DNA of 64,000 nucleotides from Escherichia phage JSE: sequence record EU863408. One strand, given 5' to 3'. The notes beneath the pieces were generated by a model. The model had not been told where the DNA came from. It did not search any database and was given only the letters and a program-made list of their open reading frames with translations. Every line of letters begins with the position of its first letter. The stretch's first letter is position 1. This document shows, one piece after another, positions 1 through 64,000 of this stretch. Made by a program: the position numbers and the translations under genes.

Positions 1-6
1 TGTTAA

Positions 7-444
7 TTATTTGTTGATAACGATCTGATTTCGGCGAATGGTAACATTACTCTTAGAGATGATCAGATCATCCGGCACTACGTTAGTTTTGTATGGCTGG
101 AAGCGAACAAGCATCTGATTGCGTTTAGACCCTTCCTTAATCTTGATTTCCATCTGGATATTGTTGCCTACGTGAGCAACCGCAATTTCACCTTTATTCT
201 CATAGACCCACTTGCTGGTAACGTCTCCTGCAAAAGCCTTAATAACTTGCAATGCTTCGTCGTATGCGGTAGAGCTGTGAACTTTCAGAAGGCCAGCCGT
301 AGCAAGACGGGAGCAGGTGATCGCCGGAGATTGCCAAACATCAACATTAATTTGCTCAATCAGAGTAACACCGCCCTGATCAACTGCTTTGAATGCTTCG
401 AACATTGCCTTTTTCATTGCTACGTGGTTTTTACGGAATTTCAT
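7..444 (-). CDS. hypothetical protein (145 aa)
   Basis: Intact ORF co-oriented with the hoc block; no motif recognised. Confidence 0.45.
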   Translation of the reverse strand: MKFRKNHVAMKKAMFEAFKAVDQGGVTLIEQINVDVWQSPAITCSRLATAGLLKVHSSTAYDEALQVIKAFAGDVTSKWVYENKGEIAVAHVGNNIQMEIKIKEGSKRNQMLVRFQPYKTNVVPDDLIISKSNVTIRRNQIVINK

Positions 445-490
445 AATTAGTCACCTCTATTGATTAGTTATTCAGAATATTAATTACAAA

Positions 491-766
491 TCAGGACATT
501 GCCCGTTTGAATGCGTCCATTATAACAGTGTTATTTGGCTTGTCAACACGTTTTTGAACTTTATTTTTAAATTTTTTGTTGATGTGGTGTTTACGATAAA
601 CAACCTTTTCACGGCTGGCGTAAGCCTCGCGTGCATCTTTTACCATCAACCATGCCTTAGCCGCATCTTGTCCGCTGATCCCGCCAATCTTCTTAGCAAT
701 ATCAACAAAATTAAGACCGTGGTCTTCGCGTAGCATGTAAACCATTAACGCTGTTTTCTTGTCCAT
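491..766 (-). CDS. hypothetical protein (about 91 aa from internal ATG; track ORF extends to 874)
   Basis: ORF-track frame; ATG at 764-766 abuts stop of upstream ORF; start uncertain. Confidence 0.35.
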   Translation of the reverse strand: MDKKTALMVYMLREDHGLNFVDIAKKIGGISGQDAAKAWLMVKDAREAYASREKVVYRKHHINKKFKNKVQKRVDKPNNTVIMDAFKRAMS

Positions 767-963
767 CACTTCGCCCCATTGACGATTAACAGGATAGTGA
801 TCAGTACCGGAAACTGGATCATGACAGTACCAATAAACCGGATAAACGCATTTTCTGACTTCCACACATGACATGCGACTAGCTGATAGACCATTGTTGC
901 AACCAAAGCCAGAAAATACATCTCGATTGGTGCTTCTTTGATCAATCGTACAATCTCATTCAT
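766..963 (-). CDS. small hydrophobic membrane protein (65 aa)
   Basis: ORF with hydrophobic stretches. Confidence 0.35.
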   Translation of the reverse strand: MNEIVRLIKEAPIEMYFLALVATMVYQLVACHVWKSENAFIRFIGTVMIQFPVLITILLIVNGAK

Positions 964-1164
964 ACTTCACCTCATACATTCATAAACACAACAACGAATA
1001 ATACAGTAACAGTTATCAACGCCATTTTCAACCCCATATTCATAATATTTTCTTCGCCTCACTATGGACAGTAGCATGTCGATGCGTGCCATTATAGGCA
1101 TCTAAATCGCTCTGTCAAGCACAAAAACAAAAAAGCCACCCCGAAGGATGGCTGATAGATTTCA

Positions 1165-2379
1165 TTAAGCAGGATGCGTTTCACGAATGCGTAGAACTCG
1201 CTCTAACGTATCTCGGTCCAGTTTATGTAAATCTTTGGAATGATACATGAAACCATTGCGAGATTCCATGCAAGTGCAATCACTATATTGTTCTTCCGCT
1301 GCCGCGATTGTCTCCAGATCTTTGGCGTACTTGCTGGTTGAATAAACTTCTCGATCACGCCACTCTAACCCAGCCTCATTGAATTTAACAATCTCGTCAA
1401 ATACCCACCATCCAATGTAGATAAATGAAGTTTTGCGCCACGGGATCGGGTGTACGTAACGAAACATTTTAACAACTTCCATTGAACATTTTCGGCTTGT
1501 ACTTGCTGCAACTTCTACTGTTTCATCTTCGATCTGTTGATATAGTTTAGCAACACACCAGAATTTGGCTGTGTCATCGTAAGTAGCACTCTCTTTGAAC
1601 AGATGACCGTCTGGCATGATAGAAAATCCTTCCAGTGCTTCGCCGTCCTCACTACCGATTAGAGTCGGTGACAGTTGCCCTTCGCGCTGCAAATACCAGT
1701 TATGTTTGATCGTCAATTCAGGCATACCGCTAGAATCGCCTACAATGTCCTCTGACACAACATAATTAAGTAAGATCTCATTACCTAGTGCCACGGTCTT
1801 TGATTCCACCACATCCTGTTCTACGTTCATTGTTGCCAGCATGATTTTAGTCGATGCGCTATCGGCTGAATTTTCCGACTCACCCCACACTTTTACAGTA
1901 TACACGCCGTTTTTATCTGCTGTAAATTTTTTGATTGTAGTATTCTGTTTTGTGTCTATAACTTCTTCGCCCTTACTCCAACTATAATGTAGTTCATAGT
2001 TGTCTGCTGGAGTCTTCCCACCCGAAAAATTTACTGTTGCATGTAATTCTACGTCTTTTTGTGATGATACGTAGAAATGCGGCGGTTCGGTGATATTTAC
2101 GATTAATTCCGCTTCTTCCATGAGGAAAACTTCAGATTCTACTGATTCCATCGTATCAGTATCTTGTACCTTGACTTTATAGCTACCCGCATTTTCACTT
2201 GTTGCGCCTTCTACAGTTAGCGTAGCTGTGTTATTTTCATGCTGTTGGTCGTCTTTTGTCCATGTATATGTCAAATTGCTTGGTAATGGTTCGTCACCCG
2301 CTAAAGTCGCCGTTAAGGTGAAACCATCTCCAGCAAGAAAACATCTTTTGTTAGATTGTATTGATACTGTGAAAGCCAT
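1165..2379 (-). CDS. hoc: Hoc-like outer capsid decoration protein with Ig-like repeats
   Basis: N-terminus MAFTVSI and C-terminal YVHPIPWRK..IYIGWWVFDEI..ESRNGFMYH resemble T4 Hoc; repeated Ig-like segments. Confidence 0.75.
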   Translation of the reverse strand: MAFTVSIQSNKRCFLAGDGFTLTATLAGDEPLPSNLTYTWTKDDQQHENNTATLTVEGATSENAGSYKVKVQDTDTMESVESEVFLMEEAELIVNITEPPHFYVSSQKDVELHATVNFSGGKTPADNYELHYSWSKGEEVIDTKQNTTIKKFTADKNGVYTVKVWGESENSADSASTKIMLATMNVEQDVVESKTVALGNEILLNYVVSEDIVGDSSGMPELTIKHNWYLQREGQLSPTLIGSEDGEALEGFSIMPDGHLFKESATYDDTAKFWCVAKLYQQIEDETVEVAASTSRKCSMEVVKMFRYVHPIPWRKTSFIYIGWWVFDEIVKFNEAGLEWRDREVYSTSKYAKDLETIAAAEEQYSDCTCMESRNGFMYHSKDLHKLDRDTLERVLRIRETHPA

Positions 2380-2548
2380 ATAAAGCCACTCCCATAGAAA
2401 ATCCGAATTTAATTAATTGAAATAGTTGATTGCCATCAACCAGATAACCATTGCGATATTCCAATACATGAGTATTAGAATAGTGATGCAACGAGGCCGA
2501 AATAGTCTCGATCTCGTCTGGGTATTTGTTCTGTTTGATGTAATACAT
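2351..2548 (-). CDS. small hypothetical protein (65 aa), overlaps hoc start
   Basis: ORF only; weak ribosome-binding site. Confidence 0.2.
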   Translation of the reverse strand: MYYIKQNKYPDEIETISASLHHYSNTHVLEYRNGYLVDGNQLFQLIKFGFSMGVALYGFHSINTI

Positions 2549-2644
2549 TGATTTTGTTAGGCATGTAGTATCCTCTTTTTAATTGCATAACGGAACTACA
2601 ATTAAAATTATAACAAATATTTCACAACTTTTATCACCCAAAAA

Positions 2645-3370
2645 TTACTTGAGTGTGTGGAATTGGCTATGTTTAGTCTCTCGCACCTTGACAGACCCAT
2701 CGCGTTTGATATAATAGATCAGTGACTTGAGGGTGTCGTGTACATACGCGTGCGGGAAACGTTCTGGATACTTCTTCCAATCTGGAGTATTAACGATCCA
2801 GTCGAAAATCCACCACGGGCAGGAGTAGTAACCACGACCGCCACCGATCAAGCAAATGGTCGGACGGAAGCCAGTAAGATCGCAAAATGAATCAGTGTCA
2901 TGTGCTAGGGAACGATGCTCTGCTTCGTCAGAGAAAATGTTTGCTACCGGAGATTTCACTTTAACTTCCGGTGCTTCTTCAACATCTGACTTAACTTCTT
3001 CGACCACTGGTTCAACTGCTGGAGATTCTTCTTTTGTTTCTTCAATGACGATCTCAGGTTCTTTCATTGCTTCAACCAGAGACGGATCAACTTCGTCGAA
3101 TACTATTTTATCATCTGCGGTGTCTGCTGCCAGAATAAGATCGTTAATACTGGTTCCTTCTGCCGGAGTTTCTTCTTCCATTTCGGAAGCCAGTTTAGTT
3201 AATTCGGTTTCTACGAACTCGATCATGTTCTCTAGTGATAAAGTCTTTTTGACCTTAATATCAAATTGTTTTGCGTAGTCAGCTAATTCTGTTTTAGCTG
3301 TTTTCTGTGCTTCTTTGTCGTCGGACGCCGCAATAGCGCGGAGTTCTTCGAAATATTCTTTATCAAACAT
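2645..3370 (-). CDS. acidic hypothetical protein; occupies the position of T4 inh (call by synteny only)
   Basis: 241-aa ORF between hoc and uvsW; acidic central region. Confidence 0.45.
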   Translation of the reverse strand: MFDKEYFEELRAIAASDDKEAQKTAKTELADYAKQFDIKVKKTLSLENMIEFVETELTKLASEMEEETPAEGTSINDLILAADTADDKIVFDEVDPSLVEAMKEPEIVIEETKEESPAVEPVVEEVKSDVEEAPEVKVKSPVANIFSDEAEHRSLAHDTDSFCDLTGFRPTICLIGGGRGYYSCPWWIFDWIVNTPDWKKYPERFPHAYVHDTLKSLIYYIKRDGSVKVRETKHSQFHTLK

Positions 3371-3396
3371 GTTATTCTCCTGATTGGGGGTGTTTG

Positions 3397-3404
3397 TATA
3401 AATA
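3397..3404 (+). promoter_or_regulatory. T4-type late promoter motif TATAAATA upstream of uvsW
   Basis: Exact TATAAATA about 37 nt upstream of the uvsW ATG. Confidence 0.6.
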
Positions 3405-3440
3405 TTTGTATACTGTATTTATTGAGTGAGGCTATTCGCT

Positions 3441-4943
3441 ATGCAAGATATTAAAATTCACTTTCTGAACTATTCCCATGTTCAAATTGAATGTAGCGAT
3501 TCAATTTTATTAGAAATGCGAGATTATTTTAGTTTTGAAGTCGAGGGAGCGCGGTTTCAAAAACGAGTAAAATACGGAGGCTGGGATGGGCGTATTCGTC
3601 TTTTAGATTACAACGGAAAGCTGCCAATCGGCCTAACTAAAACCGTGGGAATCTTCGCTAAAAATATGGGCTATAGTGTATGGGTAGATCCTCGCTTATT
3701 CGAAAAAGAACAAGTTACAGAAGAAGAAATTACAAAATGGTGTAATGCCTTAGAATTATATTCCGGTGCTAACAGGATCACCCCGCATTGGTATCAATCA
3801 AAGGCTGTCTTTGAAGGTATCCATCATAAACGCCGTATGTTAGTTTTGCCTACGTCCGCTGGTAAATCTGCGATTGCTTGTATGTTGTCTCGCTGGTACT
3901 TAGAGAACTACGAAGGGAAAGTGCTGATCATCGTTCCTACCACGTCGCTAGTGCTGCAAATGCGTGATGACTTTGTTGATTATCGCCAGTTTCCTTATGA
4001 AGCAATTCATACTATCATGAGCGGTACTAGTAAACACGTAGGTGATCGCCTGATCGTTGTTAGTACGTGGCAATCTGCATGTAAACAACCTCGTGAGTGG
4101 TTCCAGCAATTTGGGATGGTTATTGTTGACGAATGTCACAAAGCCACTGCTAAAAACCTGCTAAACATCGTTACTGATATGGATCATTGCCAGTTTAAGA
4201 TCGGCATGACTGGTTCCCCTCGTGACGGGAAAGCTAACATGATGCAGTATGTCGGGCTTTTCGGTGATATTTCTAAGATCGTGAGTATTGACCGCCTGAT
4301 GGAAGAAGGGCAGGTGACAAAACTGAAAATTAACTGTCTTTTCCTTCGTTATACCGATGAGGAATGTAGCGCGGTTAAGGGGCGAGAATATGCGGAAGAG
4401 ATCAAGTATATTACATCTAACCCACGACGAAATAAGTTTGCTTGTAATTTGGCGCTAAAACTCGCTAAGAAGGGCGAAAACGTATTCCTGATGTTCCGCA
4501 ACACTAAGCACGGAAAACTTATGTATGACGCGTTACAGAAGGTACACGACAAGGTTTATTATATTGACGGTGGAGTTAAGACAGAAGAACGAGACGAGTT
4601 CAAAAAATTAGCGGAAGGGGAAACAGGGATCATTTGTGTTGCGTCTTATGGTGTATTCTCTACTGGTGTTTCAATTAAGAATTTGCATCATGTTATTTTC
4701 GGTCATCCAGTGAAGGAATCAACTATCGTTCGTCAGAGTATCGGTCGTGCATTGCGTAAACATGGTTCTAAGGATATTGCAACGGTCTGGGATCTTATCG
4801 ATCATTTGGCGGTTAAGACAAAGAGCAAGAATGCTAAGAAACAGTTTAGCCACCTTAATTATGCTCTTAAACATGCGCTTGAAAGAATAAAAATTTACAA
4901 CACCGATCGATTCGAATATGTCACGAAAACAATCGAGATCTAA
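3441..4943 (+). CDS. uvsW: UvsW DNA/RNA helicase
   Basis: Strong similarity to T4 UvsW along the whole length (DIKIHF.., GRIRLLDYN, LPTSAGKS, DECH, late YVGLFG and HLNY regions); ATG at 3441 with GAGTGAGG RBS (track ORF starts at GTG 3426). Confidence 0.9.
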   Translation: MQDIKIHFLNYSHVQIECSDSILLEMRDYFSFEVEGARFQKRVKYGGWDGRIRLLDYNGKLPIGLTKTVGIFAKNMGYSVWVDPRLFEKEQVTEEEITKWCNALELYSGANRITPHWYQSKAVFEGIHHKRRMLVLPTSAGKSAIACMLSRWYLENYEGKVLIIVPTTSLVLQMRDDFVDYRQFPYEAIHTIMSGTSKHVGDRLIVVSTWQSACKQPREWFQQFGMVIVDECHKATAKNLLNIVTDMDHCQFKIGMTGSPRDGKANMMQYVGLFGDISKIVSIDRLMEEGQVTKLKINCLFLRYTDEECSAVKGREYAEEIKYITSNPRRNKFACNLALKLAKKGENVFLMFRNTKHGKLMYDALQKVHDKVYYIDGGVKTEERDEFKKLAEGETGIICVASYGVFSTGVSIKNLHHVIFGHPVKESTIVRQSIGRALRKHGSKDIATVWDLIDHLAVKTKSKNAKKQFSHLNYALKHALERIKIYNTDRFEYVTKTIEI

Positions 4944-4949
4944 TAAATA

Positions 4950-4973
4950 GGGGCTTTAATGCCCCTTTATTCT
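4950..4973 (+). terminator. rho-independent terminator-like hairpin after uvsW
   Basis: GGGGC-loop-GCCCC followed by T-rich tract. Confidence 0.5.
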
Positions 4974-4986
4974 ACGGAGATTAAAA

Positions 4987-5223
4987 ATGATTAGCTTTAA
5001 ACGTTTTTTGGTTGAGGCCGCTATTGACGGTTTCATGAGTAAGATTTATTCTTGTAATACTATCGAGGGATTAAATGAACTTGAGGCATATTATGAGAAG
5101 CGCAAGAAAGAAACAGAATTGAAACCTGCTGATGACATTTCGATCCGTGATGCTATCGCTGGACGCCGTAAGCAACTGGAAGCGGACAACGAGCCAGAAG
5201 AGGAGCCGGAAGAGGATTTTTAA
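4987..5223 (+). CDS. uvsW.1: UvsW.1-like small acidic protein
   Basis: 78 aa; resembles T4 UvsW.1 (FLxEA.IDxFM..I.SC.T.EGL.ELEAYY...ETELK). Confidence 0.7.
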   Translation: MISFKRFLVEAAIDGFMSKIYSCNTIEGLNELEAYYEKRKKETELKPADDISIRDAIAGRRKQLEADNEPEEEPEEDF

Positions 5224-5226
5224 GAT

Positions 5227-5253
5227 ATAAAAAAGCCCCATCAATGATGGGGC
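5227..5253 (-). terminator. rho-independent terminator downstream of uvsY (minus strand)
   Basis: GCCCCATC-loop-GATGGGGC hairpin followed on the minus strand by a T-run. Confidence 0.55.
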
Positions 5254-5286
5254 AAAATAAACCAATTAAAATCGGTTATCAACAAA

Positions 5287-5463
5287 TTACATTAACAGCA
5301 TTGTTTGCTCTACGAGTTGTTCTTGTTCTTCGCCGTTCGCATCTTCACTAATCGAACGTTCTGTTACTAGCTGTAAGCAGTAGCCAGTGTGAACAACGCC
5401 GTTTTCTGTCTGGACTGATAACGCATCCTCGACAGGTTGTTTACAACAAATACAGATTTTCAT
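5287..5463 (-). CDS. small Cys-rich protein (58 aa), uvsY-adjacent
   Basis: Hand-translated ORF MKICICCKQP..; AGGAGG-like RBS; not in the ORF track (under 60 aa). Confidence 0.4.
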   Translation of the reverse strand: MKICICCKQPVEDALSVQTENGVVHTGYCLQLVTERSISEDANGEEQEQLVEQTMLLM

Positions 5464-5484
5464 AAAAATTCCTCCTGCATGTAT

Positions 5485-5892
5485 TTAGCGACCAGATTCC
5501 AGCATACGCAATTCTATAGCATTCTTGATCGCAAATCCACGAGATTTAACGATATCAAGTGCGCGACCAGCAAAATCCATTACCATCTGGTAATATGCAA
5601 TTTTCGTATCAAGCGGTAAGATCTCGTCGTCTGCTGCCATGACAACTTTCAATTCTGATTTCTCATATTCAGCACGACACCAGTCATCACTACGGTTAGT
5701 GTAAAAGTCAAGACGATTTTTCATAGCCTTTTTCTTTTTAGCCTCAAGAGCAATCGTCTCTCTTTTCGCCTCGCTGTAAATCCTTAACCACTTTGAGTAT
5801 ACTACCGGATTATTCAGCGCCTCCCATTGCAACTTAGTCGCATCGATCTTCATGTCAGCTTCTAATTGTTCTTTCAAATCGTTTAGGTCCAT
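5485..5892 (-). CDS. uvsY: UvsY recombination mediator
   Basis: 135 aa; similar to T4 UvsY (LQWEA.NN..YSKWL, KSRGFAIK). Confidence 0.85.
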   Translation of the reverse strand: MDLNDLKEQLEADMKIDATKLQWEALNNPVVYSKWLRIYSEAKRETIALEAKKKKAMKNRLDFYTNRSDDWCRAEYEKSELKVVMAADDEILPLDTKIAYYQMVMDFAGRALDIVKSRGFAIKNAIELRMLESGR

Positions 5893-5939
5893 AATATCCC
5901 CTTATTCACACTAAGACCTATATCATATCACACACAAAA

Positions 5940-6338
5940 TCACTTTGCAAGTCTTATGCGTAGTTGTTCAAGATCATCTGGGTTATCTATTACTGAAAAG
6001 TAGATTGATACTATGATTGAGTTATCGTCGTACTGCGGAGTTACTTCTACTGTCAGGTTTCGGACCCGTGGTTCATAGTTTCGGATCGCCTCATTGATGT
6101 TTTTTGATAAGGTATCCACTGTCAGTGGGTTCATGTTCTCAAACAGTGATTTATTGAGATCGCATCCAAACAGTGGATCAAATGGACGAGATCCCTTGCG
6201 AGTAGTCACGATCAGTAGAATAGAATCTTTAACCGCTTTAATCCCTATGTTCTTTTTAACGTCGTTATTCCACGATCTGGATATATTGAGATCCAAATCA
6301 GTATACATCTGATTAATAGTTGCCATGTTATACCTCAA
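5940..6338 (-). CDS. 25: baseplate wedge subunit gp25
   Basis: 132 aa; TTRKGSRPFDP.FGCDL, RNYEPR, FSVIDNPDD match T4 gp25. Confidence 0.9.
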   Translation of the reverse strand: MRYNMATINQMYTDLDLNISRSWNNDVKKNIGIKAVKDSILLIVTTRKGSRPFDPLFGCDLNKSLFENMNPLTVDTLSKNINEAIRNYEPRVRNLTVEVTPQYDDNSIIVSIYFSVIDNPDDLEQLRIRLAK

Positions 6339-6964
6339 AGAATTTTAAGGAAACTGGATAGACCTGATAATGAATATACACCAGATTCCCCGCATTCGCA
6401 CTTGATCGGTACTGCCAGCGTGATTTGATTTCTTGTTAGCTCGTCGATCACTTCTTCCACTTTATCCGTGGTAAGCATATCCAGCACGCGGTCAAAGTCC
6501 TGTGCGTTCAGGTCGTCTATATTGAATTGCTGATCGCCGATCACGATATATTCGATACATGCAATTACCATCTGCATAATATCAACATCTTCTGTAAACT
6601 TAGGTTGACGAAACTTGATTTTTACTTGTCCTAAGTCCAGAATATACGGTTCAACTTCTGGTATCTGTGTGCGTGAAACATCAAGAGAGTATACTTTCTC
6701 TTTATTGCATACACCACACACCCAAGTAGCATCAATTTTCATCTTATTGAGGCTGTGACACCATAAGAGAAGAAAAATATATTCTGCTTCGCATTTCTCT
6801 AGCTCTAATGCATTGATCCCCGTACATTCATGTATGATCTCTATAACAACCTCTGACAGCTTGCCAGTCTCTTTTGCTGCTACCAGTTTTTGAAATTCGC
6901 CGAAGGTGAAAGCACGGGCGTGTATCAACTTTTCGCCTAATTGGATCTTGAAAAAGTATTGCAT
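6335..6964 (-). CDS. 26: baseplate hub subunit gp26
   Basis: 209 aa; position and size match T4 gp26; overlaps gp25 by 4 nt. Confidence 0.7.
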   Translation of the reverse strand: MQYFFKIQLGEKLIHARAFTFGEFQKLVAAKETGKLSEVVIEIIHECTGINALELEKCEAEYIFLLLWCHSLNKMKIDATWVCGVCNKEKVYSLDVSRTQIPEVEPYILDLGQVKIKFRQPKFTEDVDIMQMVIACIEYIVIGDQQFNIDDLNAQDFDRVLDMLTTDKVEEVIDELTRNQITLAVPIKCECGESGVYSLSGLSSFLKIL

Positions 6965-7006
6965 AATAAAACACCCTTTATAAACACATAGAATTATTTA
7001 GTATTT

Positions 7007-7014
7007 TATAAATA
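7007..7014 (+). promoter_or_regulatory. T4-type late promoter motif TATAAATA upstream of gene 51
   Basis: Exact TATAAATA 21 nt before the gene 51 ATG. Confidence 0.6.
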
Positions 7015-7034
7015 CCCGAAAGGGGGATTATACC

Positions 7035-7805
7035 ATGAATATTATCCGAATAAAACTGCCGGAAGGTGTGCAGAGATTTAAACCATTCACGGTAAAAGAT
7101 TATAGAGATTTCCTTCTGGTGTCAACTGAAATTAAGATGAATCCAGAAGAAGAACAAACGATTCTGGATGAGCTATTAGAAGAAATATATCCAGAAGTAG
7201 ATCCGGCATTTCGTGAATATATTTTCCTGAATGTCTTTACTAGCTCAATTGGTAAAACAAAGATACCGCTTTGTTTTACTTGCCCGACTTGCAACAAAGA
7301 AAGAAAAATGTTGCTTAACTTACAGGTTGAAGCACTAAAACCAATCGTTCTAGAGGCCGCAGGGCTTAAAATAACTTTCCGGTATGTTAAACCATCAACC
7401 GACTATGCAAAAACGTTTCTGGATGCGATAGAGCGTGTATCTGATGGTATTAATGATTATCTATGGACTGAATTACCGGAAGAAGTTAGAGAACAGGTTA
7501 TCGATTCAATCTCATTTGCTGAATTTGAAGAAGTTGTTAAGCAGATGCACACAATCAAGATCGAACAAAAGATATCTTGTTGTGAAAGTCATGACCTGAA
7601 ATACATAGGTCTTCTTCCATTATTCAAATTGTTGTTGAATCCAGATGAGTTATTCATCTTTTATCGAATAAACCATCTATTGGCAAAATCAAATTATTCT
7701 ATCAGTGATCTTATGGATATGTTACCGATTGAGAGAAACATTGCACTGACACTGGTCGAGAAAGACGTAAAAGAGGCAAATAATGCAAAGAACGGGGTTT
7801 CCTAA
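7035..7805 (+). CDS. 51: baseplate hub assembly protein gp51
   Basis: 256 aa; synteny 26/51/27; Cys pairs CPTCNKE. Confidence 0.7.
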   Translation: MNIIRIKLPEGVQRFKPFTVKDYRDFLLVSTEIKMNPEEEQTILDELLEEIYPEVDPAFREYIFLNVFTSSIGKTKIPLCFTCPTCNKERKMLLNLQVEALKPIVLEAAGLKITFRYVKPSTDYAKTFLDAIERVSDGINDYLWTELPEEVREQVIDSISFAEFEEVVKQMHTIKIEQKISCCESHDLKYIGLLPLFKLLLNPDELFIFYRINHLLAKSNYSISDLMDMLPIERNIALTLVEKDVKEANNAKNGVS

Positions 7806-8893
7806 TGTCTCAATAAAACTTTATCAGGATTATGAGGCATTTCTAAATCATCGCTTTATAGAGTTGGGTGCTACCTTTGTTACAATGACTCTGCGTGATT
7901 CGATTCGTGGGGTGAATGAAGGATTGTTGCAATTCTATGATAATAAGGCGATGCATACAAAATTAAACGGGAGAGAGATCATTCAGATTTCGCTATCCAC
8001 TGCTAATACAGATGAAGTGTTTAACCGAATCTATGGGATCTCTCATAGTAATGTAACAATTGACCAAAAATCCGACAACATTTTAACATTCCAGTTAAAG
8101 AGCTATCACGAAACACTAAACCTTAAATTTTCTCGCTCATTGACAAATAACGCGGTTAATAACGTAACTAGCATGATTGATGCCATCTATAAGGAAGTTC
8201 CTTTATGGAAACCTACTATAAAGGGTGATAACGTTGTTATTCCTCGTTGTCCGTGGGTTAGTACCATAAATGACTATATGGATTTTGTTAGGGCATACGG
8301 GCAAAGCGTAGAAACCGAGTCTTTCGTGTATTGCTGGGAAGATTTTGATGGTATAACGATTGCTGGATACGATACAATATTAAAAAATGAGCCAATACCA
8401 GCTATAATCTGTGAGCCTAGACTCATGGGGCAATTTATTGATATGTCGCCTAATCTGATGGTTTTTAATTTTGAGTGGCAGACTAAGAGCAATGCTAAAG
8501 TTAAAAAATTCATTTAGCAATGTGACATACACCACTATTGATTTTGTTACTAAGCAGTATAATAAAATTATTGTTGGTAATGGGGATAATATTGCACACT
8601 TTGCTCATGGTGGCGCTTATGGCGATTTAACTTATAAGAATGCGTTTTTGGAAGGTTCTAAACTTGCCACAATAGAACAATATGATTCATATGCTACCGC
8701 CGTGTGTCACGGTAATTTTTCGTTGCGCCCCGGTATGGTTATTCGATTCTTTGATGAGAAGCAACAAGCACGCAATGATTTTATTGTTGACGAAGTGGTG
8801 CATGAAATTAGCCGAGAGCAATCATTAACTCACCTGTATATGATCGGTAACAGCGAAGAATTACAGGAAGTCAAATTTGAAGGTAAGATATAA
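7783..8893 (+). CDS. 27: baseplate hub subunit gp27, reading frame broken by an apparent 1-nt insertion in an A6 run (8503-8508)
   Basis: Two overlapping ORFs (7783-8517, 8471-8893) together align colinearly with T4 gp27 (MLQRPGYPN.., TKSN.., HLYM); junction at a homopolymer. Confidence 0.8.
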
Positions 8894-9411
8894 TGACAGA
8901 AACTAAACCTATGTTAAAATTTGTTGTTCCTGTAAAAAAATTAGAGATAAACGGGAAACATATTAAGATCCCAAAAATGGGGATTAAGCAACATCGATTA
9001 TTAAAAGATGTTCGTAGCTGTGATGAAACATTAAAGATTCTTCTTGATTCAATCTGTCCTGGGTTAAACGCAGCCGAGTCTGAGTTGGTTATGCTTAACC
9101 TTTGTGCGTTTAATGGTAAGTGTCTGGAAGAAAAAGATGGTCTTAAGTTGTCTGATGTATATATTTGTACAGAGACTGAATTTACTTTAAATGGTAAAGT
9201 CTTTAAATTTAAAAATCCAATGTATACTTCTGACCCCATTATCGATGACGCTGATTTCTTGAGTCATCATTATCACGATCCTAGCGTAGACTTCCATGAT
9301 TTCCCAGCTTTTATTATGGATTGGGCTACAGGATTAAGAAAAACTATTGCACTGGATACACCGGAAGGTACTATCTATGGTGGAATTAACATATTGGATC
9401 GCCTATCATGA
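8893..9411 (+). CDS. 28: baseplate hub distal subunit gp28
   Basis: 172 aa; synteny; start overlaps gp27 stop. Confidence 0.75.
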   Translation: MTETKPMLKFVVPVKKLEINGKHIKIPKMGIKQHRLLKDVRSCDETLKILLDSICPGLNAAESELVMLNLCAFNGKCLEEKDGLKLSDVYICTETEFTLNGKVFKFKNPMYTSDPIIDDADFLSHHYHDPSVDFHDFPAFIMDWATGLRKTIALDTPEGTIYGGINILDRLS

Positions 9412-11141
9412 ATGACGCATTAACATCATTTCGCGGGATGCGCAAGGAAGCGGAAGAAAACCCGATTGATAAACTTAACAAATTAGATAAACTTAATTCT
9501 ATTGATAATTTGCAAGCCGCTACCGAATTGGTGGCAGAGACAGTAGAGCAAAAATCTAATGAAGTTGTTGGTGCGGTCGAGGATAACACCGCAGCCAATG
9601 AATTGACGGCAGAAAATACACAATCTACCGCTGGCAATACCCAAAAAACTTATGAAGAATTGCAAAAACTCAATAATTTCTCTTCTCAGATGAATGAGAA
9701 ATTACGTGGTTTTGGTGTTATGATGGAACGTAGATTTGGTGTTGTCAGTAAAATGGCTAGCGGTATTGGTGCGATTGAAGAAGCATTGAAAAAACCGGAA
9801 CAACCGCAAACAATGCCATCACCTCAGCCAGTTTTGCCTACTGTACCGGAACAGCCTAACAATGACAACTATCAAGGTCTTCCAAAGAAAAAACCAGATG
9901 CTGATGACCGAAAGAAAAAGAACGCCACAGATAAGCGTAATGCTGATTCTATGGAAAATCTTCTTAAAGTTGTTCGTGGAGGATTTAAAGAAACCATAGG
10001 TATCTCTAATAAGGTCTTAGGGATGTTATTTAAGATCACTTTGACCGCTATGGCAGAAGCCGCAAAATGGGGTGCTATTTTGATGGGTATTGTTTTTGTC
10101 ATTGATACCCTGATGGTTCATTTCAGATATTGGAGTGATTTATTCGAAACAAAATTCAATGAATTTATGGATAAGGCCGGAGGATGGGCTGGTCCTATTA
10201 GCGATATTTTAACTACTGTTCGTCAGGTTCGAGATTATTGGTCTAAAGGCGAATATGGAGAGTTAATTAAATCTCTTGTTATGGGTATTGGTGATGCATT
10301 CTATAAAACCTTTATCCAACTTGATCGAATTATCACTACGGGTATTGCTAAAATTCTTCGTATGATCCCTGGCATGGGTGATTATGCCGATAAGTTAGAA
10401 TATGGTGCTTTAAAATCTGCTGTCGCTCAAGGCTATACGCCAAATGAAAGAGAACTCGAATTAATGGATAAGGTCGAGTCTGAACACGAAGAAGACAAAT
10501 ATGGAGAGCGCACAGGGTGGACCGGAAAAGCCCGTGATATTGGCGAGGCCATAGGCGAATCTATTAAGGATAAAGTTAACGAAGGTCTTGTTAGTCTGGG
10601 CTGGAGAGATCAAAAGGATGTTGACGCAGAGAAACGACAAGAAGAATTAAAACGCGGAGAATATAAGTCTGTTTCTGCTGAACAACGATCTGCTAGTCGT
10701 AAACTTAGAATTAAAAGCGAGGGCGCGATCAATAATATTAATGAAGTTATGGAGAATTTGAGCGGTGACTATGACAAAGAAAGAATGGGAGAGTTGAAAA
10801 AGGATATTGATGTTTACCGTGAGCAAGTTCAAGATCCTACATTAGTTGAAAGTGATCGTTCTCAGTTAGAGCGTCTTATTGAAAAATTTGATGAGATGTA
10901 TGCTGATAAAACTAAGGGTGTGGTTCCAACTAAATCTGTTCCGGCAACTGAAACGGAAACAGCAAAACAAGCGGAACGTACTGAACAAATGCAGAAACAA
11001 GCTGCAATCCAGCAACAAACGACAAATCAGACCTCAAACGTAAATAATACACAAATTGTAACAAACAATAGAACTATTAAACAGGGTGCACCAACAACTA
11101 GAATTGATGCCCCAGGTACAATTAATATGGGGAACTTTTAA
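9408..11141 (+). CDS. 29: baseplate hub subunit / tail length determinator gp29
   Basis: 577 aa; synteny and size as T4 gp29. Confidence 0.8.
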   Translation: MNDALTSFRGMRKEAEENPIDKLNKLDKLNSIDNLQAATELVAETVEQKSNEVVGAVEDNTAANELTAENTQSTAGNTQKTYEELQKLNNFSSQMNEKLRGFGVMMERRFGVVSKMASGIGAIEEALKKPEQPQTMPSPQPVLPTVPEQPNNDNYQGLPKKKPDADDRKKKNATDKRNADSMENLLKVVRGGFKETIGISNKVLGMLFKITLTAMAEAAKWGAILMGIVFVIDTLMVHFRYWSDLFETKFNEFMDKAGGWAGPISDILTTVRQVRDYWSKGEYGELIKSLVMGIGDAFYKTFIQLDRIITTGIAKILRMIPGMGDYADKLEYGALKSAVAQGYTPNERELELMDKVESEHEEDKYGERTGWTGKARDIGEAIGESIKDKVNEGLVSLGWRDQKDVDAEKRQEELKRGEYKSVSAEQRSASRKLRIKSEGAINNINEVMENLSGDYDKERMGELKKDIDVYREQVQDPTLVESDRSQLERLIEKFDEMYADKTKGVVPTKSVPATETETAKQAERTEQMQKQAAIQQQTTNQTSNVNNTQIVTNNRTIKQGAPTTRIDAPGTINMGNF

Positions 11142-12199
11142 TGAAAATTAGTGTTATCAATGATGCCGTTGATAGCTTTAAAGCGGGGGTTAAAACCTCC
11201 GCTGGTTTTACCTCAAAAAATAAAGGGAAAACATTAACCGCTCAATTCCCCGCTGAACGTGCTAGCGGTAATGATGCTAGCGGTTATTATATCAACGACT
11301 TATATAATAATGGTCTGTTATTCACTGCATACGATTACACATCCCGTACTACTGGATCGTTGCGTGATTTCAGGAAAAAGAAAAATGTTGCTAGCGGTTT
11401 TGGCGGTAGCGTTAATATCGCTGGTTTTGATTTAAATTTGGGTGGGAGAAATGCTGCATTTGACCGAGAGGCAATTGCTAATATTCTTCTTCCTCGTAGT
11501 CAATCTGACGTTGACGCTGCCAGCCATAAGTTTAATGATGTTGGTGAATCTGTTATTTCTCGCGGCGGTGGTACTTTAGGCGGTGCTCTTTCTAATATGG
11601 CATCTACTGCCGTTTTTGGTGGTATCGAAAGTATTACTGGTGGATACCTTGCCGATCACGGTGAACAGATTTATAATACTGCGCGAAGCATGTATGCGGG
11701 TGCTGACGCACGAACGAAAAACTACGTATGGCATCTAACCCCACGTAGTATTGAAGACCTTCGCAATATTCTGATCATATACGAAACGTTTTTAGAGTTG
11801 TCTTATGGTTCTAGTGGTATTTCCAGCACCGCAAAAGAATTAAAAGCGGAAGTTGATGCGTGGTATAAAAATACACTATTGAGCAAATCCACTCCAGCCG
11901 AGGCAAAGAGAAATGATACGCTGTTTGAAGGGATCACCGATTTTCTATCCAACGTAATTACTGTATCTAACCCGACAATATGGATGATCTCTAACTTCGG
12001 CAAGCGTACATCGTTTGAAGGGCGTAGCGATGCATTTGGTCCCGCTCAGATCTCAAGTGTACGTCTGGACAAGTCGCCTGATGGTAAGTTTAATGGCCTT
12101 GCTATTTCTCCTAACTTGCCGAGTACCTTTGTTCTGGAAGTATCATTTAGAGAGATCTTGACACTTTCCCGTGGTACTATATTTGGGAGTGCGGCATAA
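11141..12199 (+). CDS. 48: baseplate tail-tube junction protein gp48
   Basis: 352 aa; synteny; coupled start/stop ATGA. Confidence 0.8.
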   Translation: MKISVINDAVDSFKAGVKTSAGFTSKNKGKTLTAQFPAERASGNDASGYYINDLYNNGLLFTAYDYTSRTTGSLRDFRKKKNVASGFGGSVNIAGFDLNLGGRNAAFDREAIANILLPRSQSDVDAASHKFNDVGESVISRGGGTLGGALSNMASTAVFGGIESITGGYLADHGEQIYNTARSMYAGADARTKNYVWHLTPRSIEDLRNILIIYETFLELSYGSSGISSTAKELKAEVDAWYKNTLLSKSTPAEAKRNDTLFEGITDFLSNVITVSNPTIWMISNFGKRTSFEGRSDAFGPAQISSVRLDKSPDGKFNGLAISPNLPSTFVLEVSFREILTLSRGTIFGSAA

Positions 12200-13131
12200 T
12201 GTTTGATTTAAATGACTTTAACGAACAAGCCGCTAACCTTGACTTTCAGCGATCTAACTTATTCAGCGTGGCATTTGCCACCACTCCAAGTAATAAGACA
12301 CAAGCGATCCTAGAAAGTATGGGTGGTGCGGTATATGATATTATACCAAATGCATTAAATGACTATTTCGGGATTACTCGTGGTGATTATACTGACGCAT
12401 TAACAAATCTTGCTGTACAGGGTGTTAGGCGTGCTGTTGATTCATCTGGTGTCAAAAAGTATCTTTTAGGTGCAATGTCATCCCGCGTAGTTCAATCTCT
12501 TCTGGGGCAATTTGATGTTGGTACATATGCGCTTGACTGGTTCAATATGGCATATAAGACAAGCGGTCTTCTGGTGTATGCTGTTAAGGTTCCAGAAAAC
12601 AGATTGAATTATGAAATGGACCGTAACCACAATGCGCCAAACATTCGAATTACCGGACGTGATTTTGATCCGCTTGTATTGAGCTTTAGAATGGACTCTA
12701 GCGCATCAAACTATAGAGCAATGCAGGATTGGGTTAACTCAGTAGAAGACCCCGTTACAGGGCTTCGTGCGCTTCCTGTTGACGTTGAAGCAGATATTCA
12801 GGTCAACTTACATAACCGAATGGGAGTTCCTCACACGATCATGATGTTTAATGGTTGTGTTCCTGTTGGTGTGAGTGCACCGGAATTAAACTATGAAAAC
12901 AACAACGAAATCACAACATTCGATGTTACTTTCGCATATCGTTCTATGCAAACTGGTGCTGTAGGAGAGCAAGCCGCGCGAGAATGGATTGAGGATAAGG
13001 CAATAAACGCAATAACAAACACTTTCGGTAATAATTTACTTGATAGTGGGTTATCTGCTGCTGGTAATGCTTTATCGCGTCTAAATGGCGTTGGTGGGCG
13101 TGTGGTGAATACTGTCACTAACTGGTTCTGA
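12199..13131 (+). CDS. 54: baseplate tail-tube initiator gp54
   Basis: 310 aa; synteny. Confidence 0.8.
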   Translation: MFDLNDFNEQAANLDFQRSNLFSVAFATTPSNKTQAILESMGGAVYDIIPNALNDYFGITRGDYTDALTNLAVQGVRRAVDSSGVKKYLLGAMSSRVVQSLLGQFDVGTYALDWFNMAYKTSGLLVYAVKVPENRLNYEMDRNHNAPNIRITGRDFDPLVLSFRMDSSASNYRAMQDWVNSVEDPVTGLRALPVDVEADIQVNLHNRMGVPHTIMMFNGCVPVGVSAPELNYENNNEITTFDVTFAYRSMQTGAVGEQAAREWIEDKAINAITNTFGNNLLDSGLSAAGNALSRLNGVGGRVVNTVTNWF

Positions 13132-13140
13132 TAATCGAAA

Positions 13141-13168
13141 GGCGGGGATAATCCCCGCCTTTTTATTT
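13141..13168 (+). terminator. rho-independent terminator after gene 54
   Basis: GGCGGGGA-TAAT-CCCCGCC hairpin followed by TTTTTATTTT. Confidence 0.7.
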
Positions 13169-13648
13169 TGCTAAATCATTGCAATATTTTAGTGCCTTAG
13201 TTTGAAATTCTGCGCTGTTAAGTTCTTCATAACGGTCATAATCACCGTTTAATGCTGCCTTTCTTGCTTCTTGCTCTATCTGCATGTCAGACATGATAAT
13301 ACAGCGATCCCGTGCTTTCATCTTCTCAAGTTGTATAGACTCTTCTTTCTGTTTGCGCAATTCTTCTTGACGCTTCTTTTCTTCTCGTGCTTTCTCTTCC
13401 CGCGCTTCTTTGATTGCATCCTTGAACATCTGCGTTTGTGGTGCTAAACCAACTTTAACGCGATCCACGTCTCGACGTTCCATTTTAGAAATAAAGCATG
13501 ATTCGATCTGATCATCACTTGCATATGCTGCTTTACATTCACGAAGCAAGAAAACCGGATCTGATTTAGCATTCATCATAGCTTCCATGTTAGCACAACC
13601 AGTAAGAATGAATGCAGCCGCAAGACCAATCAGTTTAATCATTTTCAT
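13163..13648 (-). CDS. predicted lipoprotein (161 aa)
   Basis: Signal peptide with lipobox LTGC; Lys/Glu-rich coiled region. Confidence 0.6.
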   Translation of the reverse strand: MKMIKLIGLAAAFILTGCANMEAMMNAKSDPVFLLRECKAAYASDDQIESCFISKMERRDVDRVKVGLAPQTQMFKDAIKEAREEKAREEKKRQEELRKQKEESIQLEKMKARDRCIIMSDMQIEQEARKAALNGDYDRYEELNSAEFQTKALKYCNDLAK

Positions 13649-14469
13649 TTAGTCACCTCACCGAAAATTGTAAATTGTCTACGATTCTCATCGCCGAAAG
13701 ATTCTACTACGTCGTTTACCTTGACGCAAGTCCCGCGCGGTAAAATTACTTCACATTCGCAAGGGTTCCATGCAATGGACCCAACAACAAAACCTTTATG
13801 ATCTTTTACATCAATCACCCATGATACATTACAAGAATGTTGCATCTTTCCGGTCATTGATTCATATCGATTCTCACAATAAAGGCTAGTGCTGTTTGAT
13901 AGCCATCCTCCAAAGATGATCGGTGTCATGCTGGTCGATACAAAGTTTTTAAAGGTAAACTCCTTATCTTCAATGATGCGCTCTATTGTCTGAATGTCAA
14001 GATGTTGACCGCGATAAAGAGTACCGTTTAACTTTTCGGTTTTATCCATGACGCAATCCATCAAATCAACAATCTCTGATATCTCATCGGTCATGTCTTC
14101 TTCGCCTAAGAGAGCACCATTTACCCATTCGTATTGTTCAGACACATAATCACAGATTGCAGTATATTCTTCTGGGGTTATGTTGTTATGTTTGTAATGT
14201 TTGAATACATTATCTCCAAAGTCTTCGGAGTGTACTTCATACATCACATTAATGATTTTCTTGACAAATCCATAATCTTGTGTCTCACGCTCAAGGAAGC
14301 GGATAACCTTCACATAATCATCAAAGTTAATCTGATCGCTGATCATCTCAGTGATCATGTAACCATTAATCCCCTCAATGTCATATGTTTCGATGTAATT
14401 ATCCATACGTTCCATCATTGATTCGCGTGATTCTTCCGAAAGACGAAAATCCTGTAATTGTTTGAACAT
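13645..14469 (-). CDS. Alt-like ADP-ribosyltransferase paralog (274 aa)
   Basis: Shares with the Alt C-terminal domain the ART motifs LYRG, FKNFVSTS, IFGGW and ECEVILPRG. Confidence 0.7.
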   Translation of the reverse strand: MFKQLQDFRLSEESRESMMERMDNYIETYDIEGINGYMITEMISDQINFDDYVKVIRFLERETQDYGFVKKIINVMYEVHSEDFGDNVFKHYKHNNITPEEYTAICDYVSEQYEWVNGALLGEEDMTDEISEIVDLMDCVMDKTEKLNGTLYRGQHLDIQTIERIIEDKEFTFKNFVSTSMTPIIFGGWLSNSTSLYCENRYESMTGKMQHSCNVSWVIDVKDHKGFVVGSIAWNPCECEVILPRGTCVKVNDVVESFGDENRRQFTIFGEVTK

Positions 14470-14490
14470 TTTAAACCTCCCATATAACAG

Positions 14491-14522
14491 AAAACGGGGC
14501 TAGTATAAAACTAGTCCCCGTT
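14491..14522 (-). terminator. terminator-like hairpin between alt and the alt-like gene
   Basis: ACGGGGACTAG-loop-CTAGCCCCGT followed by a T-rich tract on the minus strand. Confidence 0.45.
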
Positions 14523-14547
14523 TGAGTCAACCATTATTTCTTAAAAA

Positions 14548-16599
14548 TTACATTTTAAATTTATCTGGCATTGCGTCTACAGATACCAGATCAGCGATAA
14601 GCTGACGTAGAGTTGCCTTATCTGCTTTCTTACGTTCGGTTTTAGCTTCGCTAATGAAGCTGGAGAAAGACAGGTCAGAAGCAGGTTTAACAACACCTTC
14701 ACGGATGAATGCATCACCGTCTGCGATCATCTCGCCAGATTCTTGTAATGCTGCCAGTTCATTTTTGTTCATAATATGTGCCTCAATGTAATAAGTTTCT
14801 TGTGAATCCGTCGATGCCGTAGCACGAGTTACCGTATCAAAGGATAACACAACACCGCGAGGAAGTAAAATCTCGCATTCTTTGTAAGCAAATGCTTTGT
14901 TACCTACTGGCAATACAGGGATGTTTTCCGCGCCAGCAATGGAGAAAGCAACATTAGCGCCACCTTCACCGCGAGAGCCAGCCATAGAATCAACACCAGC
15001 AACGGCACTAGCCACGTTTGCATTCCAGCCGCCAAAAATGTTAGGTGCAAGGGAAGTGCTCACATAGTTTTTAAAGTAAAACGCTTTTTGCTTACGTGCA
15101 GTTTCCCACATTTGCGACCGGAAGTCCATACCACGATACAGAATAGTACCCGGATCAAGTTTAACGCCATAGTTGGAGAAGGCATTATCCAGTGCATCGC
15201 ACATCTTGACCAATTCTTCTGGATCTGAGATTCCTTCAAACTCTTCCAGCTTACGGTCGGTTAGGAAGTTGTTCATATTGATGTATGCTGCATCGGCATA
15301 TTCGCTCAACACAAAACCTTCCGCGCCTGGCAGATCAAGATCAATATTTGCCATCATTTCACCCATGTTGCTAGCAATTGCTTCAAACATACCGGAAGCA
15401 ACATTACGTAGGGCATCGGTTTTAATCTGGGTGATATTACTACGCAGCATTTCAGCTTTTACATCTGCTGGCATAGACTGGTCTACTCGATCCATTGCCA
15501 GTGCGGTGATCTTGTTTTCGAATACTTCCTCGCTCATGATTTCTTTTAAGCGTTTGATTGATGCTGCGATAACTTCCGCAGACAACGGATCATATTGATC
15601 CTGAACTTTTACCAGTTCGCTTACTGCGTATTTTGCATCGGCTTCGCTTTCAAAAATAGTACGCATGAAACCATAGCGAGTGATAATATCACTTGTCCAG
15701 TCATTCAGAGAACGGGCGGTTGAACGTTCTAAGGCTTGACGATCAATCAGAGTATTAAACTGTTTCTTAGGTTCTGCTTCGGTGATATCTTCTTCCGGTT
15801 TAAGATTAATTTTTTCTGGATGATTCACATAGTCGCTGTTATAGGTCGCTTGAGTTTTCAGCATTTCTTCTTTAGTCAAACGAGATTTAGCCGCTACGCG
15901 TTGTTCCGCTTCCGCGTTTCGTTCTTCTTCTGACACAAGACTAGCCGCATACGCTTCATCTTTAGTCAGAGATTCACCAGTAGCCTTAGATACCCAGCGA
16001 TCACCTAAATCACTTTCTACTTTAGTGAACAAGGAATCATCAAGTTTAATCCCTTTAATCTTATCAATCGCCATACCGCGACGCTTGACAACAACTAAAG
16101 CGATCTTTTTGCTGGTCATTACTTCCTGCTGGAATACTTCAAACTTCGGTGTACGACGCACCAAACGCTCTATAACGCGCTTAACCAGTTCGGTCTTACC
16201 TTTCATGCGGGATACGTTAAAACGGAACATAACAGCGTCTAGTTGCGCTTTACGGGCTGTTTCCATAACCACATCAAAAGCACTTGACATAACTGCAATC
16301 GGGTTATCGCCTAGACCATTTTTAAGCTGTACAATACGACCGCTTTTGTTCATTTCGCACAGTACAACATGTGCGGTCTTGTCACCCATACGAATGATTT
16401 TAGGTGTTTTGTTGGTGAAGTTACAAAGACGGACAATCACATCTTTATCGCGTGTCTGTACTGCAAAAAGCTGTTTAGGATTCTGCTTAGGCTTTAAGCA
16501 CTGTACCGGGGCAATACTACCAAAGTTTTCTTCCTCTTCCGTCAACAGCCATTTCTCGAAAGATTCAATCATTAGATCGTCGATTTCTAAGTTAAACAT
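14548..16599 (-). CDS. alt: Alt ADP-ribosyltransferase (packaged RNA polymerase-modifying enzyme)
   Basis: 683 aa; C-terminal ART motifs YRG, YVSTS, ECEILLPRG; size and position as T4 alt. Confidence 0.85.
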   Translation of the reverse strand: MFNLEIDDLMIESFEKWLLTEEEENFGSIAPVQCLKPKQNPKQLFAVQTRDKDVIVRLCNFTNKTPKIIRMGDKTAHVVLCEMNKSGRIVQLKNGLGDNPIAVMSSAFDVVMETARKAQLDAVMFRFNVSRMKGKTELVKRVIERLVRRTPKFEVFQQEVMTSKKIALVVVKRRGMAIDKIKGIKLDDSLFTKVESDLGDRWVSKATGESLTKDEAYAASLVSEEERNAEAEQRVAAKSRLTKEEMLKTQATYNSDYVNHPEKINLKPEEDITEAEPKKQFNTLIDRQALERSTARSLNDWTSDIITRYGFMRTIFESEADAKYAVSELVKVQDQYDPLSAEVIAASIKRLKEIMSEEVFENKITALAMDRVDQSMPADVKAEMLRSNITQIKTDALRNVASGMFEAIASNMGEMMANIDLDLPGAEGFVLSEYADAAYINMNNFLTDRKLEEFEGISDPEELVKMCDALDNAFSNYGVKLDPGTILYRGMDFRSQMWETARKQKAFYFKNYVSTSLAPNIFGGWNANVASAVAGVDSMAGSRGEGGANVAFSIAGAENIPVLPVGNKAFAYKECEILLPRGVVLSFDTVTRATASTDSQETYYIEAHIMNKNELAALQESGEMIADGDAFIREGVVKPASDLSFSSFISEAKTERKKADKATLRQLIADLVSVDAMPDKFKM

Positions 16600-16644
16600 T
16601 TTATATCCTCTAGTTGATAACCTATAAACCTATATTTATGAAAA

Positions 16645-16668
16645 CGGGGCTTAACGCCCCTTTTTATT
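16645..16668. terminator. terminator-like hairpin
   Basis: GGGGC-TTAAC-GCCCC followed by TTTTTATT. Confidence 0.45.
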
Positions 16669-16879
16669 ATAATGCACCATCGAGCAATTGCTCTAAGGTG
16701 TATCCTGAATAGTCTTTTTCAATCAGGATATATTTTCCTACTCGTTTAATACAACCGCGCATTTCAACGTATTCTGCGTAGTTGATGGTACGAGTTGTTC
16801 CATCTTCCAGTAATGCAGTACCGATTTCGTTAATGCGGTCATAAGTTACGTCGGTAATGATGATTTCGATGTTAGCCAT
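16667..16879 (-). CDS. hypothetical protein (70 aa)
   Basis: ORF with GGAGTA RBS and PeSL-type promoter upstream. Confidence 0.45.
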   Translation of the reverse strand: MANIEIIITDVTYDRINEIGTALLEDGTTRTINYAEYVEMRGCIKRVGKYILIEKDYSGYTLEQLLDGAL

Positions 16880-16912
16880 TTGATACTCCTTAGTAGTTCG
16901 TTTCTGTATGGG

Positions 16913-16944
16913 TGTATTATGATATACACCCTCTGTTATGTCAA
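16913..16944 (-). promoter_or_regulatory. PeSL-type early promoter (variant)
   Basis: TTGACA, 17-nt spacer, CATAAT; inverted repeat GGGTGTAT..ATACACCC. Confidence 0.45.
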
Positions 16945-16950
16945 CAACTT

Positions 16951-17130
16951 TTAGAACATTTTTGAAATTAATTCTGCTTTGATTTCGCAGAGAACATCTA
17001 AAGATTTCTCGTCACCCGCTTTTGCTGCTTCTGCTTGCATTTTTGAAATGGCTTCAATCTCAGTGCAATTATAAGCCGCTTGAACTTTAGCGATTGCGAT
17101 GATTGCCGATTCGATGGTTAAGTGTTTCAT
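16951..17130 (-). CDS. small hypothetical protein (59 aa)
   Basis: Hand-translated ORF MKHLTIESAII..; GGAGAATCAAA RBS; not in the ORF track. Confidence 0.35.
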   Translation of the reverse strand: MKHLTIESAIIAIAKVQAAYNCTEIEAISKMQAEAAKAGDEKSLDVLCEIKAELISKMF

Positions 17131-17162
17131 GTTTGATTCTCCTTTCGTTTCGGTATGTGTGT

Positions 17163-17191
17163 ATTATAGGGGATCGATGATCCCCTGTCAA
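17163..17191 (-). promoter_or_regulatory. PeSL-type early promoter with palindromic spacer
   Basis: TTGACA, spacer GGGGATCATCGATCCCC, TATAAT. Confidence 0.6.
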
Positions 17192-17199
17192 CAACTTTT

Positions 17200-17718
17200 T
17201 TAGTTATTTTTTAATTGCTCATCTTGCAATAGGGCAATCACATGCTGGCGATGTTCTTCCGATTGAGGCACACCGAAAAAGTTTGTTTTGTAGAAATACT
17301 CTAATCGGTCTTCTCGTGTGCTCTCTTCCATCATGATCGCGGGTAGTCCGAGATTTCGGAAACGTCGCTTTTCTGCTGGCGTAAAATCACTGTAATACAA
17401 CATAGAATCATCATTACCAGCAATGCTAAACTCATCCTTCATAAAGGAGAATATTGCGTTTAAACGCTGTTTACCGTCCACGATTTCGATCTCATAGCGA
17501 GAGCCATCATCAATCTTAGCCATTGCGATAGCACCAACCGGAAAATCATTAATCAGGTTTTCGATAAACATACGTTTGTTTTCTGTGTCCCATACTAAAG
17601 GACGCTGATAATCTGGGTTCATGTTGATATAGCCATCTTCTAACCATGCATCATAAACAGAGATGACAAAGTTTTTAGTATTGGTATAGTAACGGCGTTT
17701 AGGCGTTAAACGGTTCAT
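17200..17718 (-). CDS. DUF262 (ParB-like NTPase) domain protein
   Basis: Motifs PDYQRPLVW, FPVG, IVDGKQRL typical of DUF262; start taken at MNRLT with GGAGAC RBS. Confidence 0.6.
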   Translation of the reverse strand: MNRLTPKRRYYTNTKNFVISVYDAWLEDGYINMNPDYQRPLVWDTENKRMFIENLINDFPVGAIAMAKIDDGSRYEIEIVDGKQRLNAIFSFMKDEFSIAGNDDSMLYYSDFTPAEKRRFRNLGLPAIMMEESTREDRLEYFYKTNFFGVPQSEEHRQHVIALLQDEQLKNN

Positions 17719-17719
17719 G

Positions 17720-18049
17720 TTATAGTCTCCTGAATGGATCATCACGTAAATCAATATCTTTTAAGAACTCATCCCATGAATGCCGGATATTGTTCTTAAT
17801 TCTCCAGATAAGCGCAGGGATTGAACGCTCTCCCATCTGGAAGTAAGGATCATATGATCCGTATGCCCAATATGCTACTACAATTCCACAATCAGCGCAA
17901 TAGTATTCTATTTCACTTGCTGGCGACCAAAGTCCATCAATATGATCGGTGATCTTGCTTTCGATGTTATGGCTATGACAATCAGGGCAACGGATGCAAT
18001 GACCTTGTTTATCGTAATTTGACGTTAGCGAATACTTAAACAATCTCAT
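17720..18049 (-). CDS. zinc-ribbon protein (109 aa)
   Basis: CxxC..H and CxxC pairs (CIRCPDCHSH, CADCG); translationally coupled to neighbours. Confidence 0.5.
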   Translation of the reverse strand: MRLFKYSLTSNYDKQGHCIRCPDCHSHNIESKITDHIDGLWSPASEIEYYCADCGIVVAYWAYGSYDPYFQMGERSIPALIWRIKNNIRHSWDEFLKDIDLRDDPFRRL

Positions 18050-18765
18050 TATAGATCCTTATTTGCTTCAAATACTGCCTTTGCGAATCCTCGCGGGGTA
18101 AGTGACCTTATAGTCTTTGTTTTCGTTCCTTTCCCGCCTAGCTTAGAATGCTGTTTACTGTACCCTTTATTAATCTGCAACGGTTTCTTTTCTGGCATTA
18201 TAAAGCCTTGTCCGGACCATAAGCAAGTCTTTTTCGGGTACATATCACGGGCGGCAATATACTCAGGAAACGTAGGATGCTTATCATCTTCCGGCAAATA
18301 ACCGCCATATTCCCACGGATGGAACATATAATCAGGCTTACGCCACATGCTAGAGATAACGCTTACAGGATTCTCTATCATGTAGGGAACTCCTAGCCAT
18401 TCACCCAAATAAGCGGTTATTTTAGCTGCCCTTACATCATGAACTTGAATCAATGGTCCTTGCTCTCGTTTCTTTCGTTCAAAGTGTGCAGCGCCACTAA
18501 CAGCTAAATTGGTGCACGGTGGGAATGCAAAGATAATATCCGGTTTCCCCCATTCAAGGTCCATTGCTCTTTCCAGCCAGTTCAAATCAATCCAGGTGTT
18601 TACATAGGTAATGTTTGGATGTTCAAATCTGGTATTATACTTTTTGTATGTACCGTGGTCGGCGTCATCCGCATTAAAGCAGACTACCTTATGACCTGCT
18701 TTAGCCCATTCTAGCCCCATTATCCCCGATCCGTCAAAGTTGCAGAATATTAATTTTTGTTTCAC
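18049..18765 (-). CDS. compact C5-cytosine methyltransferase-like protein (238 aa)
   Basis: Motif I-like FCNFDGSG, motif IV-like FPPC..SG, motif VI-like ENP; too short for a canonical target-recognition domain. Confidence 0.45.
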   Translation of the reverse strand: MKQKLIFCNFDGSGIMGLEWAKAGHKVVCFNADDADHGTYKKYNTRFEHPNITYVNTWIDLNWLERAMDLEWGKPDIIFAFPPCTNLAVSGAAHFERKKREQGPLIQVHDVRAAKITAYLGEWLGVPYMIENPVSVISSMWRKPDYMFHPWEYGGYLPEDDKHPTFPEYIAARDMYPKKTCLWSGQGFIMPEKKPLQINKGYSKQHSKLGGKGTKTKTIRSLTPRGFAKAVFEANKDL

Positions 18766-19013
18766 GCTGCCCCCATTGGTTTGATAGTAACAGAATCTAA
18801 AAGACCTTTGTTAGCCAGTTCGCGGCAAGTTTTCAGATCCGCAACTTCCCAGCCAGCCGCAATCAGGTTATCAATGAGGCTGTTAGCAACTTCTTCGCTC
18901 ATGAAAGAGCACTGTTTGCCGATGGTGTAGCGTACACGCTGTAATTTCAGTTTACGGAAGCCTTTAACGTTCAGGTCTTTAGCGATTTTCTTTGCGGTTT
19001 CGATGTTAGCCAT
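18762..19013 (-). CDS. hypothetical protein (83 aa), first gene of the DUF262 operon
   Basis: ORF; ATGA overlap with downstream gene; GGAGAATCAAA RBS. Confidence 0.45.
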   Translation of the reverse strand: MANIETAKKIAKDLNVKGFRKLKLQRVRYTIGKQCSFMSEEVANSLIDNLIAAGWEVADLKTCRELANKGLLDSVTIKPMGAA

Positions 19014-19053
19014 TGTTTGATTCTCCTAAGTGGTATCTCGTCTTGATGGTTGT

Positions 19054-19082
19054 ATTGTAGGGGAGTTATCCTCCCCTGTCAA
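19054..19082 (-). promoter_or_regulatory. PeSL-type early promoter
   Basis: TTGACA, palindromic spacer GGGGAGGATAACTCCCC, TACAAT. Confidence 0.55.
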
Positions 19083-19096
19083 CACTTTTTATAAAA

Positions 19097-19264
19097 TTAT
19101 TTGTTAATTTCTGGTGCGTTGCTAGGATAGTAACCTTCTTTAACTCCGAGATATTTCGCAACCATCCCTACAATCTTCTGTGCTACTACAATGTCAAATT
19201 TCAGATAATCTTCGCCGTGGGTTTCAATGATATATGCTTCACATGCTGCTTTAGTCTCGAACAT
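19097..19264 (-). CDS. small protein (55 aa), copy 1 of a duplicated gene
   Basis: MFETKAACEAYII..; about 85 percent nt identity to 22576-22743; not in the ORF track. Confidence 0.45.
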   Translation of the reverse strand: MFETKAACEAYIIETHGEDYLKFDIVVAQKIVGMVAKYLGVKEGYYPSNAPEINK

Positions 19265-19297
19265 TTTGATTCTCCTATTTCGTTTCGGTATGTGTGT

Positions 19298-19326
19298 ATT
19301 ATAGGGGATCGGTGATCCCCTGTCAA
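19298..19326 (-). promoter_or_regulatory. PeSL-type early promoter
   Basis: TTGACA, spacer GGGGATCACCGATCCCC, TATAAT. Confidence 0.6.
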
Positions 19327-19332
19327 CAACTT

Positions 19333-19644
19333 TTAGCGACGGCGACGATGTTTTTTGCGAGTTGCCTTTTTGTATGCTTTATATGCCTTTTTACCGTTTT
19401 TATATGCTTTTTTGGTATATGATTGATTTTTCTTATTGTTTTTGTATGTTTCCCGGTCAGTATTAATTTCGTTACATTCCACGAAACGGTGTCGATGTTC
19501 TTGTGGTATGATCAAACATTTATCATAATTAACCATTTCGTTTTTCGTTGTTTGTGGTTTCTTTGGTGTGTTGTTTGCACTAACAGACCCAGCAAAGAGA
19601 ATGAGTATAGCGGTCATTAACGCAAACATTGTTTTCTTAATCAT
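19333..19644 (-). CDS. secreted basic protein (103 aa)
   Basis: N-terminal signal peptide (..AGSVSA/NN); Lys/Arg-rich C-terminus. Confidence 0.5.
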   Translation of the reverse strand: MIKKTMFALMTAILILFAGSVSANNTPKKPQTTKNEMVNYDKCLIIPQEHRHRFVECNEINTDRETYKNNKKNQSYTKKAYKNGKKAYKAYKKATRKKHRRRR

Positions 19645-19702
19645 AATATTCTCCTTTAGTTTCTGCGGGAGTGTGAATATAACACTCCCTTAATATTTTG
19701 TA

Positions 19703-19984
19703 TTATTCGTGATTAGTTTCGATGTTGTGCATTTTGCACCAGTTCAGCCAATCGCCCAGATCTTGATAGTTAATGCTTTTATCTGCTGCCATCGTTTTTG
19801 TCTTGATACCCATATGTGCGTTATGAGTAAGCATTTTTACAGTGAACTCGATTTTATCGCCTTTAGCTTTAACATCAACCAGTTTGGTCCACTGGCTACC
19901 AGCACCGCGAATGTTCATACCAACGATGTTTCCGATGTATGCTTCTTTGTTTTTCAGGATTTCGGTTGCTTTGATGAATTTCAT
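19703..19984 (-). CDS. hypothetical protein (93 aa)
   Basis: ORF with RBS and upstream PeSL. Confidence 0.45.
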   Translation of the reverse strand: MKFIKATEILKNKEAYIGNIVGMNIRGAGSQWTKLVDVKAKGDKIEFTVKMLTHNAHMGIKTKTMAADKSINYQDLGDWLNWCKMHNIETNHE

Positions 19985-20017
19985 TTTTGATTCTCCAGTT
20001 CGTTTCGGTATGGGTGT

Positions 20018-20046
20018 ATTATGCTATGTTCTTACTTTGGTGTCAA
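20018..20046 (-). promoter_or_regulatory. sigma70-like early promoter
   Basis: TTGACA, 17 nt, CATAAT. Confidence 0.5.
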
Positions 20047-20055
20047 CAACTTTTT

Positions 20056-20325
20056 TTAGATATTTTCAGAAATAAATTTTAAAACTTGACGTAAATGTTT
20101 CTCATCTTTGATGGTAGCCGGAAGTTCTTCTTTTACTTCCTGTGCAAGATAGATATTTCCGTTCCAAGTGAAAGATCCGTCTTCGTTTACTCGATAGCTG
20201 AACATCCACTCGCAATCATTTTCGATTTCATATACACACAGAAGGGTGTAATCGTTAAAGCTATTGATTTCAAGGTCGAAGCCGTGACGTTTTGCAAAGT
20301 TGGTAGTGGTTTTAGTCAGTACCAT
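20056..20325 (-). CDS. hypothetical protein (89 aa)
   Basis: ORF with GGAGAATCAAA RBS. Confidence 0.45.
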   Translation of the reverse strand: MVLTKTTTNFAKRHGFDLEINSFNDYTLLCVYEIENDCEWMFSYRVNEDGSFTWNGNIYLAQEVKEELPATIKDEKHLRQVLKFISENI

Positions 20326-20364
20326 TGTTTGATTCTCCTAAGTGGTATCTCGTCTTGATGGGTG

Positions 20365-20393
20365 TATTATGCTATACACAGGATCTGGTGTCA
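20365..20393 (-). promoter_or_regulatory. sigma70-like early promoter
   Basis: TTGACA, 17 nt, CATAAT. Confidence 0.5.
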
Positions 20394-20416
20394 ATGCCTT
20401 TTTTAAAATTTTATGC

Positions 20417-20442
20417 AATAAAAAAGCCGACGCTAAGGTCGG
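20417..20442 (-). terminator. rho-independent terminator (minus strand)
   Basis: GCCGAC-loop-GTCGGC hairpin followed by T6 on the minus strand. Confidence 0.55.
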
Positions 20443-20454
20443 CTAATAAAATCA

Positions 20455-20759
20455 TTTAGACAAATAATCATTCAGTGCAATCCGGTCGGCGTATGCTGGT
20501 GTTACGTCAATCGCAATCACTTTAACGCGTGCTTTCTTGCGACCTGGGTTTTCTCGTAACCAGTGCTCATGACCGTGAACATTTTATACTGCGATGCTTC
20601 TTCGAAAGTACGGATCGGACAAGGGTAATCAGCGTAAAGGATCTCTAGGTCTTCGGTGATGTAAAAATATACATCATAATTACTGTTCTCTAGTTTAAGC
20701 AGAGACTTTCGGAACATTGGGAGATTTTCGCGGGTAAATTCAAAGATATTATCTTTCAT
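20455..20759 (-). pseudogene. HxHW-family small protein, frame broken at a T4 homopolymer (about 20581-20584)
   Basis: N-terminal 80-aa ORF; family C-terminus VHGHEHW..VKVIAIDVTPAYADRIA continues in another frame. Confidence 0.35.
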
Positions 20760-20783
20760 AGTATTATCCTCAATAGTTGGATG

Positions 20784-20806
20784 AAAAGGGGGGCTTAATG
20801 CCCCGT
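20784..20806 (-). terminator. terminator-like hairpin
   Basis: GGGGCATTAAGCCCC hairpin with a short T tract. Confidence 0.3.
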
Positions 20807-20809
20807 ATA

Positions 20810-21097
20810 TTAAAACAGTCCTTCCTGTACACCGTAGTAGAGTTCATCGCTGATAATTTCATTAATGCGACGGTGTGCATATTCCTGATTTGCGAAGTTG
20901 TCAGCAAGTTCTACTTTAGTTTCGCCATCATGAGTCCATTTAGTGATAACTTTACCATCGGCAAATTTGAAGTTGAACTCTTTAGCTACCGCATCGCGTA
21001 CCAGACGTGCAAACTTATTGTTGCGGATTGCATTGTCGGTTTCGTGTGCAGCGTGAGCGAATTTGTTAACTTTCAGAGTGATAGTAATGTATGCCAT
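20810..21097 (-). CDS. hypothetical protein (95 aa), paralog of 24231-24542
   Basis: Shared motif NAI...R.VR.A.AKEFN.K. Confidence 0.45.
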   Translation of the reverse strand: MAYITITLKVNKFAHAAHETDNAIRNNKFARLVRDAVAKEFNFKFADGKVITKWTHDGETKVELADNFANQEYAHRRINEIISDELYYGVQEGLF

Positions 21098-21143
21098 AAT
21101 TTGATTCTCCTAGTTAGAAAGTGTATCTCGTTTCGACGGGTGT

Positions 21144-21172
21144 ATTATGCTATACACCCGATCCATTGTCAA
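21144..21172 (-). promoter_or_regulatory. PeSL-type early promoter
   Basis: TTGACA, 17 nt, CATAAT; palindrome GGGTGTATAGCATAATACACCC. Confidence 0.5.
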
Positions 21173-21504
21173 CGCCTTTTTATAAAATAATTTTCGATAT
21201 CTTTATGATGTTTTTCTCGTGCTTGGTCTGCCTCGGCTGGCGATACGTTGGAAGCGATAATCTTCACTACTGTTGCACCTTTTTCGGTGTCCGACACCCA
21301 ATGATTATGGAAACCGCTATTATTAAACACTTGATAAGAAAATGATTTAATGTTAGGGAAATTATAAGTGTAATAACGTACCCTTAATTCTGAATCTACG
21401 TATAGATAGATCACCGCACCTAGATAGACCGTCTCACTCGTTCCGTCAACTAACAGTAGAGTATTTCGCAATTCTTCTAAATTGTCTTTTGTAAGAAAAA
21501 TCAT
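21169..21504 (-). CDS. HxHW-family small protein (111 aa)
   Basis: C-terminal FHNHWV..VVKIIASNVSPAEADQARE. Confidence 0.5.
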   Translation of the reverse strand: MIFLTKDNLEELRNTLLLVDGTSETVYLGAVIYLYVDSELRVRYYTYNFPNIKSFSYQVFNNSGFHNHWVSDTEKGATVVKIIASNVSPAEADQAREKHHKDIENYFIKRR

Positions 21505-21518
21505 AGTATAATCCTCAA

Positions 21519-21854
21519 TTAAACCAAATTAACTTTGGTGTTGTGGTGGTTTTCTCGTGCGTCGTCCGCTTCTTCCGGTGTCACGTTACGAGCGACGACA
21601 ATAACACTTGCTGCCTCTCCGTGATGATAGATCTCTACCCAATGGTTATGATTTGCGAATCCGTGTTTTATTGCGTAAGCGAACGGCTTAGACGTCCAGT
21701 AGTAACTATAATATCGTACATTTAGATCGCTATCAATGTACAAATATGTGCTGTCGTTTACATTGCCACTAACAACAAAAACAAGACAATTGCGAAGATC
21801 TGACAATATTTTGTCTGTCAATTTTATAATGTGACTGTTCATAATTAACACCAC
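21519..21854 (-). CDS. HxHW-family small protein (111 aa), tandem paralog
   Basis: C-terminal NHNHWV..VIVVARNVTPEEADDARE; VRYY.Y motif shared with 21169-21504. Confidence 0.5.
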   Translation of the reverse strand: MVLIMNSHIIKLTDKILSDLRNCLVFVVSGNVNDSTYLYIDSDLNVRYYSYYWTSKPFAYAIKHGFANHNHWVEIYHHGEAASVIVVARNVTPEEADDARENHHNTKVNLV

Positions 21855-22060
21855 TCAAGAGTTTTTGAAAACACATCTATCCATTGTTGAGTATATGCGG
21901 TTTCTTTCCATGACACAATACCAGTCGAATAATGGTTTTTGTTTCCAGAAAAGGACGGGCATTTTGATGCATCTTCCATCATCTTTTCGGCGAACTCTGG
22001 TTCGTATACCCGCAGAATCTGTTGATATGCTTTGTATTCTTTAAATTTGCTCATAATCAT
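21845..22060 (-). CDS. hypothetical protein (71 aa)
   Basis: ORF only. Confidence 0.35.
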   Translation of the reverse strand: MIMSKFKEYKAYQQILRVYEPEFAEKMMEDASKCPSFSGNKNHYSTGIVSWKETAYTQQWIDVFSKTLEWC

Positions 22061-22319
22061 TCACTACCTTATCAGCTTCTTTTGTTGTTTTTACATCAAC
22101 TGCGATAACCCGTAAAGGTTCGTCATGGTTCCACCAATGATCGTGAATATCGGCTTGTGATTTATCACCAAAGGAATCACGAATATCATTTTTACATTTA
22201 TAGCTAATGTGACCGTCATAGTCAACATAAAGGTAATTATCGAAAATCGGCGTTTTTAAGATCATACCGAAAAATCTTTCTTTGTGTGTCTTATCCAGTG
22301 TTGCAGTAATTCGCATCAT
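22041..22319 (-). CDS. HxHW-family small protein (92 aa)
   Basis: C-terminal IHDHWW..VIAVDVKTTKEAD. Confidence 0.45.
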   Translation of the reverse strand: MMRITATLDKTHKERFFGMILKTPIFDNYLYVDYDGHISYKCKNDIRDSFGDKSQADIHDHWWNHDEPLRVIAVDVKTTKEADKVVNDYEQI

Positions 22320-22331
22320 AATATATTCCTC

Positions 22332-22511
22332 TTAGAAAGGGATGGTCATTTCTTGAGCTTGTACATTCTCGTTAGGATTAAACTTCATCCAACCGATATT
22401 GTCTACCAGCATATGCACATTTTTATCATATCCTACGTGGGTAGTCAATACTGTATGTGCTTTACCTTCAACGATGATTTCCATGTACTTCTGAACTTCG
22501 ATAGCTTTCAT
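22332..22511 (-). CDS. small hypothetical protein (59 aa)
   Basis: Hand-translated ORF MKAIEVQKYMEII..; GGAGAATCAAA RBS. Confidence 0.35.
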   Translation of the reverse strand: MKAIEVQKYMEIIVEGKAHTVLTTHVGYDKNVHMLVDNIGWMKFNPNENVQAQEMTIPF

Positions 22512-22537
22512 TTTGATTCTCCGTTTGTTGTCTTGAT

Positions 22538-22572
22538 GGGAGTATCTTACTACTCCCTTTAATCATTGTCAA
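22538..22572 (-). promoter_or_regulatory. PeSL-type early promoter
   Basis: TTGACA, 17 nt, TAAGAT within palindrome GGGAGTAGTAAGATACTCCC. Confidence 0.5.
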
Positions 22573-22575
22573 CTA

Positions 22576-22743
22576 TTATTTGTTAATTTCCGGTGCGTTG
22601 CTTGGATAGTAGCCTTCTTTAACACCCAGATATTTTGCAACCATTCCGGTGATCTTCTGTGCTACTACGATATCGAATTTCAGGTAGTCTTCACCGTGGT
22701 TTGCTACAATGTATGCTTCGCATTCTGCTTTAGTCTGGAACAT
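22576..22743 (-). CDS. small protein (55 aa), copy 2 of the duplicated gene
   Basis: MFQTKAECEAYIV..; start at the ATG with GGAGAATCAAA RBS rather than the longer track ORF. Confidence 0.45.
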   Translation of the reverse strand: MFQTKAECEAYIVANHGEDYLKFDIVVAQKITGMVAKYLGVKEGYYPSNAPEINK

Positions 22744-22777
22744 TTTTGATTCTCCTATATCTCGTTGGTATGTGTGC

Positions 22778-22806
22778 ATTATAGGGGATCACCGATCCCC
22801 TGTCAA
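22778..22806 (-). promoter_or_regulatory. PeSL-type early promoter
   Basis: TTGACA, spacer GGGGATCGGTGATCCCC, TATAAT. Confidence 0.6.
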
Positions 22807-22811
22807 CAACT

Positions 22812-23106
22812 TTATAATGCTTTATATGCGTATTTCATAAATTTGTCTGCCACTTCATTGGCATGTTCAGATTCTACGCCTGATTCGAGAACAATAGCTA
22901 GGTCGGTTTCGTCATTCCCGCCGTACCAATGATTTGATGTTCGATTTTTTTCAATTGGAAATTGGTCACTTTTATCTGTGCGACAAAATACATCTAAATG
23001 CTCATCGATGTAAAAGATCCAATCTTCATAAAGAATAACGGGTATTAGCAAGATTTTTATTGCCTTCAACGAAAGGTTCGGCTACAAACAAATTAGTATG
23101 TTCCAT
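22812..23106 (-). pseudogene. HxHW-family small protein, frame broken at a T5 homopolymer (23054-23058)
   Basis: ATG at 23104-23106 with GAGGAAA RBS opens a 26-codon frame that joins the track ORF (SNHWYGG..AIVLESGV) only after a 1-nt correction. Confidence 0.3.
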
Positions 23107-23122
23107 AGTAATTTCCTCAAAA

Positions 23123-23314
23123 TTATACAGCTTCGTAAACTTCCCAATGTCCAACACCAGCACGCTTAACGAAAAGGTTTTCTTTGATGTTATTCATAAA
23201 CGTCTGGATGGATTTAATGCGGTTTGAAGGTTTCCATTCTTCGTTGGAATTGCGGCGATACATAATAACATTACCAGTTCGCTTATATTCAGCAACCATT
23301 TTAAGACAACACAT
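23123..23314 (-). CDS. hypothetical protein (63 aa), ends in GHW
   Basis: ORF; possible truncated family member. Confidence 0.35.
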   Translation of the reverse strand: MCCLKMVAEYKRTGNVIMYRRNSNEEWKPSNRIKSIQTFMNNIKENLFVKRAGVGHWEVYEAV

Positions 23315-23370
23315 AATATTATCCTCAATTTGTGGGAGAGTATTACCCCTCCCGATGTTGTTATATTACA

Positions 23371-23691
23371 TTACACAAAATGGCGTGTCAATGCTTCTTT
23401 TGCGGTTCCGCTAAGACTTTCGATCTCGCCTGGCATAACATCAACCGCCAGAACTTCTACAACATCCTCGGACCCTAACCAGTGAGTATGGCCTTTGTAG
23501 AACTTGATAACCAGACTACCTTCCTCGTCCCATTTAACGCTATCGCTAGCCCACCACACATCACCGTCGATAAAGTTGATGTAAAGCACACTACGCCACA
23601 TTGAATTAATTACTTTCAATACTGCGCCTTTCATCTCTTCCACGGTATGGTCTTCCATTTTGAAGACCTCACCTACCTGAACTTTTGCCAT
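23371..23691 (-). CDS. HxHW-family small protein (106 aa from MAKVQV)
   Basis: C-terminal KGHTHW..VEVLAVDVMPGEIE; start placed 2 nt after the upstream stop. Confidence 0.45.
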   Translation of the reverse strand: MAKVQVGEVFKMEDHTVEEMKGAVLKVINSMWRSVLYINFIDGDVWWASDSVKWDEEGSLVIKFYKGHTHWLGSEDVVEVLAVDVMPGEIESLSGTAKEALTRHFV

Positions 23692-23692
23692 G

Positions 23693-23959
23693 TTACATGC
23701 TCCGAATATGTTTAGCTGCATCTTCCAGTTCGTCGATAGTGACACTGTGTGCCAGTAAGTGTACTGGTTGTGGTTCTTCACCTTCCATAGTATTGATCAG
23801 ATGACCGTTTCCTGGGTGGAATGTATCGTTGCCGTTCCAAATAGCATACACATCATCTTCTGTTACGTAGATAATAAGTCCAATCGGTGATTCTGGTAAT
23901 TGAAAAATTTTACCCACTGCATCTTTGCGATTGTTTACGATATCTTTTACTGTCTTCAT
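23693..23959 (-). CDS. hypothetical protein (88 aa), possible divergent family member
   Basis: ORF; weak resemblance (GNGHLI..VHLLAHSVTIDELEDA). Confidence 0.4.
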   Translation of the reverse strand: MKTVKDIVNNRKDAVGKIFQLPESPIGLIIYVTEDDVYAIWNGNDTFHPGNGHLINTMEGEEPQPVHLLAHSVTIDELEDAAKHIRSM

Positions 23960-23978
23960 TTAGTTACCTCTCGTTAAA

Positions 23979-24158
23979 TTACATCACAATCACGCCAGCC
24001 GTTGAAAGTTGATGTTTCAACTGAGCATTTTCTGCTACTGTCAAATCAATGATTTCTTGTGACGCTGCAATCATATAGCCATTGGTGATATTGTTTTGCA
24101 TCAGTTCAATGGTTTCTTCGTTGTAGCGGATTTTAGCGATGATTTCGTTGAAGTTCAT
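23979..24158 (-). CDS. small hypothetical protein (59 aa)
   Basis: Hand-translated ORF MNFNEIIAKIRY..; GGAGAATCAAA RBS. Confidence 0.35.
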   Translation of the reverse strand: MNFNEIIAKIRYNEETIELMQNNITNGYMIAASQEIIDLTVAENAQLKHQLSTAGVIVM

Positions 24159-24192
24159 GTTTGATTCTCCTAGTTCGTTTCGGTATGTGTGT

Positions 24193-24222
24193 ATTATAGG
24201 GGAGTTTAACCTCCCCTGTCAA
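24193..24222 (-). promoter_or_regulatory. PeSL-type early promoter
   Basis: TTGACA, spacer GGGGAGGTTAAACTCCCC, TATAAT. Confidence 0.55.
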
Positions 24223-24230
24223 CAACTTTT

Positions 24231-24542
24231 TTAAAGTTTTTCCATGATAACGGTCATAATTACATCTTCTGCGCGAGCGGTCAGATTATCAGCGTCAGCA
24301 TGTGGGCGGTTGGTTGTTACAGAGATAACACCGTTGCGCACTGGTTTGATATTGATATCAAGATGATCCGCGAAACGTTCGCCAGTTACAGAATGAATTT
24401 TGGTGTTAAATTCTTTTGCCAGTGCCTTGCGAACTTCACGAATCAGGATAGCGTTTTTCAGTTGGTTCTCCGCGCTCATGGTCTTCTGGGTGTTCATGGT
24501 TCCGTCGAAGTCAATCATTGGCAGCGTTACGATGTATTTCAT
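24231..24542 (-). CDS. hypothetical protein (103 aa), paralog of 20810-21097
   Basis: Shared motif NAI.IREVRKALAKEFN.K. Confidence 0.45.
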   Translation of the reverse strand: MKYIVTLPMIDFDGTMNTQKTMSAENQLKNAILIREVRKALAKEFNTKIHSVTGERFADHLDINIKPVRNGVISVTTNRPHADADNLTARAEDVIMTVIMEKL

Positions 24543-24587
24543 TTTTGATTCTCCGTTTAAGAAAGTGTGTTTCGTTTTGATGTGTGT

Positions 24588-24616
24588 AGTATAGGGGATA
24601 CGTGATCCCCTGTCAA
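24588..24616 (-). promoter_or_regulatory. PeSL-type early promoter
   Basis: TTGACA, spacer GGGGATCACGTATCCCC, TATACT. Confidence 0.55.
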
Positions 24617-24629
24617 CAACTTTTTTGAA

Positions 24630-24974
24630 TTATTTTTTCATGAGCTTAATGGCTTCTTCCATAGCCAGCACATTTCGATAGTTAGGGTATCGTGTTAGAT
24701 CGTCATACATTCGCTTAAGGGTGGAAACTTCCTCAAACTCTGGGTTTTCTAGATACAGTTGAACAAATTGTTTCTCTACCATCTCGGCTTTTAGCTTGTC
24801 TGCTTGTTCCTGTTCATATGATTTCGTTGGACCCAACACCAACAAAATGATAAAGGTGATCAACGGGCTAATGATCAATGATAGGATAACATAACCGATA
24901 ACGCTACGGTTTAAACGGCTTGCGTACATGCCTACCAGGAAAACAAAAAGGATATAGATAAACAGAAAGAACAT
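24630..24974 (-). CDS. membrane protein (114 aa)
   Basis: Two N-terminal hydrophobic helices. Confidence 0.5.
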   Translation of the reverse strand: MFFLFIYILFVFLVGMYASRLNRSVIGYVILSLIISPLITFIILLVLGPTKSYEQEQADKLKAEMVEKQFVQLYLENPEFEEVSTLKRMYDDLTRYPNYRNVLAMEEAIKLMKK

Positions 24975-24981
24975 ATAATAG

Positions 24982-25455
24982 TTACTCCTTATTTTCGCGC
25001 TCGTACTTTTCGAAATAAAATTCTACTGGCTGGTCATGAATTGACAGCAAGCCAAAGCGTTTAGCCGCTCGCAATCCCATATTGCGCTGAATATACTTCT
25101 GGAAGTTCTCGCGTATACACTTACGCCAGTATTCTAAGCCCATACAGCTTTTATAAAGATTGCATTGTACACACGCCGGATTCATGTTATCAAGTATATC
25201 ATGTTCCGGTTTATGCATTCCTACGACCTTATACTTCCACGATCCATCATCATTACGGGCAATTCGTCCATTTTCATCATAGACTACCTTTGAGCGTCGC
25301 AATACTGGTTTGATGTGGTCTGCGTGCCAGCGATCCCCTAGTTCCTCGCCACAATAGGCACAACGTCCACCATATTTCATTTTCAGGATCTGGCGTTGCT
25401 CTTTCTTTGACAATTTTTTAGGTTTAGGGGCTTTCGCCCCTTCATTATCACACAT
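24982..25455 (-). CDS. HNH endonuclease
   Basis: HNH/zinc-finger motifs CAYCGE, WHADHIKP, NMNPACVQCN. Confidence 0.7.
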   Translation of the reverse strand: MCDNEGAKAPKPKKLSKKEQRQILKMKYGGRCAYCGEELGDRWHADHIKPVLRRSKVVYDENGRIARNDDGSWKYKVVGMHKPEHDILDNMNPACVQCNLYKSCMGLEYWRKCIRENFQKYIQRNMGLRAAKRFGLLSIHDQPVEFYFEKYERENKE

Positions 25456-26950
25456 CGAATACCTCTTTTACTGTATTTGCAGTGGTCTTGTCGTAGCGAA
25501 TACGTTTGATGATTGGGAGAAATAAAGAGAACTCCGGTTCATCTTCTTTACGTGATTTGCTGCGGATATACCCGTTGCATGTCATCTCAATGACTTTTCC
25601 AATCAGGTTATGACGGTCAGCCCATAACATTTCTCGGTCGAGTTCATTTCGACGATCGAACGGAATTACACGTTCAGTACCATCATCACCTTTTTCGGTT
25701 GTAGTGTCGGTTAATCCCGATCCGGTGTTAGTCATCATTCGTCCGCACGCACTACGGACAGTAAAACCGCCTACCTTATTGGGGTCTTTACTATGCGGAT
25801 ATACATCAACAATTTCCGCGTCGAAGTCAATCACTTCTTTAAATTTAACCTGATCTTTACTACGGCGATCTTCAAATACACCATGTAAATTTTTAAGGAT
25901 AATACCTTCTAAGCCCATGTTTACATAGCGATGATATACTTCGCGAGCTTCATCTATATTGTTAACTACAGTGTTTTCGATTATCTGAACACGAGGATCG
26001 TTAAGTTCTTCAACAATCTGTTTTAGTTCTTCGAATCGATCTTTATATTGCTTCGTTGCTTTCTCGTTTCCGTAATACACATCACGGTCGATAACATCCC
26101 AGACAGTGTAAACAATACATTGGGCTTCTTCTTTTGGAATAGTTCCTTTCAGTGATTTGTTGAGGATACCATTTACGGTCTGACGATCTGCAACAACGGA
26201 TTCTTTTACTGCTTCCGCTACTGGCGTTAATGGCATTTCCTCTTCTTCAAATATCCATGACAGAGTACCATCATAAACGCTTTCAACGAAGTTCTGCGCT
26301 GGTGTTTGCGAAAGGGTAGGCATATATACCAATTCCCCATCTAGAACAATTCCACGGCCTCGTAGACGCTCTAAAACAGCAAACAAATCATCCAGCCCCT
26401 GATAGGTATTACCTGAACGGGTATAGATTGCTAATGTTTCCCCGTCAATATCAGCCATCCCACGAGCGCCATCGCTTTTAAGTTGTGCATACGCCGGATA
26501 CTTGATATTAGCAATAGTCTTATCAGAACATGACGATGCAAGGTGACACGGTTGCTGGGGGATCAGTTTCTTCCATACCTTGTTTGCAGTGGTAGCTGAA
26601 CAGCCGCATTCCAGATCACGATTCAGGACCATCATTGCAACTTTAGCATCATCCTCTGACAAGCAAGTCAGAGTATCGGTAACTAGCTGTAATGCTGCAT
26701 TACCAGTTACTTGACGCGTGGCAAGTTTATTTTTAAAGACCTGTAATGCACCGGATAAAGACAATACAGACGAATAACGCGATGGTTTATCGTATTTCTT
26801 TACGCCAAACGTAACCTGTTTGCAATATGCCAGATAAAAACATTCTTTCAGTGTTTCATTGCTTGCAGATTCTTTCAGGATCTTTTCTTTCAGCGATGTT
26901 TTGTCTGTTGCTGCAAGCTGGTTAATGATATTAAGAATTGACATTTTCAC
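25448..26950 (-). CDS. 30: ATP-dependent DNA ligase gp30
   Basis: 500 aa; KxDG adenylation motif (QLKSDGARG); size and position as T4 ligase. Confidence 0.9.
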   Translation of the reverse strand: MKMSILNIINQLAATDKTSLKEKILKESASNETLKECFYLAYCKQVTFGVKKYDKPSRYSSVLSLSGALQVFKNKLATRQVTGNAALQLVTDTLTCLSEDDAKVAMMVLNRDLECGCSATTANKVWKKLIPQQPCHLASSCSDKTIANIKYPAYAQLKSDGARGMADIDGETLAIYTRSGNTYQGLDDLFAVLERLRGRGIVLDGELVYMPTLSQTPAQNFVESVYDGTLSWIFEEEEMPLTPVAEAVKESVVADRQTVNGILNKSLKGTIPKEEAQCIVYTVWDVIDRDVYYGNEKATKQYKDRFEELKQIVEELNDPRVQIIENTVVNNIDEAREVYHRYVNMGLEGIILKNLHGVFEDRRSKDQVKFKEVIDFDAEIVDVYPHSKDPNKVGGFTVRSACGRMMTNTGSGLTDTTTEKGDDGTERVIPFDRRNELDREMLWADRHNLIGKVIEMTCNGYIRSKSRKEDEPEFSLFLPIIKRIRYDKTTANTVKEVFDV

Positions 26951-27410
26951 CTCGTTTTGTTAAACGTTCACGAATATCATTGAGGATACTACAAAATTCC
27001 GATTCAGTCAATATAGTCTTTAACGGATCAGTTCCACCTATGCTATGACGTAATTTCTTATTTCCTGTAGCGAGTAATGCTTTACAAAATTCTGGGTTAT
27101 TCCGTGCCATCGTAACAAATGCCAGATGTACCAGTCTGTAATAATGCTCACTCATTCGATGAATCGGGCGACCCTGAAAATATAACATGTGATTCTCAAT
27201 CTTTTCAGTTCTTCCGGTTCTTTTTGCTTTGCCACCGTGCATCAAAAAGATTTCTCTTTGTCTCTGAGGGTTCTTAAATCTTAGCCCCTGTAAAAATCCT
27301 TCTGTGCTGTTAATATCGCAACCAAATAGACGGAATGGTCTTTTATTGAAATTACTCAATTCACCCGATGGATAAGGTCCACCCGCATAGATATCAATTT
27401 CAGAAGTCAT
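26931..27410 (-). CDS. NADAR (DUF1768, YbiA-like) domain protein
   Basis: LSNF motif, STEGFLQGLRF and ALLATGNKKLRHS segments resemble YbiA/NADAR. Confidence 0.55.
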   Translation of the reverse strand: MTSEIDIYAGGPYPSGELSNFNKRPFRLFGCDINSTEGFLQGLRFKNPQRQREIFLMHGGKAKRTGRTEKIENHMLYFQGRPIHRMSEHYYRLVHLAFVTMARNNPEFCKALLATGNKKLRHSIGGTDPLKTILTESEFCSILNDIRERLTKRGENVNS

Positions 27411-27564
27411 TGAAACTAATCTCGCTAATCAGAGAGAACGGATCATAATCGTCATTAGGAATATCGATAGTAATCGAATGAGGATTTACCCATACACCAA
27501 ACTGGTCTTCTTCGGTGAATACTTCGGTATGGATTTCGTGGATGTTTACATTCATAGTTTTCAT
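27400..27564 (-). CDS. small acidic protein (54 aa)
   Basis: Hand-translated ORF MKTMNVNIHEIH..; AGGAAT RBS. Confidence 0.3.
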   Translation of the reverse strand: MKTMNVNIHEIHTEVFTEEDQFGVWVNPHSITIDIPNDDYDPFSLISEISFNDF

Positions 27565-27646
27565 AATAAAATTCCTTAATAATCAATAACTTACAAAATC
27601 ATATAGCCAAAATATAGGCGGGATTATTTCCCGCCGTTTAAAATCA

Positions 27647-27970
27647 TTAACCGTAAACTACCACAATATTCTGTTTGTGTGTTACAGTCCATTTCAGGTC
27701 GATCTCTTCTTCCTTCTTAACGCCGTTAATAACGTCTGGGTGAGGAACTTTATTCATCTTGCCATGTGGCAGTAGAACAGTTTTACCCAGCAATTCTTTA
27801 TCTACAGTCTCGCCAATATCAATAATCTTACCTACCAGCGGAATCTCGCCCATAGTGCGCTTTTGCTCAATAATGATCCCCATAGAGCTTTTTACTTCGG
27901 TCCCTGCGCTTTCTGCTTTAGCTTCGATAATTACATAATCACCAAGTGCTTTAGGAGTTTTAACGGTCAT
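27647..27970 (-). CDS. 31: co-chaperonin gp31 (GroES-like)
   Basis: 107 aa; GroES-like mobile loop and fold pattern; synteny with 30 and cd. Confidence 0.8.
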   Translation of the reverse strand: MTVKTPKALGDYVIIEAKAESAGTEVKSSMGIIIEQKRTMGEIPLVGKIIDIGETVDKELLGKTVLLPHGKMNKVPHPDVINGVKKEEEIDLKWTVTHKQNIVVVYG

Positions 27971-28011
27971 AATTTTATTACCTCTTCAAATCAATACAGT
28001 TTAATGATGAA

Positions 28012-28332
28012 TTATTTATAAATTTCGACGATCTGCGCGGGAGTCAGCCCATCTACATTAATCAGACTATCAAGCCCAAAACTACGGAAACCTTCAACTG
28101 CAATTTCATATACTGGCAAAGATGTTTCTGATTCTTTACGCGGTTTTTCAACATTCGGAACTAACCACTTTTCGTATGTTTCGAACGGCATCAGTGCCGG
28201 ATCTCGCGTGGCGATCATCTCACGGACAGTACCATCTTTCTTAGTAAACTGCAAAGAGTGAGTACCGACCGAAAACATTTTCTTTAGTGCTTCACGAAGT
28301 GCGATATTATCAACTTGTTCAGTCATTATCAA
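28012..28332 (-). CDS. hypothetical protein (106 aa)
   Basis: ORF between 31 and cd. Confidence 0.45.
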   Translation of the reverse strand: MIMTEQVDNIALREALKKMFSVGTHSLQFTKKDGTVREMIATRDPALMPFETYEKWLVPNVEKPRKESETSLPVYEIAVEGFRSFGLDSLINVDGLTPAQIVEIYK

Positions 28333-28825
28333 TACCCTTCAAATCAGTCAATAATGCTTTTGGAATACGCGTGATCGTAATATCTGCATTATTCAGAATA
28401 TCAGCCCAATCACGCCCACCATTTCGATCATATGTGTCGCAATAGTATAGATGTTTAATTCCACTGTTTGCAATTGCTTTAGCGCAATCTGGACACGGTG
28501 AAGCAGTACACCACATACTAGCGCCTTCAATCGATACACCGCTACGGGCAGCAAACAAAATAGCATTTAATTCAGCGTGGATCTCGTTTTTCTGTGACCA
28601 TGCACTATGCTCTGGTCGTTTTTCTGGGATCATTTTGCCGTCATCATCCAGCCAACCGTTTTTATGTGCATGACAGCTACAATTTACTTGCCCTGCTGGA
28701 GTTCCGTTAAATCCAGTAGAAATGATTCGCCCGTCTTTTTCGATCAGTGCGCCTACCTTCCACGAAACACATTTAGAGTTCTTTGCGATTAGATAGGCGA
28801 TCTGCATGTAAGTTTGTGACAACAT
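28319..28825 (-). CDS. cd: dCMP deaminase
   Basis: Zinc-deaminase motifs HAELNAI and PCPDCAKAI; similar to T4 Cd. Confidence 0.85.
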   Translation of the reverse strand: MLSQTYMQIAYLIAKNSKCVSWKVGALIEKDGRIISTGFNGTPAGQVNCSCHAHKNGWLDDDGKMIPEKRPEHSAWSQKNEIHAELNAILFAARSGVSIEGASMWCTASPCPDCAKAIANSGIKHLYYCDTYDRNGGRDWADILNNADITITRIPKALLTDLKGIDND

Positions 28826-28846
28826 AATATAATCCTCACATATTAA

Positions 28847-29050
28847 TTAACCGTATACGCGAAAGTATTCTACCGATCCGTCGCTATACTGTTTTACATT
28901 GAATGTATTCACACCATGATCATTGCTCATAATGACATATACACTGCGACGCTCATCACCAAACGGGTTAACTGGTGCGGGTTCAATTTCAACATTAAAA
29001 CCACGTTTAGCAAGTGCTTCGCCTAATTGCTTGAGTTTATCGGTAAACAT
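28847..29050 (-). CDS. hypothetical protein (67 aa)
   Basis: ORF only. Confidence 0.4.
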   Translation of the reverse strand: MFTDKLKQLGEALAKRGFNVEIEPAPVNPFGDERRSVYVIMSNDHGVNTFNVKQYSDGSVEYFRVYG

Positions 29051-29928
29051 TAAAAGTCTCCGTAGTTAACCTGAAAACATTCTACACCAATTGAGCGGTA
29101 CATGTCAACCACTTGATCACGGTCATCTACTGCCAAAACAACATGATAACGCGGTGCAATTTCCGAGAAGAAGATCTCTTTCTTCACTTCATGGTCTGGA
29201 CGTCGATCATTAGTTTCACGCTGGAAGTGATCGCTAGGTTCAATACCCTGTTCACGCAGCCATTGCAGAGTATCTTCTTCGCAAACATCCTCACGCCCTG
29301 AGCATGTAATGATACGATAACCATTATCACGATACAGTTTAAGCATTTCGATCACTTGCGGACGCGGTTTATCTTCTTTGACCTTTGTCCAGTCAAACGG
29401 ATGACGACCGCCCTTATCCGCTAATGTCCCATCAATATCAAAGATCACCGCTTTCGGTAGCATGGTATTCGGTTTGTATACTTCTTGACCCATATATTCC
29501 TGCATAAGATAAAATTGGTTGCGCAGATGAGAAAGTGGAATTGCTTTCTCGCCGCGATAGAAATTACGTTTCTTTAGTGTCTCAAATGATTCATTGAACA
29601 CTTGTTCAGTATACACCGCGTTAAATTCTTTTGCAAGTTCTTTGTAGAATACACGATGTTTTTCTTTCAGGTTGGTATCAGAGATAATGATACTCAATCC
29701 GCGTGATAGAGTCTCGCGAGCAATCATTCTCTGAATAGACTCTACCAGCTTTTCTTTTTCCTTAGTATACTTGTATTTCAAAAGTGAGTCAACACCAAAC
29801 AACATAAGACGAAGATCATCACGATTCACATTACGATAATTACTAAACCGTTTACATGTTTCCATAGCCCATGTAGTTTTACCGGACCCAGAACAACCAA
29901 CGGTTAAAATCACTTCACATTTCGGCAT
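29050..29928 (-). CDS. pseT: polynucleotide 5-prime kinase / 3-prime phosphatase
   Basis: P-loop GCSGSGKTT and HAD motif VIFDIDGTLA; start taken at MPKCEVIL. Confidence 0.85.
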   Translation of the reverse strand: MPKCEVILTVGCSGSGKTTWAMETCKRFSNYRNVNRDDLRLMLFGVDSLLKYKYTKEKEKLVESIQRMIARETLSRGLSIIISDTNLKEKHRVFYKELAKEFNAVYTEQVFNESFETLKKRNFYRGEKAIPLSHLRNQFYLMQEYMGQEVYKPNTMLPKAVIFDIDGTLADKGGRHPFDWTKVKEDKPRPQVIEMLKLYRDNGYRIITCSGREDVCEEDTLQWLREQGIEPSDHFQRETNDRRPDHEVKKEIFFSEIAPRYHVVLAVDDRDQVVDMYRSIGVECFQVNYGDF

Positions 29929-30380
29929 TATTTCTCCTTCGGTTTGCACCGTTCCTCATTAAGTTCTTTGCGATAATAACACATGATCAACTTACTTTCA
30001 AGTGTATATCTCTTAATATCAGCCAACCAGACTCTAAATTTTTGGGAGTCCTCCCACGACATAGAAACTCTAGGTTTACCGTCTATTGTATCCACTTTCA
30101 GGTCAATGTCAACTTTTTCTATTGGTGCTGGTAGTGGAGGATGTAATTTCGGTTCCTGTGAATAATGGTCCATTGTACACGAAGAAAGAGCAAATACAAT
30201 AGGTACAGCGAAGACATGGATTATGGCGGTCTGAAAATTCTTATGTGCTTTCTTAAACAACCAGTGTATCACGAAAATTGAAAACACCATAAGGATAATA
30301 ATGCTTGCACCTATCCCCAGATAATCAACCAGATTAAAATTGCTTATCTGCTCTTGCGTAGGCAATATTTCTATGCTCAT
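29928..30380 (-). CDS. membrane protein (150 aa)
   Basis: Hydrophobic helices. Confidence 0.45.
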   Translation of the reverse strand: MSIEILPTQEQISNFNLVDYLGIGASIIILMVFSIFVIHWLFKKAHKNFQTAIIHVFAVPIVFALSSCTMDHYSQEPKLHPPLPAPIEKVDIDLKVDTIDGKPRVSMSWEDSQKFRVWLADIKRYTLESKLIMCYYRKELNEERCKPKEK

Positions 30381-30751
30381 TTAGTAGCCTCCTTTAATTC
30401 TTCGGTAAACTCCTTAAATGAATCATTAAGCTGTTTCTCTACCAACTTGGGTTTTTGTGCTACTACATAGCCTCGTGTAGCGTCTTTCATTGCTTTGTTT
30501 TGTTCTTCTGCAAACTTAGTTCTTATTCCGTACATCTCCTTTTGTAGTGAGTCTACGACCTTCATCTTTTCATCTGTCTTTTTCTTATACTCTGTAAATT
30601 CCTGATTTAATCGGTCCACCTCCTTTTTATTTTCCCACCACATATTGCCACCTACCCCCAGCAACACAGATATGATAACAATGTATATCAGCTTTGACAT
30701 ATTACCCCCAACGACAAAAGGCGGGGAACTAGCCCCGCTTATTATTACCAA
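30377..30751 (-). CDS. membrane protein (124 aa)
   Basis: N-terminal hydrophobic helix; coiled C-terminus. Confidence 0.45.
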   Translation of the reverse strand: MVIISGASSPPFVVGGNMSKLIYIVIISVLLGVGGNMWWENKKEVDRLNQEFTEYKKKTDEKMKVVDSLQKEMYGIRTKFAEEQNKAMKDATRGYVVAQKPKLVEKQLNDSFKEFTEELKEATK

Positions 30752-31863
30752 TCAATCTTATCAGCCGGAATCAGTTTCTTATAATTCCGTAGATAGTAAG
30801 TTTTCATTGAAGCCAGAATACGGTCATAATCAAGACCATCAAATGCAATCATCAGACACATGAAAATATATGATTGTGCATCACCATGTTTACGTGATTC
30901 GATAGTCGCATTGGATGCATATGTCTTTCTGTCTTCTCCCGCGTGTGCGTTATAAAATTCTGTTGCTGTCGTAAAGGCATTGCGAAGAATGGACCTGAAT
31001 GCTTCCTCGAATAGCTCAATTCGTTCCAGTGCTTCCGGTTCGCCTTCATATGCAGCACGCAAATCATCGGTTTCGCTTTCTACGACATAGTAGATCAGGT
31101 TATTAGGAAACATCGATGTGTTTTTAATGTTATGCACACCAATATACCATTCACTCTTCACCTTGAACATTTGACCGTCTTTAGTGCGTGCAACAATTCC
31201 TTCGATACCTTCTGCGGTCCGAACTTCATCAAGAATATTGCTAAAACGCGCTGAATCAACCTGTAACGCATTTACCAGATGAGGACGTAGGATTGCGTCA
31301 GCAAATAGCATTTGATGCGGTACGTACTCTCCTGTGACGTTATGGCGTACATTCAGAAGTGTTAGCGACGGTTCAGAATATTCTACAACAATTCGGTTGC
31401 TGGGTGCTGTATATTCAAAGTTGAAAGTATAATCAGACCCAATATCGGCGATCTTAGCGCGTAGATCCGCATACTTCTCTGAATACAGAAGACCGTTTGC
31501 TCTCTCTGCCTGGCTTGAGTACAAGGCCGCTTTAGACTTCAACTGAACATAGCCGTTATCAATGTATGTGCTTACTAGACTACCGTCCATTTTGTCCATG
31601 ACCATTTCCACATCTTCCGGCTTAAAGCGAGCGCGATCATTCTCACCCAAATTAAAAAACTTCTCCATAGGACGAGATGCAATGCGGACAGGTCGGTCTT
31701 TATCATCGATTTCAAACATGATCCCGCGACACTCTAACGCATCTGGTTTATTCCACATTTCCGGTTTGCTCAAGTACAGATAACTAAAAATGCGCATACG
31801 GGTTTGCATCGCCGTAATTTCATCTTTGTAATAGAACGTATCAGATCCGTCACATAGTGCCAT
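30745..31863 (-). CDS. rnlA: RNA ligase 1
   Basis: Nucleotidyltransferase KxDG motif (KMDGSLVSTY) and overall similarity to T4 Rnl1; start set at ATG 31861-31863 to avoid overlapping denA, uncertain. Confidence 0.8.
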   Translation of the reverse strand: MALCDGSDTFYYKDEITAMQTRMRIFSYLYLSKPEMWNKPDALECRGIMFEIDDKDRPVRIASRPMEKFFNLGENDRARFKPEDVEMVMDKMDGSLVSTYIDNGYVQLKSKAALYSSQAERANGLLYSEKYADLRAKIADIGSDYTFNFEYTAPSNRIVVEYSEPSLTLLNVRHNVTGEYVPHQMLFADAILRPHLVNALQVDSARFSNILDEVRTAEGIEGIVARTKDGQMFKVKSEWYIGVHNIKNTSMFPNNLIYYVVESETDDLRAAYEGEPEALERIELFEEAFRSILRNAFTTATEFYNAHAGEDRKTYASNATIESRKHGDAQSYIFMCLMIAFDGLDYDRILASMKTYYLRNYKKLIPADKIDW

Positions 31864-31880
31864 CAGATTTTTGAACAATG

Positions 31881-32312
31881 CTAAAACTTTTTTTGTTGTT
31901 TTCTTTTGTTGACATAATTTGTGTTCCATTCTGGTTTAAATTTGGTGATCAAAACAGGTTCTTCGATATCGGCAGTGCTTATAATATCTTTACCCGTTGG
32001 ATTCTCGATGTACAACTCAAAGCATTGGCGGTAATAGAATGTTACTGTCTTACCTTCCTCTAGCGCCTTATGAATATTCTTACTCTTGCGAGTATCCGCT
32101 GTTGGTGTTTGTCTGTTAATGCTCGTCCGGTAATAATTGATCCGCTTTCTGAGATTAACAGTCTGACCAATGTATACCAGTTCATCATCAACCACAATAG
32201 CGTAAAGAACATTTAAACGGTTTTTCTGAGGCGGTAGAATCACATCACCATCTTTACACTCTAAACATGAATATTTAACGAATCCATAGTTTTCTATTAG
32301 CTCATTAATCAT
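31881..32312 (-). CDS. denA: endonuclease II (GIY-YIG family)
   Basis: Close match to T4 EndoII (VLYAIVVDDELVYIGQT, NLRKRINYYRT). Confidence 0.8.
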   Translation of the reverse strand: MINELIENYGFVKYSCLECKDGDVILPPQKNRLNVLYAIVVDDELVYIGQTVNLRKRINYYRTSINRQTPTADTRKSKNIHKALEEGKTVTFYYRQCFELYIENPTGKDIISTADIEEPVLITKFKPEWNTNYVNKRKQQKKF

Positions 32313-32362
32313 TATCCTTTCCTCACGTCACAACAAAGGCGGGATTTCTCCCGCCCACCTTA

Positions 32363-32761
32363 TTAACTTTCCAGAATATCGCGAGCTTCGTTACGCTCCT
32401 TGATGATTTTCAGGACAAATTCCAGTTTTTCTTTGTTCAGTGTTCCGTTTTCCATTGCTTCTTTGACGGTAAACACTCCGCCACCTTGCCCGTATACAGT
32501 GACAGTGATTTCACCTAACATCGTGGTATGAAAACCGCCAATTTTCGGTGATTCGAAAGAAACAATCACCTCACGGATAGTATTGCCATCGTTGATTTCT
32601 TCCAGCGTAATATCGCTTTTGTAAGCGGTTGCTTTAACCATACGGATCAGCATAGTCTGATCTGGGGAGATGGTCATTTTGTCCATTGCATGTTGCAATG
32701 CAGCGTAACCGAAAACTTTAACGAAGTCCAGAACGTCTTTGCGAGTTTGAAATTTAATCAT
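32363..32761 (-). CDS. hypothetical protein (132 aa)
   Basis: ORF with RBS and PeSL upstream. Confidence 0.45.
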   Translation of the reverse strand: MIKFQTRKDVLDFVKVFGYAALQHAMDKMTISPDQTMLIRMVKATAYKSDITLEEINDGNTIREVIVSFESPKIGGFHTTMLGEITVTVYGQGGGVFTVKEAMENGTLNKEKLEFVLKIIKERNEARDILES

Positions 32762-32796
32762 CTTGATACTCCTTAGTAAGTTAGTTTCGTTTCGAT

Positions 32797-32830
32797 GGGG
32801 TATCTTACTACCCCCGTTTCAGGCTGTCAA
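32797..32830 (-). promoter_or_regulatory. PeSL-type early promoter
   Basis: TTGACA, 17 nt, TAAGAT within palindrome GGGGTAGTAAGATACCCC. Confidence 0.5.
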
Positions 32831-33049
32831 CTACTTTTTAATGACAAGTTCGAATTTTGCTACCTTACGTCCTCGTTTATTGAAAGCAACCCACGGACGG
32901 TTTTCAATGTAGAACAATTCTTCGCCAATAATGAATACTGGCTGATTGTAAAGGCGACCCATCAGGTCACGCTGGCGAATGGTAGTAGATTCGTATACTT
33001 CGCCTACTACAAAGTGTTTGCTGATAGAGTCGGTGCAAGTAAATTTCAT
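32831..33049 (-). CDS. hypothetical protein (72 aa)
   Basis: ORF with RBS. Confidence 0.4.
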   Translation of the reverse strand: MKFTCTDSISKHFVVGEVYESTTIRQRDLMGRLYNQPVFIIGEELFYIENRPWVAFNKRGRKVAKFELVIKK

Positions 33050-33076
33050 TTTGATTCTCCTGTGTTTCGTTTCGAT

Positions 33077-33112
33077 GGGGGTATCTTACTACCCCCCGCT
33101 ATTCAGTGTCAA
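33077..33112 (-). promoter_or_regulatory. PeSL-type early promoter
   Basis: TTGACA, 17 nt, TAAGAT within a GC palindrome. Confidence 0.5.
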
Positions 33113-33119
33113 CTACTTT

Positions 33120-33338
33120 TTACTTGTTGTATTCATTCCACCATTGAGTGAGCTTATCAATTATTTTTGTGTTTCTATCCAACTTATCCCACCGTTTTCG
33201 AGGGTTTATCAACCGGAATAGGTAAGGTGTACTTGTTAAGTGAACTCGGTCACTGTAGTGATTGATGTACTGCTTTTCAATTCTAAGTTTCATCTTTTTA
33301 CGATGAAAATATGCAATGACTTGTTCTTCTGTTTCCAT
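33120..33338 (-). CDS. hypothetical protein (72 aa)
   Basis: ORF only. Confidence 0.4.
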   Translation of the reverse strand: METEEQVIAYFHRKKMKLRIEKQYINHYSDRVHLTSTPYLFRLINPRKRWDKLDRNTKIIDKLTQWWNEYNK

Positions 33339-33362
33339 ATGTTCCTCCGTTTCGATGTGCGT

Positions 33363-33391
33363 ATTATGCTATGGTAAGATCCGATTGTCAA
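33363..33391 (-). promoter_or_regulatory. sigma70-like early promoter
   Basis: TTGACA, 17 nt, CATAAT. Confidence 0.45.
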
Positions 33392-33439
33392 CACCCAATA
33401 ACAAAAAAAGTCGCCACTATGGGCGACTTTGAACAAACA

Positions 33440-33916
33440 TTAATCATGACCGTGATTTGCAATATCCGCTCGTGTCGTGTCTTTGTGATTACCTACGTCA
33501 AAGACACGATAACCATTTTCACGAAGAACTTTAATCACTTCTGGGTTATCCTCAAAGACTCCGACAACTTCATCTTTATCAAAGGATTTAATTACCTCTA
33601 ATTTGATGTGATAGTCTTTACGGGAATCATTGCGACCTCTCATAAAGATTTTATCGAAACACACATCATTAGCGATCAACCATTCCACCGTTTCCATGTA
33701 AGCATGTGAACTTCGTCCGGTGAGGATGTAAATCAAATGCCCGTTGTCGGAAAGAGCATTGATAACACGGATTACATCGTAAATGGGGGAATCTCCCCCA
33801 CATGCCTTGTTATATTCGATCCATGACTCGACTTTATCAAGATTTTCGGTTGGCATCTTTGCTAGTCGATGTGTTGGATCTGTGATCGTAAAATCTAAAT
33901 CGACAAAATATATCAT
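33440..33916 (-). CDS. HAD-superfamily phosphatase-like protein
   Basis: N-terminal DxDxT motif (FVDLDFTIT); overlaps nrdB start. Confidence 0.45.
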   Translation of the reverse strand: MIYFVDLDFTITDPTHRLAKMPTENLDKVESWIEYNKACGGDSPIYDVIRVINALSDNGHLIYILTGRSSHAYMETVEWLIANDVCFDKIFMRGRNDSRKDYHIKLEVIKSFDKDEVVGVFEDNPEVIKVLRENGYRVFDVGNHKDTTRADIANHGHD

Positions 33917-35079
33917 AGATATTTCCCGAATCGGTTGTAGTCATCGTCTGTTAAATCGGTATTAACCTGAGACACCAGATACATAATCTCTACTTCCTGC
34001 GCTGCATTCTGCACTTCGTCAGAGTTTAACCACTTACGCATCCACGGTAAAGGATGACGACGAACACTAAACGGGCTTTTCAGTCCGGCAGCACGCATAC
34101 GGGAATCTGCCAGGTATTCTACATAGGTTTTCAGAATTTCCGGTGACAGGTTAGGAATTGCCCCCATTGCGAATAGGTGGTCTACCCATTCTTTTTCTTG
34201 CTCGACAACATCCAGAAAGATTTTCGTTGCTTCGCCTTCAAGTTCTTCCGCAATCTGTTTCCACTCATCACCATCAACCCCCGTTTGCCATTGACGAATA
34301 ATGTATTGTGTGCCTTTTAAGTGAAGTTGTTCATCACGCGCAATAAATTTCATGATCTTCGCGTTACCTTCCAGTAAACCACGTTCGGCAAAGCTGAAAG
34401 TACATGCAAAGGACACATAAAAACGAATTGCTTCCAGTGCGTTGACGCAGTGTGCACACAGATAAATCGAAGCCATCAGATCTCGTTTTGTATCTTCAAA
34501 AAATCTTCTTGCATCATCTAATGCTGTCTGGTCGTCTCGTTCTTCCCAATAGCGGAGATCTTCTTTTGCATTCTCATACTTACGAATCCAATAAAGAACA
34601 TCATCATAATATTTCCCGATAGATTCCGCTCGCTTCATGATAGCAGGGTTATCGATGATCTGGTCGAACTCACTAGCCGGATCAATGAAACAGTTACGCA
34701 TAATGTGTGTATAGCTTCGGCTATGAATCGTTTCGCTGAATGTCCATGTTTGCAACCATGTATCGAGAGTTGGATCAGATACAATTGGACCAAATGCTGC
34801 GGACGGTGCGCGACCTTGAATAGAATCAAGTAATGTCTGATACTTCAAGTTTTCAGTAAAGAAACGCTTTTCAACGTCACCCATATTAAGATATTGAATG
34901 CGGTCGGTTGCAAGTGAAATTTCTTCTGGACGCCAGAAAAATGACAGAGATTTTTCAATTAATTCTTCAAATACTTGATGACGCTGAATGTCATAACGAG
35001 CGATACCTAAACCGCTACCCAGAAACATCGGTTCATTCATAATATCAACGTGTTCACGATTAAATACCGTATTTCCCAT
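33913..35079 (-). CDS. nrdB: ribonucleotide reductase small subunit
   Basis: 388 aa; di-iron/tyrosyl radical signature region; uninterrupted (no intron). Confidence 0.9.
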   Translation of the reverse strand: MGNTVFNREHVDIMNEPMFLGSGLGIARYDIQRHQVFEELIEKSLSFFWRPEEISLATDRIQYLNMGDVEKRFFTENLKYQTLLDSIQGRAPSAAFGPIVSDPTLDTWLQTWTFSETIHSRSYTHIMRNCFIDPASEFDQIIDNPAIMKRAESIGKYYDDVLYWIRKYENAKEDLRYWEERDDQTALDDARRFFEDTKRDLMASIYLCAHCVNALEAIRFYVSFACTFSFAERGLLEGNAKIMKFIARDEQLHLKGTQYIIRQWQTGVDGDEWKQIAEELEGEATKIFLDVVEQEKEWVDHLFAMGAIPNLSPEILKTYVEYLADSRMRAAGLKSPFSVRRHPLPWMRKWLNSDEVQNAAQEVEIMYLVSQVNTDLTDDDYNRFGKYL

Positions 35080-35727
35080 TCACATATTCCTCATTTTACA
35101 GTTATCAAAGTGCCATCGTAGAGCATTGCCTTTATTGGTAATTTTACCGCAATGCGGACAAGGATCTGCCATTGTTGCTTCCTTTGTCCGTTGTGAAATC
35201 AGCTTTCTCATTTCCTCGCTATGTGGTATTCCTTTAGTTGGCGATGGTTTCCCAAACATAGGATTTTTACTTCCCATTCTAGCTTTTGAAATGTTTAACG
35301 CGTGCTCCTTTGTTTTTGGCTTACGCATTTTAGCTTTTGTCTCTTCTGATTTCAATACACCTTTCGAAGATTCGCTAATCTTTCTTCGCGTTTCTTCTTT
35401 CATCGGCTTGCCCTTTCTTTGTTCAGAGATAAGTACCCTAGCTTGTTCATATACCCTAGACGAAACAATATAATCTCTTTTATTGGTCTTCGCATTTTTT
35501 GCTAAACACATCATACCAAATGCTTGTGCCATAGGTCCACCATGAATTTTGGCCAGCAGATGATGAATCACGAAATGTTCTTTTGCTGTCAACTCAATCA
35601 GGTTATCAACTTCATCACCGCCACCCATAGATCGCGGTAAAATATGATGTGTTTCCTTATATCCTTCAACGGTTCCTCTGATCTTTGCTTTTTCTATGAT
35701 TGCGTCATGTAGTTTTTGTAAGTTCAT
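35080..35727 (-). CDS. HNH homing endonuclease (MobE-like position between nrdB and nrdA)
   Basis: HNH motif HHILPRS..NLIELTAKEH and NUMOD-like repeats; C-terminal CPHCG. Confidence 0.7.
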   Translation of the reverse strand: MNLQKLHDAIIEKAKIRGTVEGYKETHHILPRSMGGGDEVDNLIELTAKEHFVIHHLLAKIHGGPMAQAFGMMCLAKNAKTNKRDYIVSSRVYEQARVLISEQRKGKPMKEETRRKISESSKGVLKSEETKAKMRKPKTKEHALNISKARMGSKNPMFGKPSPTKGIPHSEEMRKLISQRTKEATMADPCPHCGKITNKGNALRWHFDNCKMRNM

Positions 35728-35796
35728 GAATTAATCCTCTTTTCTGTATACCATTATTTATCAGGTATCCAGAAGAAGGATTAATTCACCTCACTA

Positions 35797-35964
35797 TTAT
35801 CCGACAACCTCAAAACATTTATCATCAGGAAGAATAGCCCATTCTACGCCGTATTCATCCTCAACGTAGTAGCAAGTCCCATCATGTCGAGCATCATATT
35901 CATCACCGACAACAAAGCTATCAGCTAGCTCAAAATCTACAGCAACACATTTTAATTTGGTCAT
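35797..35964 (-). CDS. small hypothetical protein (55 aa from MTKLK)
   Basis: ORF with GAGGAT RBS downstream of a PeSL promoter. Confidence 0.35.
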   Translation of the reverse strand: MTKLKCVAVDFELADSFVVGDEYDARHDGTCYYVEDEYGVEWAILPDDKCFEVVG

Positions 35965-35995
35965 AATAAAATCCTCACTTGTTTTTGATGGTTGT

Positions 35996-36024
35996 ATTAT
36001 AGCGGGGATTTCTCCCCGCGTCAA
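35996..36024 (-). promoter_or_regulatory. PeSL-type early promoter
   Basis: TTGACG, spacer CGGGGAGAAATCCCCGC, TATAAT. Confidence 0.5.
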
Positions 36025-36032
36025 CACTTATT

Positions 36033-38276
36033 TTACAGCTTGCAAGATGAGCACTCGCTAGCGTCTTCCGTACCATCTGCACCGTCGCGAACGTTCGCAT
36101 AATACAGGGTTTTCAGACCGTAATATTGAGCAAACAACATATCATCTAACACATCAGCAATATCGACTTTACCAGTCTTATAAGTGCTTGGATCGTATGA
36201 TGTATTGGAACTAATCGCCTGATCCACAAACTTCTGCATGATCGCTGCCAGTGTGAGATAAGGCTTGTTACCTTTCTTGATCAGTGTCCAAAGCAGGTCA
36301 ATAACATCAGCATTATTCTCTACGTTCGGAATAACCTGATTAAATTGCCCTTCTTTCGATCCTTTAACCGATACAATCCCGCGAGGCGGTTCAATACCGT
36401 TTGTGCTGTTAGATACCTGAGAAGACGACTCACAAGGCATCAGCGCCGACAGTGTACTGTTACGAATGCCATATTTTTTCAGGTCTTCGCGCAGTTCTTC
36501 CCAATCCATCTCATACACCGGATCAACCAGTTCATCTACTGTCTTTTTGTACCAGTCGATAGGAAGTTCACCGCGACCATAGCGTGTTTCGTGCATCAGT
36601 TCGCAAGCACCCTTCTCTTTAGCCAGTCGCACACTAGCCTTAATCAGAGCATATTGCAAGCGTTCAAACGTTTTATGCGTAAACTCGTTAGCGTCTTCAT
36701 ATGTGAAGAAATTATCTGCTAGATATGATGCAAAGTTAGTCACACCAACACCCAGAGAGCGACGTTTTTTGGCTGTCAGAGCTTGTTCTACAGGATAATC
36801 CTGATAATCTAACAGGTTGTCAAGTGCACGCACCATAACCATAGCAATGCGTTCTACTTCTTCCATATTTTCGATATCGAAATTACCTAAAACATATGCT
36901 GCCAAAGTACATAGGCTAATTTCTGAATCATCACGACCCATCGGTTTTGTAGGCAGAGCAATTTCACAACACAGGTTAGATTGTTTAATCGGTGCTACAT
37001 TACGAATAAACGCCCCGTGATTGTTCATGTTGTCTGTGAACGTTGGGTAGATTCGACCAGTGTTAAAACGTTCAATTGCCACCGCTAAAAACAGGTCTTC
37101 GGCTTTAACACGAGTTTTACGAACACTCGGATCTTTTTCCAGTTTTTCGTAAAGCTGGCGGAAACCTTCCTCGTCTCGGAAGTACAGATCCCACAACAAG
37201 CCACCCGCAACATCTGGACTAAACAGAGTAATGTAATCCCGTTTAAGGAATCGCTCTACCATCAGGTTATTAATCTGTACGCCGTAATCAAGATGACGAA
37301 TGCGGTTATCTTCCACCCCCTTATTGTTCTTTAACACAATCAGACTTTCAAACTCTAAATGCCATATTGGGTAATAGAGAGTCGCCGCCCCGCCACGAAT
37401 GCCGCCTTGTGAGCATGACTTAACGGCCGTCTGAAAATGTTTCCAGAATGGGATAACGCCAGTATGACGAACTTCACCATGCCCGATCTTAGATCCTTCC
37501 GCGCGAATCATGCCAGCGTTGATACCGATACCAGCACGCTTGCTAATATACTTGATGATTGCATTTGCTGTTTCGTTGATGCCCTGCAATGAGTCATCAC
37601 TTTCGATCACCACACACGAACTAAATTGGCGTGTTGGGGTACGCACACCTGCCATAATCGGAGTAGGTAGAGAGATTTGCTTATTCGCAACAGCATTATA
37701 AAAATCAATCACATGTTCAAGTCGATTTTCTGTCTCTTCTTGATGCAAGCACATACCGATCAGCATATACGCAAATTGTGGTGTTTCGATGATTTTCTTA
37801 GTGCTGCGATCCTGAACAAGATATTTCTCTTTTAACTGCATCGCACCAGCATAGGTCATTTTAAAATCAAGTTTATGGTCGATGAATTTCTCCAGATATT
37901 CCACTTCTTCATGGGAATACTTTTGCAGAATTTCGCGATCATATTTTCCGGTTGCAATATTACGCTCAATATGGCTGTAAAAATCAATCGGTTGGAATTG
38001 ACCGTATACTGATTTGCGAAGCGCGAACATTGCAAGGTTACTTGCTACATATTGATAATCGGGTGTTTCTACAGTAATGTTATCTGCTGCGACCTTAATC
38101 AATACTTTCTGGATATCGTTGGTAGACATACCTTCTGTCAGAAGTGGTTCAACCATATCAAACAATTCATATGGATCAACGTTATGACCTTCGGCTGCCG
38201 CTTCCAGAATTTTCATTACTTTTTCTTTTTCAAACGGAACAGTCAGACCGGAAGACTTAACAACATTTTTAATCAT
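36033..38276 (-). CDS. nrdA: ribonucleotide reductase large subunit
   Basis: 747 aa; ATP-cone N-terminus, catalytic Cys region and C-terminal Cys pair typical of class I RNR. Confidence 0.9.
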   Translation of the reverse strand: MIKNVVKSSGLTVPFEKEKVMKILEAAAEGHNVDPYELFDMVEPLLTEGMSTNDIQKVLIKVAADNITVETPDYQYVASNLAMFALRKSVYGQFQPIDFYSHIERNIATGKYDREILQKYSHEEVEYLEKFIDHKLDFKMTYAGAMQLKEKYLVQDRSTKKIIETPQFAYMLIGMCLHQEETENRLEHVIDFYNAVANKQISLPTPIMAGVRTPTRQFSSCVVIESDDSLQGINETANAIIKYISKRAGIGINAGMIRAEGSKIGHGEVRHTGVIPFWKHFQTAVKSCSQGGIRGGAATLYYPIWHLEFESLIVLKNNKGVEDNRIRHLDYGVQINNLMVERFLKRDYITLFSPDVAGGLLWDLYFRDEEGFRQLYEKLEKDPSVRKTRVKAEDLFLAVAIERFNTGRIYPTFTDNMNNHGAFIRNVAPIKQSNLCCEIALPTKPMGRDDSEISLCTLAAYVLGNFDIENMEEVERIAMVMVRALDNLLDYQDYPVEQALTAKKRRSLGVGVTNFASYLADNFFTYEDANEFTHKTFERLQYALIKASVRLAKEKGACELMHETRYGRGELPIDWYKKTVDELVDPVYEMDWEELREDLKKYGIRNSTLSALMPCESSSQVSNSTNGIEPPRGIVSVKGSKEGQFNQVIPNVENNADVIDLLWTLIKKGNKPYLTLAAIMQKFVDQAISSNTSYDPSTYKTGKVDIADVLDDMLFAQYYGLKTLYYANVRDGADGTEDASECSSCKL

Positions 38277-38323
38277 ATTACCTCACTTCATATTTTAGCA
38301 GGAACAAGTTTATCCTCCATATT

Positions 38324-38339
38324 GGGGGCTTTCGCCCCC
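38324..38339 (-). other. GC hairpin with GAAA tetraloop at the 3-prime end of td
   Basis: GGGGGC-GAAA-GCCCCC on the minus strand; identical hairpin after gene 34. Confidence 0.4.
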
Positions 38340-38343
38340 TTTG

Positions 38344-39567
38344 TTATACTGCCATTTGAGCGGTGATCGCTGGATGGCTTTGATAGTTGTGAATTTTAAA
38401 ATCTTTCGGAGTCTTTGTCAATACCTCATCTAAAGATTTAAATTCCGGCAACTCAATTATTGGTTTATCAAACGGAACACGGCTTAACTGTTCCATAACT
38501 TGATCAAAATGGTTTTTGTAAATGTGGCAATCCCCACACTGATAAACCAGTTCGCCAACTTCTAATCCGCAAATCTTCGCGATGATATGCGTTAACAGTG
38601 CATAGCTCGCTACGTTGAACGGATTCCCTAAAAAGAGATCATTCGAACGCATGAAAAATAAACAACTCAATTTGTTGTCGTTGGAAACATAAAACTGTAC
38701 CATCGGATGACATACACCTAACACAGCATTATGCGTTTCCTGTACGTTCCATGAATCAATGATAATACGACGACTATATGGATCATTCTTGATCATGTCA
38801 ATAACTTTTTGTAACTGGTCTTCCCAAATCTTCGGGCGATAGACATATTCTTCATCGTCTTTAGTGCTTGATGTGTCTACGTCCATACTAACAAACATCG
38901 TGGTATCCGGTGCTATAATATCCCCACCCAGATAATCACTATCAAGCAGATAACCGAAATAACCATCATCTACCCATTCCTGGAATCCCCACAAGCAATA
39001 TGCATCATTAACAAAATTAGATTGAGTCTTCCAGTGGTCTGCTACCAGAATATAATCAAACTCTTCATAACGCATACCACGCCAGATAGCACATAAACGG
39101 TCTTCTGTTTCATTGGTTGGTGTAAAGTCTTCTACCCACGGGTGCTTAAATGTATGTGTATATTTGCTCTTAACGCGCTTAATTTTGATTTCACCGTGTG
39201 GATGAATCGGTTTTCGTCGCCATGCCATACCATACATATTACCGACATTATAACCATTGAATCGCAAGGGATTCTTTTCTTTCATATCAAGACAGTTGCC
39301 GCGCCAAATATCAAAGGCTTCCTCGTCAAACTTGCCGCGTGTAATTTCCTGTAAGCGACGGCGGTCAAGTGATCCCTCCATAAACCATAGCAATTCGCCA
39401 ATTACAGAGGCTGTAGCCATCTTTTTAGTGGTCAGTAAGGGGAAACCCTTGCTTAAATCAATTCGCATTTCTGCACCGAATTTAGAGAGCGTACCTACCC
39501 CAGTTCGGTCTTCACGAGGCCAGCCATTATCAAGAACATCACGCAATAGTTTCAAATATTCTTTCAT
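38344..39567 (-). CDS. td: thymidylate synthase with a large in-frame insertion
   Basis: ThyA motifs (DRTGVGT, FPLLTTKK, CHPMVQFYV, LFLGNPFNVASYALL) interrupted by an extra segment of about 130 aa between YGMAWRR and QLQKVIDMIK. Confidence 0.8.
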   Translation of the reverse strand: MKEYLKLLRDVLDNGWPREDRTGVGTLSKFGAEMRIDLSKGFPLLTTKKMATASVIGELLWFMEGSLDRRRLQEITRGKFDEEAFDIWRGNCLDMKEKNPLRFNGYNVGNMYGMAWRRKPIHPHGEIKIKRVKSKYTHTFKHPWVEDFTPTNETEDRLCAIWRGMRYEEFDYILVADHWKTQSNFVNDAYCLWGFQEWVDDGYFGYLLDSDYLGGDIIAPDTTMFVSMDVDTSSTKDDEEYVYRPKIWEDQLQKVIDMIKNDPYSRRIIIDSWNVQETHNAVLGVCHPMVQFYVSNDNKLSCLFFMRSNDLFLGNPFNVASYALLTHIIAKICGLEVGELVYQCGDCHIYKNHFDQVMEQLSRVPFDKPIIELPEFKSLDEVLTKTPKDFKIHNYQSHPAITAQMAV

Positions 39568-39808
39568 CCCACACCACCTTTTTCTTATTGATTGCTTTCT
39601 TACGCAGTTTTGCTACTGTCTCGTCAATGTCTATAAAGATAACACCACGGTCGAATACAGTTGCAGGTCTTGAGATATCGCTATTTTCTTGCACAGGAAG
39701 CCATGATGCGCTCGCTTCATCATAGAGATATTGTAAACCGTAATAATCTACGGCTACTGCGTAGTTTTCACTGGTAGCCGTCCATAATTGAATAATACCG
39801 ACTTTCAT
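39539..39808 (-). CDS. hypothetical protein (about 89 aa from MKVGII)
   Basis: ORF-track frame; start uncertain; 3-prime end overlaps td start. Confidence 0.35.
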   Translation of the reverse strand: MKVGIIQLWTATSENYAVAVDYYGLQYLYDEASASWLPVQENSDISRPATVFDRGVIFIDIDETVAKLRKKAINKKKVVWDERIFETIA

Positions 39809-39900
39809 TATTGTTCCCGTCCACAATGTAAACACCGACTACCAGCAAACATCAAAGATTCACCACAATGTTTGCACTCATAATCTGTCAGAATTTTCAT
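39808..39900 (-). CDS. small zinc-ribbon peptide (30 aa)
   Basis: Hand-translated ORF with CxxC..CxxC (CKHCG..CLHCG); translationally coupled. Confidence 0.3.
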   Translation of the reverse strand: MKILTDYECKHCGESLMFAGSRCLHCGREQ

Positions 39901-39901
39901 G

Positions 39902-40483
39902 TTACGCCTTCTTACGTTCTAAAATTTGTTCGCTGATCAGGTAATCATCAAGGAAGTAATTATGTTCTTCTTTTGTTGCAAAATCAAAATATAATTCCTG
40001 AATCATTTCCTTAGAGATACCAACATCATATTCGAACGGATCATTAATTCCTGCTCGTTGAACATATGTTAACACAATACGGTCCGCAAAGTCAACCGCT
40101 TTTTCAATCAGGGAAGGTCCACCAATAACGCTTACCAAACCTTGCAATTTCTCTATGACTTCTAATAATTCCTTCAATCCACCATCATTAGTAATCGCGG
40201 TATACACATCTGGTTGGTCGCCGTTTTTTGCTTTCGGTGCTGGCTTACTGGTATCGGTGCTAACAACCACATTCACACGACCTTCCAGTGCTTTAGGAAG
40301 ACTTTCAAAGGTATTACGTCCCATTACCACCGCCGCAAGATCAACATCTCCCATAGTGCGCATTTTAAAGTTTTCCATGTCCTTTTTGATTGGACGACCC
40401 CACGGTAAACCGCCTTTAAAACCAAAAGCCCAATTTTCATCCGACATTTTAGTGTCACCAATCGCAAATACACATTGAATCAT
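39902..40483 (-). CDS. frd: dihydrofolate reductase
   Basis: 193 aa; GLPW motif and DHFR fold pattern. Confidence 0.85.
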   Translation of the reverse strand: MIQCVFAIGDTKMSDENWAFGFKGGLPWGRPIKKDMENFKMRTMGDVDLAAVVMGRNTFESLPKALEGRVNVVVSTDTSKPAPKAKNGDQPDVYTAITNDGGLKELLEVIEKLQGLVSVIGGPSLIEKAVDFADRIVLTYVQRAGINDPFEYDVGISKEMIQELYFDFATKEEHNYFLDDYLISEQILERKKA

Positions 40484-40498
40484 AATATAAATCTCCTA

Positions 40499-40828
40499 TC
40501 AAACCAGCTTGAGATAGTTTTCGTTAACGTTTTCTTCTGTGATCTCGGTTTTAAACTCATTACCAACATCAGGAGAAACATAATAGCGTTCGGAATAATC
40601 ACGCCACATTTTCAGTAGGCTGACACCAACATTAACACCATTTTCCCAGAAACGGAAGATAATTTTATTTGCGGTGTAGCGGTAATCGCTTTGAATCAAG
40701 CTGCCATCACCGCGACGTGATTCATAAACCGTAATACATTCACGGTTAGCGGCTTTAAGACATTCTTCAATAGTGCCGCATGAGATAATTTCGGTTGAGT
40801 CGTTTACGATTTGTTCTACAGTCCACAT
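40499..40828 (-). CDS. hypothetical protein (109 aa)
   Basis: ORF with upstream PeSL. Confidence 0.45.
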   Translation of the reverse strand: MWTVEQIVNDSTEIISCGTIEECLKAANRECITVYESRRGDGSLIQSDYRYTANKIIFRFWENGVNVGVSLLKMWRDYSERYYVSPDVGNEFKTEITEENVNENYLKLV

Positions 40829-40859
40829 AATATAATCCTCTCTTTGTTTCGATGTGTGT

Positions 40860-40887
40860 ATTATACATTACCACATAAGCATGTCAA
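40860..40887 (-). promoter_or_regulatory. sigma70-like early promoter
   Basis: TTGACA, about 16 nt, TATAAT. Confidence 0.45.
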
Positions 40888-40949
40888 CACCTTTTTCATA
40901 AATTTTTAGGCAATAAAAAAGCCTCCCCGAAGGAAGGCTTTAAAATTCA

Positions 40950-41924
40950 TTACATCCCTAACAGAGCGTCAAGATCATCCAGATCAGAAGCGGAGGAAGT
41001 ACCGCCACCCAGATCCAGCGATGCCATCAGGTCATCAGCGGAAGAATCTAACGCCGTGCTAGCTGCGTTAATACCAACTACAGTGCTAGCTGCGTTAATA
41101 CCAGCATCGAATGCATTCATCTGTGCGTCAAAATCGTCAAGCTGGCTGTTAATCGCTGCCGCAGCACTGGAAGCCGCAGCACCAGCTACCATAGAAACGC
41201 CCATAGTTTTCTTAAATTTGGTTTCCAGTTCATCGAACGGTTTAAACTGGCTAGGCGCTACAATCTCACTCAGGTCAACCATGTTTTCCATCAGATATTT
41301 CTGATATGCTTCGTCTTCAATTTTCGGAAGCTGTGATTGCTGCATGAAACGAGAATCATCATAGTTCTGGTGTTTATCAACCTTCTTAGCTTTCAGGAGG
41401 AAGTTAGCACCGGAGAACACACAAGTTACATCTACCGGAACTTCGCCCATATCGGTATTCACGTTCACCATTGCAACGATCTTATCATAAATTTTCTGAC
41501 CGAAGCGGAATTTGAATACCTTACCTTCATTTTCTGGTGCTTGAGGATCTTTCAGTACCAGAATATTTGCGTAGTAAGAGGCTTTACGCTTAATCAGTTG
41601 CCATTCGGTTTTATCGGTATTGTACAGATCTTTTTCGTTAATATATTTGCACACAGGGCAAGAATCAAAATCACCGTGGGTGCTGGAGCAGTTTTCCCAA
41701 TACCATTTGCCATTAACTTTGAAGGAATGGTTTACCAGTTTCACAATCGGCAGACCGTCTTCTGTCTTAGACGGCAGGAAGCGAATCAGGGCTTCACCGT
41801 TACCTGCTGCATCAGTCTTAATCTTCCACTCTTTCGGATCTTCTTTGGAGAAACCGTTGCCACCTTTCAGTGCGGCCAGTTGAGCTTGCAGTTTGGAAGA
41901 ATCTTGGCGTTTAAACATATTCAC
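40950..41924 (-). CDS. 32: single-stranded DNA-binding protein gp32
   Basis: Similar to T4 gp32 (IRFLPSK, zinc site [24 protein letters not shown]); acidic C-terminal tail. Confidence 0.9.
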
Positions 41925-41978
41925 TATTCCTTCTTTTGATTAATTTACTAGACTATTATACAGATTTAAATTTACTTG

Positions 41979-42659
41979 TCAACTATTTGTTTCTGTTTTT
42001 AATTGAGATATTTCTTTACACTCTTTAACTACTTTAACAAATAATGCTCTTGCTTTTGCGGCGTCAATAACAAGTAGTTTCTTGTACGCCTTCATTTTAA
42101 CACTATAAGTTTGCCAAATCAAGTCTTTGGCTACCTTGTCGTGTTCGTCGATTATATTTAGAAAGCTATCTAACAACATAAACGACTCAAACGATATAAT
42201 CCGATTTTGCAGTAGTTTAAAGATACCGCTAGTTTCGGTTGCGGGATTGTATGTAATTAGCTCTTTAAGAGTAACCCCGCGTTTCTCGGAGAAGTATACC
42301 AGACTTTTAATGTCATCGTCAAATCGTGTTGCTGCATCGGTTATCTTTCCTATGTATTCCATATAAAAGCCGTATGCGTCAACATCAGTGATTTCACCTA
42401 CCCATGCATCGGTATTAGCTACCAGATTGCTTAGGAATAGGAAGTATAATTCTCTTAGATTGTACTTTTCCGCTAATTTTGCGAAATAATACTTATCTCT
42501 GCGTTTATTGAATGCGGCATCAGACAACCGCATCCTCCAATTGTATTTTACGCAATCATAACGCCCGTTCATGTGAGCTTTCATCATGCAATATAACATA
42601 TACACAGATTTAGCATTAATTCGCATATCTGGATCTGGAGGAAGACGGTTTCTGATCAT
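41979..42659 (-). CDS. 59: helicase loader gp59
   Basis: Similar to T4 gp59 (KYNWRMRLSDAA, IFKLLQ..ISFE, LLDSFLNIIDEHD). Confidence 0.85.
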   Translation of the reverse strand: MIRNRLPPDPDMRINAKSVYMLYCMMKAHMNGRYDCVKYNWRMRLSDAAFNKRRDKYYFAKLAEKYNLRELYFLFLSNLVANTDAWVGEITDVDAYGFYMEYIGKITDAATRFDDDIKSLVYFSEKRGVTLKELITYNPATETSGIFKLLQNRIISFESFMLLDSFLNIIDEHDKVAKDLIWQTYSVKMKAYKKLLVIDAAKARALFVKVVKECKEISQLKTETNS

Positions 42660-42668
42660 ACATACCCC

Positions 42669-42938
42669 TTAAATATCGAGAGTGTTGGTCGGTTCGTCGA
42701 TCACTCCCTTCCTGAGCGTTCTATTTACTATACATTCTTGTGTGATCTTGTCAATAATGGACACCGGAATATACTTCTGATAGTGACCATATTCGATAGA
42801 GTTTTCCTCTACAAACTGCGTTGTCGCTTCAAGATAAGTCAATCCCTCTTCAACAACCAGTTTTTCGATTGCAAGACCGTTTGCTGTTTTGTTCGCGGCT
42901 TTTACCGCATGTTCATTAAGCATTGAACACCCGATCAT
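42669..42938 (-). CDS. 33: late transcription co-activator gp33
   Basis: LTYLEATTQFVEENSI resembles T4 gp33; synteny. Confidence 0.7.
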   Translation of the reverse strand: MIGCSMLNEHAVKAANKTANGLAIEKLVVEEGLTYLEATTQFVEENSIEYGHYQKYIPVSIIDKITQECIVNRTLRKGVIDEPTNTLDI

Positions 42939-43191
42939 AGAGTTCTACCGCTTCGTCGCGTTCTGCTTCGAAGGTTTCGCGCTGTTGCTGGTGATACAGT
43001 TTAAACAGAATGCCCCACATTTTACCATCGACGCCTAATTCTTCTTTAGCACGCTGTTTGATCTCTTTGATCTTATCGCCGTATGCTTCTTGAATGGTTT
43101 TCTGATCGCTGGCTTCTTTAATCAGTTGTGCCAGGGTATTTCCGTGCACTGCTTCGTCAAATACTACTTTTTCTTTTTTCTGTTCAGTCAT
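42916..43191 (-). CDS. dsbA: DsbA-like double-stranded DNA-binding protein
   Basis: 91 aa; position as T4 dsbA. Confidence 0.55.
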   Translation of the reverse strand: MTEQKKEKVVFDEAVHGNTLAQLIKEASDQKTIQEAYGDKIKEIKQRAKEELGVDGKMWGILFKLYHQQQRETFEAERDEAVELYDRVFNA

Positions 43192-43195
43192 AATA

Positions 43196-43792
43196 TTAAC
43201 CCTCTTTCGTCATTAATTGAAAACCACGTTCAGCTTTTGAAATTTCGCTAGGACTTAAATCGTCACCAACATATTCTAGCATCATTTCTCGGATAATGTC
43301 AAGTGCTTTTTCATCACCTGATTTTAACTCGAACTCAAGTTCATAGTGAGCCTCTCCCATTCTTTCGCCGACTTTGCAATAATAGAAAGTGTCTTTGCAC
43401 ATTTCCACTATAGCACCCTCAAGGTCAAGTGTCAATGACTTGCGGTATGTCATTACTTGCAATAAAGGAACGATAAGGTCGGAGTTTACGCCTAGACTAT
43501 CAACATAATGATAGAAATCATCCATTGTTGAAAAAGTGATTTCTTCTCGGTTGAATAGTCCAGATTCACTATCACCTATTTTGACCATAATCAATGATCT
43601 ATTAACGTCAAGTCGAGCATAAATTCCTTTTCGACGCATTGCATGATCTTCGGTATCATAATAAAATTCGTGTTTTAGAGTGTTAGCACGATCTACTAGA
43701 TTGTACCCGTCATACATTGCTACCCACAAATCACAGATTGTTTCGACGCCAATTTGTGAGTGTGCATAGTATTTTAATTCAAGTTCTTTCAT
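43196..43792 (-). CDS. CYTH-like (triphosphate tunnel metalloenzyme) domain protein
   Basis: N-terminal ExExK (KELELK), YYDT, basic Arg cluster, C-terminal ELEFELK. Confidence 0.45.
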   Translation of the reverse strand: MKELELKYYAHSQIGVETICDLWVAMYDGYNLVDRANTLKHEFYYDTEDHAMRRKGIYARLDVNRSLIMVKIGDSESGLFNREEITFSTMDDFYHYVDSLGVNSDLIVPLLQVMTYRKSLTLDLEGAIVEMCKDTFYYCKVGERMGEAHYELEFELKSGDEKALDIIREMMLEYVGDDLSPSEISKAERGFQLMTKEG

Positions 43793-43802
43793 ATGTCAAC
43801 CC

Positions 43803-44750
43803 TTAGAACTCACCAATTTTCTGCAACATTTTAACTAACGCATTGGTTACAAAATAGTTATAAATTTTACCGCGTGGTGCTGGTTTAGATTTCTCCCATG
43901 CTAACAAAATTTCATATTCGATGTTATCAGGAATAAATTCAAAATCAATAAGTTCGCGGTTTTCGTCAAAGCGTAGTGCTTCTTCCTCTGTCATCAAAGA
44001 CTTTGGATCTTCGGCATCGAAAATTTGCTCTAACCATTTGGTTGCAATTGGTTTAGCTCGTTCCCCTTCCAGTCGTGAGATAATGAAATCACTACGGCAC
44101 TTGATAGAAGCTACACCGTCTTTTGCGTCACCCTTAACACATTTTACCATAAGGTCTTTGTAAGGGCTACCATATTTGCATTTCTTCCATGCTTTCTGTA
44201 CTGGCGCCCACTGTTTCACGTTTTTGTATTTGTGCAACTGTGTGTAGTCACCATCGCCGGAGTTGATTAGCACCTGGCGACCTTCTACAGAAAACTTTTT
44301 AGTTAACACAGCGATTATATCATCTGCTTCAACTTTGTCAACCTTAATAACGTGATAAGGCATGTTCTCTTTAAACTCTTCGGTGATCTTATTGATCGCA
44401 GCAAAGATCATCTCCCAATCACGCGGATCTGCGTCTCGTTTTTCCTTACGGTTGCGTTTATAGTAAGGGGCGATATCACGTCGCCAGTAACCTTTACTTG
44501 AATCAAAGGCAAGTACCGTAATTGGGTATTGCTCTTTGAATTTTGTCATATTATAACGCATGGTGTCAAGGATAAGATGACGAATCATGCCTTCATTAAT
44601 AGGATCTTCCGGTTTAAAGGTATGCGAGATAGTAGCAATCATAAGCTGCGACATATCAATCAAATGCACACCTTCCGGCAGTTTATCTTCTGGATCATCG
44701 AAGAAATCATTAAGTGTAGCGGTAGTTTTTGTAAACGGGTTATACGTCAT
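43803..44750 (-). CDS. rnh: RNase H (FEN-1-like 5-prime nuclease)
   Basis: Similar to T4 RNase H (GYWRRD, YHVIKVDKVEADD, SGDGDYTQLHKY, VQKAWK). Confidence 0.85.
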   Translation of the reverse strand: MTYNPFTKTTATLNDFFDDPEDKLPEGVHLIDMSQLMIATISHTFKPEDPINEGMIRHLILDTMRYNMTKFKEQYPITVLAFDSSKGYWRRDIAPYYKRNRKEKRDADPRDWEMIFAAINKITEEFKENMPYHVIKVDKVEADDIIAVLTKKFSVEGRQVLINSGDGDYTQLHKYKNVKQWAPVQKAWKKCKYGSPYKDLMVKCVKGDAKDGVASIKCRSDFIISRLEGERAKPIATKWLEQIFDAEDPKSLMTEEEALRFDENRELIDFEFIPDNIEYEILLAWEKSKPAPRGKIYNYFVTNALVKMLQKIGEF

Positions 44751-44752
44751 AA

Positions 44753-44938
44753 TTAAGTTCTCTCCACTCTCACAACAACATATTCGCCAAACGAGTTAGA
44801 TACTTCACGATCATACCCGTATTTCTCCATAACTCGCAGAATTGCATTGTTTAATTCGGCACGGAAATAATTATAATCCTTATCAGGGATTCTGTCAACT
44901 ACCCATTTTGCACCTTCTGACAAATCAACTTTAACCAT
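44753..44938 (-). CDS. hypothetical protein (61 aa)
   Basis: ORF only. Confidence 0.4.
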   Translation of the reverse strand: MVKVDLSEGAKWVVDRIPDKDYNYFRAELNNAILRVMEKYGYDREVSNSFGEYVVVRVERT

Positions 44939-44976
44939 AATATATCATCCTCTTTTGTTTCTATCAAGCCTCATTT

Positions 44977-44984
44977 TATAAATA
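44977..44984 (+). promoter_or_regulatory. T4-type late promoter motif TATAAATA upstream of gene 34
   Basis: Exact TATAAATA 29 nt before the gene 34 ATG. Confidence 0.6.
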
Positions 44985-45012
44985 TGAACATACTATAAAA
45001 GGAGACCCAATA

Positions 45013-48000
45013 ATGGCAGATTTTTCTCAACATTTCAAGGCCACATTTGGCTTTGACGCTGGTAATGAAAAGGTCGTCAATGTAGCATACGCAGATAAAA
45101 ACACATCAACGGATGCGGTCAACGTTGAATTTTTCAATTACCATAATGGTATTACTCAGTATGACACAACTCGCGGTTATGATCAATACGGAACTACAAT
45201 CTATCAAAACCGTCCGTATTATGCAAAAGAAGATATCACAAAGCCAGCAGGTGATTTTGACCCGACTAAATGGCAAGCACTGCGCACGGACCCACGTTGG
45301 GATTATATTGCAGCAACTTCCAGTGATACTCCTTTAAAGTCTGGTGATTATATCGCAGCAGATGGTCAATTTGCAAACTTGACTTTCTCTATGCCAACTA
45401 AACCAGCAGAGGGAGACACTATAACAGTAAAAGATATCGGTGGCAAGTGTGGTGTTAACGAATTATCGTTCTTGAGTTCAGGACATGAGTTTTACCATAA
45501 CGGTAATGTGTATAACCGAAAATGGTATTGCACTACCCCGTATGCAATGAACTATTTCATCTTTGTTCGGAATCGTTGGCATGTTTATCAGACGGGAACA
45601 GAGCCGCGCGGTGTATACGCACAGCCAGCGATTGATGCTATTCAAATGCAGAATGGTGATCAGGTATTTCGTCGTAGTTCGTTGGGTAATATTACCTTAG
45701 TGCTTCCTAAGTTTGCCAACAATGGCGACATGATCCAGACTACAGACCTTGACGGATTAACCGCAACCAACCACGTTACGGTTAAAGTTCATGAGCACGC
45801 AGAAGAACAATCAATTGGCACGTCCGGTCTAAAAGAGATTATCGGTAAGCGTAGCGGTCATGGTGTATTCATCTTTGACAAGACGGAAAACTTATGGCGT
45901 TTGTGGGATGGTGATCAGTCTGTTCGTCTTAAACCGATCATCGATGACACTCGCTTGCAACCTAATAGCTATGTTGCTGTATTTGGTGGTCGTGATGTTA
46001 CTCTGACGCTGCCGACCAATGTCGAGCCGGGTGATCGTATTCAAGTTTCTATGCAGTATATGCAAGGAAACCAGAATTGCCGTATTATCACCGCCACAGA
46101 GGATACAAAAATCCTTATGCAGAAAAACATGGTTCAGTTTCCTAAGCGTAGCGAGTACCCATTCAATGGGACTGATACATGGACTGGAGTGTCTGAATTG
46201 TCTTTCAACGCTGCAAATGATTATGTACCTTATCTGGAGTTCTCTTATTCAGAAGGTGATGATGGTAAGAAATACTGGTTGGTGGCACATGCTCACCCGA
46301 TTGTAGAACGAGTAGATCCGACTCGTAAAGATCGTGTTGGTGTAATTGCACTGGCTACCCAAACTGAAACGAATAAAAACCATGAAGAGAATCCTAGCGA
46401 CGAAGTTGCAGTAACACCAAAAATGCTGGCTAATAAAACCGCCAACGAAACTCGACGCGGTATTGCTCGCATTGCGACTCAAGCGGAAACGCATCAAGAT
46501 ACTGGTTCCAACTTCCTGGATGATGTTATCGTTACGCCTAAAAAGTTAAATGACTGTGTTGCTACCGAAGCCCGTCGTGGTGTGATGGAAATTGCAACCC
46601 AGCACGAAACCAATGAAGGTTTAGACGATACCCGCGCTATTACTCCTAAGAAATTAGAAGAACGTCGCGCTTCCGAAGATCTCGCTGGTATTGCTGAAAT
46701 TGTTCAGGCTGGCGGCAGTGCTGCCGCTCGACGTGGCGAAGCTGGTACAGGGATCTATAACATCAATGACCATGCTAAAATTGTTACGCCAAAAAACATC
46801 AACGAAGTCAAGGCGACCGAAACTTCCCGTGGTGTTGGCTATCTGGCAACTGACGCGGAAGTGCAAGGGGCTACAGAATCAACCCCGCAAGATGCTTTAC
46901 TCATCACGACTCGCACGCTAACGAAACGTACTGCTACCGAATCGCGCACTGGTATCGCTGAAATTGCAACTCAGGAAGAAACAAACTTAGGTCAAAGTGA
47001 TAACCATATCATCACGCCTAAAAAGTTGCATACTCGCCGCGCAACGGAAACTTTACACGGTTTAGCAGAAATTGCAACTCAGCCGGAATTTGACGCAGGT
47101 CTTGACGATGCTCGCATTTCTACCCCATTGAAGATTAAAACCTTCTTTGAGAATGCACAGCGTTTGAAAGTCGATCCGACTCAGGGGCTTAACCTTACTG
47201 GTGATTTGTGGCAAGGTATCACGATTCGCGGTTTGGATGCAACCGAAGATACAAAAGGTGTCGCTAAAGTTGCTACTACTCAGCTTACGGATGCTGGTCA
47301 AGATGATACTACAATCATCACGCCTAAAAAGCTGCAAGGCAAAAAGGCCACCGAAGGTAAAGAAGGTATTATCCGAGTTGGTACTCAAGCCGAAACCGTG
47401 GCTGGTGCACTGGCTAATGTAGCAATTTCTCCGAAGAACTTCAAATATGTTGTTCAGACAGAGGATACATGGAAAGCAACCGAAGCGCGTCGTGGTTTCT
47501 TGAAAGTTGCTACTCAGGAAAACTGTTTTGTTGGTGATAATCTGCAAGGTTCTACTCAAGAACTAGGAAACTACCAGCATGACGGAATTGCTGTTACCCC
47601 TAAAGGATTAAACTACGCACTTGCTAATTTCTTACCTAAGATGGCAACCGCTCAGAATAGTTTGAAATTGGGTAACGTAGAGGCCGCTAAATGGGCGCGT
47701 AGAGACATTGACCAGACCATAGAGAGCAATTACACGTTTAATAAAAACGTTAACGTGAAGGGCGATTTAGAGTGCTTAAAATCAGGTTCCTTTGAAACTC
47801 TGTCTGTGACTAAGAACTCAACCGACGATCCGAGTAATGGTCATCTGGTGTTGGGTGAGCGTGGAGTTGACGGTCACACCGGAATTACTCTGCATGGCAC
47901 AACCGCATCGGAAGGCATGAAAAACTCGTGGTCTATTATCGTTGGTGGTACTGGAACAGCGCAAGTTGTTGATAGTGATGCTATCGCTTTCGGTAAAATC

Positions 48001-48753
48001 AATGATGGTGGAGTCGTCGAGCATTACGCCTTTGCTATGGAACACAATGGCGACGCGACAGCATATAGAGACTTTATTGCAGGTCGTAACCTGTATGCGA
48101 AACAAGGCGGTTTATACATTGTTGACCAGTCTAATCCGGCAATGACTCGTTCCCCAGATGGTATGCTGAATATCGGTCACGGTGGAAGTGTTAACATCAA
48201 GGCAGGTCATCAAACGTTAACTACAGAGATCGCCGGACAGAAATATCAGATCGTACACGCAGGAAACGCTGATGAAGTTCTTAACCGTCAGTTTGTTAAG
48301 AATGCTGGCGATACAATGGTCGGTAAGCTGACTATGGATAATGCGCCTATTGTTTCTGTTAAGCATGAAGCTAGCGCGGCAACCGCTCCGGCAATCAGCA
48401 ACATCGGTTTCTGGAATATGCGCGTTACTACCCAGAACATCAAAGAAACTTATCCAGAGAAGAAAAACGGTACTCTGATGCAATGGGGTACTGACGCGGA
48501 CGGGCTTACCCAGCTTTGGTCCCCAGATGGTACTCATAAACATTATATCCGTTCCGGTACTGGTGGTCAATGGACCGCATGGGGTGAAATTTACACCAAA
48601 CAGAATAAGCCTACCGCTCAGGAAATCGGGGCAGTAGTTGCAGAAGGTGGTTTAATGAACTCTATGACGGTGCGTGACTGGATCAAAGTTGGTAATGTTA
48701 AAATCATCGCCAATAATCTGACTCGTACCGTAGACTTTATCTGGGAAGACTAA
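45013..48753 (+). CDS. 34: long tail fiber proximal subunit gp34
   Basis: 1246 aa; N-terminus and repeated ATE.RRG.A.IAT and ITPKKL segments match T4 gp34. Confidence 0.9.
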   Translation: MADFSQHFKATFGFDAGNEKVVNVAYADKNTSTDAVNVEFFNYHNGITQYDTTRGYDQYGTTIYQNRPYYAKEDITKPAGDFDPTKWQALRTDPRWDYIAATSSDTPLKSGDYIAADGQFANLTFSMPTKPAEGDTITVKDIGGKCGVNELSFLSSGHEFYHNGNVYNRKWYCTTPYAMNYFIFVRNRWHVYQTGTEPRGVYAQPAIDAIQMQNGDQVFRRSSLGNITLVLPKFANNGDMIQTTDLDGLTATNHVTVKVHEHAEEQSIGTSGLKEIIGKRSGHGVFIFDKTENLWRLWDGDQSVRLKPIIDDTRLQPNSYVAVFGGRDVTLTLPTNVEPGDRIQVSMQYMQGNQNCRIITATEDTKILMQKNMVQFPKRSEYPFNGTDTWTGVSELSFNAANDYVPYLEFSYSEGDDGKKYWLVAHAHPIVERVDPTRKDRVGVIALATQTETNKNHEENPSDEVAVTPKMLANKTANETRRGIARIATQAETHQDTGSNFLDDVIVTPKKLNDCVATEARRGVMEIATQHETNEGLDDTRAITPKKLEERRASEDLAGIAEIVQAGGSAAARRGEAGTGIYNINDHAKIVTPKNINEVKATETSRGVGYLATDAEVQGATESTPQDALLITTRTLTKRTATESRTGIAEIATQEETNLGQSDNHIITPKKLHTRRATETLHGLAEIATQPEFDAGLDDARISTPLKIKTFFENAQRLKVDPTQGLNLTGDLWQGITIRGLDATEDTKGVAKVATTQLTDAGQDDTTIITPKKLQGKKATEGKEGIIRVGTQAETVAGALANVAISPKNFKYVVQTEDTWKATEARRGFLKVATQENCFVGDNLQGSTQELGNYQHDGIAVTPKGLNYALANFLPKMATAQNSLKLGNVEAAKWARRDIDQTIESNYTFNKNVNVKGDLECLKSGSFETLSVTKNSTDDPSNGHLVLGERGVDGHTGITLHGTTASEGMKNSWSIIVGGTGTAQVVDSDAIAFGKINDGGVVEHYAFAMEHNGDATAYRDFIAGRNLYAKQGGLYIVDQSNPAMTRSPDGMLNIGHGGSVNIKAGHQTLTTEIAGQKYQIVHAGNADEVLNRQFVKNAGDTMVGKLTMDNAPIVSVKHEASAATAPAISNIGFWNMRVTTQNIKETYPEKKNGTLMQWGTDADGLTQLWSPDGTHKHYIRSGTGGQWTAWGEIYTKQNKPTAQEIGAVVAEGGLMNSMTVRDWIKVGNVKIIANNLTRTVDFIWED

Positions 48754-48758
48754 TTAAA

Positions 48759-48774
48759 GGGGGCGAAAGCCCCC
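48759..48774 (+). other. GC hairpin with GAAA tetraloop after gene 34
   Basis: GGGGGC-GAAA-GCCCCC just before the gp35 RBS. Confidence 0.4.
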
Positions 48775-48786
48775 TATGGGGTTATT

Positions 48787-49926
48787 ATGACACAAGATAT
48801 AGAATTACGCAACACTGGAATTAGGTTTGCGCATTTCGACGAAGACTCTGCGACATTTACCAGCATTTCAGAAAATAACTCTGTGATGTATAAGCTGGAA
48901 GTGCGCGGATCTAATGCGGATTCGACCAAACCAGCAAGGATTAGATTTAATGGAGTGGAGATCGTTGGCACTGGCTATGAAAATGGCCTAAATTTTAAAG
49001 TTCTTACTCCAACTGGACAACTACACGAAGAAAAGGTATTCTATGGTCGCGGTGCTGTTTTGGCAATGCGTGATTATCTTTATTTGCTGAAAGGTGACTA
49101 TATCATTGCGATGGCAACACATGGAGAATTGTTTGCAGATCCGATAAGTGATGATATATTTTCTAAGCTGGGATCTGTATCATTCCCGAATCACATTTTG
49201 TTACAGCAAATGCCTCGTGTATCCTATGCAGCAATTTATTCTACTAAAATGGGTAAAATTGTGTGCGAAGGGATGCAAGCAACGCACGGAGAAGGTCAAG
49301 ATTCGTCTATACAAATTGAGAAAGTTTATGATACTATAGACGATCTTGCAATAACAGGAACACCACAACGATTTTTAGATTATCCGGTTGAATATGTTAG
49401 CGAAGATGCCGAACATTTCGAGCTAATACAATGGCCTCATGATGAGATCAGCGCACCACTTGAATATTTTAACATAAAGGCAGGTGACAAACTATCAATA
49501 TCCTTTGAATTGTTCCGTGATAGTGCCGCAGCCGCAGCCAACGTAACAGCGCGTTTCTATCACAACTACTTCACTGATGGACAATATCAAACTGGCGTTC
49601 GTTATAATACCAGCCAGAAGGATCAATGGGAAAAGTTTGAAGCCGTCTATACCGTACCGGAAGGAGTTGATAGTGTTACCACTGGTTGTATCAGATATCC
49701 AACCAACTCAAATGAAGGTATTGTTAAAATTAGAAACATACTAATAACGCCGATCAGCGGAGTCGTCAAAACTACTGGTCCGACTTCATTTGGTGTTAAT
49801 GGTGTTAGAACAACTCATATTCAGGATAACGGTGATTTTACTAACCCTGTAATGAGTCTTCTTAAACTGCCTAGAGATAATAAACACATCACATCCAACA
49901 ACTTTAAAGAGTTCGATGTTGATTAA
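48787..49926 (+). CDS. 35: long tail fiber hinge protein gp35
   Basis: 379 aa; synteny between 34 and 36. Confidence 0.75.
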   Translation: MTQDIELRNTGIRFAHFDEDSATFTSISENNSVMYKLEVRGSNADSTKPARIRFNGVEIVGTGYENGLNFKVLTPTGQLHEEKVFYGRGAVLAMRDYLYLLKGDYIIAMATHGELFADPISDDIFSKLGSVSFPNHILLQQMPRVSYAAIYSTKMGKIVCEGMQATHGEGQDSSIQIEKVYDTIDDLAITGTPQRFLDYPVEYVSEDAEHFELIQWPHDEISAPLEYFNIKAGDKLSISFELFRDSAAAAANVTARFYHNYFTDGQYQTGVRYNTSQKDQWEKFEAVYTVPEGVDSVTTGCIRYPTNSNEGIVKIRNILITPISGVVKTTGPTSFGVNGVRTTHIQDNGDFTNPVMSLLKLPRDNKHITSNNFKEFDVD

Positions 49927-49940
49927 CATTTTTAACAAGC

Positions 49941-49968
49941 CGATCCTCGTGGTCGGCTTTATTTTTAT
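49941..49968 (+). terminator. rho-independent terminator after gene 35
   Basis: GCCGATC-loop-GTCGGC hairpin followed by TTTATTTTT. Confidence 0.6.
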
Positions 49969-50087
49969 ACAGTTGGTTAAAACATAACCGAAACGAAGAA
50001 AGATCTTTAGAATAATAGAAAATTTGTTTCGGTTAAAAAATAGTCAGTGCCTACGGCACGTCGCGAAGCGATATTTTGTTAACATTC

Positions 50088-50095
50088 TATAAATA
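50088..50095 (+). promoter_or_regulatory. T4-type late promoter motif TATAAATA upstream of gene 36
   Basis: Exact TATAAATA 34 nt before the gene 36 ATG. Confidence 0.6.
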
Positions 50096-50128
50096 CTCGG
50101 AACTATAACTAATTTTTGAGGTTACTTT

Positions 50129-51619
50129 ATGGCAGATTTGAAACATGGATCTACTGTAGGCGGATCTCCCATTTGGACGCAAGGAAACTTGACGATCCAG
50201 CCAGCGGGGGATCAGCTTTTCTACAAAGGTCATAAAATCTATACCGCTTTTGATAAACCTTCGGCTGCCGATTTTGATGCTGTTAGTGCTAAAGACGGTG
50301 GCACATTTCAAAAGCAGGTCCATTTTGAGGAAGGTTTAAGCGTAGGTAGCGCATCGGCTGGAGAAACCAAAAAGAACGGGATCTTTAAAGGAAATAGTGA
50401 TGCGGCTAACTTTGATGGTGTAAGTTGGGGTTTGCATTCGTGGAAATCTATTGGTTTTGTTAATGCCCGTGATGGCGTTATCATGGCTTATATTGACACT
50501 ACCACAGGTGATTTTAAAACTAAAGGGACTATCGAAGGGACAACCATTAAAGACACAGGTCAACGCGTCTATAGCCCTGTTAATAAACCAACGAATAATG
50601 ATTTAGATTTGGTGTCTCGTCGCGGTGATACCCTCACAGGAACATATAATTTAAACACTGTCACTGTTAAACTATCGGTTGATTCGAAATTAATTGCAAG
50701 GGAACGTGATTTAATTAATTTTGATGCGACTAAGATCTATTATGGTAACGTTCTTGATACGTTGGTCTTCCGAAGTAAAGATGAGCCTACCATTTTTGTT
50801 AATGGCAGAGAAGGTCGTTTTTATCACACCAACAATAAACCAACTAAAGCCGATGTTGGGCTAGGCAATGTCACCAATGATGCACAGGTTAAACGTGCTG
50901 GTGATATTATGGAAGGTAACTTGCAAGCGCCTAGAATGTTGGCGACAAACGATCCGGCTGGTCCTAATGAATTGGTTCGTTTGAGCTACTTTGAGAGAAA
51001 ATCAATGGTAGCAAATCCAACCATCATTGGAAACGTTGATTGGAACACTCTTATTAATCGCGGTATCTATCGTGTGGAAAATGCTGGGTCAGGTACTAAT
51101 AAACCGTCTGATAGCTATTATAACGGCGTTTTGATGGTATATCGCCCAGAAGATGCGGTCGGTACTCGTCGAATTGTTCAGGTGTATTATCCTGAATCTA
51201 TTGACCATCCGATGTGCTGGCGTTCGTGTTCTAATGAATCATGGACTGCATGGAACTATGTAGATCACCGTAAATTAGCCGATATTCGCTATGTTAACGT
51301 AACTGGCGATACCATGACAGGACCGTTAACTGTTCCGGCTGCAAACGGTGTTAGAACAGCTAGAGGTGCATATAATGGTGATAACTACTATGCTGGGTTA
51401 AATAGTGCCGATGGCACGGCTATGATTCACCGTATCAGCGATATTAAAGCCACTGAAAAATTGGGTATTACACATGATTCGAAAGCTGTTTTCGTTAAAT
51501 CGCGTGGAAATACTCAAGCCACAGACCGCTATGAACTTTACCACGAAGGGCATAAACCTACCCCTGCCGAAGTTGGCGCGGTTCCACTTAATGCGGTGAT
51601 TGATTTTGGTACTTTCTAA
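50129..51619 (+). CDS. 36: long tail fiber distal-half connector gp36 (extended, 496 aa)
   Basis: N-terminus MADLKHGSTVGGS..W.QGN resembles T4 gp36; repeated NKPT segments. Confidence 0.75.
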   Translation: MADLKHGSTVGGSPIWTQGNLTIQPAGDQLFYKGHKIYTAFDKPSAADFDAVSAKDGGTFQKQVHFEEGLSVGSASAGETKKNGIFKGNSDAANFDGVSWGLHSWKSIGFVNARDGVIMAYIDTTTGDFKTKGTIEGTTIKDTGQRVYSPVNKPTNNDLDLVSRRGDTLTGTYNLNTVTVKLSVDSKLIARERDLINFDATKIYYGNVLDTLVFRSKDEPTIFVNGREGRFYHTNNKPTKADVGLGNVTNDAQVKRAGDIMEGNLQAPRMLATNDPAGPNELVRLSYFERKSMVANPTIIGNVDWNTLINRGIYRVENAGSGTNKPSDSYYNGVLMVYRPEDAVGTRRIVQVYYPESIDHPMCWRSCSNESWTAWNYVDHRKLADIRYVNVTGDTMTGPLTVPAANGVRTARGAYNGDNYYAGLNSADGTAMIHRISDIKATEKLGITHDSKAVFVKSRGNTQATDRYELYHEGHKPTPAEVGAVPLNAVIDFGTF

Positions 51620-51623
51620 TTTT

Positions 51624-51649
51624 AGCGGGGATTATCTCCCCGCTTTTCT
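51624..51649 (+). terminator. terminator-like hairpin after gene 36
   Basis: AGCGGGGA-loop-TCCCCGCT followed by TTTTCT. Confidence 0.5.
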
Positions 51650-51689
51650 AAATAATATTATTCTAATAACCGTTTAAGGATTTTATAAA

Positions 51690-54599
51690 ATGGCAGATTT
51701 AAACAGAATCCAATTTAAACGTACTAGCACGAAAGGTCGTAAACCTGATGCTACTACAATGACGCAAGGTGAACTTGCTATCAACCTGCATGATTATTAT
51801 TTGTTTACAAAAAATGACTCTGGTTCTATTATTAACTTAAGCTGTCCTCCGATCTATGACCGCGATGTTATCATGGCTGGTAAAGTAAAGGGAGATTATT
51901 ACATTTTAGGTAAAACCGCCAATTATCTTGAAGATCAGACAGCGAGAGACCTTAACCGTTTTGGAGCATTCCGTACCAACGGTCTAGATGGATTTTTAGA
52001 TTTGACCTTGCATGTTCCTCATTCTGCTGGCGTTCAACATGGTCGAGGATTTACTTTCCGTTATGCGACTGGCGGATCTCGTGTTGAAACATATGGGTAT
52101 AATGCACAGGGACAAAAAGCATTTAGCTATAAAATGTATCATGAAGGTGATAAACCAACTCCAGGAGAACTGAACGTTTATAGCAAACAAGAAGTAGATA
52201 GAATGTTTGTTAAAAACGTTAAACTTTCTACAGGTTCTGGTGATATCGTTGACGGTTATTTTAAATTAGCGACTGCGATGATTCCACAAGACGGTCGTAG
52301 TGTATTTTTCCGTATTCATGGTGGTAACGGATATAACATTACTGCATACGATCAAGTTGATATTGTAGAAATTGTTATTCGCAGTGGAAATAATCGTCCT
52401 AAAGGTGTTAACGTTATTGCATACCGCCGAAATACAAACAAAGCATTTGATGTTTTGGCTGTTAATACTTCTGGTGATAACTATGATATCTACGTGAAAT
52501 ATCAGCGTTACACTGATAACGTTATTGTTGAATTTGGTAAAAGTGTTGATGTTAATCTGGTAGTCCATGACGTTCCAGACTTTGTTGTTGATCGTCCTGT
52601 TGGCGATAATGTTATTGGCGGTCGCGCGGTAACTCTTTTCAACACCGAAAACAAACGAGGTGTGTTGAGTTTTGACGACAATACACAAAACAGCTATGAT
52701 ATTGTTCACATGAGTAATGATAAAGGTACTGGACGAAAATATATTCGTAAATTCCGTAGTAACTATAATGAAATGATCTGGCATGAGACGGTTCAAGGTA
52801 ACGTATATCGTTTAGCTACTGGAACTACCGACGCAAACGAAGTTCTCAAAATTACCGACCGCACGTTGCAAACTGGCAATGCTGTTTTTGACGGTGGTAA
52901 TAATAATGTTCGTTTACATCGTAAAACCGGAAAAAGTAACTATCTGGAATATTATGATGCCCGTGACGGAGCAAATAAACGTCAGGGATATATTGGGTAT
53001 GGCGATGCCACAACTAACCAGTTGTCAATTATTAACGAACTCTCCGAAGGTAATAACTCGATTTTCTTTAACGAGACAGGTCAAATTTCACTTAACGTAG
53101 GAAAGACAAAAATTGTTCATAGCAACGGACAATATATTTCTACCAACGCCGATAACTATCGTATAATTTATGGTAATTATGGAACATTCTGGCGAAATGA
53201 TAGCGTTAAACTTTATCTCATGTCCACTGCCGAAAATGATAAATGGGGTACTTGGAATAGCTATCGACCATTCATTTACAACCTAACCAGCGGCGATGTT
53301 CAATTGGGTGGTGATGGTAACGAATCGGCATTAACGTTAGAATGTGCTTCTCGTGCCGCTCGCTTTAGTAATGACGTTTACATTAAGAAAGGGCTTTTGA
53401 CTTTCGACGCTGGGCGATTAGGATCTCGCGATTATATTAGATTTAATCATTGGGGCGATAGCAATAACGGTCGCGATAACATCCTACAGATTGAAGACAG
53501 TCAGGGCGCACATTTTACCACTGAACGTGCTATGGGTACTGGTAACATAACAGCACGTTTTAAAGGCTTTGTTCGTGTTGAGTCTGGTGAGATTGCATTT
53601 GATGCTAATCGGGGGTCGCAGTCTCAATTTACCTTACACACATGGGGTAACGAGCAACGCAAACAGGTTTTTGAATGTAAGGATGCTACAAGTTATCACT
53701 GGTATACTGAACGTACTCAGGGTGGCACTGGACCTATTCTGTTCGTTATGGCGGGTAGTCTAAACGTTGGTAGCAATATCACAACAACTGGTCCGGATAT
53801 TACGTTTAAACGCGCTGGCAATAAGCACATCTGGTTTAGAGATCCAAACGGCTTAGAGTTAGGCTTGATGTACTGCGATGATGCTGGTGCTATTCGCTTC
53901 CGTGGTCAGAAACAAGCCCAGGCGTGGAAATTTGCAGATAAAATGATCCAGTTGGAATCTGGCACTGTATCCGGTGGCGGTAATGGCCTGATTCGTGGTG
54001 AAGTTGCTGGCGGTAGTTGGGCTAGCTGGCGTGACCGTGCTGCTGGCCTTATGGTTGGGTGTCCTCAATCAACCAATTCCGCTCATAACATCTGGAAAGC
54101 TACTCATTGGGGTCAATATCACATTGCAGCAATGGGTGTACATGTTCCTAACGGTACTATCGGTGATGCTATAGCTCGCCTAAACGTTCATGACGCCAAC
54201 TTTGACTTTAGCGCCTCCGGTGACATGTCGGCAGGGCGTAACGGTTCGTTTAACGATGTTTATATTCGTTCTGATGCTCGCCTTAAAATCAATAAGGAAG
54301 AGTATAAGGAGAATGCCACTGATAAAGTTAATCGCTTGACTGTGTACACCTACGATAAGGTTAAATCTTTAACTGACCGTAGTGTTATCGCCCATGAAGT
54401 TGGTATTATTGCTCAGGATCTTGAGAAAGAATTGCCGGAAGCAGTAACAACTTCTAAGGTCGGCGACCCAGATAAACCAGAAGAGATCTTAACAATTTCT
54501 AACTCTGCTGTCAACGCTCTTTTAATTAAGGCGTTTCAGGAAATGAGCGAAGAATTGAAAGCCGTTAAAGCTGAACTAGCGGAACTTAAAAAGAATTAA
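51690..54599 (+). CDS. 37: long tail fiber distal subunit gp37 with C-terminal intramolecular chaperone-like domain
   Basis: N-terminus MADLNRIQFKR..GELAINL resembles T4 gp37; C-terminal segment with SDARLK motif and terminal coiled coil. Confidence 0.8.
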   Translation: MADLNRIQFKRTSTKGRKPDATTMTQGELAINLHDYYLFTKNDSGSIINLSCPPIYDRDVIMAGKVKGDYYILGKTANYLEDQTARDLNRFGAFRTNGLDGFLDLTLHVPHSAGVQHGRGFTFRYATGGSRVETYGYNAQGQKAFSYKMYHEGDKPTPGELNVYSKQEVDRMFVKNVKLSTGSGDIVDGYFKLATAMIPQDGRSVFFRIHGGNGYNITAYDQVDIVEIVIRSGNNRPKGVNVIAYRRNTNKAFDVLAVNTSGDNYDIYVKYQRYTDNVIVEFGKSVDVNLVVHDVPDFVVDRPVGDNVIGGRAVTLFNTENKRGVLSFDDNTQNSYDIVHMSNDKGTGRKYIRKFRSNYNEMIWHETVQGNVYRLATGTTDANEVLKITDRTLQTGNAVFDGGNNNVRLHRKTGKSNYLEYYDARDGANKRQGYIGYGDATTNQLSIINELSEGNNSIFFNETGQISLNVGKTKIVHSNGQYISTNADNYRIIYGNYGTFWRNDSVKLYLMSTAENDKWGTWNSYRPFIYNLTSGDVQLGGDGNESALTLECASRAARFSNDVYIKKGLLTFDAGRLGSRDYIRFNHWGDSNNGRDNILQIEDSQGAHFTTERAMGTGNITARFKGFVRVESGEIAFDANRGSQSQFTLHTWGNEQRKQVFECKDATSYHWYTERTQGGTGPILFVMAGSLNVGSNITTTGPDITFKRAGNKHIWFRDPNGLELGLMYCDDAGAIRFRGQKQAQAWKFADKMIQLESGTVSGGGNGLIRGEVAGGSWASWRDRAAGLMVGCPQSTNSAHNIWKATHWGQYHIAAMGVHVPNGTIGDAIARLNVHDANFDFSASGDMSAGRNGSFNDVYIRSDARLKINKEEYKENATDKVNRLTVYTYDKVKSLTDRSVIAHEVGIIAQDLEKELPEAVTTSKVGDPDKPEEILTISNSAVNALLIKAFQEMSEELKAVKAELAELKKN

Positions 54600-54639
54600 G
54601 GAAACTCCCAGGGAAGGGAACTACTAAGGAGAAACGGCT

Positions 54640-54879
54640 ATGGTCTATAATATCGTCATTGGTGCTTTGTCTAATTTCGGAATGAAATTATTGTCAAAGT
54701 TAATTAGTGAAAAGATGCTCACTAAAATTTTCTTCTATTGCGCTCGTCGTCTTGCGGCTTATACCAATACGCCAATTGATGATCGTTTTGTGGAAGAACT
54801 TTATAAGGAGTTTAATAAAGATCAGTCAGAAGATAGTAACGAGCAAGATAAACCTAGTGATAGTCAACTACCTAAATAA
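54640..54879 (+). CDS. small hypothetical protein (79 aa)
   Basis: ORF between gene 37 and t; hydrophobic N-terminus. Confidence 0.4.
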   Translation: MVYNIVIGALSNFGMKLLSKLISEKMLTKIFFYCARRLAAYTNTPIDDRFVEELYKEFNKDQSEDSNEQDKPSDSQLPK

Positions 54880-54912
54880 GAGTACACTGTCATAGTTATC
54901 TTAGGGCATTAT

Positions 54913-55569
54913 ATGCAAGTTTCTGAAAAAGGGAAAGACTTTGCTATCTCAAATGTCCTGCGCGCTATTTTCACAACTAAAAGCACGGAGTTGCTCGTAC
55001 TTCGTGTTTTTGCTGCCGTCGTGTTGTCCATATTGGCATTTGTCGTTTATAGTAAAAACGAGTTATTTGCGCTTTATAAAGAGACTCGTTATGAGACTTA
55101 TGCTCACATTCTCCAGGTAGAGAAAGACCGCAATTTTGATAATGCAGCACAGGAGCAGTTACAGATAGTTCATGTATCGGCTGATGCCGATTTTTCTGCT
55201 GTTTTTAGTTTTCGTCCGAAAAACCTAAACTATTTTGTTGATTTGGTGGCATATGAAGGAAAGCTACCGCATACAATCGATGAAAAGAATTTAGGCGGAT
55301 TCCCTATCAATAAAACGAGTGAAGAATATCGTAGGCATCTTTTAGGTAAATCATATTTTACCGATAAAGATTTCCAGTATATTCCATCAAGAGAAAAGAA
55401 ATTAGAGAGTATCGATATAGGGGTTATGTATTCTTGTCCTATATTCAATCTCGACAATGTCTATTCTGGTAGTATCTCCATTGCATGGAAGAATAAACCG
55501 GATATTGACATTGAGAATTTAGATACTCTTTGCAATCAATCTGCCAGAATCCTCGGAAGGATTAGATAA
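54913..55569 (+). CDS. t: holin
   Basis: 218 aa; close to T4 holin T (LQIVH.S.DADFSAV.SFRPKNLNYFVD..AYEGKLP, YSCP.FNLDN.Y.G, ARILGR). Confidence 0.85.
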   Translation: MQVSEKGKDFAISNVLRAIFTTKSTELLVLRVFAAVVLSILAFVVYSKNELFALYKETRYETYAHILQVEKDRNFDNAAQEQLQIVHVSADADFSAVFSFRPKNLNYFVDLVAYEGKLPHTIDEKNLGGFPINKTSEEYRRHLLGKSYFTDKDFQYIPSREKKLESIDIGVMYSCPIFNLDNVYSGSISIAWKNKPDIDIENLDTLCNQSARILGRIR

Positions 55570-55574
55570 CTTAA

Positions 55575-55610
55575 AGGGGAAGCCTTTAGGCCTCCCCTTC
55601 TTTTTATTGG
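55575..55610. terminator. terminator-like hairpin after holin t
   Basis: GGGGAAGCC-loop-GGCCTCCCC followed by TTCTTTTTATT. Confidence 0.45.
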
Positions 55611-55852
55611 CGCATAGAAGCCCCTGAATCACATTTTGACGCTGTATGATGAAAACAGGTAGCGTACCAGTCATCGGCTTGTTTGTCTTCGTCAGAAAAC
55701 GCGTAATTGCGTTGTATACCGTTTTCTACTTTGACCAGTGCAATAGCTGTTTCTGGAAGATCAATCAATCGGACAAAATCACCATCTTCCCACTCTACAC
55801 GAGCAATATCATAGCCCATCTCAAAGTATACAATCGCTTGTTCTAATTTCAT
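55604..55852 (-). CDS. hypothetical protein (82 aa)
   Basis: ORF only. Confidence 0.4.
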   Translation of the reverse strand: MKLEQAIVYFEMGYDIARVEWEDGDFVRLIDLPETAIALVKVENGIQRNYAFSDEDKQADDWYATCFHHTASKCDSGASMRQ

Positions 55853-56172
55853 TCTGGAAACTTCCCGTAAACATTCTCTGCCAACTTACGTGCATCTTTT
55901 ACAATATCTTTCATGTAATGACTATAATTTTTAGCTAGATCAATGATGCAATCAACAAAGAAGTAATAGCGTCGCAGTGCTACCAGCTCAACATCTTCAA
56001 GATGACCATTTTCTCCAATCGCTGAAATGTGTTTAAATTCCTTTCGGATCGCGTCCATCGCTACATTAACTTCTTTTATAATATCTTTCGTATTATATGC
56101 ACCTCGACTAATCAAAATTTTGGTTAGGTCTTCTGCTTTTTCTTGAAAGTTGTCAATTTCAAACTCGATCAT
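55849..56172 (-). CDS. hypothetical protein (about 108 aa), paralog of 56287-56619
   Basis: Shared C-terminal motif A..ENVYGKF / ENIFGKF; ATG with GAGAGGTGA RBS. Confidence 0.45.
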   Translation of the reverse strand: MIEFEIDNFQEKAEDLTKILISRGAYNTKDIIKEVNVAMDAIRKEFKHISAIGENGHLEDVELVALRRYYFFVDCIIDLAKNYSHYMKDIVKDARKLAENVYGKFPE

Positions 56173-56284
56173 AATCACCTCTCATAATTTCACGCTGTTG
56201 TTTCAACATTTTTTCGTGGTTTGCTAATTCTATACCTTGTAATAGCATAACCAGTGCAATTTTCAATGATTCATCATCTTTCAT
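56159..56284 (-). CDS. small hypothetical protein (41 aa)
   Basis: Hand-translated ORF overlapping the downstream start. Confidence 0.25.
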   Translation of the reverse strand: MKDDESLKIALVMLLQGIELANHEKMLKQQREIMRGDYDRV

Positions 56285-56286
56285 AA

Positions 56287-56619
56287 TCAAAATTTACCGA
56301 AAATATTCTCTGTCATAATTCTTGCTTCGTCGATTATTTTCGTCATGTTCATGGTGTAGTTATGATCATTTAGTGCTTTAATAACAACGAGCAAGGAATC
56401 TAAAAACACTCGATACCGGGTATATTCTACGCTATTTGTGAATACCGATGTTTTCTCGACTTTATCGATCAGATAGCCTAAAACCGATAGCGCCTCGTTT
56501 ACTTCCCTTGTTACTTTATCGGCGCTAAACAACACCGGATAAAGACGCGGTGTGATTAACCGCGCTGCCTCTTTCAATTCGGTCGCTTTCCATGATTCAT
56601 ATTTGTCATAGTTAAACAT
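56287..56619 (-). CDS. hypothetical protein (110 aa), paralog of 55849-56172
   Basis: Shared C-terminal motif. Confidence 0.45.
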   Translation of the reverse strand: MFNYDKYESWKATELKEAARLITPRLYPVLFSADKVTREVNEALSVLGYLIDKVEKTSVFTNSVEYTRYRVFLDSLLVVIKALNDHNYTMNMTKIIDEARIMTENIFGKF

Positions 56620-56631
56620 TATATAATCCTC

Positions 56632-56964
56632 TTACAGATGAAAACCTGTTACGATCACCGCATCGATCATACCGCTAGGAATAAACGGTTCGCCCTCTTT
56701 TATTTCAACTTTGAATTGATGCCATTTCGCTAATACTTCTTCCGGTACACCCAGCGATTCGGCGTCTGCTTTAGTTTCATCCATAATCCAACTAGGCTGC
56801 ATGAGCGCATAGTTTACATAGTCCATTTCTGGGGTCATGTCATCAATGTTAATATATTTGCAGTTGACGCGTTTCAGAATTTCAAATTCTTTATTATCAA
56901 CCTGTACCATGTATAATTCAGTAGTTTCTGGGATCAGTTCCCACACAATCAGTACATTTTTCAT
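56632..56964 (-). CDS. hypothetical protein (110 aa)
   Basis: ORF only. Confidence 0.45.
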   Translation of the reverse strand: MKNVLIVWELIPETTELYMVQVDNKEFEILKRVNCKYINIDDMTPEMDYVNYALMQPSWIMDETKADAESLGVPEEVLAKWHQFKVEIKEGEPFIPSGMIDAVIVTGFHL

Positions 56965-56972
56965 AGTTCACC

Positions 56973-57341
56973 TCACTTAACAAAGATTTTCTTTAATGCT
57001 TTCAGGATCGTTGCTTCCGGCGCTTCTTCCGGTGGAGGAAGCAATTCTACCACTTCCTCTTCCAACTCGATATAGTCTACCAGATATTCTACATAGAATG
57101 CAAGTGCTTCCATGAAATTAGATGCTACATCCGATTCACCACAAGCGCCTACATGCATTGTATAAACATCACTGCGATCAAGTTTGTGGATGCTTCCCAG
57201 ATAGTTTCGGTTATACCAGACTTCCCACACTTTCAGCTTTCCGGTTTTGGTTGCTGTTTTATAATCGGTTTCGTAATGATGCAATTGACGTTGCAAATCA
57301 TTGATAATAACACATTTTTCGTAATTGTTTTGAATTTCCAT
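56973..57341 (-). CDS. hypothetical protein (122 aa)
   Basis: ORF only. Confidence 0.45.
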   Translation of the reverse strand: MEIQNNYEKCVIINDLQRQLHHYETDYKTATKTGKLKVWEVWYNRNYLGSIHKLDRSDVYTMHVGACGESDVASNFMEALAFYVEYLVDYIELEEEVVELLPPPEEAPEATILKALKKIFVK

Positions 57342-57351
57342 GATGTAATCC

Positions 57352-57543
57352 TCACTTATCGTTAAGAAGTTCTAAAACTTTCTGTCGTACTTTGTCAATA
57401 TTAGTTGATTCAAAAACTGTACGGTATCCCCAGCTTTGACCGTATGATCGCGAGCAATCCCCATATCCCCATTGTTCAACCTGATAGTATTCAAGGAATG
57501 GGTGCTGCCGAACTATGATACCATCGCGATTAAAAATTACCAT
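57352..57543 (-). CDS. hypothetical protein (63 aa)
   Basis: ORF only. Confidence 0.4.
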   Translation of the reverse strand: MVIFNRDGIIVRQHPFLEYYQVEQWGYGDCSRSYGQSWGYRTVFESTNIDKVRQKVLELLNDK

Positions 57544-57566
57544 AATATAATCCTCACGTCAACAAC

Positions 57567-57851
57567 TTATTTTCGGTTGTACTTCTGCCACTTTCGGTAA
57601 TACTGTTTGTAAAATTGTTTTACGTTTTCACCATCTTTACTATACATGTTATCTACCATCAAGTCAATAAGACCTCCCGGTGTCTGGTAGTTCCCCGCTC
57701 GGATAAGTTCTTTAATTAAAGTGTCCTGATGATCTTTGTATACTACGTTAATGATGGTCTTTTCTGCTTTCTTCGTCCCGACCATCCGGTGATTAGCTTT
57801 CATCGCATCCCACCAATCTTTTGTGATCTTCATGTTATTAAATTTCATCAC
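57567..57851 (-). CDS. hypothetical protein (94 aa)
   Basis: ORF only. Confidence 0.45.
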   Translation of the reverse strand: MMKFNNMKITKDWWDAMKANHRMVGTKKAEKTIINVVYKDHQDTLIKELIRAGNYQTPGGLIDLMVDNMYSKDGENVKQFYKQYYRKWQKYNRK

Positions 57852-58666
57852 TTAACCTCTTCGCAAGTATATCTCCACTCAATACGTTTTTCGTTTCCAC
57901 CGCGCTCAGCATCATAGATATGACGGAATGTCAATTTGCTTTCATCATCAACAAGTTTATTTCCTTCGAATTTAGCGCCATGTTTTGCAGAGAATATCAA
58001 TCCGATTTTATAATCTTCGCTGTTGATCATAGTTCCGTTATCTGTGATTTCAAAATCCATAACTACAGGGTCTTGCATTGTGCTGGAGATCATGATTTTA
58101 GCAATGTCACCTCTCTTAGAAACTTGAATTTTTGCATTTCGTTTCATAATATCATCATCTTCTACACTCATTCCATTGATTGTAGTAATTTTAACAACTT
58201 TCGGGCAAATGTAGGAAAACGTGGTTTTCTTCGGATTAATTACTTCCGGCTGTTTCTCTTCAACCTTCGGTTCTTCCACCACTTTTTCTTCCTGTTTCGG
58301 TTGTTCTTCTTCAACCTTCGCAGAAGTCTCTGAATCGCTTTCTGGTGCTGTTTCTTCTTTAGGTAATACATTCATCAAGTTTTGAATTTGAGCGTTATAT
58401 ACAGCCTCCAGTGGCTGAATCTGCCCGATATTGATCATTGTATCACGAACAGTTTTATTCCAGTTGCGTTGCTCTTGTTTCAGAGACGGATCAATCTTAA
58501 CAGCCTTAACATACACCTCATGAAGTTTAGAGTCCAGTGCGGAGATTGACTCATTAGCACAAATAAACTTCTCTGATTTGGTAGTAGCTTTAGCGCAATC
58601 AAAGGACGCAGCGTTAGCACCGAAAGCAGTAGCAGAAAGAACGATAGCAGCGATAATGTTTTTCAT
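57848..58666 (-). CDS. secreted protein with DUF1311/LprI-like N-terminal domain
   Basis: Signal peptide (..FGANA/AS); SFDCAKATTKSEKFIC...L.D..L..VY and W-containing segment typical of DUF1311; Glu/Lys-rich linker. Confidence 0.5.
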   Translation of the reverse strand: MKNIIAAIVLSATAFGANAASFDCAKATTKSEKFICANESISALDSKLHEVYVKAVKIDPSLKQEQRNWNKTVRDTMINIGQIQPLEAVYNAQIQNLMNVLPKEETAPESDSETSAKVEEEQPKQEEKVVEEPKVEEKQPEVINPKKTTFSYICPKVVKITTINGMSVEDDDIMKRNAKIQVSKRGDIAKIMISSTMQDPVVMDFEITDNGTMINSEDYKIGLIFSAKHGAKFEGNKLVDDESKLTFRHIYDAERGGNEKRIEWRYTCEEVK

Positions 58667-58700
58667 AATATATTCCTCAGTGTTTTGTCTTGATGGGAGT

Positions 58701-58729
58701 ATCTTACTACTCCCTTAATCCGGTGTCAA
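58701..58729 (-). promoter_or_regulatory. PeSL-type early promoter
   Basis: TTGACA, 17 nt, TAAGAT within palindrome GGGAGTAGTAAGATACTCCC. Confidence 0.5.
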
Positions 58730-58737
58730 CTACTTTT

Positions 58738-58893
58738 TTAAATTTCTTCTACAGTAAAATCTTCAATGTTGTTGTGCTCGGCGAACGTTGCAAGACCAGC
58801 ATTCCATGCATCATCCTCAGAGAAGAATACACCGTAACGTTCATATCCTTTAGCGCCTTCAAATTTAACCATTAATTTGTGAGTATGTTTCAT
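58738..58893 (-). CDS. small hypothetical protein (about 51 aa from MKHTHK)
   Basis: ORF-track frame trimmed to the ATG with GGAGAATCAAA RBS. Confidence 0.35.
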   Translation of the reverse strand: MKHTHKLMVKFEGAKGYERYGVFFSEDDAWNAGLATFAEHNNIEDFTVEEI

Positions 58894-58924
58894 TTTGATT
58901 CTCCTTCGTTGTCTTGATGAGTTT

Positions 58925-58953
58925 AGTATAGGGGATCGCCGATCCCCTGTCAA
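58925..58953 (-). promoter_or_regulatory. PeSL-type early promoter
   Basis: TTGACA, spacer GGGGATCGGCGATCCCC, TATACT. Confidence 0.55.
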
Positions 58954-58963
58954 CAACTATTTT

Positions 58964-59176
58964 TTAATTTTTACCCGCTCGTGCATTAATACGCATTTTC
59001 TGCATAGCCATGATCTGGCTTACTGCTTCTTCTTTACGTTCTTGCGTGATAACGTGACCAGATTCCGCAAACTCTCCCGCAACTTCTTCTACGATCTCGC
59101 GAACTTGAGAACGTCCAAAGATGCGGTTTCCTTCGTAGCTCATAAATTCTGTTACTACTTGCTCGATAGATTTCAT
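58964..59176 (-). CDS. hypothetical protein (about 70 aa from MKSIEQ)
   Basis: ORF-track frame trimmed to the ATG with GGAGAATCAC RBS. Confidence 0.4.
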   Translation of the reverse strand: MKSIEQVVTEFMSYEGNRIFGRSQVREIVEEVAGEFAESGHVITQERKEEAVSQIMAMQKMRINARAGKN

Positions 59177-59205
59177 GTGATTCTCCTTTCGTTTGGTATG
59201 GGAGT

Positions 59206-59234
59206 ATAATACTACTCCCATTTCTTTACGTCAA
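59206..59234 (-). promoter_or_regulatory. PeSL-type early promoter
   Basis: TTGACG, 17 nt, TATTAT within palindrome GGGAGTAGTATTATACTCCC. Confidence 0.45.
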
Positions 59235-59237
59235 CAA

Positions 59238-59400
59238 CTATTTTAAATTATTTTCGACCTTCACCCATTCCGCGTATTCTTGCGCGGCTACTTTCGGATT
59301 TAGGCCGTCTTCGTACATTGCTTCAAGTAATTCTTCGTCGGTGGGCTTATACCCTAGATAAGCCTCCACCTGATTTTTCCAAATTTTATACCAGTTCATA
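59238..59400 (-). CDS. small hypothetical protein (about 54 aa from MNWYK)
   Basis: ORF-track frame trimmed to an internal ATG. Confidence 0.3.
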
Positions 59401-59403
59401 TTA

Positions 59404-59676
59404 TCACCAGTCAAGAGCGCGTGTCTCTGCGTCTTCCCATGCTTGATCCATAACAGCCTTGAAAACATATTCTAGAGTATCATCTTTAGAGAATCCGAAG
59501 ACTTTAGACGGAATATCTTCAATTGCTACTCCAGCAACTTCTGCATTACGCGCTTGGCAATAATGCAACTCTAAGTTATCGAGATAGCGACCGCCTAATT
59601 TCTCCATATCATCCCAGCATTTCCAGTAACCTACTTTATTTGCAATTACTAACACTTTGCTGTTTTCGTTGCTCAT
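59404..59676 (-). CDS. hypothetical protein (about 90 aa from MSNENSK)
   Basis: ORF-track frame trimmed to the ATG with GGAGAATCAAAG RBS. Confidence 0.4.
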   Translation of the reverse strand: MSNENSKVLVIANKVGYWKCWDDMEKLGGRYLDNLELHYCQARNAEVAGVAIEDIPSKVFGFSKDDTLEYVFKAVMDQAWEDAETRALDW

Positions 59677-59707
59677 CTTTGATTCTCCTTTTGTTTGGTA
59701 TGTGTGT

Positions 59708-59736
59708 ATTATGCGAGTCTGGATTCGTGAAGTCAA
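59708..59736 (-). promoter_or_regulatory. sigma70-like early promoter
   Basis: TTGACT, 17 nt, CATAAT. Confidence 0.45.
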
Positions 59737-59750
59737 CAACTTTTTAAAAT

Positions 59751-59786
59751 AAAAAAGCCGACCACAAGGATCGGCTTAATAATCAG
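59751..59786 (-). terminator. rho-independent terminator (minus strand)
   Basis: GCCGATCC-loop-GTGGTCGGC hairpin followed by TTTTTTATTTT on the minus strand. Confidence 0.65.
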
Positions 59787-60182
59787 TTACTTACTAAATT
59801 TCTTTTTGGCTTCGTCTACCGCATGAGATGCCAGTACCGCAGCCGCATGTGCACTTTTATCTGTGTTGCAGAGAACGCCCAGATAAACATCACGCCAAAG
59901 TTTAATCATCTCGTAGATCATATCAATATCATTTTCTTGTTTGTTGGCGATGCTATTCGTCGTTATCTGGTAAGGTAACGGCTTGATCTGTACTGGTTCC
60001 GCCATCGGGCTAATCGGTTTCGGATCAGTCATAATAGGTGCTGTTGTGGGTGGTGTTTTCCATACACCATTATTCCACGGTTTAATCGTTGTGTCGTAAA
60101 GTTTATAAGGATTTTTGTCTGGGTCAACCATCCATGCATGATGAGTACCCAAACCATTTGAAGTGATGCGTCGTTCAGTCAT
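59787..60182 (-). CDS. hypothetical protein (131 aa)
   Basis: ORF only. Confidence 0.45.
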   Translation of the reverse strand: MTERRITSNGLGTHHAWMVDPDKNPYKLYDTTIKPWNNGVWKTPPTTAPIMTDPKPISPMAEPVQIKPLPYQITTNSIANKQENDIDMIYEMIKLWRDVYLGVLCNTDKSAHAAAVLASHAVDEAKKKFSK

Positions 60183-60185
60183 AAT

Positions 60186-60389
60186 TTATTTCCTCTCTGA
60201 AAATTCTTTCATCAAGCTGTCGATCTTTGCTCTGTGTTCTGGTGTGTTTGTCATCTCTGCTAATTTGCTCAGAGATTCACTGGTGATCCGGTTGGATTCT
60301 TCCAGTGTTTCAACGACCATTGGCACAATCTTTTTATTTTTGTACACAAATGCAATATAACCGCCTTCTGGATATTCTTTCATAATCAA
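60186..60389 (-). CDS. hypothetical protein (67 aa)
   Basis: ORF only. Confidence 0.4.
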   Translation of the reverse strand: MIMKEYPEGGYIAFVYKNKKIVPMVVETLEESNRITSESLSKLAEMTNTPEHRAKIDSLMKEFSERK

Positions 60390-61765
60390 CCCTTCTTAAG
60401 TTCTTTAAGATCTTTCTTATATTCCTTCATTGCGGTCGTCTTTGTCCAATACTCATATTCACTATGATGTTTATCGGCATCTTTGACCAGTCGATCATAC
60501 TCTTCTTGAGTAACGCTATACAATGGCATAGAAACTAGCTTATCGGCGTATGGACGCAGTTTTTCATGTCCATTGATGGATTGCATTACCTCGGCCTTTT
60601 TCTTGCCCTGTAGCTCGATTTCGCCCTTAATTACGCGATCGATAAATTCGGCTTTAGCCATTGCATAATTGTATGCTTCCAGCGTTTCCGCTTGCATCAA
60701 TTCAATGCGTTTATCGACATACCCTAATCGGATTTCGACGAATCGACGGATCAGATCGCTCGCTTTCTCGAATACTTCTACTAAACCACGTTCATTAACC
60801 ACTACTATATTCTGGGCTACTAACTGTGTTAGTTTAAAATCCTTCATGATTTGCTCATGTCGAGCGGATTCATCTTCGCTTTTGAAATAATCGCGTTTCA
60901 GTGTTACTTCAAATCTGAATCCATCCTTAGAGCAACGGTCATTATACGATACAATCAGATCTTTTTCTTCCAGTGCATCCAGTACCGCTACATATTCTTC
61001 ACGGTCGAACTTATAAGGAACTTCTGATATTGTCAGCTTAGTCTTGCCGTTTAGTTCATATGTACCCTCAAGAATCACACCATCGCGGTCATCACGAGGG
61101 ATAACTTTACCCGTGAATTTCGGGAATTGAACACTAGGTTCTTTATCCAGTTTTCCGGCAAGTGCTAGCTCTGTGCATTCAATAAGGCTTTCCAGTGAAT
61201 GCGGTAAAATGTCAGTTTTATACCCTGTAGCAATACCACTAATACCATTAGCCAATACCATTGGCACAACTGGCAAGTAGAACGCTGGCGGGATGTGTTC
61301 CAGATCTTCGTGCTTAGGTGCGCAATTCATATCTTTATAGATTTTAAAGAAGTTTTCATGCACACGAGCAAAGATATAACGTGCCGCACCTGCTTTCTGG
61401 ACTAAACGCGATCCGAAGTTACCTTGACCGTCAAGCAGTGGAGTATTATTGCTCCATGTATTCGCCATGAGTGATCCGGCTTCTACGGCATTAGTTTCCC
61501 CGTGGTGATAACCCAACTCAGCAACACCAGATCCAATATCTGCCATCTTACGGAATTTCTTACGGTCGCCTTTACTCTTTTGAAGTGCGCACTCCATAAC
61601 AAAGCGTTGCACTGGTTTAAGTCCATCCACCAATTGAGGAATCCCGCGTTCCTCGGCAGAATAGATCGCATATTCCTTAGCTTCATTATGTACAATGCTT
61701 TCAAGGCTGCGGTAAGTAAATGTGTTTACAATTTGACTAATTTTATCCATCTTCACCTCATACAC
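60386..61765 (-). CDS. 52: DNA topoisomerase II medium subunit gp52
   Basis: GyrA-like motifs (DGLKPVQRF, active-site Tyr region, GQGNFGS); size as T4 gp52. Confidence 0.85.
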   Translation of the reverse strand: MYEVKMDKISQIVNTFTYRSLESIVHNEAKEYAIYSAEERGIPQLVDGLKPVQRFVMECALQKSKGDRKKFRKMADIGSGVAELGYHHGETNAVEAGSLMANTWSNNTPLLDGQGNFGSRLVQKAGAARYIFARVHENFFKIYKDMNCAPKHEDLEHIPPAFYLPVVPMVLANGISGIATGYKTDILPHSLESLIECTELALAGKLDKEPSVQFPKFTGKVIPRDDRDGVILEGTYELNGKTKLTISEVPYKFDREEYVAVLDALEEKDLIVSYNDRCSKDGFRFEVTLKRDYFKSEDESARHEQIMKDFKLTQLVAQNIVVVNERGLVEVFEKASDLIRRFVEIRLGYVDKRIELMQAETLEAYNYAMAKAEFIDRVIKGEIELQGKKKAEVMQSINGHEKLRPYADKLVSMPLYSVTQEEYDRLVKDADKHHSEYEYWTKTTAMKEYKKDLKELKKG

Positions 61766-62120
61766 GCTTACAAATCACATTCTTTACTTTATCAGATTTA
61801 TCAGCCCAATCCAATAGCCATTTTAACGGAAGGATTGACACAATAAACGGGGCAGCAATCAAAGCAAACATGATACACCTGATAATCAGGAAAACGCAAG
61901 TGACAAAACTAGCGATAGTGATCCCGACAAAACAAAATACCATAGAAAACAGAGTAATGATATAGAAAGGCCAGAATACCCACTCCCGCATCTTAACGCC
62001 TTTGTATTCTCTGAATTGCTTAAAATCTACAAACAACTCTCGGATAGACGCGTACAGGACCGAAAAATCATCTTTCATTGCTCTGAATGAGCAATCTTCT
62101 ATTTTAGAATGACCTAGCAT
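61758..62120 (-). CDS. membrane protein (120 aa)
   Basis: Central hydrophobic helices. Confidence 0.45.
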   Translation of the reverse strand: MLGHSKIEDCSFRAMKDDFSVLYASIRELFVDFKQFREYKGVKMREWVFWPFYIITLFSMVFCFVGITIASFVTCVFLIIRCIMFALIAAPFIVSILPLKWLLDWADKSDKVKNVICKRV

Positions 62121-62122
62121 TA

Positions 62123-62416
62123 TTAACCGCCTTTCATCATTGATACAGGAATTGTTTTCTGATTTGTGTATAATTGGCCTACTTCAATTTTTTCTTGAAT
62201 CACCACGACGTTACAATATCCACTGTCTTTAAGTTTTCTGATAATGACTCGCTTTTGTTCGTCGGTGATAGGATTGACTGTTCTCACCAATTCACCGCAA
62301 ATAATAGCACCATCTTTACAATTGCCAGTAACTTTCATGCTACGACCGTGAACAACAACCACGTCACCGTAAATCACATTTTCGTCGTCGTATTTGGTAA
62401 TAACCGTGACCGTCAT
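62123..62416 (-). CDS. hypothetical protein (97 aa)
   Basis: ORF only. Confidence 0.4.
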   Translation of the reverse strand: MTVTVITKYDDENVIYGDVVVVHGRSMKVTGNCKDGAIICGELVRTVNPITDEQKRVIIRKLKDSGYCNVVVIQEKIEVGQLYTNQKTIPVSMMKGG

Positions 62417-62461
62417 AATGTATTCCCTCTAAGAAAGGCCGCGCAAAGCGGCCTATGTTGA

Positions 62462-62788
62462 TTATTGTTCTACAGTATAACCGTTGTTTTCAAGCCATGC
62501 AATAACAATCTTTTCGCCAATTTCATCGAGCATTTCATCAGCGCCGTATTCTTTAATGAAAGTAGATGGATCATTATTGCTTACTACGTGCTGGATCACA
62601 ACATGTTCAGGAATTGCGTCTAGCAGTTCACTATGATCATACTCATTAACGATATCTTCAACACTAACATTATTAACCAAATCAACATCATCCATCGTCA
62701 CAGTAACGCGACCGGACGGACGCAATGAATATTGGCTACTTTCAACTTCAACATGTGCACTTTCGCAAGTAACTTTCATATCAATCAT
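62462..62788 (-). CDS. hypothetical acidic protein (108 aa)
   Basis: ORF only. Confidence 0.4.
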   Translation of the reverse strand: MIDMKVTCESAHVEVESSQYSLRPSGRVTVTMDDVDLVNNVSVEDIVNEYDHSELLDAIPEHVVIQHVVSNNDPSTFIKEYGADEMLDEIGEKIVIAWLENNGYTVEQ

Positions 62789-62802
62789 AATTAATTCCTC
62801 TG

Positions 62803-63804
62803 TTAGTAATGGCTAAACCCTTCGGTCACATCTTCAACCACATAGTAACGATGACAGCGCATTTTGGCATTCGCATAATCTTTCGGGATACTTACAACGT
62901 GACGCGGATCAACTTTACATTTAATGATTCGGCCTCGTCCACCGCCATAGTGCGGAATATAGTGTTTCGCTGCAACGTGGAGGCCATTAGAGCAAGTGCG
63001 ATCATCATCTGGGTCCACGTCTTTACGATTCATTTTAACCGTGCGCCCTGGGCTATTATCAAACGTATGAGTAAAGAAATCTTTATAATCAACATCAACA
63101 CGTTTCCATGCATAGAAACAACCATCTTCCCCGATCTCAATGTCGTTGTGCTCTAAGAAGTCAAATAGACGATCTACCGCCTTACGGCTAGGGTTTTTCT
63201 TGCACTTCTCAAAGAAATTCAGATAGTGCGTATATGGCTTATTCTCTTTAATCGACTCAACAACTCGACGAGTCAGATTATTATCAAGAACAATATTATG
63301 ATAATACACAATACCATTTTCGATACGGAAAGCACCATGATAATATACTTCAACCGCTTTCTTAATGTCAATCAGCGTAATAGCTTTGATGAAATCATTA
63401 TGTTTAATCGCTTCCAGTGCTTCATTAAAGTTAACATGCGACGGATCAGCAGTATAAACAATGTCACCACATGTAATAGTAATAAACTTAGTTGAGGCTA
63501 TTGCTACGATTTTTGAGGAAGTAGTCACGGGCTTTTTTGCGCGTTCACCGCCTTTTCCTTTACTGGTTTTACGGCGTGCTTTACGTTTTTCTAGTGCCTT
63601 GCGACCTTCCGCTACAGCGTCTTTCTGAATCAGTAATACACGGGAGGCAGTACGACGAGATACCCCAAATGCTGCCGCAAGTGCTTCGCGGGTAGTAAAC
63701 TTACCTTCGCCCCACTGTTTAGCCAGTTTGATTTGTTTCGCAGAATCCAGGCATTGAACGTTACGGTCAGAGACGGTAATTTTTGCTTTAGACATAGTAT
63801 TCAT
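62803..63804 (-). CDS. rIIB: rIIB-like protein
   Basis: N-terminal HTH-like segment and C-terminal KAVDRLFDFL..DIEI.EDG.FYAWK, TFDNSPGR.VKM, VVSIP.DY.NAKMR, VVEDVTE resemble T4 rIIB from memory; position next to gene 52 block. Confidence 0.55.
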   Translation of the reverse strand: MNTMSKAKITVSDRNVQCLDSAKQIKLAKQWGEGKFTTREALAAAFGVSRRTASRVLLIQKDAVAEGRKALEKRKARRKTSKGKGGERAKKPVTTSSKIVAIASTKFITITCGDIVYTADPSHVNFNEALEAIKHNDFIKAITLIDIKKAVEVYYHGAFRIENGIVYYHNIVLDNNLTRRVVESIKENKPYTHYLNFFEKCKKNPSRKAVDRLFDFLEHNDIEIGEDGCFYAWKRVDVDYKDFFTHTFDNSPGRTVKMNRKDVDPDDDRTCSNGLHVAAKHYIPHYGGGRGRIIKCKVDPRHVVSIPKDYANAKMRCHRYYVVEDVTEGFSHY

Positions 63805-63857
63805 TCCTCTATTAGTTGGGCGACTATCGCCGCCCGATTCACATCATTATACCAGAA

Positions 63858-63987
63858 TTATTTTGCTTCTACAACCTTGCGGATTGTGCGGTCTGATACA
63901 TTATAGATTCGTGCCAGTTCGCCTTTAGTCAAGCCGCGAGCGTATTGTTTACGGATGGTTTCTTTCTGGATAGCGGTCAGTTTAGTC
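63858..63987 (-). pseudogene. small HTH protein gene at window edge, frame broken at a T5 run (63959-63963)
   Basis: ATG with GAGGTG RBS opens MTKLTAIQK; HTH-like continuation TIRKQYARGLTKGELARIYNVSDRTIRKVVEAK lies in the next frame. Confidence 0.3.
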
Positions 63988-64000
63988 ATAATATCACCTC

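Follow-up and report, generated by a model that had tools for sequence, protein, structure and literature searches.

RB49-type promoter–early stem-loop cassettes, very probably, in the hyperplastic region of a Krischvirus genome

Genomic context of the interval

The window, i.e., the whole 64-kb stretch of DNA analysed, can be attributed from its sequence to a Krischvirus, an RB49-like T4-type coliphage. A sequence search with the window yielded 62 related records with an identity of about 93–96%; at least 80% of the interval at positions 16900–24620 is covered by just one of the 62. The interval is collinear with RB49 ORFs 185–211 and belongs to the hyperplastic region, from alt to the HNH/ligase genes. 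Its promoter cassettes and cargo genes are listed in Table 1, together with similar elements elsewhere in the window. The cargo contains paralogue pairs (phrog_7474, phrog_9345 and a pair of 55-aa ORFs), and the genes found between cassettes vary from relative to relative, according to the comparison with related genomes suggested in the preliminary description. Homopolymer frameshifts were observed in two cargo genes.

Table 1. Cassettes interpreted as promoter–early stem-loops (PeSLs) and cargo genes in the window.
Position	Strand	−35 first base (nhmmer)	Feature	Fold (kcal/mol)	ORFs driven or headed; remarks
16667..24974	−		Cargo: ~25 small ORFs, 55–238 aa		Function almost never assignable
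24543..24629	−	24616	PeSL, spacer hairpin, TTGACA GGGGATCACGTATCCCC TATACT	−10.1	103-aa ORF 24231–24542
24159..24230	−	24222	PeSL, spacer hairpin, 18-nt spacer GGGGAGGTTAAACTCCCC	−13.9	23979–24158, 23693–23959, 23371–23691; consensus matches 12/12
22744..22811	−	22806	PeSL, spacer hairpin GGGGATCGGTGATCCCC, TATAAT		55-aa ORF 22576–22743
22512..22575	−	22572	PeSL, stem over −10 box GGGAGTAGTAAGATACTCCC	−12.2	Five-ORF run, 22332–22511 to 21169–21504
21098..21186	−	21172	PeSL, stem over −10 box GGGTGTATAGCATAATACACCC	−15.5	20810–21097 and frameshifted ORF 20450–20759
20326..20449	−	20394	PeSL, weak internal stem	−5.7	89-aa ORF 20056–20325; preceded by canonical terminator AGCCGACCTTAGCGTCGGC + T6 at 20425–20444
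19985..20055	−	20046	PeSL promoter without stem-loop	0.0	19703–19984
19645..19702	−		Degenerate PeSL-like element, stem GGGAGTGT/ACACTCCC, poor −35 box, RBS GGAGAATATT		Precedes ORFan 19333–19644; position equivalent to RB49 PeSL193/192
19265..19332	−	19326	PeSL, spacer hairpin GGGGATCACCGATCCCC		55-aa ORF 19097–19264
19014..19096	−	19082	PeSL, spacer hairpin GGGGAGGATAACTCCCC, TACAAT		18762–19013, methyltransferase, Zn-ribbon ORF, GmrSD_N ORF
18049–18765	−		DNA methyltransferase
17720–18049	−		Zn-ribbon protein
17200–17718	−		GmrSD_N/DUF262 protein
17131..17199	−	17191	PeSL, spacer hairpin GGGGATCATCGATCCCC		59-aa ORF 16951–17130
16880..16950	−	16944	PeSL, stem over −10 box GGGTGTATATCATAATACACCC	−12.1	70-aa ORF 16667–16879
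32762..33435	−	32830, 33112, 33391	Three PeSLs: two with stems over −10 box, third with upstream canonical terminator		ORFan cluster, counterpart of RB49p225–228
35965..36032	−	36024	PeSL, spacer hairpin, TTGACG CGGGGAGAAATCCCCGC TATAAT	−15.1	Directly downstream of nrdA
40829..40940	−	40887	PeSL, 16-nt spacer, upstream canonical terminator AAGCCTTCC...GGAGGCTT + T6		Downstream of gene 32
58667..59790	−	58729, 58953, 59234, 59736	Four PeSLs		ORFan cluster, counterpart of RB49p262–268

A family of 20 promoter cassettes

An nhmmer profile built from copies of the cassette was searched against the 64-kb window at a cut-off of E ≤ 1.5e-5. It gave exactly 20 matches, every one of them on the minus strand; the interval accounts for 11 and the rest of the window for nine. 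These numbers bear out the earlier estimate of about 20 copies, 11 of them on the minus strand of a 7.7-kb interval, and the reported recurrence of the same cassette at 32.8–33.4, 36.0, 40.9 and 58.7–59.7 kb. Exact matches to TTGACA-N17-YATAAT number nine against 0.09 expected, a count reached in none of 100 shuffles.

The units are 70–90 nt long, share 80–95% mutual identity and all lie in direct orientation. Each begins with an A-rich stretch, followed by a sigma-70 promoter close to consensus and then a GC-rich hairpin whose 5′ arm is the G-run and whose 3′ arm is the C-run; next come a leader rich in A and C (some 20–40 nt) and finally a strong Shine-Dalgarno sequence and the ATG. The A-rich stretch usually includes the upstream gene's stop codon; at 21098..21186 this stop codon is the TGA within TTGACA. 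The ATG of a 51–272-aa ORF is located 53–75 nt past each copy (20/20).

The individual sequence elements are less uniform than first described. TTGACA, ascribed to every copy, is present in 11/11 interval copies but in only 17/20 window-wide, and the 17-nt spacer holds for 10/11 interval copies, the copy at 24222 having 18 nt. A TATAAT or CATAAT −10 box was found in 8/11 interval copies, the others having TATACT, TACAAT and TAAGAT. The leader described as conserved, ACACACATACCGAAACGAA, is exact in three copies and inexact in the others. The proposed RBS GGAGAATCAAA is exact in 10/11 interval copies, with one deviating; all 13 of its occurrences in the window lie behind one of the PeSL promoters.

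PeSLs were defined and tested in RB49, at the alt–DNA ligase hyperplastic region (Arbiol, Comeau, Kutateladze, Adamia and Krisch 2010, Genome Biol Evol 2:140; PMC2839356). The sequence at 24543–24629 is 100% identical to RB49 PeSL211/210, whose stem-loop caused transcription termination in vivo, and that at 22744–22811 is 100% identical to RB49 PeSL206/205, a promoter in vivo, with ~13,000 Miller units from a lacZ fusion (PMC2839356). The collinearity and the base-for-base identity of two elements to tested PeSLs identify the interval as the RB49 PeSL region. There is thus little doubt that the cassettes are PeSLs of RB49-group T4-type phages in the alt-to-ligase hyperplastic region, as the preliminary description had read them. 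The finding is correct but ordinary, since PeSLs at this locus were published and assayed in phage RB49 in 2010.

RB49 and phi1 share with the window the genus and locus (ORFs 185–211, alt to gene 30), the architecture (upstream stop within an A-rich stretch, TTGACA-N17-TATAAT, stem of G-run, loop and C-run, SD, ATG) and the main stem placements (in the spacer, over the −10 box or before the −35 box); the density is also comparable, with 51–52 elements per ~164-kb genome and 20 in the 64-kb window (PMC2839356). Only cargo and allele details differ from RB49: some genes are present or absent, two window cargo genes are frameshifted and the ORFan192 slot has a different ORFan behind a more degenerate element. 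This classic slot is filled by a 103-aa ORFan (19333–19644).

Placement and conservation of the stem-loops

The stem-loops take several positions. The preliminary description held the spacer to be usually a perfect palindrome; a spacer hairpin does occur in 6/11 interval copies, but in just 8/20 window-wide, and a perfect 7+7 palindrome in only three, with the sequence GGGGATCnnnGATCCCC. The other published placements were missing from that description. Stems spanning the −10 box (e.g., GGGTGTATAGCATAATACACCC, GGGAGTAGTAAGATACTCCC) are present in three interval copies and seven window copies. The remaining two of the 11 interval copies have an upstream canonical terminator and no stem, respectively, the latter (19985..20055) being the sole stem-less copy of the 20. 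Folded over the 44 nt that start at the −35 box, 15/20 copies reach ≤ −10 kcal/mol vs. 8.5% of random window 44-mers. A canonical terminator lies 15–35 nt upstream of the −35 box in 4/5 copies without an internal hairpin. Window-wide, 19/20 promoters are coupled to a stem-loop, as expected from an insulator logic.

Non-conservation of the palindromes would have spoken against PeSLs; the palindromes and stems are kept in all eight relatives examined, with variable loops. A compensated stem variant was found among relatives (GGGTGTAT/ATACACCC vs. GGGGATAT/ATATCCCC), and roughly one in three GGGTGTAT-type copies from relatives has a decayed 5′ arm. Covariation of the spacer stem is formally weak, a partner shifted by one column scoring about equally owing to the runs of G and C.

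A generic intrinsic-terminator scan of the transcribed strand passed none of the PeSL hairpins. Spacer hairpins have just UAUAAU on the 3′ side, and stems over the −10 box have no U-tract. Given this weak 3′ U content and the failed scan, termination is not predicted from sequence beyond the one documented spacer-type stem.

Proposed mode of action and alternatives

Unmodified host RNA polymerase would initiate early transcription at every unit, as suggested by the promoter activity demonstrated in RB49 for a sequence identical to a window element (PMC2839356). The hairpin lies upstream of or across the start site of its unit, so that only RNA reading through from an upstream unit or gene would contain it in full. 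It may attenuate or terminate this RNA, making the unit a compact terminator-then-promoter insulator; termination was demonstrated in RB49 for one identical spacer hairpin, and we infer it for the others. Lastly, the length, identity and direct orientation of the units would allow crossovers between them by the phage's homologous-recombination system, with deletion, duplication or exchange of the intervening genes. Recombination footprints are visible in the window, and the process itself is what they suggest.

Among these footprints, some breakpoints carry clear signs of PeSL × PeSL recombination. A deletion of 16920–17144 in G37-3 and JK32, which lack the ORF 16951–17130, has a 22-nt overlap common to both flanks, within the conserved −10/leader part. 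The alignments show a duplication of the element at 20326..20449 around extra genes in six relatives, window positions 20347–20443 (~97-nt HSP overlap) matching both bracketing copies. The PeSL + ORF cassette at 19265..19332/19097–19264 is paralogous to 22575–22813 (241 nt, 85.5% identity), and the PeSL at 19014..19096 is mosaic, its 5′ half resembling copy 24222 and its leader being 98% identical to that of copy 20394. Mini-circles with chimeric PeSLs were detected in RB49 and phi1 by mini-circle PCR (PMC2839356).

All these observations speak against the most serious alternative, in which the cassettes have a purely regulatory role, as strong early promoters that carry insulating hairpins, and do not drive plasticity. 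Microhomology or illegitimate recombination would then produce indels at any gene boundary, with selection purging those that break genes; the association of PeSLs with plasticity would be only apparent, because PeSLs fill many boundaries among dispensable genes. The breakpoint test is compatible with it. All 17 recurrent homology breakpoints found with eight relatives fall at gene junctions, eight or nine of them without a PeSL. Broken junctions amount to 8/11 with a PeSL vs. 9/15 others (Fisher p = 0.68), in a small sample of one reference (the window), eight relatives and 26 junctions, the majority of which are already used. The test gives no preference for PeSL junctions over other gene junctions. 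The recombination footprints, for their part, include a concentration of breakpoints in PeSL sequence, which holds 9/17 of them but makes up 14% of the sequence (p = 2e-4 vs. a uniform null). Events without a PeSL share merely 4–16 nt (18749–18764, 17715–17718 and, with a 6-nt overlap in RB49, 23695/23957). Only three of about nine variable cargo genes stand directly behind a PeSL; most of them (23693–23959, 23123–23314, 21169–21842, 24630–24974) do not. The purely regulatory explanation is tenable, though we do not consider it the probable one.

It is unlikely that the GGGG...CCCC inverted repeat is mainly a dsDNA site for a dimeric protein, either a phage or host regulator shutting off early promoters or a recombination factor targeting exchange, rather than an RNA hairpin. 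GGGGATC-NNN-GATCCCC does resemble an operator, with 14 invariant arm positions and 3/3 variable central ones, and a specific DNA-binding protein was a speculation of the 2010 authors (PMC2839356). However, the stems differ in sequence (GGGGATC, GGGGAG, CGGGGA, GGGAGTA, GGGTGTAT, GGGGGGTA) and in register to the promoter, and an upstream canonical terminator substitutes in four copies; what is conserved is a promoter-adjacent stem-loop, not a sequence or position. The constant G-run-then-C-run polarity is not needed for a symmetric DNA site, and an isolated stem-loop stopped transcription in a reporter without phage proteins (PMC2839356).

An autonomous MITE-like element, with its own transposition independent of genes, is already disfavoured and most improbable: similar copies are numerous across four window regions and related elements occur in other phage lineages, but all 20 are intergenic, in one orientation and exactly abut the upstream stop and the downstream RBS + ATG, the unit ends have no terminal inverted repeats or target-site duplications, and the interval cargo, when searched, yielded no transposase or integrase.

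Comparison with other systems

PeSL variants of T4/PST and KVP40/nt-1 likewise combine a promoter with a stem-loop in hyperplastic regions with ORFan indels (Comeau, Arbiol and Krisch 2014; PMC4122927). Their promoters (TTTACW...TAYWAT, TTGYVH...TAWWAT) and stems (A3-4G3...C3T3-4 or AGNA...TCNT; PMC4122927) diverge from those of the window, which are of the RB49 type.

Integron cassettes (attC + Pc) are alike in that short structured repeats bound single promoterless ORFs in a hyperplastic array with circle excision, an analogy drawn by the 2010 authors themselves (PMC2839356). Integrons depend on a tyrosine recombinase dedicated to them, IntI, and on a single promoter common to the cassettes, whereas each window unit has its own promoter, an integrase is absent and exchange is ascribed to general homologous recombination. 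Lambdoid morons (Hendrix et al. 2000, discussed in PMC2839356) are also single accessory genes with their own promoter and terminator; their flanks, however, are not conserved repeats and are not believed to mediate mobility. Morons frequently lie antisense to the adjacent genes, in contrast to the uniform orientation of PeSL units.

RB49-type elements are present too in jumbo phages of ~350 kb and in one T4-like cyanophage. RaK2/GAP32/CBB-type jumbo phages have RpoD-like early promoters with UP-like elements and, as in the window, consensus sigma-70 promoters clustered before short hypothetical early genes (Buttimer et al. 2017; PMC5259590); a stem-loop is not mentioned for them there. In the sampled loci the density is far lower, with one clear copy in 17 kb of SE_PL, and no cargo shared with the window was found. 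The spacer hairpin GGGGA-N7-TCCCC and a similar ...CCATC(A/G)A... start region were found in RaK2/GAP32/CBB-type genomes.

Identity and Distribution of the Repeat Family

The promoter cassettes of the window are promoter-early stem-loops (PeSLs), an already known element; the observation made in the preliminary description was confirmed and its interpretation is supported. A profile built from the visible copies and searched with nhmmer against both strands of the window returned exactly 20 matches, each on the minus strand with E ≤ 1.5e-5, while the best non-member had E = 0.11. About 20 sigma70-like copies had been claimed, 11 of them in window 16900-24620 (hereafter the interval), with recurrences at 32.8-33.4, 36.0, 40.9 and 58.7-59.7 kb. 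The search gave 11 copies in the interval, and the nine remaining matches lie at those sites. The motif TTGACA-N17-YATAAT occurs nine times in the window, always on the minus strand, versus 0.09 occurrences expected from dinucleotide shuffles. The interval elements carry the near-consensus sigma-70 promoter TTGACA-N17-TATAAT typical of PeSLs, all on the minus strand. In an independent sigma-70 scan of the interval, the ten best matches were ten PeSLs, with 11 or 12 of 12 consensus positions, and the eleventh copy, PeSL22572 (copies are named by the first base of the -35 box), had 10 of 12. The coordinates of the features are collected in the table.

Both flanks of the interval are collinear with RB49 at ~98% identity. 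As these flanks are alt on one side and the HNH and ligase genes on the other, the interval corresponds to the RB49 ORF185-211 hyperplastic region. It matches 62 phage records, essentially all of them Krischvirus (RB49-like) coliphages, at ~93-96% identity; the matches are fragmented into 5-8 pieces each, with at least 80% coverage in only 1 of the 62 records. The nine PeSLs outside the interval occupy four places, namely the RB49p225-228 cluster, 3' of nrdA, downstream of gene 32 and RB49p262-268. PeSLs are concentrated in the alt-ligase region and in ORFan clusters equivalent to RB49p225-228, p231-233, p239 and p262-268.

PeSLs were defined in RB49 (51 copies) and phi1 (52 copies) by Arbiol et al. 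2010 (PMC2839356) as a sigma-70 consensus promoter with an AT-rich upstream stretch holding the preceding stop codon and a stem-loop, often polyG then polyC. The 3' end provides the Shine-Dalgarno sequence and start codon of an ORFan, and five stem placements were distinguished, the commonest being in the spacer or across the -10 box (PMC2839356). The concept was extended to T4/PST and KVP40/nt-1, with differing consensus sequences (Comeau et al. 2014, PMC4122927). The match to the RB49 group, claimed from the sequence, is exact: window 24543-24629 is 100% identical to RB49 PeSL211/210 and window 22744-22811 is 100% identical to PeSL206/205, and one further element is a close variant of PeSL192/191. 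Given this base-for-base identity, the observation correctly rediscovers, in a sister genome, an element already described from this type locus. The literature search found no published transcript mapping for RB49-like phages. An integron array (IntI-type tyrosine recombinase, attI, attC) was excluded as a class, with no recombinase family among the cargo proteins scanned (the products of the small ORFs between PeSLs); unlike attC sites, the repeats are promoters.

Coordinates of PeSLs, neighbouring genes, recurrent breakpoints and similar units in other phages (window positions unless a contig is named)
Feature	Position	Strand	Basis
alt (RB49p184)	14548-16599		RB49 comparison
HNH gene and DNA ligase gp30 (RB49p212/213)	24982-26950		RB49 comparison
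PeSLs in the interval (-35 boxes)	24616, 24222, 22806, 22572, 21172, 20394, 20046, 19326, 19082, 17191, 16944	minus	profile search
PeSLs outside the interval (-35 boxes)	32830, 33112, 33391, 36024, 40887, 58729, 58953, 59234, 59736	minus	profile search
Operon headed by PeSL19082	17200-18765	minus
ORFan in the RB49 ORFan192 slot	19333-19644	minus
Leader of this ORFan	19645-19702
Recurrent non-PeSL indel/replacement breakpoints	17715-17718, 18749-18764, 21836-21840, 23120-23125, 23312, 23695, 23957, 24995		comparison with relatives
Jumbo-phage promoter-hairpin units, contig L017	3975-4024
Same, contig L018	1458-1531, 2192-2239
Same, contig L023	1973-2024
Same, contig L019	626-671
Same, Salmonella phage SE_PL (L032)	6589-6650
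Cyanomyophage units, L012	499-537
Cyanomyophage units, L013	4377-4415

Structure of the Units

Each of the 20 cassettes heads a small ORF of 51-272 aa, as had been proposed, with the ATG 53-75 nt further on and a Shine-Dalgarno sequence and start codon at the 3' end. A run AAAAAGTTG, AAAAGTAG or similar lies directly 5' of 19 of the 20 PeSLs. Stop codons of the preceding genes fall within this run, and one falls inside a -35 box. At window 21167-21172, the TGA of the -35 box TTGACA doubles as the stop codon of ORF 21169-21504, an extreme case of packing, and at 32831-32833 ORF 32831-33049 ends in a TAG stop that adjoins the next -35 box.

Finer details of the preliminary description held for part of the copies. 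Of the 11 interval copies, 8 have TATAAT or CATAAT as the -10 box and three have other hexamers; the conserved leader is exact in three copies and inexact in the rest. The proposed RBS GGAGAATCAAA is exact in all interval copies but one (10/11), and its 13 occurrences in the window are all behind PeSLs. The palindromic spacer, described as usual, is present in 6 of the 11 interval copies (8 of 20 in the window) and absent from the remaining interval copies; perfect 7+7 palindromes of the type GGGGATCnnnGATCCCC account for three of these six hairpins. In seven copies, three of them in the interval, the stem instead spans the -10 box (e.g., GGGTGTATAGCATAATACACCC, GGGAGTAGTAAGATACTCCC).

Folding energies of -10 kcal/mol or lower over 44 nt were obtained for 15 of the 20 PeSLs versus 8.5% of random same-strand 44-mers. 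A strong internal stem is lacking in copies 59736, 40887, 33391, 20394 and 20046. Because the first four of these have a textbook intrinsic terminator (GC stem and T6-7) 15-35 nt upstream of the -35 box, a stem-loop accompanies 19 of the 20 promoters, in one of three placements (eight in the spacer, seven across the -10 box and four as upstream canonical terminators). PeSL20046 is the sole copy of the 20 for which no stem-loop was found, either internal or upstream. None of the embedded stems passes a generic intrinsic-terminator scan; 3' of the spacer stems there is only UAUAAU, and a U-tract is missing behind those that span the -10 box. Among 14 variants of the spacer stem, 85.7% of cells are paired and three pairs are altered on both sides, but this covariation is weak, since owing to the G and C runs a one-column slide of the partner scores about equally. 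There is one clear compensated variant (GGGTGTAT/ATACACCC versus GGGGATAT/ATATCCCC), and the 5' arm is gone from roughly one in three GGGTGTAT-type copies of the relatives.

Window 23333-23391 contains a weaker promoter-like element (TTGACA-N17-TAATAT) with a stem GGGAG...CTCCC after the -10 box and the RBS GAGGATAATATTATG, preceding ORF 23123-23314. It resembles a published PeSL subclass with the stem downstream of the -10 box and has E = 0.21 against the PeSL profile. A role of Dam methylation was considered and dropped: GATC is found 12 times in the 20 promoter cores versus 3.2 expected, yet there is no wider avoidance, and copies of one palindrome family account for the excess. GGCC is strongly depleted over the whole window (31 occurrences versus 76 expected, 0.41) and AGCT and GCGC are low (observed/expected 0.65 and 0.71), with GATC at 1.04 showing no avoidance; the shortage of the former three suggests restriction-site avoidance.

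Proposed Function

In RB49, PeSL206/205 gives ~13,000 Miller units, and the PeSL211/210 stem-loop lowers lacZ expression as strongly as rrnB T1 (PMC2839356). Identity to these tested sequences indicates that the units are strong promoters for the unmodified host RNA polymerase and that at least the spacer-type stem is capable of stopping transcription from upstream. If transcription starts ~7 nt past the -10 box, a unit's own transcript would contain neither stem type whole and the hairpin would form only in read-through RNA; judging from this anatomy, the unit would therefore act as a terminator-then-promoter insulator. The 19/20 pairing and the replacement of the missing embedded stem by a canonical terminator fit the insulator model, and the rule that each promoter has a stem-loop somewhere supports this function.

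Breakpoints in Related Genomes

The alt-ligase region was compared with those of phages RB49, G37-3, Brandy, UPWr_E1, TB34, JK32, KMB43 and kaaroe. Each of the eight relatives contains 9-12 PeSLs, all with the same orientation. Non-conservation of the palindromes had been named as grounds for rejecting the cassettes, and the palindromes are kept in these genomes. There are 17 recurrent positions at which homology to the window is lost; each is a gene junction, and several carry apparent signs of exchange between PeSLs. ORF 16951-17130 is missing in G37-3 and JK32, with the end points of the deletion within two PeSLs and a 22-nt stretch of the conserved -10/leader part common to both flanks. 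At 20347-20443, one PeSL of the window corresponds to the two copies bracketing extra genes in six relatives, a PeSL+ORF unit is duplicated in the window (19096-19333 and 22575-22813, 85.5% identity), and PeSL19082 is a mosaic of two other PeSLs. Pairs of PeSLs have 70-90 nt in common at 80-95% identity, which exceeds the <50 bp of homology cited in PMC2839356 as enough for T4 recombination.

Nine of the 17 breakpoints fall within the PeSLs, which make up 14% of the sequence (p = 2e-4 against a uniform null). PeSL junctions are broken in at least one of the eight relatives in 8 of 11 cases versus 9 of 15 for non-PeSL junctions (Fisher p = 0.68); counting two degenerate elements as PeSLs changes this to 10 of 13 versus 7 of 13 (p = 0.41). 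The enrichment hinges on the null, being strong against the uniform one and absent when gene junctions in general are taken as the fairer null. The chimeric and duplicated PeSLs at some breakpoints are consistent with the proposal that the cassettes shuffle novel genes; a preference for PeSLs over other junctions is not apparent in this sample. The majority of the variable genes (23693-23959, 23123-23314, 21169-21842 and 24630-24974) are not directly behind a PeSL, and the junctions of variable genes without a PeSL share only 4-16 nt. An alternative RBS context, TTGAGGAnnAnnAnTATG, is found at several recurrent non-PeSL breakpoint junctions.

Judged from these footprints, PeSL-mediated exchange clearly appears to occur, and it accounts for roughly half of the events in the eight-relative sample, in agreement with the "10 of 14" of PMC2839356. 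Few concrete proposals exist for integrase-free shuffling of accessory genes in large lytic phages, and PeSLs are among them. Confirming them in one more Krischvirus brings no conceptual gain; about 60 Krischvirus genomes now permit a real test of the junction preference, which the small sample used here does not show.

Cargo Genes

The interval contains about 25 ORFs, almost all without an assigned function in PHROG, Pfam and NCBIfam scans; the predicted functions are a DNA methyltransferase (phrog_757), a Zn-ribbon protein and a GmrSD_N/DUF262 protein. Paralogous pairs belong to phrog_7474 and phrog_9345, and there is a 55-aa pair. The PeSL19082 operon comprises an 83-aa ORF, the methyltransferase, for which no Pfam match was found, the Zn-ribbon gene and a stand-alone GmrSD_N/DUF262 gene, and by its predicted content may be a DNA-modification or anti-restriction module.

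ORFan 19333-19644 encodes 103 aa; its N-terminus resembles a signal peptide and its tail is rich in Lys and Arg. It occupies the slot of RB49 ORFan192, likewise a signal-peptide protein; ORFan192 and ORFan210 are recoverable as mini-circles (PMC2839356). The ORFan is absent from all eight relatives. A tblastn search of 50,697 phage records gave no match to it, neither Pfam nor PHROG contains a family for it, and in NCBIfam it reaches only a sub-threshold match. Among 5.8 billion sequences, only two near-identical proteins were found, both in Logan assemblies, on contigs 98% identical to window 19043-20394 with the same neighbours. These short-read contigs (L009 and L010) terminate at PeSLs (window 20394/20391 and 19043/19060), and short-read assemblies appear to break at PeSL repeats.

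At frd to gene 32 (window 40484-40949), only a 109-aa ORF (RB49p239 homologue) lies behind PeSL40887, and, as inferred from ORF sizes, the 486-aa endonuclease RB49p240, present there in RB49, appears to be missing. Two homopolymer frameshifts, +1 in ORF 22812-23106 (RB49p206 homologue; CCC versus CC in RB49 at ~23040-23045) and -1 in ORF 20450-20759 (RB49p197 homologue; A5 versus A6 in RB49 at ~20580-20585), reflect either errors in sequencing or the decay of genes that are dispensable.

Similar Units in Jumbo Phages and Cyanophages

An exact search of IMG/VR contigs with the class-A core pattern gave non-Krischvirus matches in three contigs of 357-366 kb, one of 174 kb and two of T4-like cyanomyophage. 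The former four are distantly related, at ~71% nucleotide identity, to the Salmonella jumbo phages SE_PL, 7t3 and Munch and to the RaK2 group. RB49-type units are also present in Salmonella and Klebsiella jumbo phages of ~350 kb (SE_PL and the IMG/VR relatives). Their design is TTGACA GGGGA-N7-TCCCC TATAAT followed by a ...CCATC(A/G)A... start region (ACACACATCAAC, CCATCGACA) that resembles the Krischvirus leader, and stems both in the spacer and spanning the -10 box are represented. The Krischvirus profile matches the non-Krischvirus units with E = 1e-8 to 5e-5, and the 17 kb examined of the cultured phage SE_PL contain a single clear copy (E = 2.7e-9). A consensus promoter with a spacer hairpin (GGGGAGAGATTCTCCCC) is located in the gp44/45 region of an S-PM2-like T4-like cyanomyophage. 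The PeSL-like design occurs in jumbo phages, for which the literature examined describes only promoters of the RpoD-like kind; for the related phage CBB, RpoD-like promoters with UP-like elements were reported, and a stem-loop is not mentioned (PMC5259590).

Apart from T4 core genes in the cyanophage, the window has no cargo in common with the jumbo-phage and cyanophage loci; therefore, for the sampled loci, convergence or an ancient design is more likely than recent exchange. It seems improbable that the RB49-type unit is a lineage-spanning linker module that a dedicated factor recognises or that unrelated phages exchange when co-infecting enterobacteria; if it were, the module would be a common socket for early-gene swapping among very different phages. 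In bacterial genomes, two MAG contigs match, versus an estimated ~0.3 expected by chance in 596 Gb, and these two matches are possibly due to chance.

Follow-up and report, generated by a model that had tools for sequence, protein, structure and literature searches.

A PeSL-bounded early gene cassette of Escherichia phage JSE encoding a predicted compact Dcm-type methyltransferase and a stand-alone ParB-DUF262 protein

The function and definition of PeSL elements are documented for phages RB49 and phi1 (Arbiol et al. 2010, PMC2839356), in which non-essential open reading frames (ORFs) of a hyperplastic region lie between consensus sigma-70 promoters that contain a G/C stem-loop, and in which ORFs are gained and lost between close relatives. 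A compact cytosine methyltransferase has been described from phage K42, a KarlJaspers-like member of the Drexlerviridae whose Dcm triggers retron Ec86 (Eco1). The evidence there comprises escape mutants, toxicity together with Ec86 and 5-methylcytosine (5mC) on msDNA measured by LC-MS, while the CCWGG specificity was inferred from the name of the E. coli Dcm and from msDNA mutants, with no methylome (bioRxiv 10.1101/2023.08.16.553469). ParB-DUF262 domains, for which the motifs QRxxxW, DGxQR and FxxxN have been defined (PMC12065111), are found in defence proteins such as GmrSD, BrxU, SspE and NsnA.

Here we analyze a stretch of 64,000 nucleotides from Escherichia phage JSE (EU863408; hereafter, “the window”), which is 98-99% identical to RB49-like (Krischvirus) phages. 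Four of its genes had been singled out, from the letters of the window, as a translationally coupled operon whose DUF262, zinc-ribbon and C5-methyltransferase-like proteins might serve self-DNA modification, anti-restriction or inter-phage exclusion. We ask how far this original prediction holds for the individual genes and for the four taken together.

A four-gene cassette between alt and DNA ligase

The block lies where it had been placed, in the variable region between alt and DNA ligase (gene 30), and consists of four minus-strand ORFs (83, 238, 109 and 172 aa) between two consensus PeSL early promoters:

14548-16599: alt
17163-17191, minus strand: next PeSL, downstream of the block; TTGACA-N17-TATAAT, 12/12 consensus matches, GGGGATC/GATCCCC stem-loop
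17200-17718, minus strand: 172-aa stand-alone ParB-DUF262 domain protein (Pfam GmrSD_N/DUF262)
17720-18049, minus strand: 109-aa zinc-ribbon protein (phrog_2993)
18049-18765, minus strand: 238-aa predicted compact Dcm-type C5-cytosine DNA methyltransferase (phrog_757)
18762-19013, minus strand: 83-aa protein, the first gene of the block (phrog_14908)
19054-19082, minus strand: PeSL early promoter; TTGACA-N17-TACAAT, 11/12 consensus matches, GGGGA/TCCCC stem-loop between -35 and -10
25448-26950: DNA ligase

The gene calls are exactly as described, and so is the translational coupling. The 238-aa gene starts at a GTG within GTGA that overlaps the TGA stop of the upstream 83-aa gene, the start of the 109-aa gene overlaps the stop of the 238-aa gene (TAATG), and the 172-aa gene, which has a GGAG Shine-Dalgarno sequence, begins one base past the TAA stop of the 109-aa gene. 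The claim of a single PeSL-type promoter at 19054-19082 also stands, with no terminator-like site found between it and the promoter at 17191-17163. The first of these elements drives the four-gene block; the second ends the cassette and drives a downstream 59-aa gene. Their stem-loops fold with z-scores of -4.9 and -3.9, respectively, and the 64-kb window has 12 copies of the PeSL pattern, all on the minus strand, against a chance expectation of 0.13. An Rfam scan of positions 14000-22000 gave no match.

With a sigma-70 consensus promoter that contains a stem-loop, and with its location between alt and DNA ligase, the locus shares the architecture of the RB49 and phi1 cassettes. It also shares their gain and loss of ORFs, as the block of some Krischvirus relatives has an additional ORF of 81 or 59 aa. 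Unlike those cassettes, which hold one ORFan, the cassette here holds four coupled genes, and the 81-aa ORF indel is flanked by a 16-bp repeat at the gene junctions rather than by PeSLs. The block is a PeSL-bounded early transcription unit in the alt-to-ligase hyperplastic region and probably strings together accessory genes of independent origin.

The compact methyltransferase

The 238-aa protein matches the profile phrog_757, “DNA methyltransferase”, over residues 1-237 (E = 2.8e-90), and its fold is closest to those of solved C5 methyltransferases. The predicted C5-methyltransferase motifs are present: in 36 homologues, motif I FDGSG (residues 10-14) is invariant at F10, G12, S13 and G14, motif IV FPPC (residues 81-84) at P82, P83 and C84, and the motif VI-type ENP (residues 131-133) at all three positions. 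In a wider alignment of 57 representatives with 33-52% identity, motif I loosens to F-D-x-[ST]-G, and C84, E131 and P133 remain invariant. A Pfam search had been proposed as a check on both the methyltransferase and the DUF262 assignments, and its outcome was divided. The 172-aa protein matched GmrSD_N/DUF262 (PF03235) well above threshold (E = 4.8e-20, 72.9 bits versus a cut-off of 33.2), but the 238-aa protein reached only 15.7 bits against PF00145 (E = 0.01, residues 10-100 only), below the 22-bit cut-off. Just 1 of the 57 family members reaches E ≤ 0.01 with this model. No C5 methyltransferase came up among PDB sequences, either with phmmer or in two profile searches. The link to the solved enzymes rests on the motifs, the fold and a published homologue. 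NCBIfam has no family for the methyltransferase, the DUF262 protein or the 83-aa protein. The identity of the methyltransferase is not new, the RB49 gene being annotated as a DNA methyltransferase in RefSeq already.

The homologue in question is reached through damhaus gp42, to which the 238-aa protein is 56% identical over its full length (E = 9e-92), with C84, E131 and the K178/K179 pair aligned. The damhaus protein (711 bp, 236 aa, with C82, E128, K175 and K176) has the length and residue numbers reported for K42 Dcm. The JSE and K42 enzymes share a compact form (238 vs 236 aa), the catalytic Cys, the Glu and the two adjacent lysines, and each is encoded by an orphan phage gene that lacks a cognate nuclease. 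They differ in phage family and in genomic context: the K42-type homologue comes from a siphovirus, where small ORFs surround it and a helicase gene follows downstream, whereas the gene here belongs to a PeSL cassette in a T4-like myovirus. Compared with classical PF00145 enzymes (E. coli Dcm, M.HhaI, the DNMT3A/3B catalytic domain), the window protein has a sub-threshold Pfam score, is much shorter than the 472-aa E. coli Dcm, and has a short region at the position of the target-recognition domain (~150-224, presumptive by position) that is highly conserved across the family, not variable. The concern that there is no room for such a domain was overstated, since the compact form is the normal one in a family of 1,152 clusters at 50% identity, nearly all of them 200-260 aa, and since 5mC evidence has been published for a homologue of equal size.

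The most likely function of this putative enzyme is orphan, site-specific self-methylation for anti-restriction, in line with the self-modification role that had been suggested. Expressed early from the sigma-70 promoter, it would use SAM, the PPC cysteine C84 and the ENP glutamate E131 to methylate phage DNA, as it replicates, at a short specific site. Progeny would then be shielded from EcoRII-type restriction regardless of the dcm status of the previous host, and the price would be vulnerability to defences that sense methylation, retron Ec86 among them.

By analogy, the target is probably CCWGG. HpaII cuts RB49 DNA, so this DNA is unmethylated at CCGG, and HPLC-MS of TB34 virion DNA found no detectable modified nucleoside. 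CCWGG has 21 sites per 64 kb, and methylating all of them would modify ~0.16% of cytosines, a level below easy HPLC detection. From the HpaII cutting, the TB34 nucleosides and the small number of CCWGG sites, we infer that methylation is site-specific rather than bulk. The window has only about a third of the CCWGG sites expected (21 vs 63-72), a scarcity that is odd for a phage protecting CCWGG itself, and the target site could be a different one. We found no support for 5mC deamination as the source of the depletion, as CTWGG/CCWAG are not enriched (CTAGG 34 vs 27 expected, CTTGG 12 vs 57). Many other restriction sites are avoided too (GAATTC, with 0 occurrences, as well as GGCC, CTGAAG and TCCGGA), and general restriction avoidance fits the depletion better.

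The 238-aa protein might instead transfer another group (e.g., carboxymethyl), take RNA as its substrate as DNMT2 does, or have a regulatory role or no activity at all. The clean TB34 nucleosides and the sub-threshold PF00145 match would agree with this, as would the unexplained 5hmC/glucosyl-mC reported in the sister phage SAP, a sign that Krischvirus modification is not understood. We nevertheless consider these alternatives very unlikely, given the LC-MS evidence of 5mC for a family member of the type that is 56% identical to the window protein (bioRxiv 10.1101/2023.08.16.553469) and the invariance of the catalytic Cys and Glu; the TB34 result is also what the low expected 5mC level would produce. 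Nor can the 238-aa gene explain the difference between SAP and TB34, because their alignment across the operon has 0 mismatches and its 4 gaps are indels that all fall outside the operon; the operon was therefore discarded as the source of that puzzle. Nearby, the two phages differ only in that 81 bp of the PeSL region are duplicated in tandem.

The stand-alone ParB-DUF262 protein and the small proteins

The 172-aa protein consists of one ParB-DUF262 domain, an NTP-binding domain that is minimal yet complete, and has no effector. It has the ParB/sulfiredoxin fold, the sequences YQRPLVW, DGKQR and FYKTN are invariant in 9 homologues, and a family-specific GVPQSEEH follows motif III. The DUF1524 His-Me finger nuclease half is missing, as had been noted: the protein ends at residue 172 and contains DUF262 only, with no DNA-binding partner domain. 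Searches of the other three block proteins with Pfam, PADLOC and NCBIfam found no nuclease family. The 172-aa protein itself matched NsnA (1.9e-20) and PD-T4-2_A (4.9e-12) in PADLOC, the NsnA match spanning profile positions 48-188 of 385 only. The locus does not have the make-up of GmrSD-type type IV restriction, as a nuclease domain is neither fused nor adjacent, or that of Menshen, as no ATPase/effector gene lies downstream, where the PeSL and the 59-aa ORF stand instead. In contrast to GmrSD, BrxU, SspE and NsnA, this protein comes from a phage, is expressed early and carries the GVPQSEEH motif, and it has no DUF1524, no ParBDB DNA-binding domain and neither an ATPase nor an effector as partner.

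The 109-aa protein is a zinc ribbon, as predicted (CxxCxxC ... CxxC), with DHIDG conserved between its two Cys pairs. A hidden HNH nuclease was considered and is not supported, for the DHIDG comes without an HMM match and without a conserved Asn or His downstream. A large-database search returned only the protein's own cluster, and NCBIfam gave two weak sub-threshold matches. For the 83-aa protein, we obtained weak sub-threshold matches in Pfam and a weak PADLOC match to the C-terminal part of RT_UG35 (2.6e-5).

Our best guess for the 172-aa protein is an early anti-defence or host-takeover function; it might, for instance, compete with or poison host DUF262-based sensors of modified DNA. A more specific proposal is that Krischvirus recruited the solo ParB-DUF262 protein beside the methyltransferase to counter the cost of self-methylation, and that it binds NTP and either 5mC-marked DNA or the host sensors, blinding DUF262-based defences (BrxU/GmrSD, Dazbog, Menshen). 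We regard this as improbable, its support being a thematic link and strict linkage within one genus, and nothing else; if true, it would be the first phage anti-defence protein built from a defence sensor's own domain.

We also consider very unlikely the idea of an exclusion factor, in which the solo DUF262 protein would recognize hmC or glucosyl-hmC in the DNA of T-even phages infecting the same cell and recruit a host or phage nuclease, as a split GmrS-like component. Split systems are known (GmrS/GmrD, TvgA/TvgB), the PADLOC matches to NsnA and PD-T4-2_A would be in keeping with one, and Krischvirus would be immune to an hmC-reading factor because its own DNA carries ordinary cytosine. However, a DUF1524 or other nuclease is found neither in the block nor as a recurrent neighbour, and the protein lacks the DNA-binding domain that goes with DUF262 in known sensors. 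In P22-like phages, moreover, the DUF262 gene adjoins abc1 and abc2, two anti-RecBCD genes, and this setting points to host takeover more than to defence.

Co-occurrence of the genes across phages

We examined co-occurrence on ±8-kb flanks and sampled hit lists. In IMG/VR, 78 of 80 methyltransferase loci had no zinc-ribbon and DUF262 genes within 8 kb, and 53 of 55 short-DUF262 loci had no methyltransferase by tblastn and an HMM built from the methyltransferase alignment. The two exceptions in each set are Krischvirus; outside this genus, the three genes co-occur at none of the 78 Dcm loci and none of the 53 DUF262 loci. By tblastn of all four proteins, RB43, 9g and a P22-like phage have a single one of the genes each, with no partner gene at the locus. 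The three genes differ in their spread over hosts and taxa, with 1,520 phage records for the methyltransferase, 304 for DUF262 and 91 for the zinc ribbon. Unrelated phages repeatedly have short stand-alone DUF262 proteins in their early accessory regions, and a Pfam scan of 132 neighbouring ORFs from 22 non-redundant loci found no recurrent neighbour for them; N6_N4_Mtase appeared in 2 of these ORFs, in 2 of the 22 neighbourhoods. Close relatives do carry the genes side by side: the methyltransferase, zinc-ribbon and DUF262 genes are kept together in all 55 close Krischvirus records.

The solo loci speak against a cooperating module. A conserved multi-gene modification or defence system should co-occur across unrelated lineages, and the joint loci (2/80 and 2/55) all belong to Krischvirus; the claimed new three-protein system is not supported. 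In an integrated version, the zinc ribbon could supply target recognition to a methyltransferase with a minimal recognition domain, and the DUF262 protein could load onto or read the modified DNA, leading to self/non-self discrimination, anti-restriction or phage exclusion. Tight translational coupling from one promoter and the conservation in 55/55 records agree with joint action, the DUF262 domains of BrxU and Dazbog sense modified DNA, 5mC included, some Menshen (NsnA) loci adjoin methylases, and two of the 22 short-DUF262 neighbourhoods hold an N6/N4 methylase. We still judge joint action unlikely. Beyond the lack of co-occurrence outside Krischvirus, extra ORFs sit between the genes in some Krischvirus phages, no effector domain is present anywhere in the block, and the K42-type Dcm, expressed alone in E. 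coli, reportedly raised msDNA 5mC and was toxic with retron Ec86 (bioRxiv 10.1101/2023.08.16.553469).

We therefore think it probable that the cassette comprises four independently acquired accessory genes, linked by Krischvirus descent and PeSL shuffling with no obligate joint mechanism, and that its methyltransferase is an orphan Dcm-type self-methylator. A lineage-specific functional coupling within Krischvirus may still exist, because none of the 55 close records has lost one of the three genes and their translation is coupled.

Although the compact Dcm family of phages is very large, with 1,520 phage records, it is missed at Pfam PF00145 thresholds. The role of the solo DUF262 protein is the one question here that deserves an experiment. 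RB49-like phages, which routinely serve as T4-like controls with “unmodified cytosine”, carry an early Dcm-type methyltransferase and may contain a small amount of 5mC, which could bear on experiments on restriction, retron Eco1 and type IV restriction.

Gene order and promoters

The four minus-strand genes at 17200-19013 lie, as the original prediction had placed them, at the alt/gene 30 junction, in a region (16900-19300) that shows 98-99% identity to ~55 RB49-like Krischvirus phages, including vB_EcoM_011D4, RB49, phi1, GEC-3S and TB34. Their overlapping or abutting start and stop codons are present as claimed, and the single PeSL-type promoter expected ahead of them was likewise found, with its hairpin.

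Features of the locus and its flanks
25448-26950: ATP-dependent DNA ligase gp30 (phrog_114), one flank
19082-19054, minus: consensus sigma-70 promoter (PeSL), 11/12 matches
19013..18762, minus: 83-aa ORF, first gene of the block
18765..18049, minus: 238-aa ORF, GTG start within GTGA
18049..17720, minus: 109-aa ORF, overlap TAATG
17718..17200, minus: 172-aa ORF, start 1 base past the upstream stop, GGAG ahead
17191-17163, minus: next consensus sigma-70 promoter (PeSL), 12/12 matches
14548-16599: alt, RNA polymerase ADP-ribosyltransferase (phrog_802), other flank

In each promoter a stable G/C hairpin sits between -35 and -10 (fold z-scores -4.9 and -3.9), and no terminator-like site was found between the two promoters. 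Across the window the string TTGACA-N17-TAYAATAC is present at 12 positions, where 0.13 would be expected, and all of them are on the minus strand. Both elements are the PeSL of RB49/phi1, which by experiment act as strong early promoters and terminators and mediate the shuffling of non-essential ORFs (PMC2839356). Two ADP-ribosyltransferase genes adjoin each other immediately downstream of the locus, one of 274 aa (13645-14469, phrog_15144) and the other the 683-aa Alt.

The compact methyltransferase and its candidate site

The predicted C5-methyltransferase motifs of the 238-aa protein (I-like, PPC and ENP) are present; C84 (PPC) and E131/P133 (ENP), among others, are invariant in 57 representatives (33-52% identity), as is motif I (FDGSG) among closer homologues. 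Its match to PF00145 (E 0.01, 15.7 bits) does not reach the Pfam cut-off of 22 bits; against PHROGs it matches phrog_757, "DNA methyltransferase", at 2.8e-90. AF2 models the protein confidently (pLDDT 88.9), and a Foldseek search with the model leads to DNMT1 and DNMT2. The original prediction had raised as a doubt that there is no room for a normal target-recognition domain. However, DNMT3 is a C5 methyltransferase whose target-recognition domain is very small, so compactness is no argument against activity. The family itself is very large and uniformly compact: a word-indexed search at E<=0.001 returned 5,795 proteins; at 50% identity there are 1,152 clusters, nearly all of 200-260 aa; and 1,520 phage records have a member (T1-like, Dhillonvirus, Webervirus, T5-like, rV5-like and Seunavirus phages). 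The region that by position would be the target-recognition region (~residues 150-224) shows high conservation throughout the family, which suggests that its members have one specificity in common.

In RefSeq the RB49 gene already bears the annotation DNA methyltransferase, and functional evidence for the family has been published. In a preprint on retron Ec86 and the Drexlerviridae phage K42, escape mutants had a disrupted 711-bp dcm or a change just upstream of it, expression of dcm together with the retron was toxic, msDNA 5mC rose by LC-MS when dcm was expressed, and the C82A/E128A/K175A/K176A mutant was inactive (bioRxiv 10.1101/2023.08.16.553469). Escherichia phage damhaus gp42 has the same length (711 bp / 236 aa) and carries C82, E128, K175 and K176 at exactly the positions reported for K42; it is 56% identical to the 238-aa protein over the full length (E 9e-92). 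By this homology, the 238-aa protein belongs to a family for which evidence of methyltransferase activity has been published.

The CCWGG specificity of K42 Dcm derives only from the name of E. coli Dcm and from msDNA mutants, in a dcm-plus host (bioRxiv 10.1101/2023.08.16.553469). Bulk or CCGG methylation of RB49 DNA is excluded, since HpaII and NheI cut it (PMC4041780). TB34, whose copy of the enzyme shows 97.5% amino-acid identity, has virion DNA in which modified nucleosides were undetectable by HPLC-MS (PMC13390438). This is compatible with site-specific methylation, because the 64-kb window holds only 21 CCWGG sites, whose full methylation would affect ~0.16% of cytosines. CCWGG is among the rarest words for its expectation (21 observed vs 63-72 expected; observed/expected 0.29), which casts some doubt on it as the putative target. 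Deamination products of CCWGG are not enriched in the window, and avoidance extends to EcoRI, HaeIII, Eco57I-type and further restriction sites: with both strands summed, GAATTC occurs 0 times vs 33 expected, CTGAAG 2 vs 56, TCCGGA 4 vs 48, GGCC 62 vs 154 and CCCGG/CCGGG 14 vs 55. We read the depletion as general restriction avoidance, which fits a T4-like phage with ordinary cytosine.

Probably independent genes in a variable block

The original prediction had the DUF262, zinc-ribbon and methyltransferase proteins working as one module, and this did not hold up. Within Krischvirus the three genes always co-occur (each in 55 records, at >=90-95% identity), which says little about function because these phages are closely related. 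Outside the genus, 78 of 80 IMG/VR methyltransferase loci are without any of the three remaining genes in the surrounding 8 kb, and 53 of 55 short-DUF262 loci lack a methyltransferase of the 238-aa family (tblastn and HMM). At RB43, 9g and P22-like loci the genes stand singly, without partners, and none of 60 evenly spaced matches in the methyltransferase search was an RB43-like or Slopekvirus genome (170-180 kb). When three ORFs on each side of 22 non-redundant short-DUF262 genes were compared with Pfam (132 ORFs), no family recurred as a neighbor; N6_N4_Mtase appeared twice. The absent co-occurrence and the lack of a recurrent neighbor rule against a conserved multi-protein system.

The composition of the block also differs among Krischvirus phages. 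In most of them an additional 81-aa ORF, without a Pfam family, lies between the 83-aa gene and dcm (TB34 locus L001, 5863-6108). It is missing in the window (18749-18764), G2248 and E26; at the window junction the alignment shows a 16-bp overlap of its two flanks, so that a short direct repeat bounds the ORF where the coupled genes meet. In phage kaaroe the zinc-ribbon and DUF262 genes are separated by an additional ORF of 59 aa (locus L002, 3818-3997). Separately, the kaaroe "Dcm" CDS (L002, 4329-5000; 672 bp) is annotated 45 bp short and would lose motif I; the GTG start of the window and TB34 suits the family alignment better. We conclude from the absent partners, the lack of a recurrent neighbor and this variation that the block strings together independent accessory genes between PeSL elements.

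SAP is reported to contain 5hmC and glucosyl-mC, whereas the 99.96%-identical TB34 is unmodified (PMC13390438). Their alignment has 0 mismatches across the operon. SAP differs by a tandem duplication of 81 bp with PeSL just 3' of the DUF262 gene (locus L003, 1732-1879, vs L001, 4233-4313) and by four single-base indels upstream, three of them in T runs. These changes probably do not account for the difference in modification, and the duplication may be missing from the published SNP analysis.

Beyond the block, a 376-bp segment (19327-19702) holds a 103-aa minus-strand ORF (19644..19333) whose N-terminus resembles a signal peptide and whose C-terminus is very basic; the ORF is flanked by a PeSL promoter (19326-19298) and a terminator-like hairpin (19667-19689). 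By blastn the segment matches none of 50,697 phage records and none of 5,426 E. coli genomes; for the ORF, neither a tblastn match in phages nor a PHROG turned up, and TB34 lacks it at the same position. It appears to be an orphan insertion, flanked by PeSL and restricted to phage JSE.

The accessory proteins and their putative roles

As predicted, the 172-aa protein is a DUF262 protein without the DUF1524 half (Pfam GmrSD_N/DUF262, E 4.8e-20; PADLOC NsnA 1.9e-20 and PD-T4-2_A 4.9e-12). The three ParB-DUF262 motifs of the Menshen paper (QRxxxW, DGxQR, FxxxN) occur as YQRPLVW, DGKQR and FYKTN and, like the family-specific GVPQSEEH, are invariant in nine homologues. It is a complete minimal DUF262 domain that has neither a DUF1524 nuclease, a ParBDB DNA-binding domain nor an effector partner. 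Similarly sized homologues are present in 304 phage records, RB43-like phages and Slopekvirus among them, and in P22-like phages the gene adjoins the anti-RecBCD genes abc1 and abc2. This early-operon context in unrelated phages favors a putative role in host takeover or anti-defence.

The 109-aa protein (phrog_2993) has the expected CxxC...CxxC zinc ribbon, with only weak Pfam matches; 9g-like (Nonagvirus) and Proteus phages carry it too, with an identity of about 40-44%. The 83-aa protein (18762-19013) is a member of phrog_14908. In PADLOC it also matches, weakly (2.6e-5), the C-terminal part of the RT_UG35 defence reverse transcriptase model (positions 722-785 of 938), with which it possibly has a small domain in common.

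Given the promoter consensus match and the published PeSL assays, transcription of the block by host sigma-70 RNA polymerase would start at its PeSL promoter early after infection. By analogy with the homologue, a short site in the replicating phage DNA would be the substrate of the methyltransferase, and progeny would be shielded from EcoRII-type enzymes regardless of host dcm status. The cost of the methyltransferase would be sensitivity to methylation-sensing defences, e.g., retron Ec86; Dazbog and BrxU, both built on DUF262, likewise respond to 5mC. For the solo DUF262 protein, an attractive candidate role would be that of a decoy which DUF262-based sensors might bind or read.

Follow-up and report, generated by a model that had tools for sequence, protein, structure and literature searches.

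Among the closest counterparts of the locus analysed here are the PeSL + ORFan cassettes described for T4-type phages (Arbiol et al. 2010, PMC2839356; Comeau et al. 2014, PMC4122927), with which it shares a consensus sigma-70 promoter, a GGGG...CCCC stem-loop, a small ORFan and a position in a hyperplastic region. In phages RB49 and phi1, PeSL206/205 acts as a strong promoter (~13,000 Miller units) and the stem-loop of PeSL211/210 has terminator activity, with the mobility of the cassettes being ascribed to general homologous recombination at the promoter/terminator repeats (PMC2839356). Here, we describe a pair of such cassettes that carry versions of the same gene.

The window (the whole 64-kb stretch of DNA that was analysed, which is from an RB49-like, T4-type coliphage of the genus Krischvirus) contains two genes, each of 55 codons plus a stop, at 19097-19264 (copy A) and 22576-22743 (copy B), both on the minus strand. 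Pairwise comparison gives 142/168 identical nucleotides (84.5%) and 49/55 identical residues (89%), which bears out the sequence-only reading of a near-identical 55-residue pair at about 85% nucleotide identity, a reading that left the strand unstated. The copies differ at 26 nucleotides, 19 of them in third codon positions, such that 17 of the differing codons are synonymous and 6 nonsynonymous. With a BLASTP E-value of 6.6e-35 they form by far the closest paralogue pair in the window; no third copy was detected there, nor in any of 50,697 phage records searched by tblastn (two places per record at most). Copy A is the orthologue of RB49p191 (NP_891762) and phi1 ORF191, and copy B of RB49p205 (NP_891776) and phi1 ORF205, hypothetical proteins encoded at the same sites between alt and gene 30 and behind the same PeSLs; identity to these proteins is 98-100% for copy A and 100% for copy B. 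A 67-residue reading of copy B from the ATG at 22779 was rejected in favour of the start at 22743, as the former sits within the -10 box (TATAATG) and is thus an artefact of ORF-calling.

The claim that each gene lies behind its own PeSL promoter also held. Perfect TTGACA-N17-TATAAT matches (12/12) precede the two copies, at 19326-19298 and 22806-22778, and are the only ones between 18900 and 23100; in both, the 17-nt spacer forms a GC-rich hairpin that has an 8-bp stem and a loop of 3 nt (centroid energies of -12.8 kcal/mol for A and -13.5 kcal/mol for B; z of -3.4 and -2.2), followed by AGGAG and then ATG. PeSL_A (19265-19334, minus strand) is made up of the -35 box TTGACA (19326-19321), the stem-loop/spacer GGGGATCACCGATCCCC (19320-19304), the -10 box TATAAT (19303-19298), an A-type 5'UTR and the Shine-Dalgarno sequence AGGAG (19276-19272). 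PeSL_B (22744-22814, minus strand), the orthologue of PeSL206/205, has its -35 box at 22806-22801, the stem-loop GGGGATCGGTGATCCCC at 22800-22784, its -10 box at 22783-22778, a B-type 5'UTR (ACCAACGAGATAT) and a Shine-Dalgarno sequence at 22756-22752. On the minus strand, the stem-loop of PeSL_A (19304-19320) is the exact reverse complement of that of PeSL_B (22784-22800), and orthologous PeSL_B loops read ACC in Phi1, MIZ4, PTE-Eco09 and JK32 and GGT in RB49, G37-3, ECD7 and Brandy; either inversion of the hairpin-loop or a swap of PeSL halves could account for the difference in orientation.

Downstream, the similarity between A and B ends at the stop codon (TAA+T). Directly beyond this point copy A meets a PeSL of the GGGGAGG...CTCCCC type (19054-19096, minus strand; TTGACA-GGGGAGGATAACTCCCC-TACAAT) that heads the ORF190 homologue, and copy B an unrelated, second-type PeSL (22544-22575, minus strand; TTGACA...GGGAGTAGTAAGATACTCCC, with the -10 box in the loop) that heads the ORF204 homologue. 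A segmental duplication that took in the neighbours was rejected, as the genes flanking A and B are unrelated, with no similarity between them detected by sequence comparison or by BLASTP within the window. Upstream, ~70 nt of the two PeSLs can be aligned at 86%, and this stretch was likewise rejected as a duplication boundary: PeSL_A is nearer to an unrelated PeSL at 17191 (94%) and to another at 24222 (88%) than it is to PeSL_B, so likeness between PeSLs is generic. The two halves of the PeSL behave differently among relatives, in that the -10-to-SD half travels with its gene (ACCGAAACGAAAT in all A copies and the B-type UTR in all B copies, recombinants excepted) and the -35/stem-loop half changes according to which cassette lies upstream. 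In the window, the 5' half of PeSL_A is unlike that of RB49, phi1 and other phages, and the cassette upstream has been replaced, this slot holding a 103-residue ORFan cassette here and ORF192 in RB49, and being empty in phi1; it is the ORF192 slot that Arbiol et al. 2010 (PMC2839356) used as an example.

Given that homology ends at the stop codon, that the neighbours are unrelated and that the -10-to-SD half moves with the gene, the unit of paralogy is a single cassette, the exact 5' boundary of which cannot be fixed. The proposal of a cassette-level duplication in the hyperplastic region is thereby upheld as regards its level: the copy-specific homology does amount to one cassette within the alt-to-gene 30 region, but the shared PeSL is no boundary marker, and alignment of the flanks, which had been suggested as a means of defining the duplication, places the 3' end only. 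Judged by sequence, both copies are PeSL + ORFan cassettes by virtue of a near-consensus promoter, a GC-rich stem-loop, a location in the alt-gene 30 hyperplastic region, and presence or absence in relatives that is marked by chimeric PeSLs.

Both proteins match PHROG 8009 over their full length (residues 1-55 of 55; E = 6.8e-38 for A and 1.2e-38 for B), a family that has no annotation, and searches of Pfam and NCBIfam and a profile search of the PDB returned no match. The AlphaFold model, built on a 10-sequence alignment, confidently predicts a small alpha/beta fold (pLDDT of 91.9), with helices at residues 5-16, 18-22 and 33-39 and strands at 28-31 and 44-47. E3Q, A7E and E14A are replacements fixed between A and B, and their helical periodicity (i, i+4, i+11) suggests that residues 3, 7 and 14 would share one face of helix 1. 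Two word-indexed searches for further family members gave 5 and 6 matches and an exhaustive profile search 12, in which the short matches are unannotated proteins of 53-63 residues and the long ones, matching in multiple stretches, are probably spurious; a scan of IMG/VR yielded two loci only. More distant homologues (70-72% amino acid identity) occur in the siphoviruses swi2 (Swiduovirus) and SeSz-2 (Skatevirus), where the 51-residue protein and one more small ORF make up a two-gene unit (3001-3358 of the extracted loci). This unit lies on the opposite strand to all of its neighbours, adjoins the large terminase gene and has its own sigma-70-like promoter, a moron-like arrangement which points to horizontal transfer of the gene between the myo- and siphoviruses of enterobacteria. 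In the present phage, expression is presumably early; with a strong early promoter and a moron-like distribution in mind, we would guess, and hold only weakly, that the protein is a small host-directed binder, serving takeover or anti-defence, that is made right after infection.

Drawing these findings together, we favour a model (with a probability of roughly 0.72) in which A and B, both versions of a small early accessory gene, are paralogues of long standing. One single-gene PeSL cassette would have been copied to a second PeSL site in the Krischvirus stem lineage, before the sequenced members of the genus radiated, the likeliest route being homologous recombination between PeSLs (Arbiol et al. 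2010), either through excision of a mini-circle and its reinsertion or through unequal exchange between genome copies. Each copy would constitute an independent transcription unit, its PeSL joining a consensus promoter for sigma-70 to a stem-loop at which transcription of the cassette upstream also ends; strong purifying selection would then have preserved both copies, with a few fixed replacements, whilst they continued to recombine with each other. The involvement of PeSLs, and which of the two copies was the source, we infer from sequence. The siphovirus homologues agree with A at E3 and E14/T15 and with B at E7, and both copies are thus derived. A metagenomic contig from Logan (SRR5584643; 4723-5165 of the extracted locus) carries a single 54-residue homologue (83% identity to A) that comes immediately after an ORF194-like gene and overlaps the end of that gene through GTGATG, with no PeSL in between; this matches the synteny on the A side and hints that the A side may be the ancestral position. 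The same contig has genes for a PHP-domain protein and a 2-hydroxyacid dehydrogenase on the other strand. Among the nearest straboviruses outside Krischvirus, tblastn found no match to the family.

The alternative that survives best, though we consider it rather unlikely, is that the second copy, instead of being produced by duplication within one genome, was captured as a homeologous allele from a diverged co-infecting phage, with a PeSL mini-circle as one conceivable carrier, and integrated at another PeSL. The 84.5% identity between A and B does fall between the core identity seen within the genus (94-97%) and that to the next genera (60-80%), PeSL cassettes have been proposed as vehicles of horizontal transfer (PMC2839356), and diverged alleles do occur outside Krischvirus, namely P0003, at 78-83% amino acid identity, and the siphovirus homologues described above. 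Set against this, the closest relative of A is B, and vice versa, among all matches in searches of 5.8 billion and 1.8 billion proteins, there is no phage whose sole copy is B-type and located at an A-type locus, and divergence combined with conversion fits the data equally well.

How old, then, is the pair? The sequence-only reading took the duplication to be recent, an idea that has in its favour the 89% amino acid identity and the alike upstream PeSLs; as an event peculiar to the lineage of this phage, however, it would be highly improbable. When copy number in relatives was checked for a second copy specific to one lineage, tblastn of the 50,697 phage records found the family in 57 Krischvirus records and both copies in 50 of these, RB49 and phi1 included, with the two genes annotated at conserved positions in RB49, phi1, G37-3, GEC-3S, E26, PTE-Eco09 and FL20; the remaining seven records have one copy, encoding an A-type protein in Cognac and FL04 and a B-type protein in MIZ4, MIZ5, UPWr_E1, Brandy and JK32. 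A comparison of diagnostic sites in 25 copies extracted from 16 genomes separates A and B into two clades that are 26 diagnostic nucleotide sites apart, with mean differences of 3.6-3.9 nt (~2%) within a clade and 23.9 nt (~14%) between clades. For the pair in the window, Nei-Gojobori counts give 19 synonymous differences over 33.7 sites (pS 0.56, dS ~1.05) and 7 nonsynonymous differences over 131 sites (dN 0.055), so that synonymous sites are near saturation, and the dN/dS of 0.05 indicates that both copies are under strong purifying selection. In addition, the similarity of the PeSLs is of the generic kind noted above. The genus-wide occurrence, the two-clade split and the dS of ~1.05 together place the duplication before the sequenced Krischvirus phages diverged. 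In FL20, copy A (4601-4768 of its extracted locus) is cut short by a stop at codon 45 and annotated as a CDS of 135 nt; either the copy has become a pseudogene or the sequence contains an error. The notion that the likeness of A and B is due to chance or low complexity, or that one of the ORFs is no gene, has nothing but small ORF size to commend it and can be dismissed, the similarity running over the full length rather than being restricted to short low-complexity stretches, with the BLASTP score of the top paralogue pair in 64 kb, the full-length PHROG 8009 matches at ~1e-38, the low dN/dS, the perfect promoter and Shine-Dalgarno sequence before each copy and the pLDDT of the model all standing against it.

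Several genomes indicate that the two paralogues have gone on exchanging sequence. Copy B of both Brandy and PTE-Eco09 has six consecutive A-type diagnostic sites at nt 51-75, where the chance of six discordant sites out of 26 being contiguous is P ~9e-5. Conversely, copy A of PTE-Eco09 has B-type states from the -10 box as far as nt 24, UTR included, that of G37-3 is B-type at four contiguous sites (nt 108-120), and that of E26 is B-type at its 3' end; the last two diagnostic sites are A-type in copy B of MIZ4, as is the last one in copy B of GEC-3S and RB49. Larger rearrangements are seen in phages with one copy. The single gene of Cognac and FL04 is flanked by 700 nt that are collinear with the upstream side of B and by 348-500 nt that are collinear with the downstream side of A, the whole block between the paralogues having been lost to leave a B-upstream/A-downstream hybrid; the crossover falls between the B-type UTR and codon 3 in Cognac and farther upstream, in the -35/stem region, in FL04, and as these points differ the two deletions are independent. 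JK32 is without cassette A only, its ORF193|ORF190 junction being a chimeric PeSL with a crossover between the -10 box and the Shine-Dalgarno sequence, the same zone in which sequenced PeSL mini-circles crossed over (Arbiol et al. 2010, PMC2839356); one of those mini-circles bore ORFs 191-194 and thus the orthologue of copy A. In MIZ4, copy A has been lost along with ORF186-190, with a chimeric PeSL at the ORF193|ORF185 junction. Indels with chimeric PeSLs at their ends, in which the crossover lies between the -10 box and the ATG, are as published for PeSL cassettes in general. The four one-copy genomes inspected (Cognac, FL04, JK32 and MIZ4) therefore look like secondary losses, and the short conversion tracts and deletion junctions in several phages indicate that A and B still recombine. 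We envisage that A and B, being direct repeats of 168 bp that lie 3.3 kb from each other in a T4-type genome, itself highly recombinogenic, would be prone to continued recombination, giving rise to short gene-conversion tracts and to the occasional loss of the intervening block.

That block (19265-22575, minus strand; 3.3 kb) holds ~10 small ORFs, these being the homologues of RB49 ORF193-204 and the 103-residue ORFan, and is the one deleted in Cognac and FL04. A more adventurous, and to our minds doubtful, idea is that the pair could act as ~240-bp homology arms (gene plus PeSL) which make the block, with its ~10-13 accessory genes, a recurrently excisable and re-insertable 'super-cassette', while divergence along a single helix face may have enabled the two proteins to bind different variants of a host target. 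Were this true, phage populations could toggle a whole set of early genes.

The surroundings of the pair show the mosaic pattern of the hyperplastic region, with ~95% identity to relatives at just 50-80% coverage; a core segment of the window shares 94-97% identity with Krischvirus, against only 60-80% with the Serratia, Klebsiella, Cronobacter and Raoultella phages that make up the next genera. ORF189.1 is missing between ORF190 and the methyltransferase gene (18749-18765), as it is in E26, and in PTE-Eco09 (934-1484 of the extracted locus) copy B comes directly behind ORF210, with ORF206-209 missing. The 103-residue ORF (19333-19644, minus strand) encodes a signal peptide-like N-terminus and a Lys/Arg-rich C-terminus and has no tblastn match in the 50,697 phage records; the hairpin GGGAGTG-TTATATT-CACTCCC (19667-19689) that precedes it has a -10-like loop and no good -35 box. 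After A and B, the next-best paralogue pair in the window is a tandem of 111-residue proteins (21169-21504 and 21519-21854, both minus strand; 43% identical, E of 3e-20). By eye, an H-x-H-W motif seems to be common to these and to the ORFs at 22041-22319, 22812-23069 and 23371-23781, which together may represent a second, older gene family that has expanded in the same hyperplastic region.

Taken as a whole, the duplication is real, old and near genus-wide, and is an ordinary product of a published cassette-shuffling system. The genes, their positions and the PeSL system were already known, with the genes present in the reference genomes of RB49 and phi1 before the 2010 PeSL study, and the finding carries little weight alone: the orthologue of copy B's PeSL has been tested experimentally and the orthologue of copy A itself was in a sequenced mini-circle (PMC2839356). 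The words 'paralog', 'gene conversion' and 'duplicat' (in the gene sense), and any reference to 191/205 paralogy, are absent from the texts of PMC2839356 and PMC4122927; a literature search by the locus tags and accessions of the pair found no paper, and one for Krischvirus with duplication nothing relevant. What is added here is support for the published model from natural populations, in the form of the hybrid deletions of Cognac and FL04, the precise excision in JK32 and the conversion tracts. Furthermore, the strong purifying selection that acts on two 55-residue copies makes the family a reasonable, if not urgent, candidate for functional study.

The comparison with known systems can be drawn more widely. 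Integron gene cassettes and lambdoid 'morons' are likewise accessory units of one gene each, whose insertion or excision leaves the neighbouring genes undisturbed, and the siphovirus homologues of swi2 and SeSz-2 do sit in a moron-like unit. Unlike integron cassettes, PeSL cassettes have no known integrase or attC-type site, and each has a promoter of its own. The present locus departs from the PeSL system as published in one respect: here the repeated coding sequence too, beyond the PeSL, is a substrate for recombination. The hybrid deletions, the chimeric PeSL of JK32 and the conversion tracts together show that repeats of coding sequence, as well as PeSLs, drive rearrangement in the hyperplastic regions of T4-type phages.

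Follow-up and report, generated by a model that had tools for sequence, protein, structure and literature searches.

We analyzed an open reading frame (ORF) in a 64,000-nucleotide stretch of DNA from Escherichia phage JSE (EU863408; hereafter, the window), which an interpretation made from the letters of the DNA (hereafter, the sequence-only reading) had assigned to the NADAR, or YbiA-like, proteins. The ORF runs from ATG to TAA on the minus strand at positions 26931–27410 and encodes 159 amino acids. Its coordinates and its placement immediately upstream of a DNA ligase gene had been given exactly by the sequence-only reading, which left the strand unstated. All neighboring genes are co-directional with it on the minus strand. 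Upstream in the direction of transcription lie genes for a polynucleotide kinase/phosphatase (29050–29949), a dCMP deaminase (28319–28825) separated from the former by a 67-aa ORF, a gp31.1-like WYL_2 protein (28012–28332), the gene 31 co-chaperonin (27647–27970), and a 54-aa ORF (27400–27564) that matches PHROG 15277 (E = 3.7e-42) and is named gp31.-1 in phage RB49. Downstream are gene 30, encoding an ATP-dependent DNA ligase of 500 aa (25448–26944, with the start at 26944 or 26950), and, after it, an HNH endonuclease gene (24982–25455). The ligase was identified by its matches to PF01068 (E = 3.9e-22) and PHROG 114 (E = 4.6e-141) and by 41% identity to T4 gp30 (E = 7e-113).

The last 11 nt of gene 31.-1 overlap the start of the focal ORF, and a Shine–Dalgarno sequence (GAGGTG) together with the ATG of the ligase gene (26944–26957, minus strand) lies inside its 3′ end, indicating that 31.-1, the focal ORF, and gene 30 form a tightly coupled string. 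The annotation of gene 30 in the RB49 record AJ550428 likewise gives a ribosome-binding site (1018–1021) and a CDS start (1027). The upstream edge of the gene string is a G+C-rich hairpin followed by a T-run (27617–27635, minus strand) between genes 31 and 31.-1, which is terminator-like by consensus scan and sequence only and carries a putative-terminator annotation in phage G2248. Within this string, the focal gene and the ligase gene are probably transcribed together and coupled in translation. A sigma-70 promoter scan returned 20 matches versus 17.9 ± 4.2 in shuffled sequence, which is no excess, and we claim no promoter.

The ~3 kb around the ORF share 98–99% identity with 58 Krischvirus (RB49-like) phage records, Shigella phage Sf20 being the best nucleotide match of this stretch (99.0%), and 58 phage records encode the protein at an identity of at least 95%. 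The protein is 100% identical to CAD79437, gp30.3 of RB49 (AJ550428); the same record gives the neighboring genes as 31, 31.-1, and 30. The identity of the gene is already known: in RB49 it has carried the name gp30.3 from the first deposition of the sequence. Consistent with this annotation, the protein matches Pfam PF08010 (Phage_30_3, "Bacteriophage protein GP30.3") with E = 1.2e-38 and 132.5 bits, against a cutoff of 36 bits and over profile positions 2–138 of 138, and PHROG 652 with E = 2.5e-45. BLASTP aligned its residues 3–150 with residues 2–152 of T4 gp30.3 at 38% identity (E = 2e-30). Family members were matched by tblastn in 1508 phage records, mostly of T4-like phages of Escherichia, Klebsiella, Acinetobacter, Aeromonas, and Vibrio, and an exhaustive family search yielded 973 representative clusters at E ≤ 1e-3. 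Because of the PF08010 match and the 1508 tblastn-matched records, we consider the ORF real, far beyond chance. A codon-by-codon check of three further Krischvirus records showed 30.3 to be intact, with no premature stop. Pairs of Krischvirus 30.3 genes differ at only 3–4 codons each, too few for dN/dS inference.

We compared the locus with the corresponding interval of T4, which between genes 30 and 31 contains 30.1, 30.2, 30.3 (with an internal 30.3′), 30.4 to 30.9, and rIII. The focal ORF is flanked by homologues of genes 30, 31, 31.1, and cd, an arrangement syntenic with T4, and tblastn matched T4 genes 30, 31.1, cd, and alt elsewhere in the window as well. Of the eleven ORFs of the T4 interval (30.1–30.9, 30.3′, and rIII), 30.3 is the sole survivor in the window by the same search. 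T4 30.3 lies two ORFs upstream of the ligase gene, and the ligase adjacency seen here follows from the absence of 30.1 and 30.2, homologues of which were not found in the window by tblastn. The search also found no homologue of rIII in the window, as the sequence-only reading had observed; its companion statement, that rIII holds this position in T4, was mistaken, as T4 rIII adjoins gene 31.

This gene order bears on one of the roles suggested by the sequence-only reading, that of a DNA-repair accessory working with the adjacent ligase. The overlap of 30.3 with the ligase start and the probable translational coupling of the two genes would fit such a role, but T4 30.3 is separated from gene 30 by two genes, and among the sampled matches of the phage search a DNA ligase was listed under the family match only for Krischvirus records. 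Moreover, NADAR hydrolysis occurs at the ribose–N2 bond and leaves the base and backbone intact, with no nick (PMC11543638), so that no ligation step follows. We give this explanation almost no credence; the two genes lie side by side through inheritance of the gene order and not through any functional partnership or repair coupling.

Membership of the protein in the NADAR superfamily rests on fold and remote homology. The segments quoted in the sequence-only reading (GELSNFNKRPF, STEGFLQGLRF, and ALLATGNKKLRHS) are present in the ORF, and their proposed correspondence to YbiA is seen in a profile alignment, in which SmEGfLqslkf pairs with TSEHYFQAQKF and LlAT..kL with LLLATAPAKL. A direct search against the Pfam NADAR profile (PF08719, DUF1768), the check that the sequence-only reading had proposed, gave only 15.5 bits (E = 0.021), below the gathering cutoff of 35.1, and the best NCBIfam match, "NADAR family anti-phage protein", was insignificant (E = 0.023). 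A phmmer search of PDB sequences with the protein as single query recovered no NADAR. By contrast with the direct search, a profile built from 82 family sequences found YbiA as its top PDB match (E = 7e-4), and 21 of these 82 members individually match PF08719 at E ≤ 0.01, the best at 1.1e-6. An AlphaFold2 model computed from a 12-sequence alignment had a mean pLDDT of 94.3 and a pTM of 0.89; searched with Foldseek, it returned two top matches (E = 3e-6 and 1e-3), with all others at E > 3, and has the NADAR fold. The fold together with the remote homology (the YbiA profile match and the 21 of 82 members) makes the NADAR assignment secure, and the protein is a member of the NADAR superfamily that Pfam places in a separate family, PF08010. 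PADLOC models, including that for DarG, matched neither the focal protein nor its T4 counterpart, and this library is uninformative here. The best PDB match of the single-sequence phmmer search was DltA (7vhv; E = 3.8e-4), with a weak echo in NCBIfam; we rejected it, as neither fold search returned an adenylation-domain structure.

The gp30.3 family has already been described as phage NADARs, and the mechanism of the T4 protein has already been published. T-even resistance to DarTG1 was mapped to gene 30.3, which was renamed adfN, for anti-DarT factor NADAR (Johannesman et al. Nat Commun 2025, PMC11825919). The gene is necessary, in that T4 and T2 deletions fail to plaque on DarTG1 cells, and T4 AdfN is sufficient to rescue RB69, whose own allele is 15 residues shorter, lacks the C-terminal helix, and is non-functional (PMC11825919). 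Purified T4 AdfN strips ADP-ribose from DarT1-modified DNA, and E36A, K43A, and C-terminal truncation each reduce its function, with the K43A loss being partial (PMC11825919). The T4 enzyme removes G-ADPr and not C-ADPr, unlike YbiA-type enzymes, which also remove C-ADPr (PMC12945103), and it does not counter DarTG2 (PMC11825919). It is also inactive on T-ADPr (DarT2). The phages of the AdfN study were T2, T4, T6, RB69, and Bas35–47 of the BASEL collection, among which Bas46 and Bas47 are the closest relatives of RB69 and are not relatives of RB49 (PMC11825919). A table of phage NADARs in Toxins 2024 included T4, Klebsiella phage KpV477, and Rhizobium phage RL38J1, and RB49 was not among them. 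We found no paper linking Krischvirus or RB49 with DarTG in the literature searched; the few joint mentions of RB49 and DarT were incidental. Given the family matches, the T4 alignment, and the fold, the focal protein is almost certainly a phage NADAR of the gp30.3 family and an orthologue of adfN. The anti-DarTG role proposed by the sequence-only reading finds support in this orthology to a protein of published function and is not new, the family having been classified as phage NADAR and its T4 member characterized.

The focal protein resembles T4 AdfN in its family (PF08010), its position in the 30–31 interval, its single-domain NADAR core, and its length (159 vs 152 aa), and the catalytic Glu (E37/E36), the His of the subfamily, and the C-terminal helix are all present. 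It differs in the 38% identity, in having R44 where T4 has K43, in the direct contact of its gene with the ligase gene where 30.1 and 30.2 are absent, and in the absence from the window of a match to AdfA (gp61.2). The C-terminal helix, which is missing from the RB69 allele (PMC11825919), spans residues 136–157 of the model and, with the tail, positions 26934–27005 (minus strand); the alignment extends to the C-terminal residue of T4 gp30.3. E37 (codon GAA, 27300–27302, minus strand), at the start of the first core helix, aligns pairwise with E36 of T4 AdfN and corresponds to E88 of the E. coli C7 NADAR and E43 of the Phytophthora NADAR, its catalytic role being taken from studies of these enzymes (PMC11825919, PMC11543638). 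It is invariant in two family alignments (A1 and A2), and 162 of the 168 family domains aligned more broadly carry Glu in its column. H122 (codon CAT, 27045–27047, minus strand), which directly follows a strand of the model (E119–121), occupies a column with His in 161 of these 168 domains.

H122 stands where YbiA-type NADARs have a Glu in the last strand and DarG1-type NADARs have an Asp. Four NADAR families have been distinguished, in which the phage group is that of gp30.3, with His versus the catalytic Glu of the YbiA type and the Asp of the DarT1-associated type (PMC11125620, PMC11543638, PMC12945103). Of the label given by the sequence-only reading, "NADAR" stands, and "YbiA-like" does not hold in the strict sense, as His takes the place of Glu. 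This substitution sets the focal protein apart from E. coli YbiA (PDB 2b3w; PF08719), and from DarG1 of E. coli C7 and Geobacter lovleyi (PDB 8bat) it differs in its residue on the last strand (His vs Asp), in consisting of the core domain alone (159 aa, where DarG1 has an N-terminal extension and 219 aa), and in genomic setting: DarG1 adjoins darT1, whereas the focal gene is an orphan with 31.-1 and the ligase gene as neighbors and no toxin. AdfN-Bas32 and AdfN-Bas60, NADARs from T5-like and Vequintavirinae phages, are likewise orphan phage proteins that counter DarTG1, but they are described as independent acquisitions out of different NADAR branches that need no phage cofactor (PMC11825919), whereas the focal protein falls in the T4-type cluster.

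A small-molecule substrate would be an alternative to ADP-ribosylated DNA, such as ADP-ribose-derivative immune signals or a YbiA-type substrate of the kind of riboflavin-pathway N-glycosides. The NADAR fold is common to YbiA, and according to a proposal by Iyer et al. 2022 the main targets of phage NADARs are soluble ADPr derivatives (PMC9503650). That proposal is, however, older than the experiments in which the T4 orthologue was found to act on ADP-ribosylated DNA and to be necessary and sufficient for DarTG1 resistance (PMC11825919), and the Glu that defines YbiA is here a His. We consider a small-molecule substrate very improbable.

The one departure noted at the functional residues is R44 (codon AGA, 27279–27281, minus strand), an Arg where T4 AdfN has K43, E. 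coli C7 K95, and Phytophthora K50. It stands seven residues past the catalytic Glu, with the same spacing as in the T4, E. coli C7, and Phytophthora proteins. The Lys of this column coordinates the pyrophosphate and adenine of ADP-ribose, and when it was changed to Arg in the NADAR of E. coli C7 DarG1 (K95R), G-ADPr hydrolysis was kept in vitro and rescue from DarT1 was lost in vivo (PMC11543638). Among the 168 aligned family domains the column holds Lys in 151, Arg in 11 (~7%), other residues in 4, and a gap in 2. The Arg carriers belong to at least four separate lineages whose nearest neighbors bear Lys, and they retain the Glu and the His; Arg is thus a recurrent and apparently tolerated variant. 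The position stays basic in the focal protein, and as the Lys is a conserved catalytic residue and does not define homology, the change leaves the family assignment standing, while functional equivalence to the Lys form may or may not follow.

The behavior of K95R admits the explanation that the focal protein is a genuine gp30.3 NADAR that hydrolyzes G-ADPr in vitro, but that its Arg makes it ineffective against C7-type DarT1 in vivo and that it is kept for another target, either a further guanine-specific ADP-ribosyltransferase (a divergent DarT1 or a toxin of the YarT or pierisin/ScARP kind) or RNA that carries ADP-ribose. Removal of G-ADPr from RNA has been seen with members of each of the four NADAR families (PMC12945103), and NADARs exhibit marked specificity in vivo despite a common activity in vitro (PMC11125620); both observations, like R44 itself, would be in keeping with such a target. 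On the other side, K95R is an engineered change in the distant DarG1 subfamily, with its last-strand Asp and N-terminal extension, and in the phage subfamily the active-site partner is another residue (His). The origin of Arg at least four times with E37 and H122 kept argues for a tolerated, equivalent function, and even T4 K43A lost activity only in part (PMC11825919). On balance we consider another target unlikely. A related idea, that the Lys-to-Arg change in Krischvirus and at least three other gp30.3 lineages marks a functionally shifted AdfN (directed at another DarT1-like or guanine ADP-ribosyltransferase, at RNA, or independent of the T-even cofactor) rather than a neutral change, seems unlikely to us.

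We propose that the focal gene, the orthologue of T4 adfN in an RB49-like Krischvirus, probably encodes a minimal single-domain NADAR N-glycohydrolase directed against DarT1-type toxins. By analogy with the T4 protein, its likely function would be the removal of ADP-ribose from guanine in phage DNA, countering toxins of this type. Host DarT1-type toxins would attach ADP-ribose to guanine N2 in replicating phage DNA; the open cleft of gp30.3 would bind the ADP-ribose, with R44, whose position in the cleft is taken from the alignment and not from distances in the model, replacing the usual Lys on the pyrophosphate and with E37 and H122 predicted to flank the distal ribose. Hydrolysis of the ribose–guanine bond would release ADP-ribose and leave an intact base, and replication could thereby continue in DarTG1-bearing hosts.

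Three things lower our confidence in this function: an identity to T4 AdfN of only 38%, the naturally occurring Arg in place of Lys, and the cofactor requirement of the T4 enzyme. In uninfected E. coli, T4 AdfN gives no rescue from DarT1; it is fully active only in T-even infection, implying a phage cofactor (PMC11825919). The need for such a T-even factor, which a Krischvirus may or may not supply, counts against an AdfN-like function, as do the failure of the engineered DarG1 K95R to rescue cells from DarT1, the sub-threshold PF08719 score, and the absence of a PADLOC DarG match; in its favor are the hydrolysis kept by K95R in vitro and the presence of Arg in at least four family lineages with the other catalytic residues kept. 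We infer that the RB49-type protein would act as T4 AdfN does, despite the 38% identity and the Arg in place of Lys. The failure of T4 AdfN in uninfected cells also means that a host-rescue assay from DarT1, which the sequence-only reading had put forward, could give a false negative. One member of the family (P0058) is a fusion to a calcineurin-like phosphoesterase. This fusion led us to consider whether T4 gp30.2, encoded beside 30.3, might be such a domain and the AdfN cofactor, a candidate that we rejected: gp30.2 matches no Pfam family and does not resemble P0058, and the window has no homologue of 30.2.

The anti-DarTG1 mechanism of the T4 orthologue was published in 2024–2025, and the recurrent Arg variant is the only, mildly interesting, remainder at this locus. 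A natural Lys-to-Arg change at the very residue that separates in-vitro from in-vivo activity in bacterial DarG1 offers a convenient variant for probing that residue. The sequence-only reading, made blind, did recover a real counter-defense gene, the one gene of the T4 interval between 30 and 31 that this stripped-down Krischvirus locus retains. AdfA (gp61.2), the other known T-even anti-DarT factor, had no match in the window, and in the phage database it occurred only at identities of at least 60%, in what look like Tequatrovirus and Mosigvirus types only; judging from these searches, Krischviruses probably lack AdfA. Given the absence of AdfA from the window and from the phage database at Krischvirus-level divergence, AdfN may be the one known kind of anti-DarT factor that Krischviruses carry.

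The interval from gene 30 (ATP-dependent DNA ligase) to gene 31 (co-chaperonin) is far more compact in JSE than in T4, with two ORFs in the window (25448–27970) compared with 11 in T4. According to tblastn, 30.3, the NADAR gene, is the only member of the T4 interval set (30.1–30.9, 30.3' and rIII) kept in the window. The sole other gene between 31 and 30 is 31.-1, a 54-aa ORF (27400–27564, minus strand; PHROG 15277, E = 3.7e-42) that shares an 11-nt overlap with the start of 30.3 and has no counterpart among the T4 genes lying between 30 and 31.

Downstream of the ligase gene lies an ORF for an HNH endonuclease of 157 aa (24982–25455, minus strand; PF01844, E = 5e-6), whose start is 8 nt ahead of the ligase stop in the window sequence. 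Because T4 carries alt.1 and alt at this same position, the HNH ORF may be a free-standing homing endonuclease that was inserted downstream of gene 30. On the other side of the interval, the gp31.1 homologue (28012–28332, minus strand) is a WYL_2 Sm-like SH3 barrel protein (PF10902, E = 1.2e-9). Several GenBank records name it "tail fiber protein", an annotation that was probably transferred from a weak PHROG match.

Naming is also uneven for gp30.3. Among the matches listed (e.g., PQ657790.1, Klebsiella phage Roth16), most records call the homologues "hypothetical protein", one is labelled "anti-CBASS protein acb1", another "swarming motility YbiA-like protein", and none carries the name AdfN. 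Domain architectures within the family vary as well. Four members of ~290 aa (P0019, P0069, P0117 and P0135) contain two gp30.3 domains in tandem, and in these proteins the catalytic Glu has been replaced by N, A or Q in one copy. Recurrent proteins of ~470 aa (P0024, P0039 and P0076) have an N-terminal part of ~310 aa without domain assignment, and single cases of fusion to a calcineurin-like phosphoesterase (P0058) and to BspA-type leucine-rich repeats (P0061) were found.

T4 Alt is a virion ADP-ribosyltransferase that targets RNA polymerase. Two minus-strand regions of the window matched it in tblastn, one at 14557–16509 (27% identity, E = 4e-59) and the other at 13699–14178 (31% identity, E = 1e-19). 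These matches indicate that JSE, like T4, has ADP-ribosyltransferases of its own, encoded ~10 kb beyond the NADAR gene in the downstream direction.
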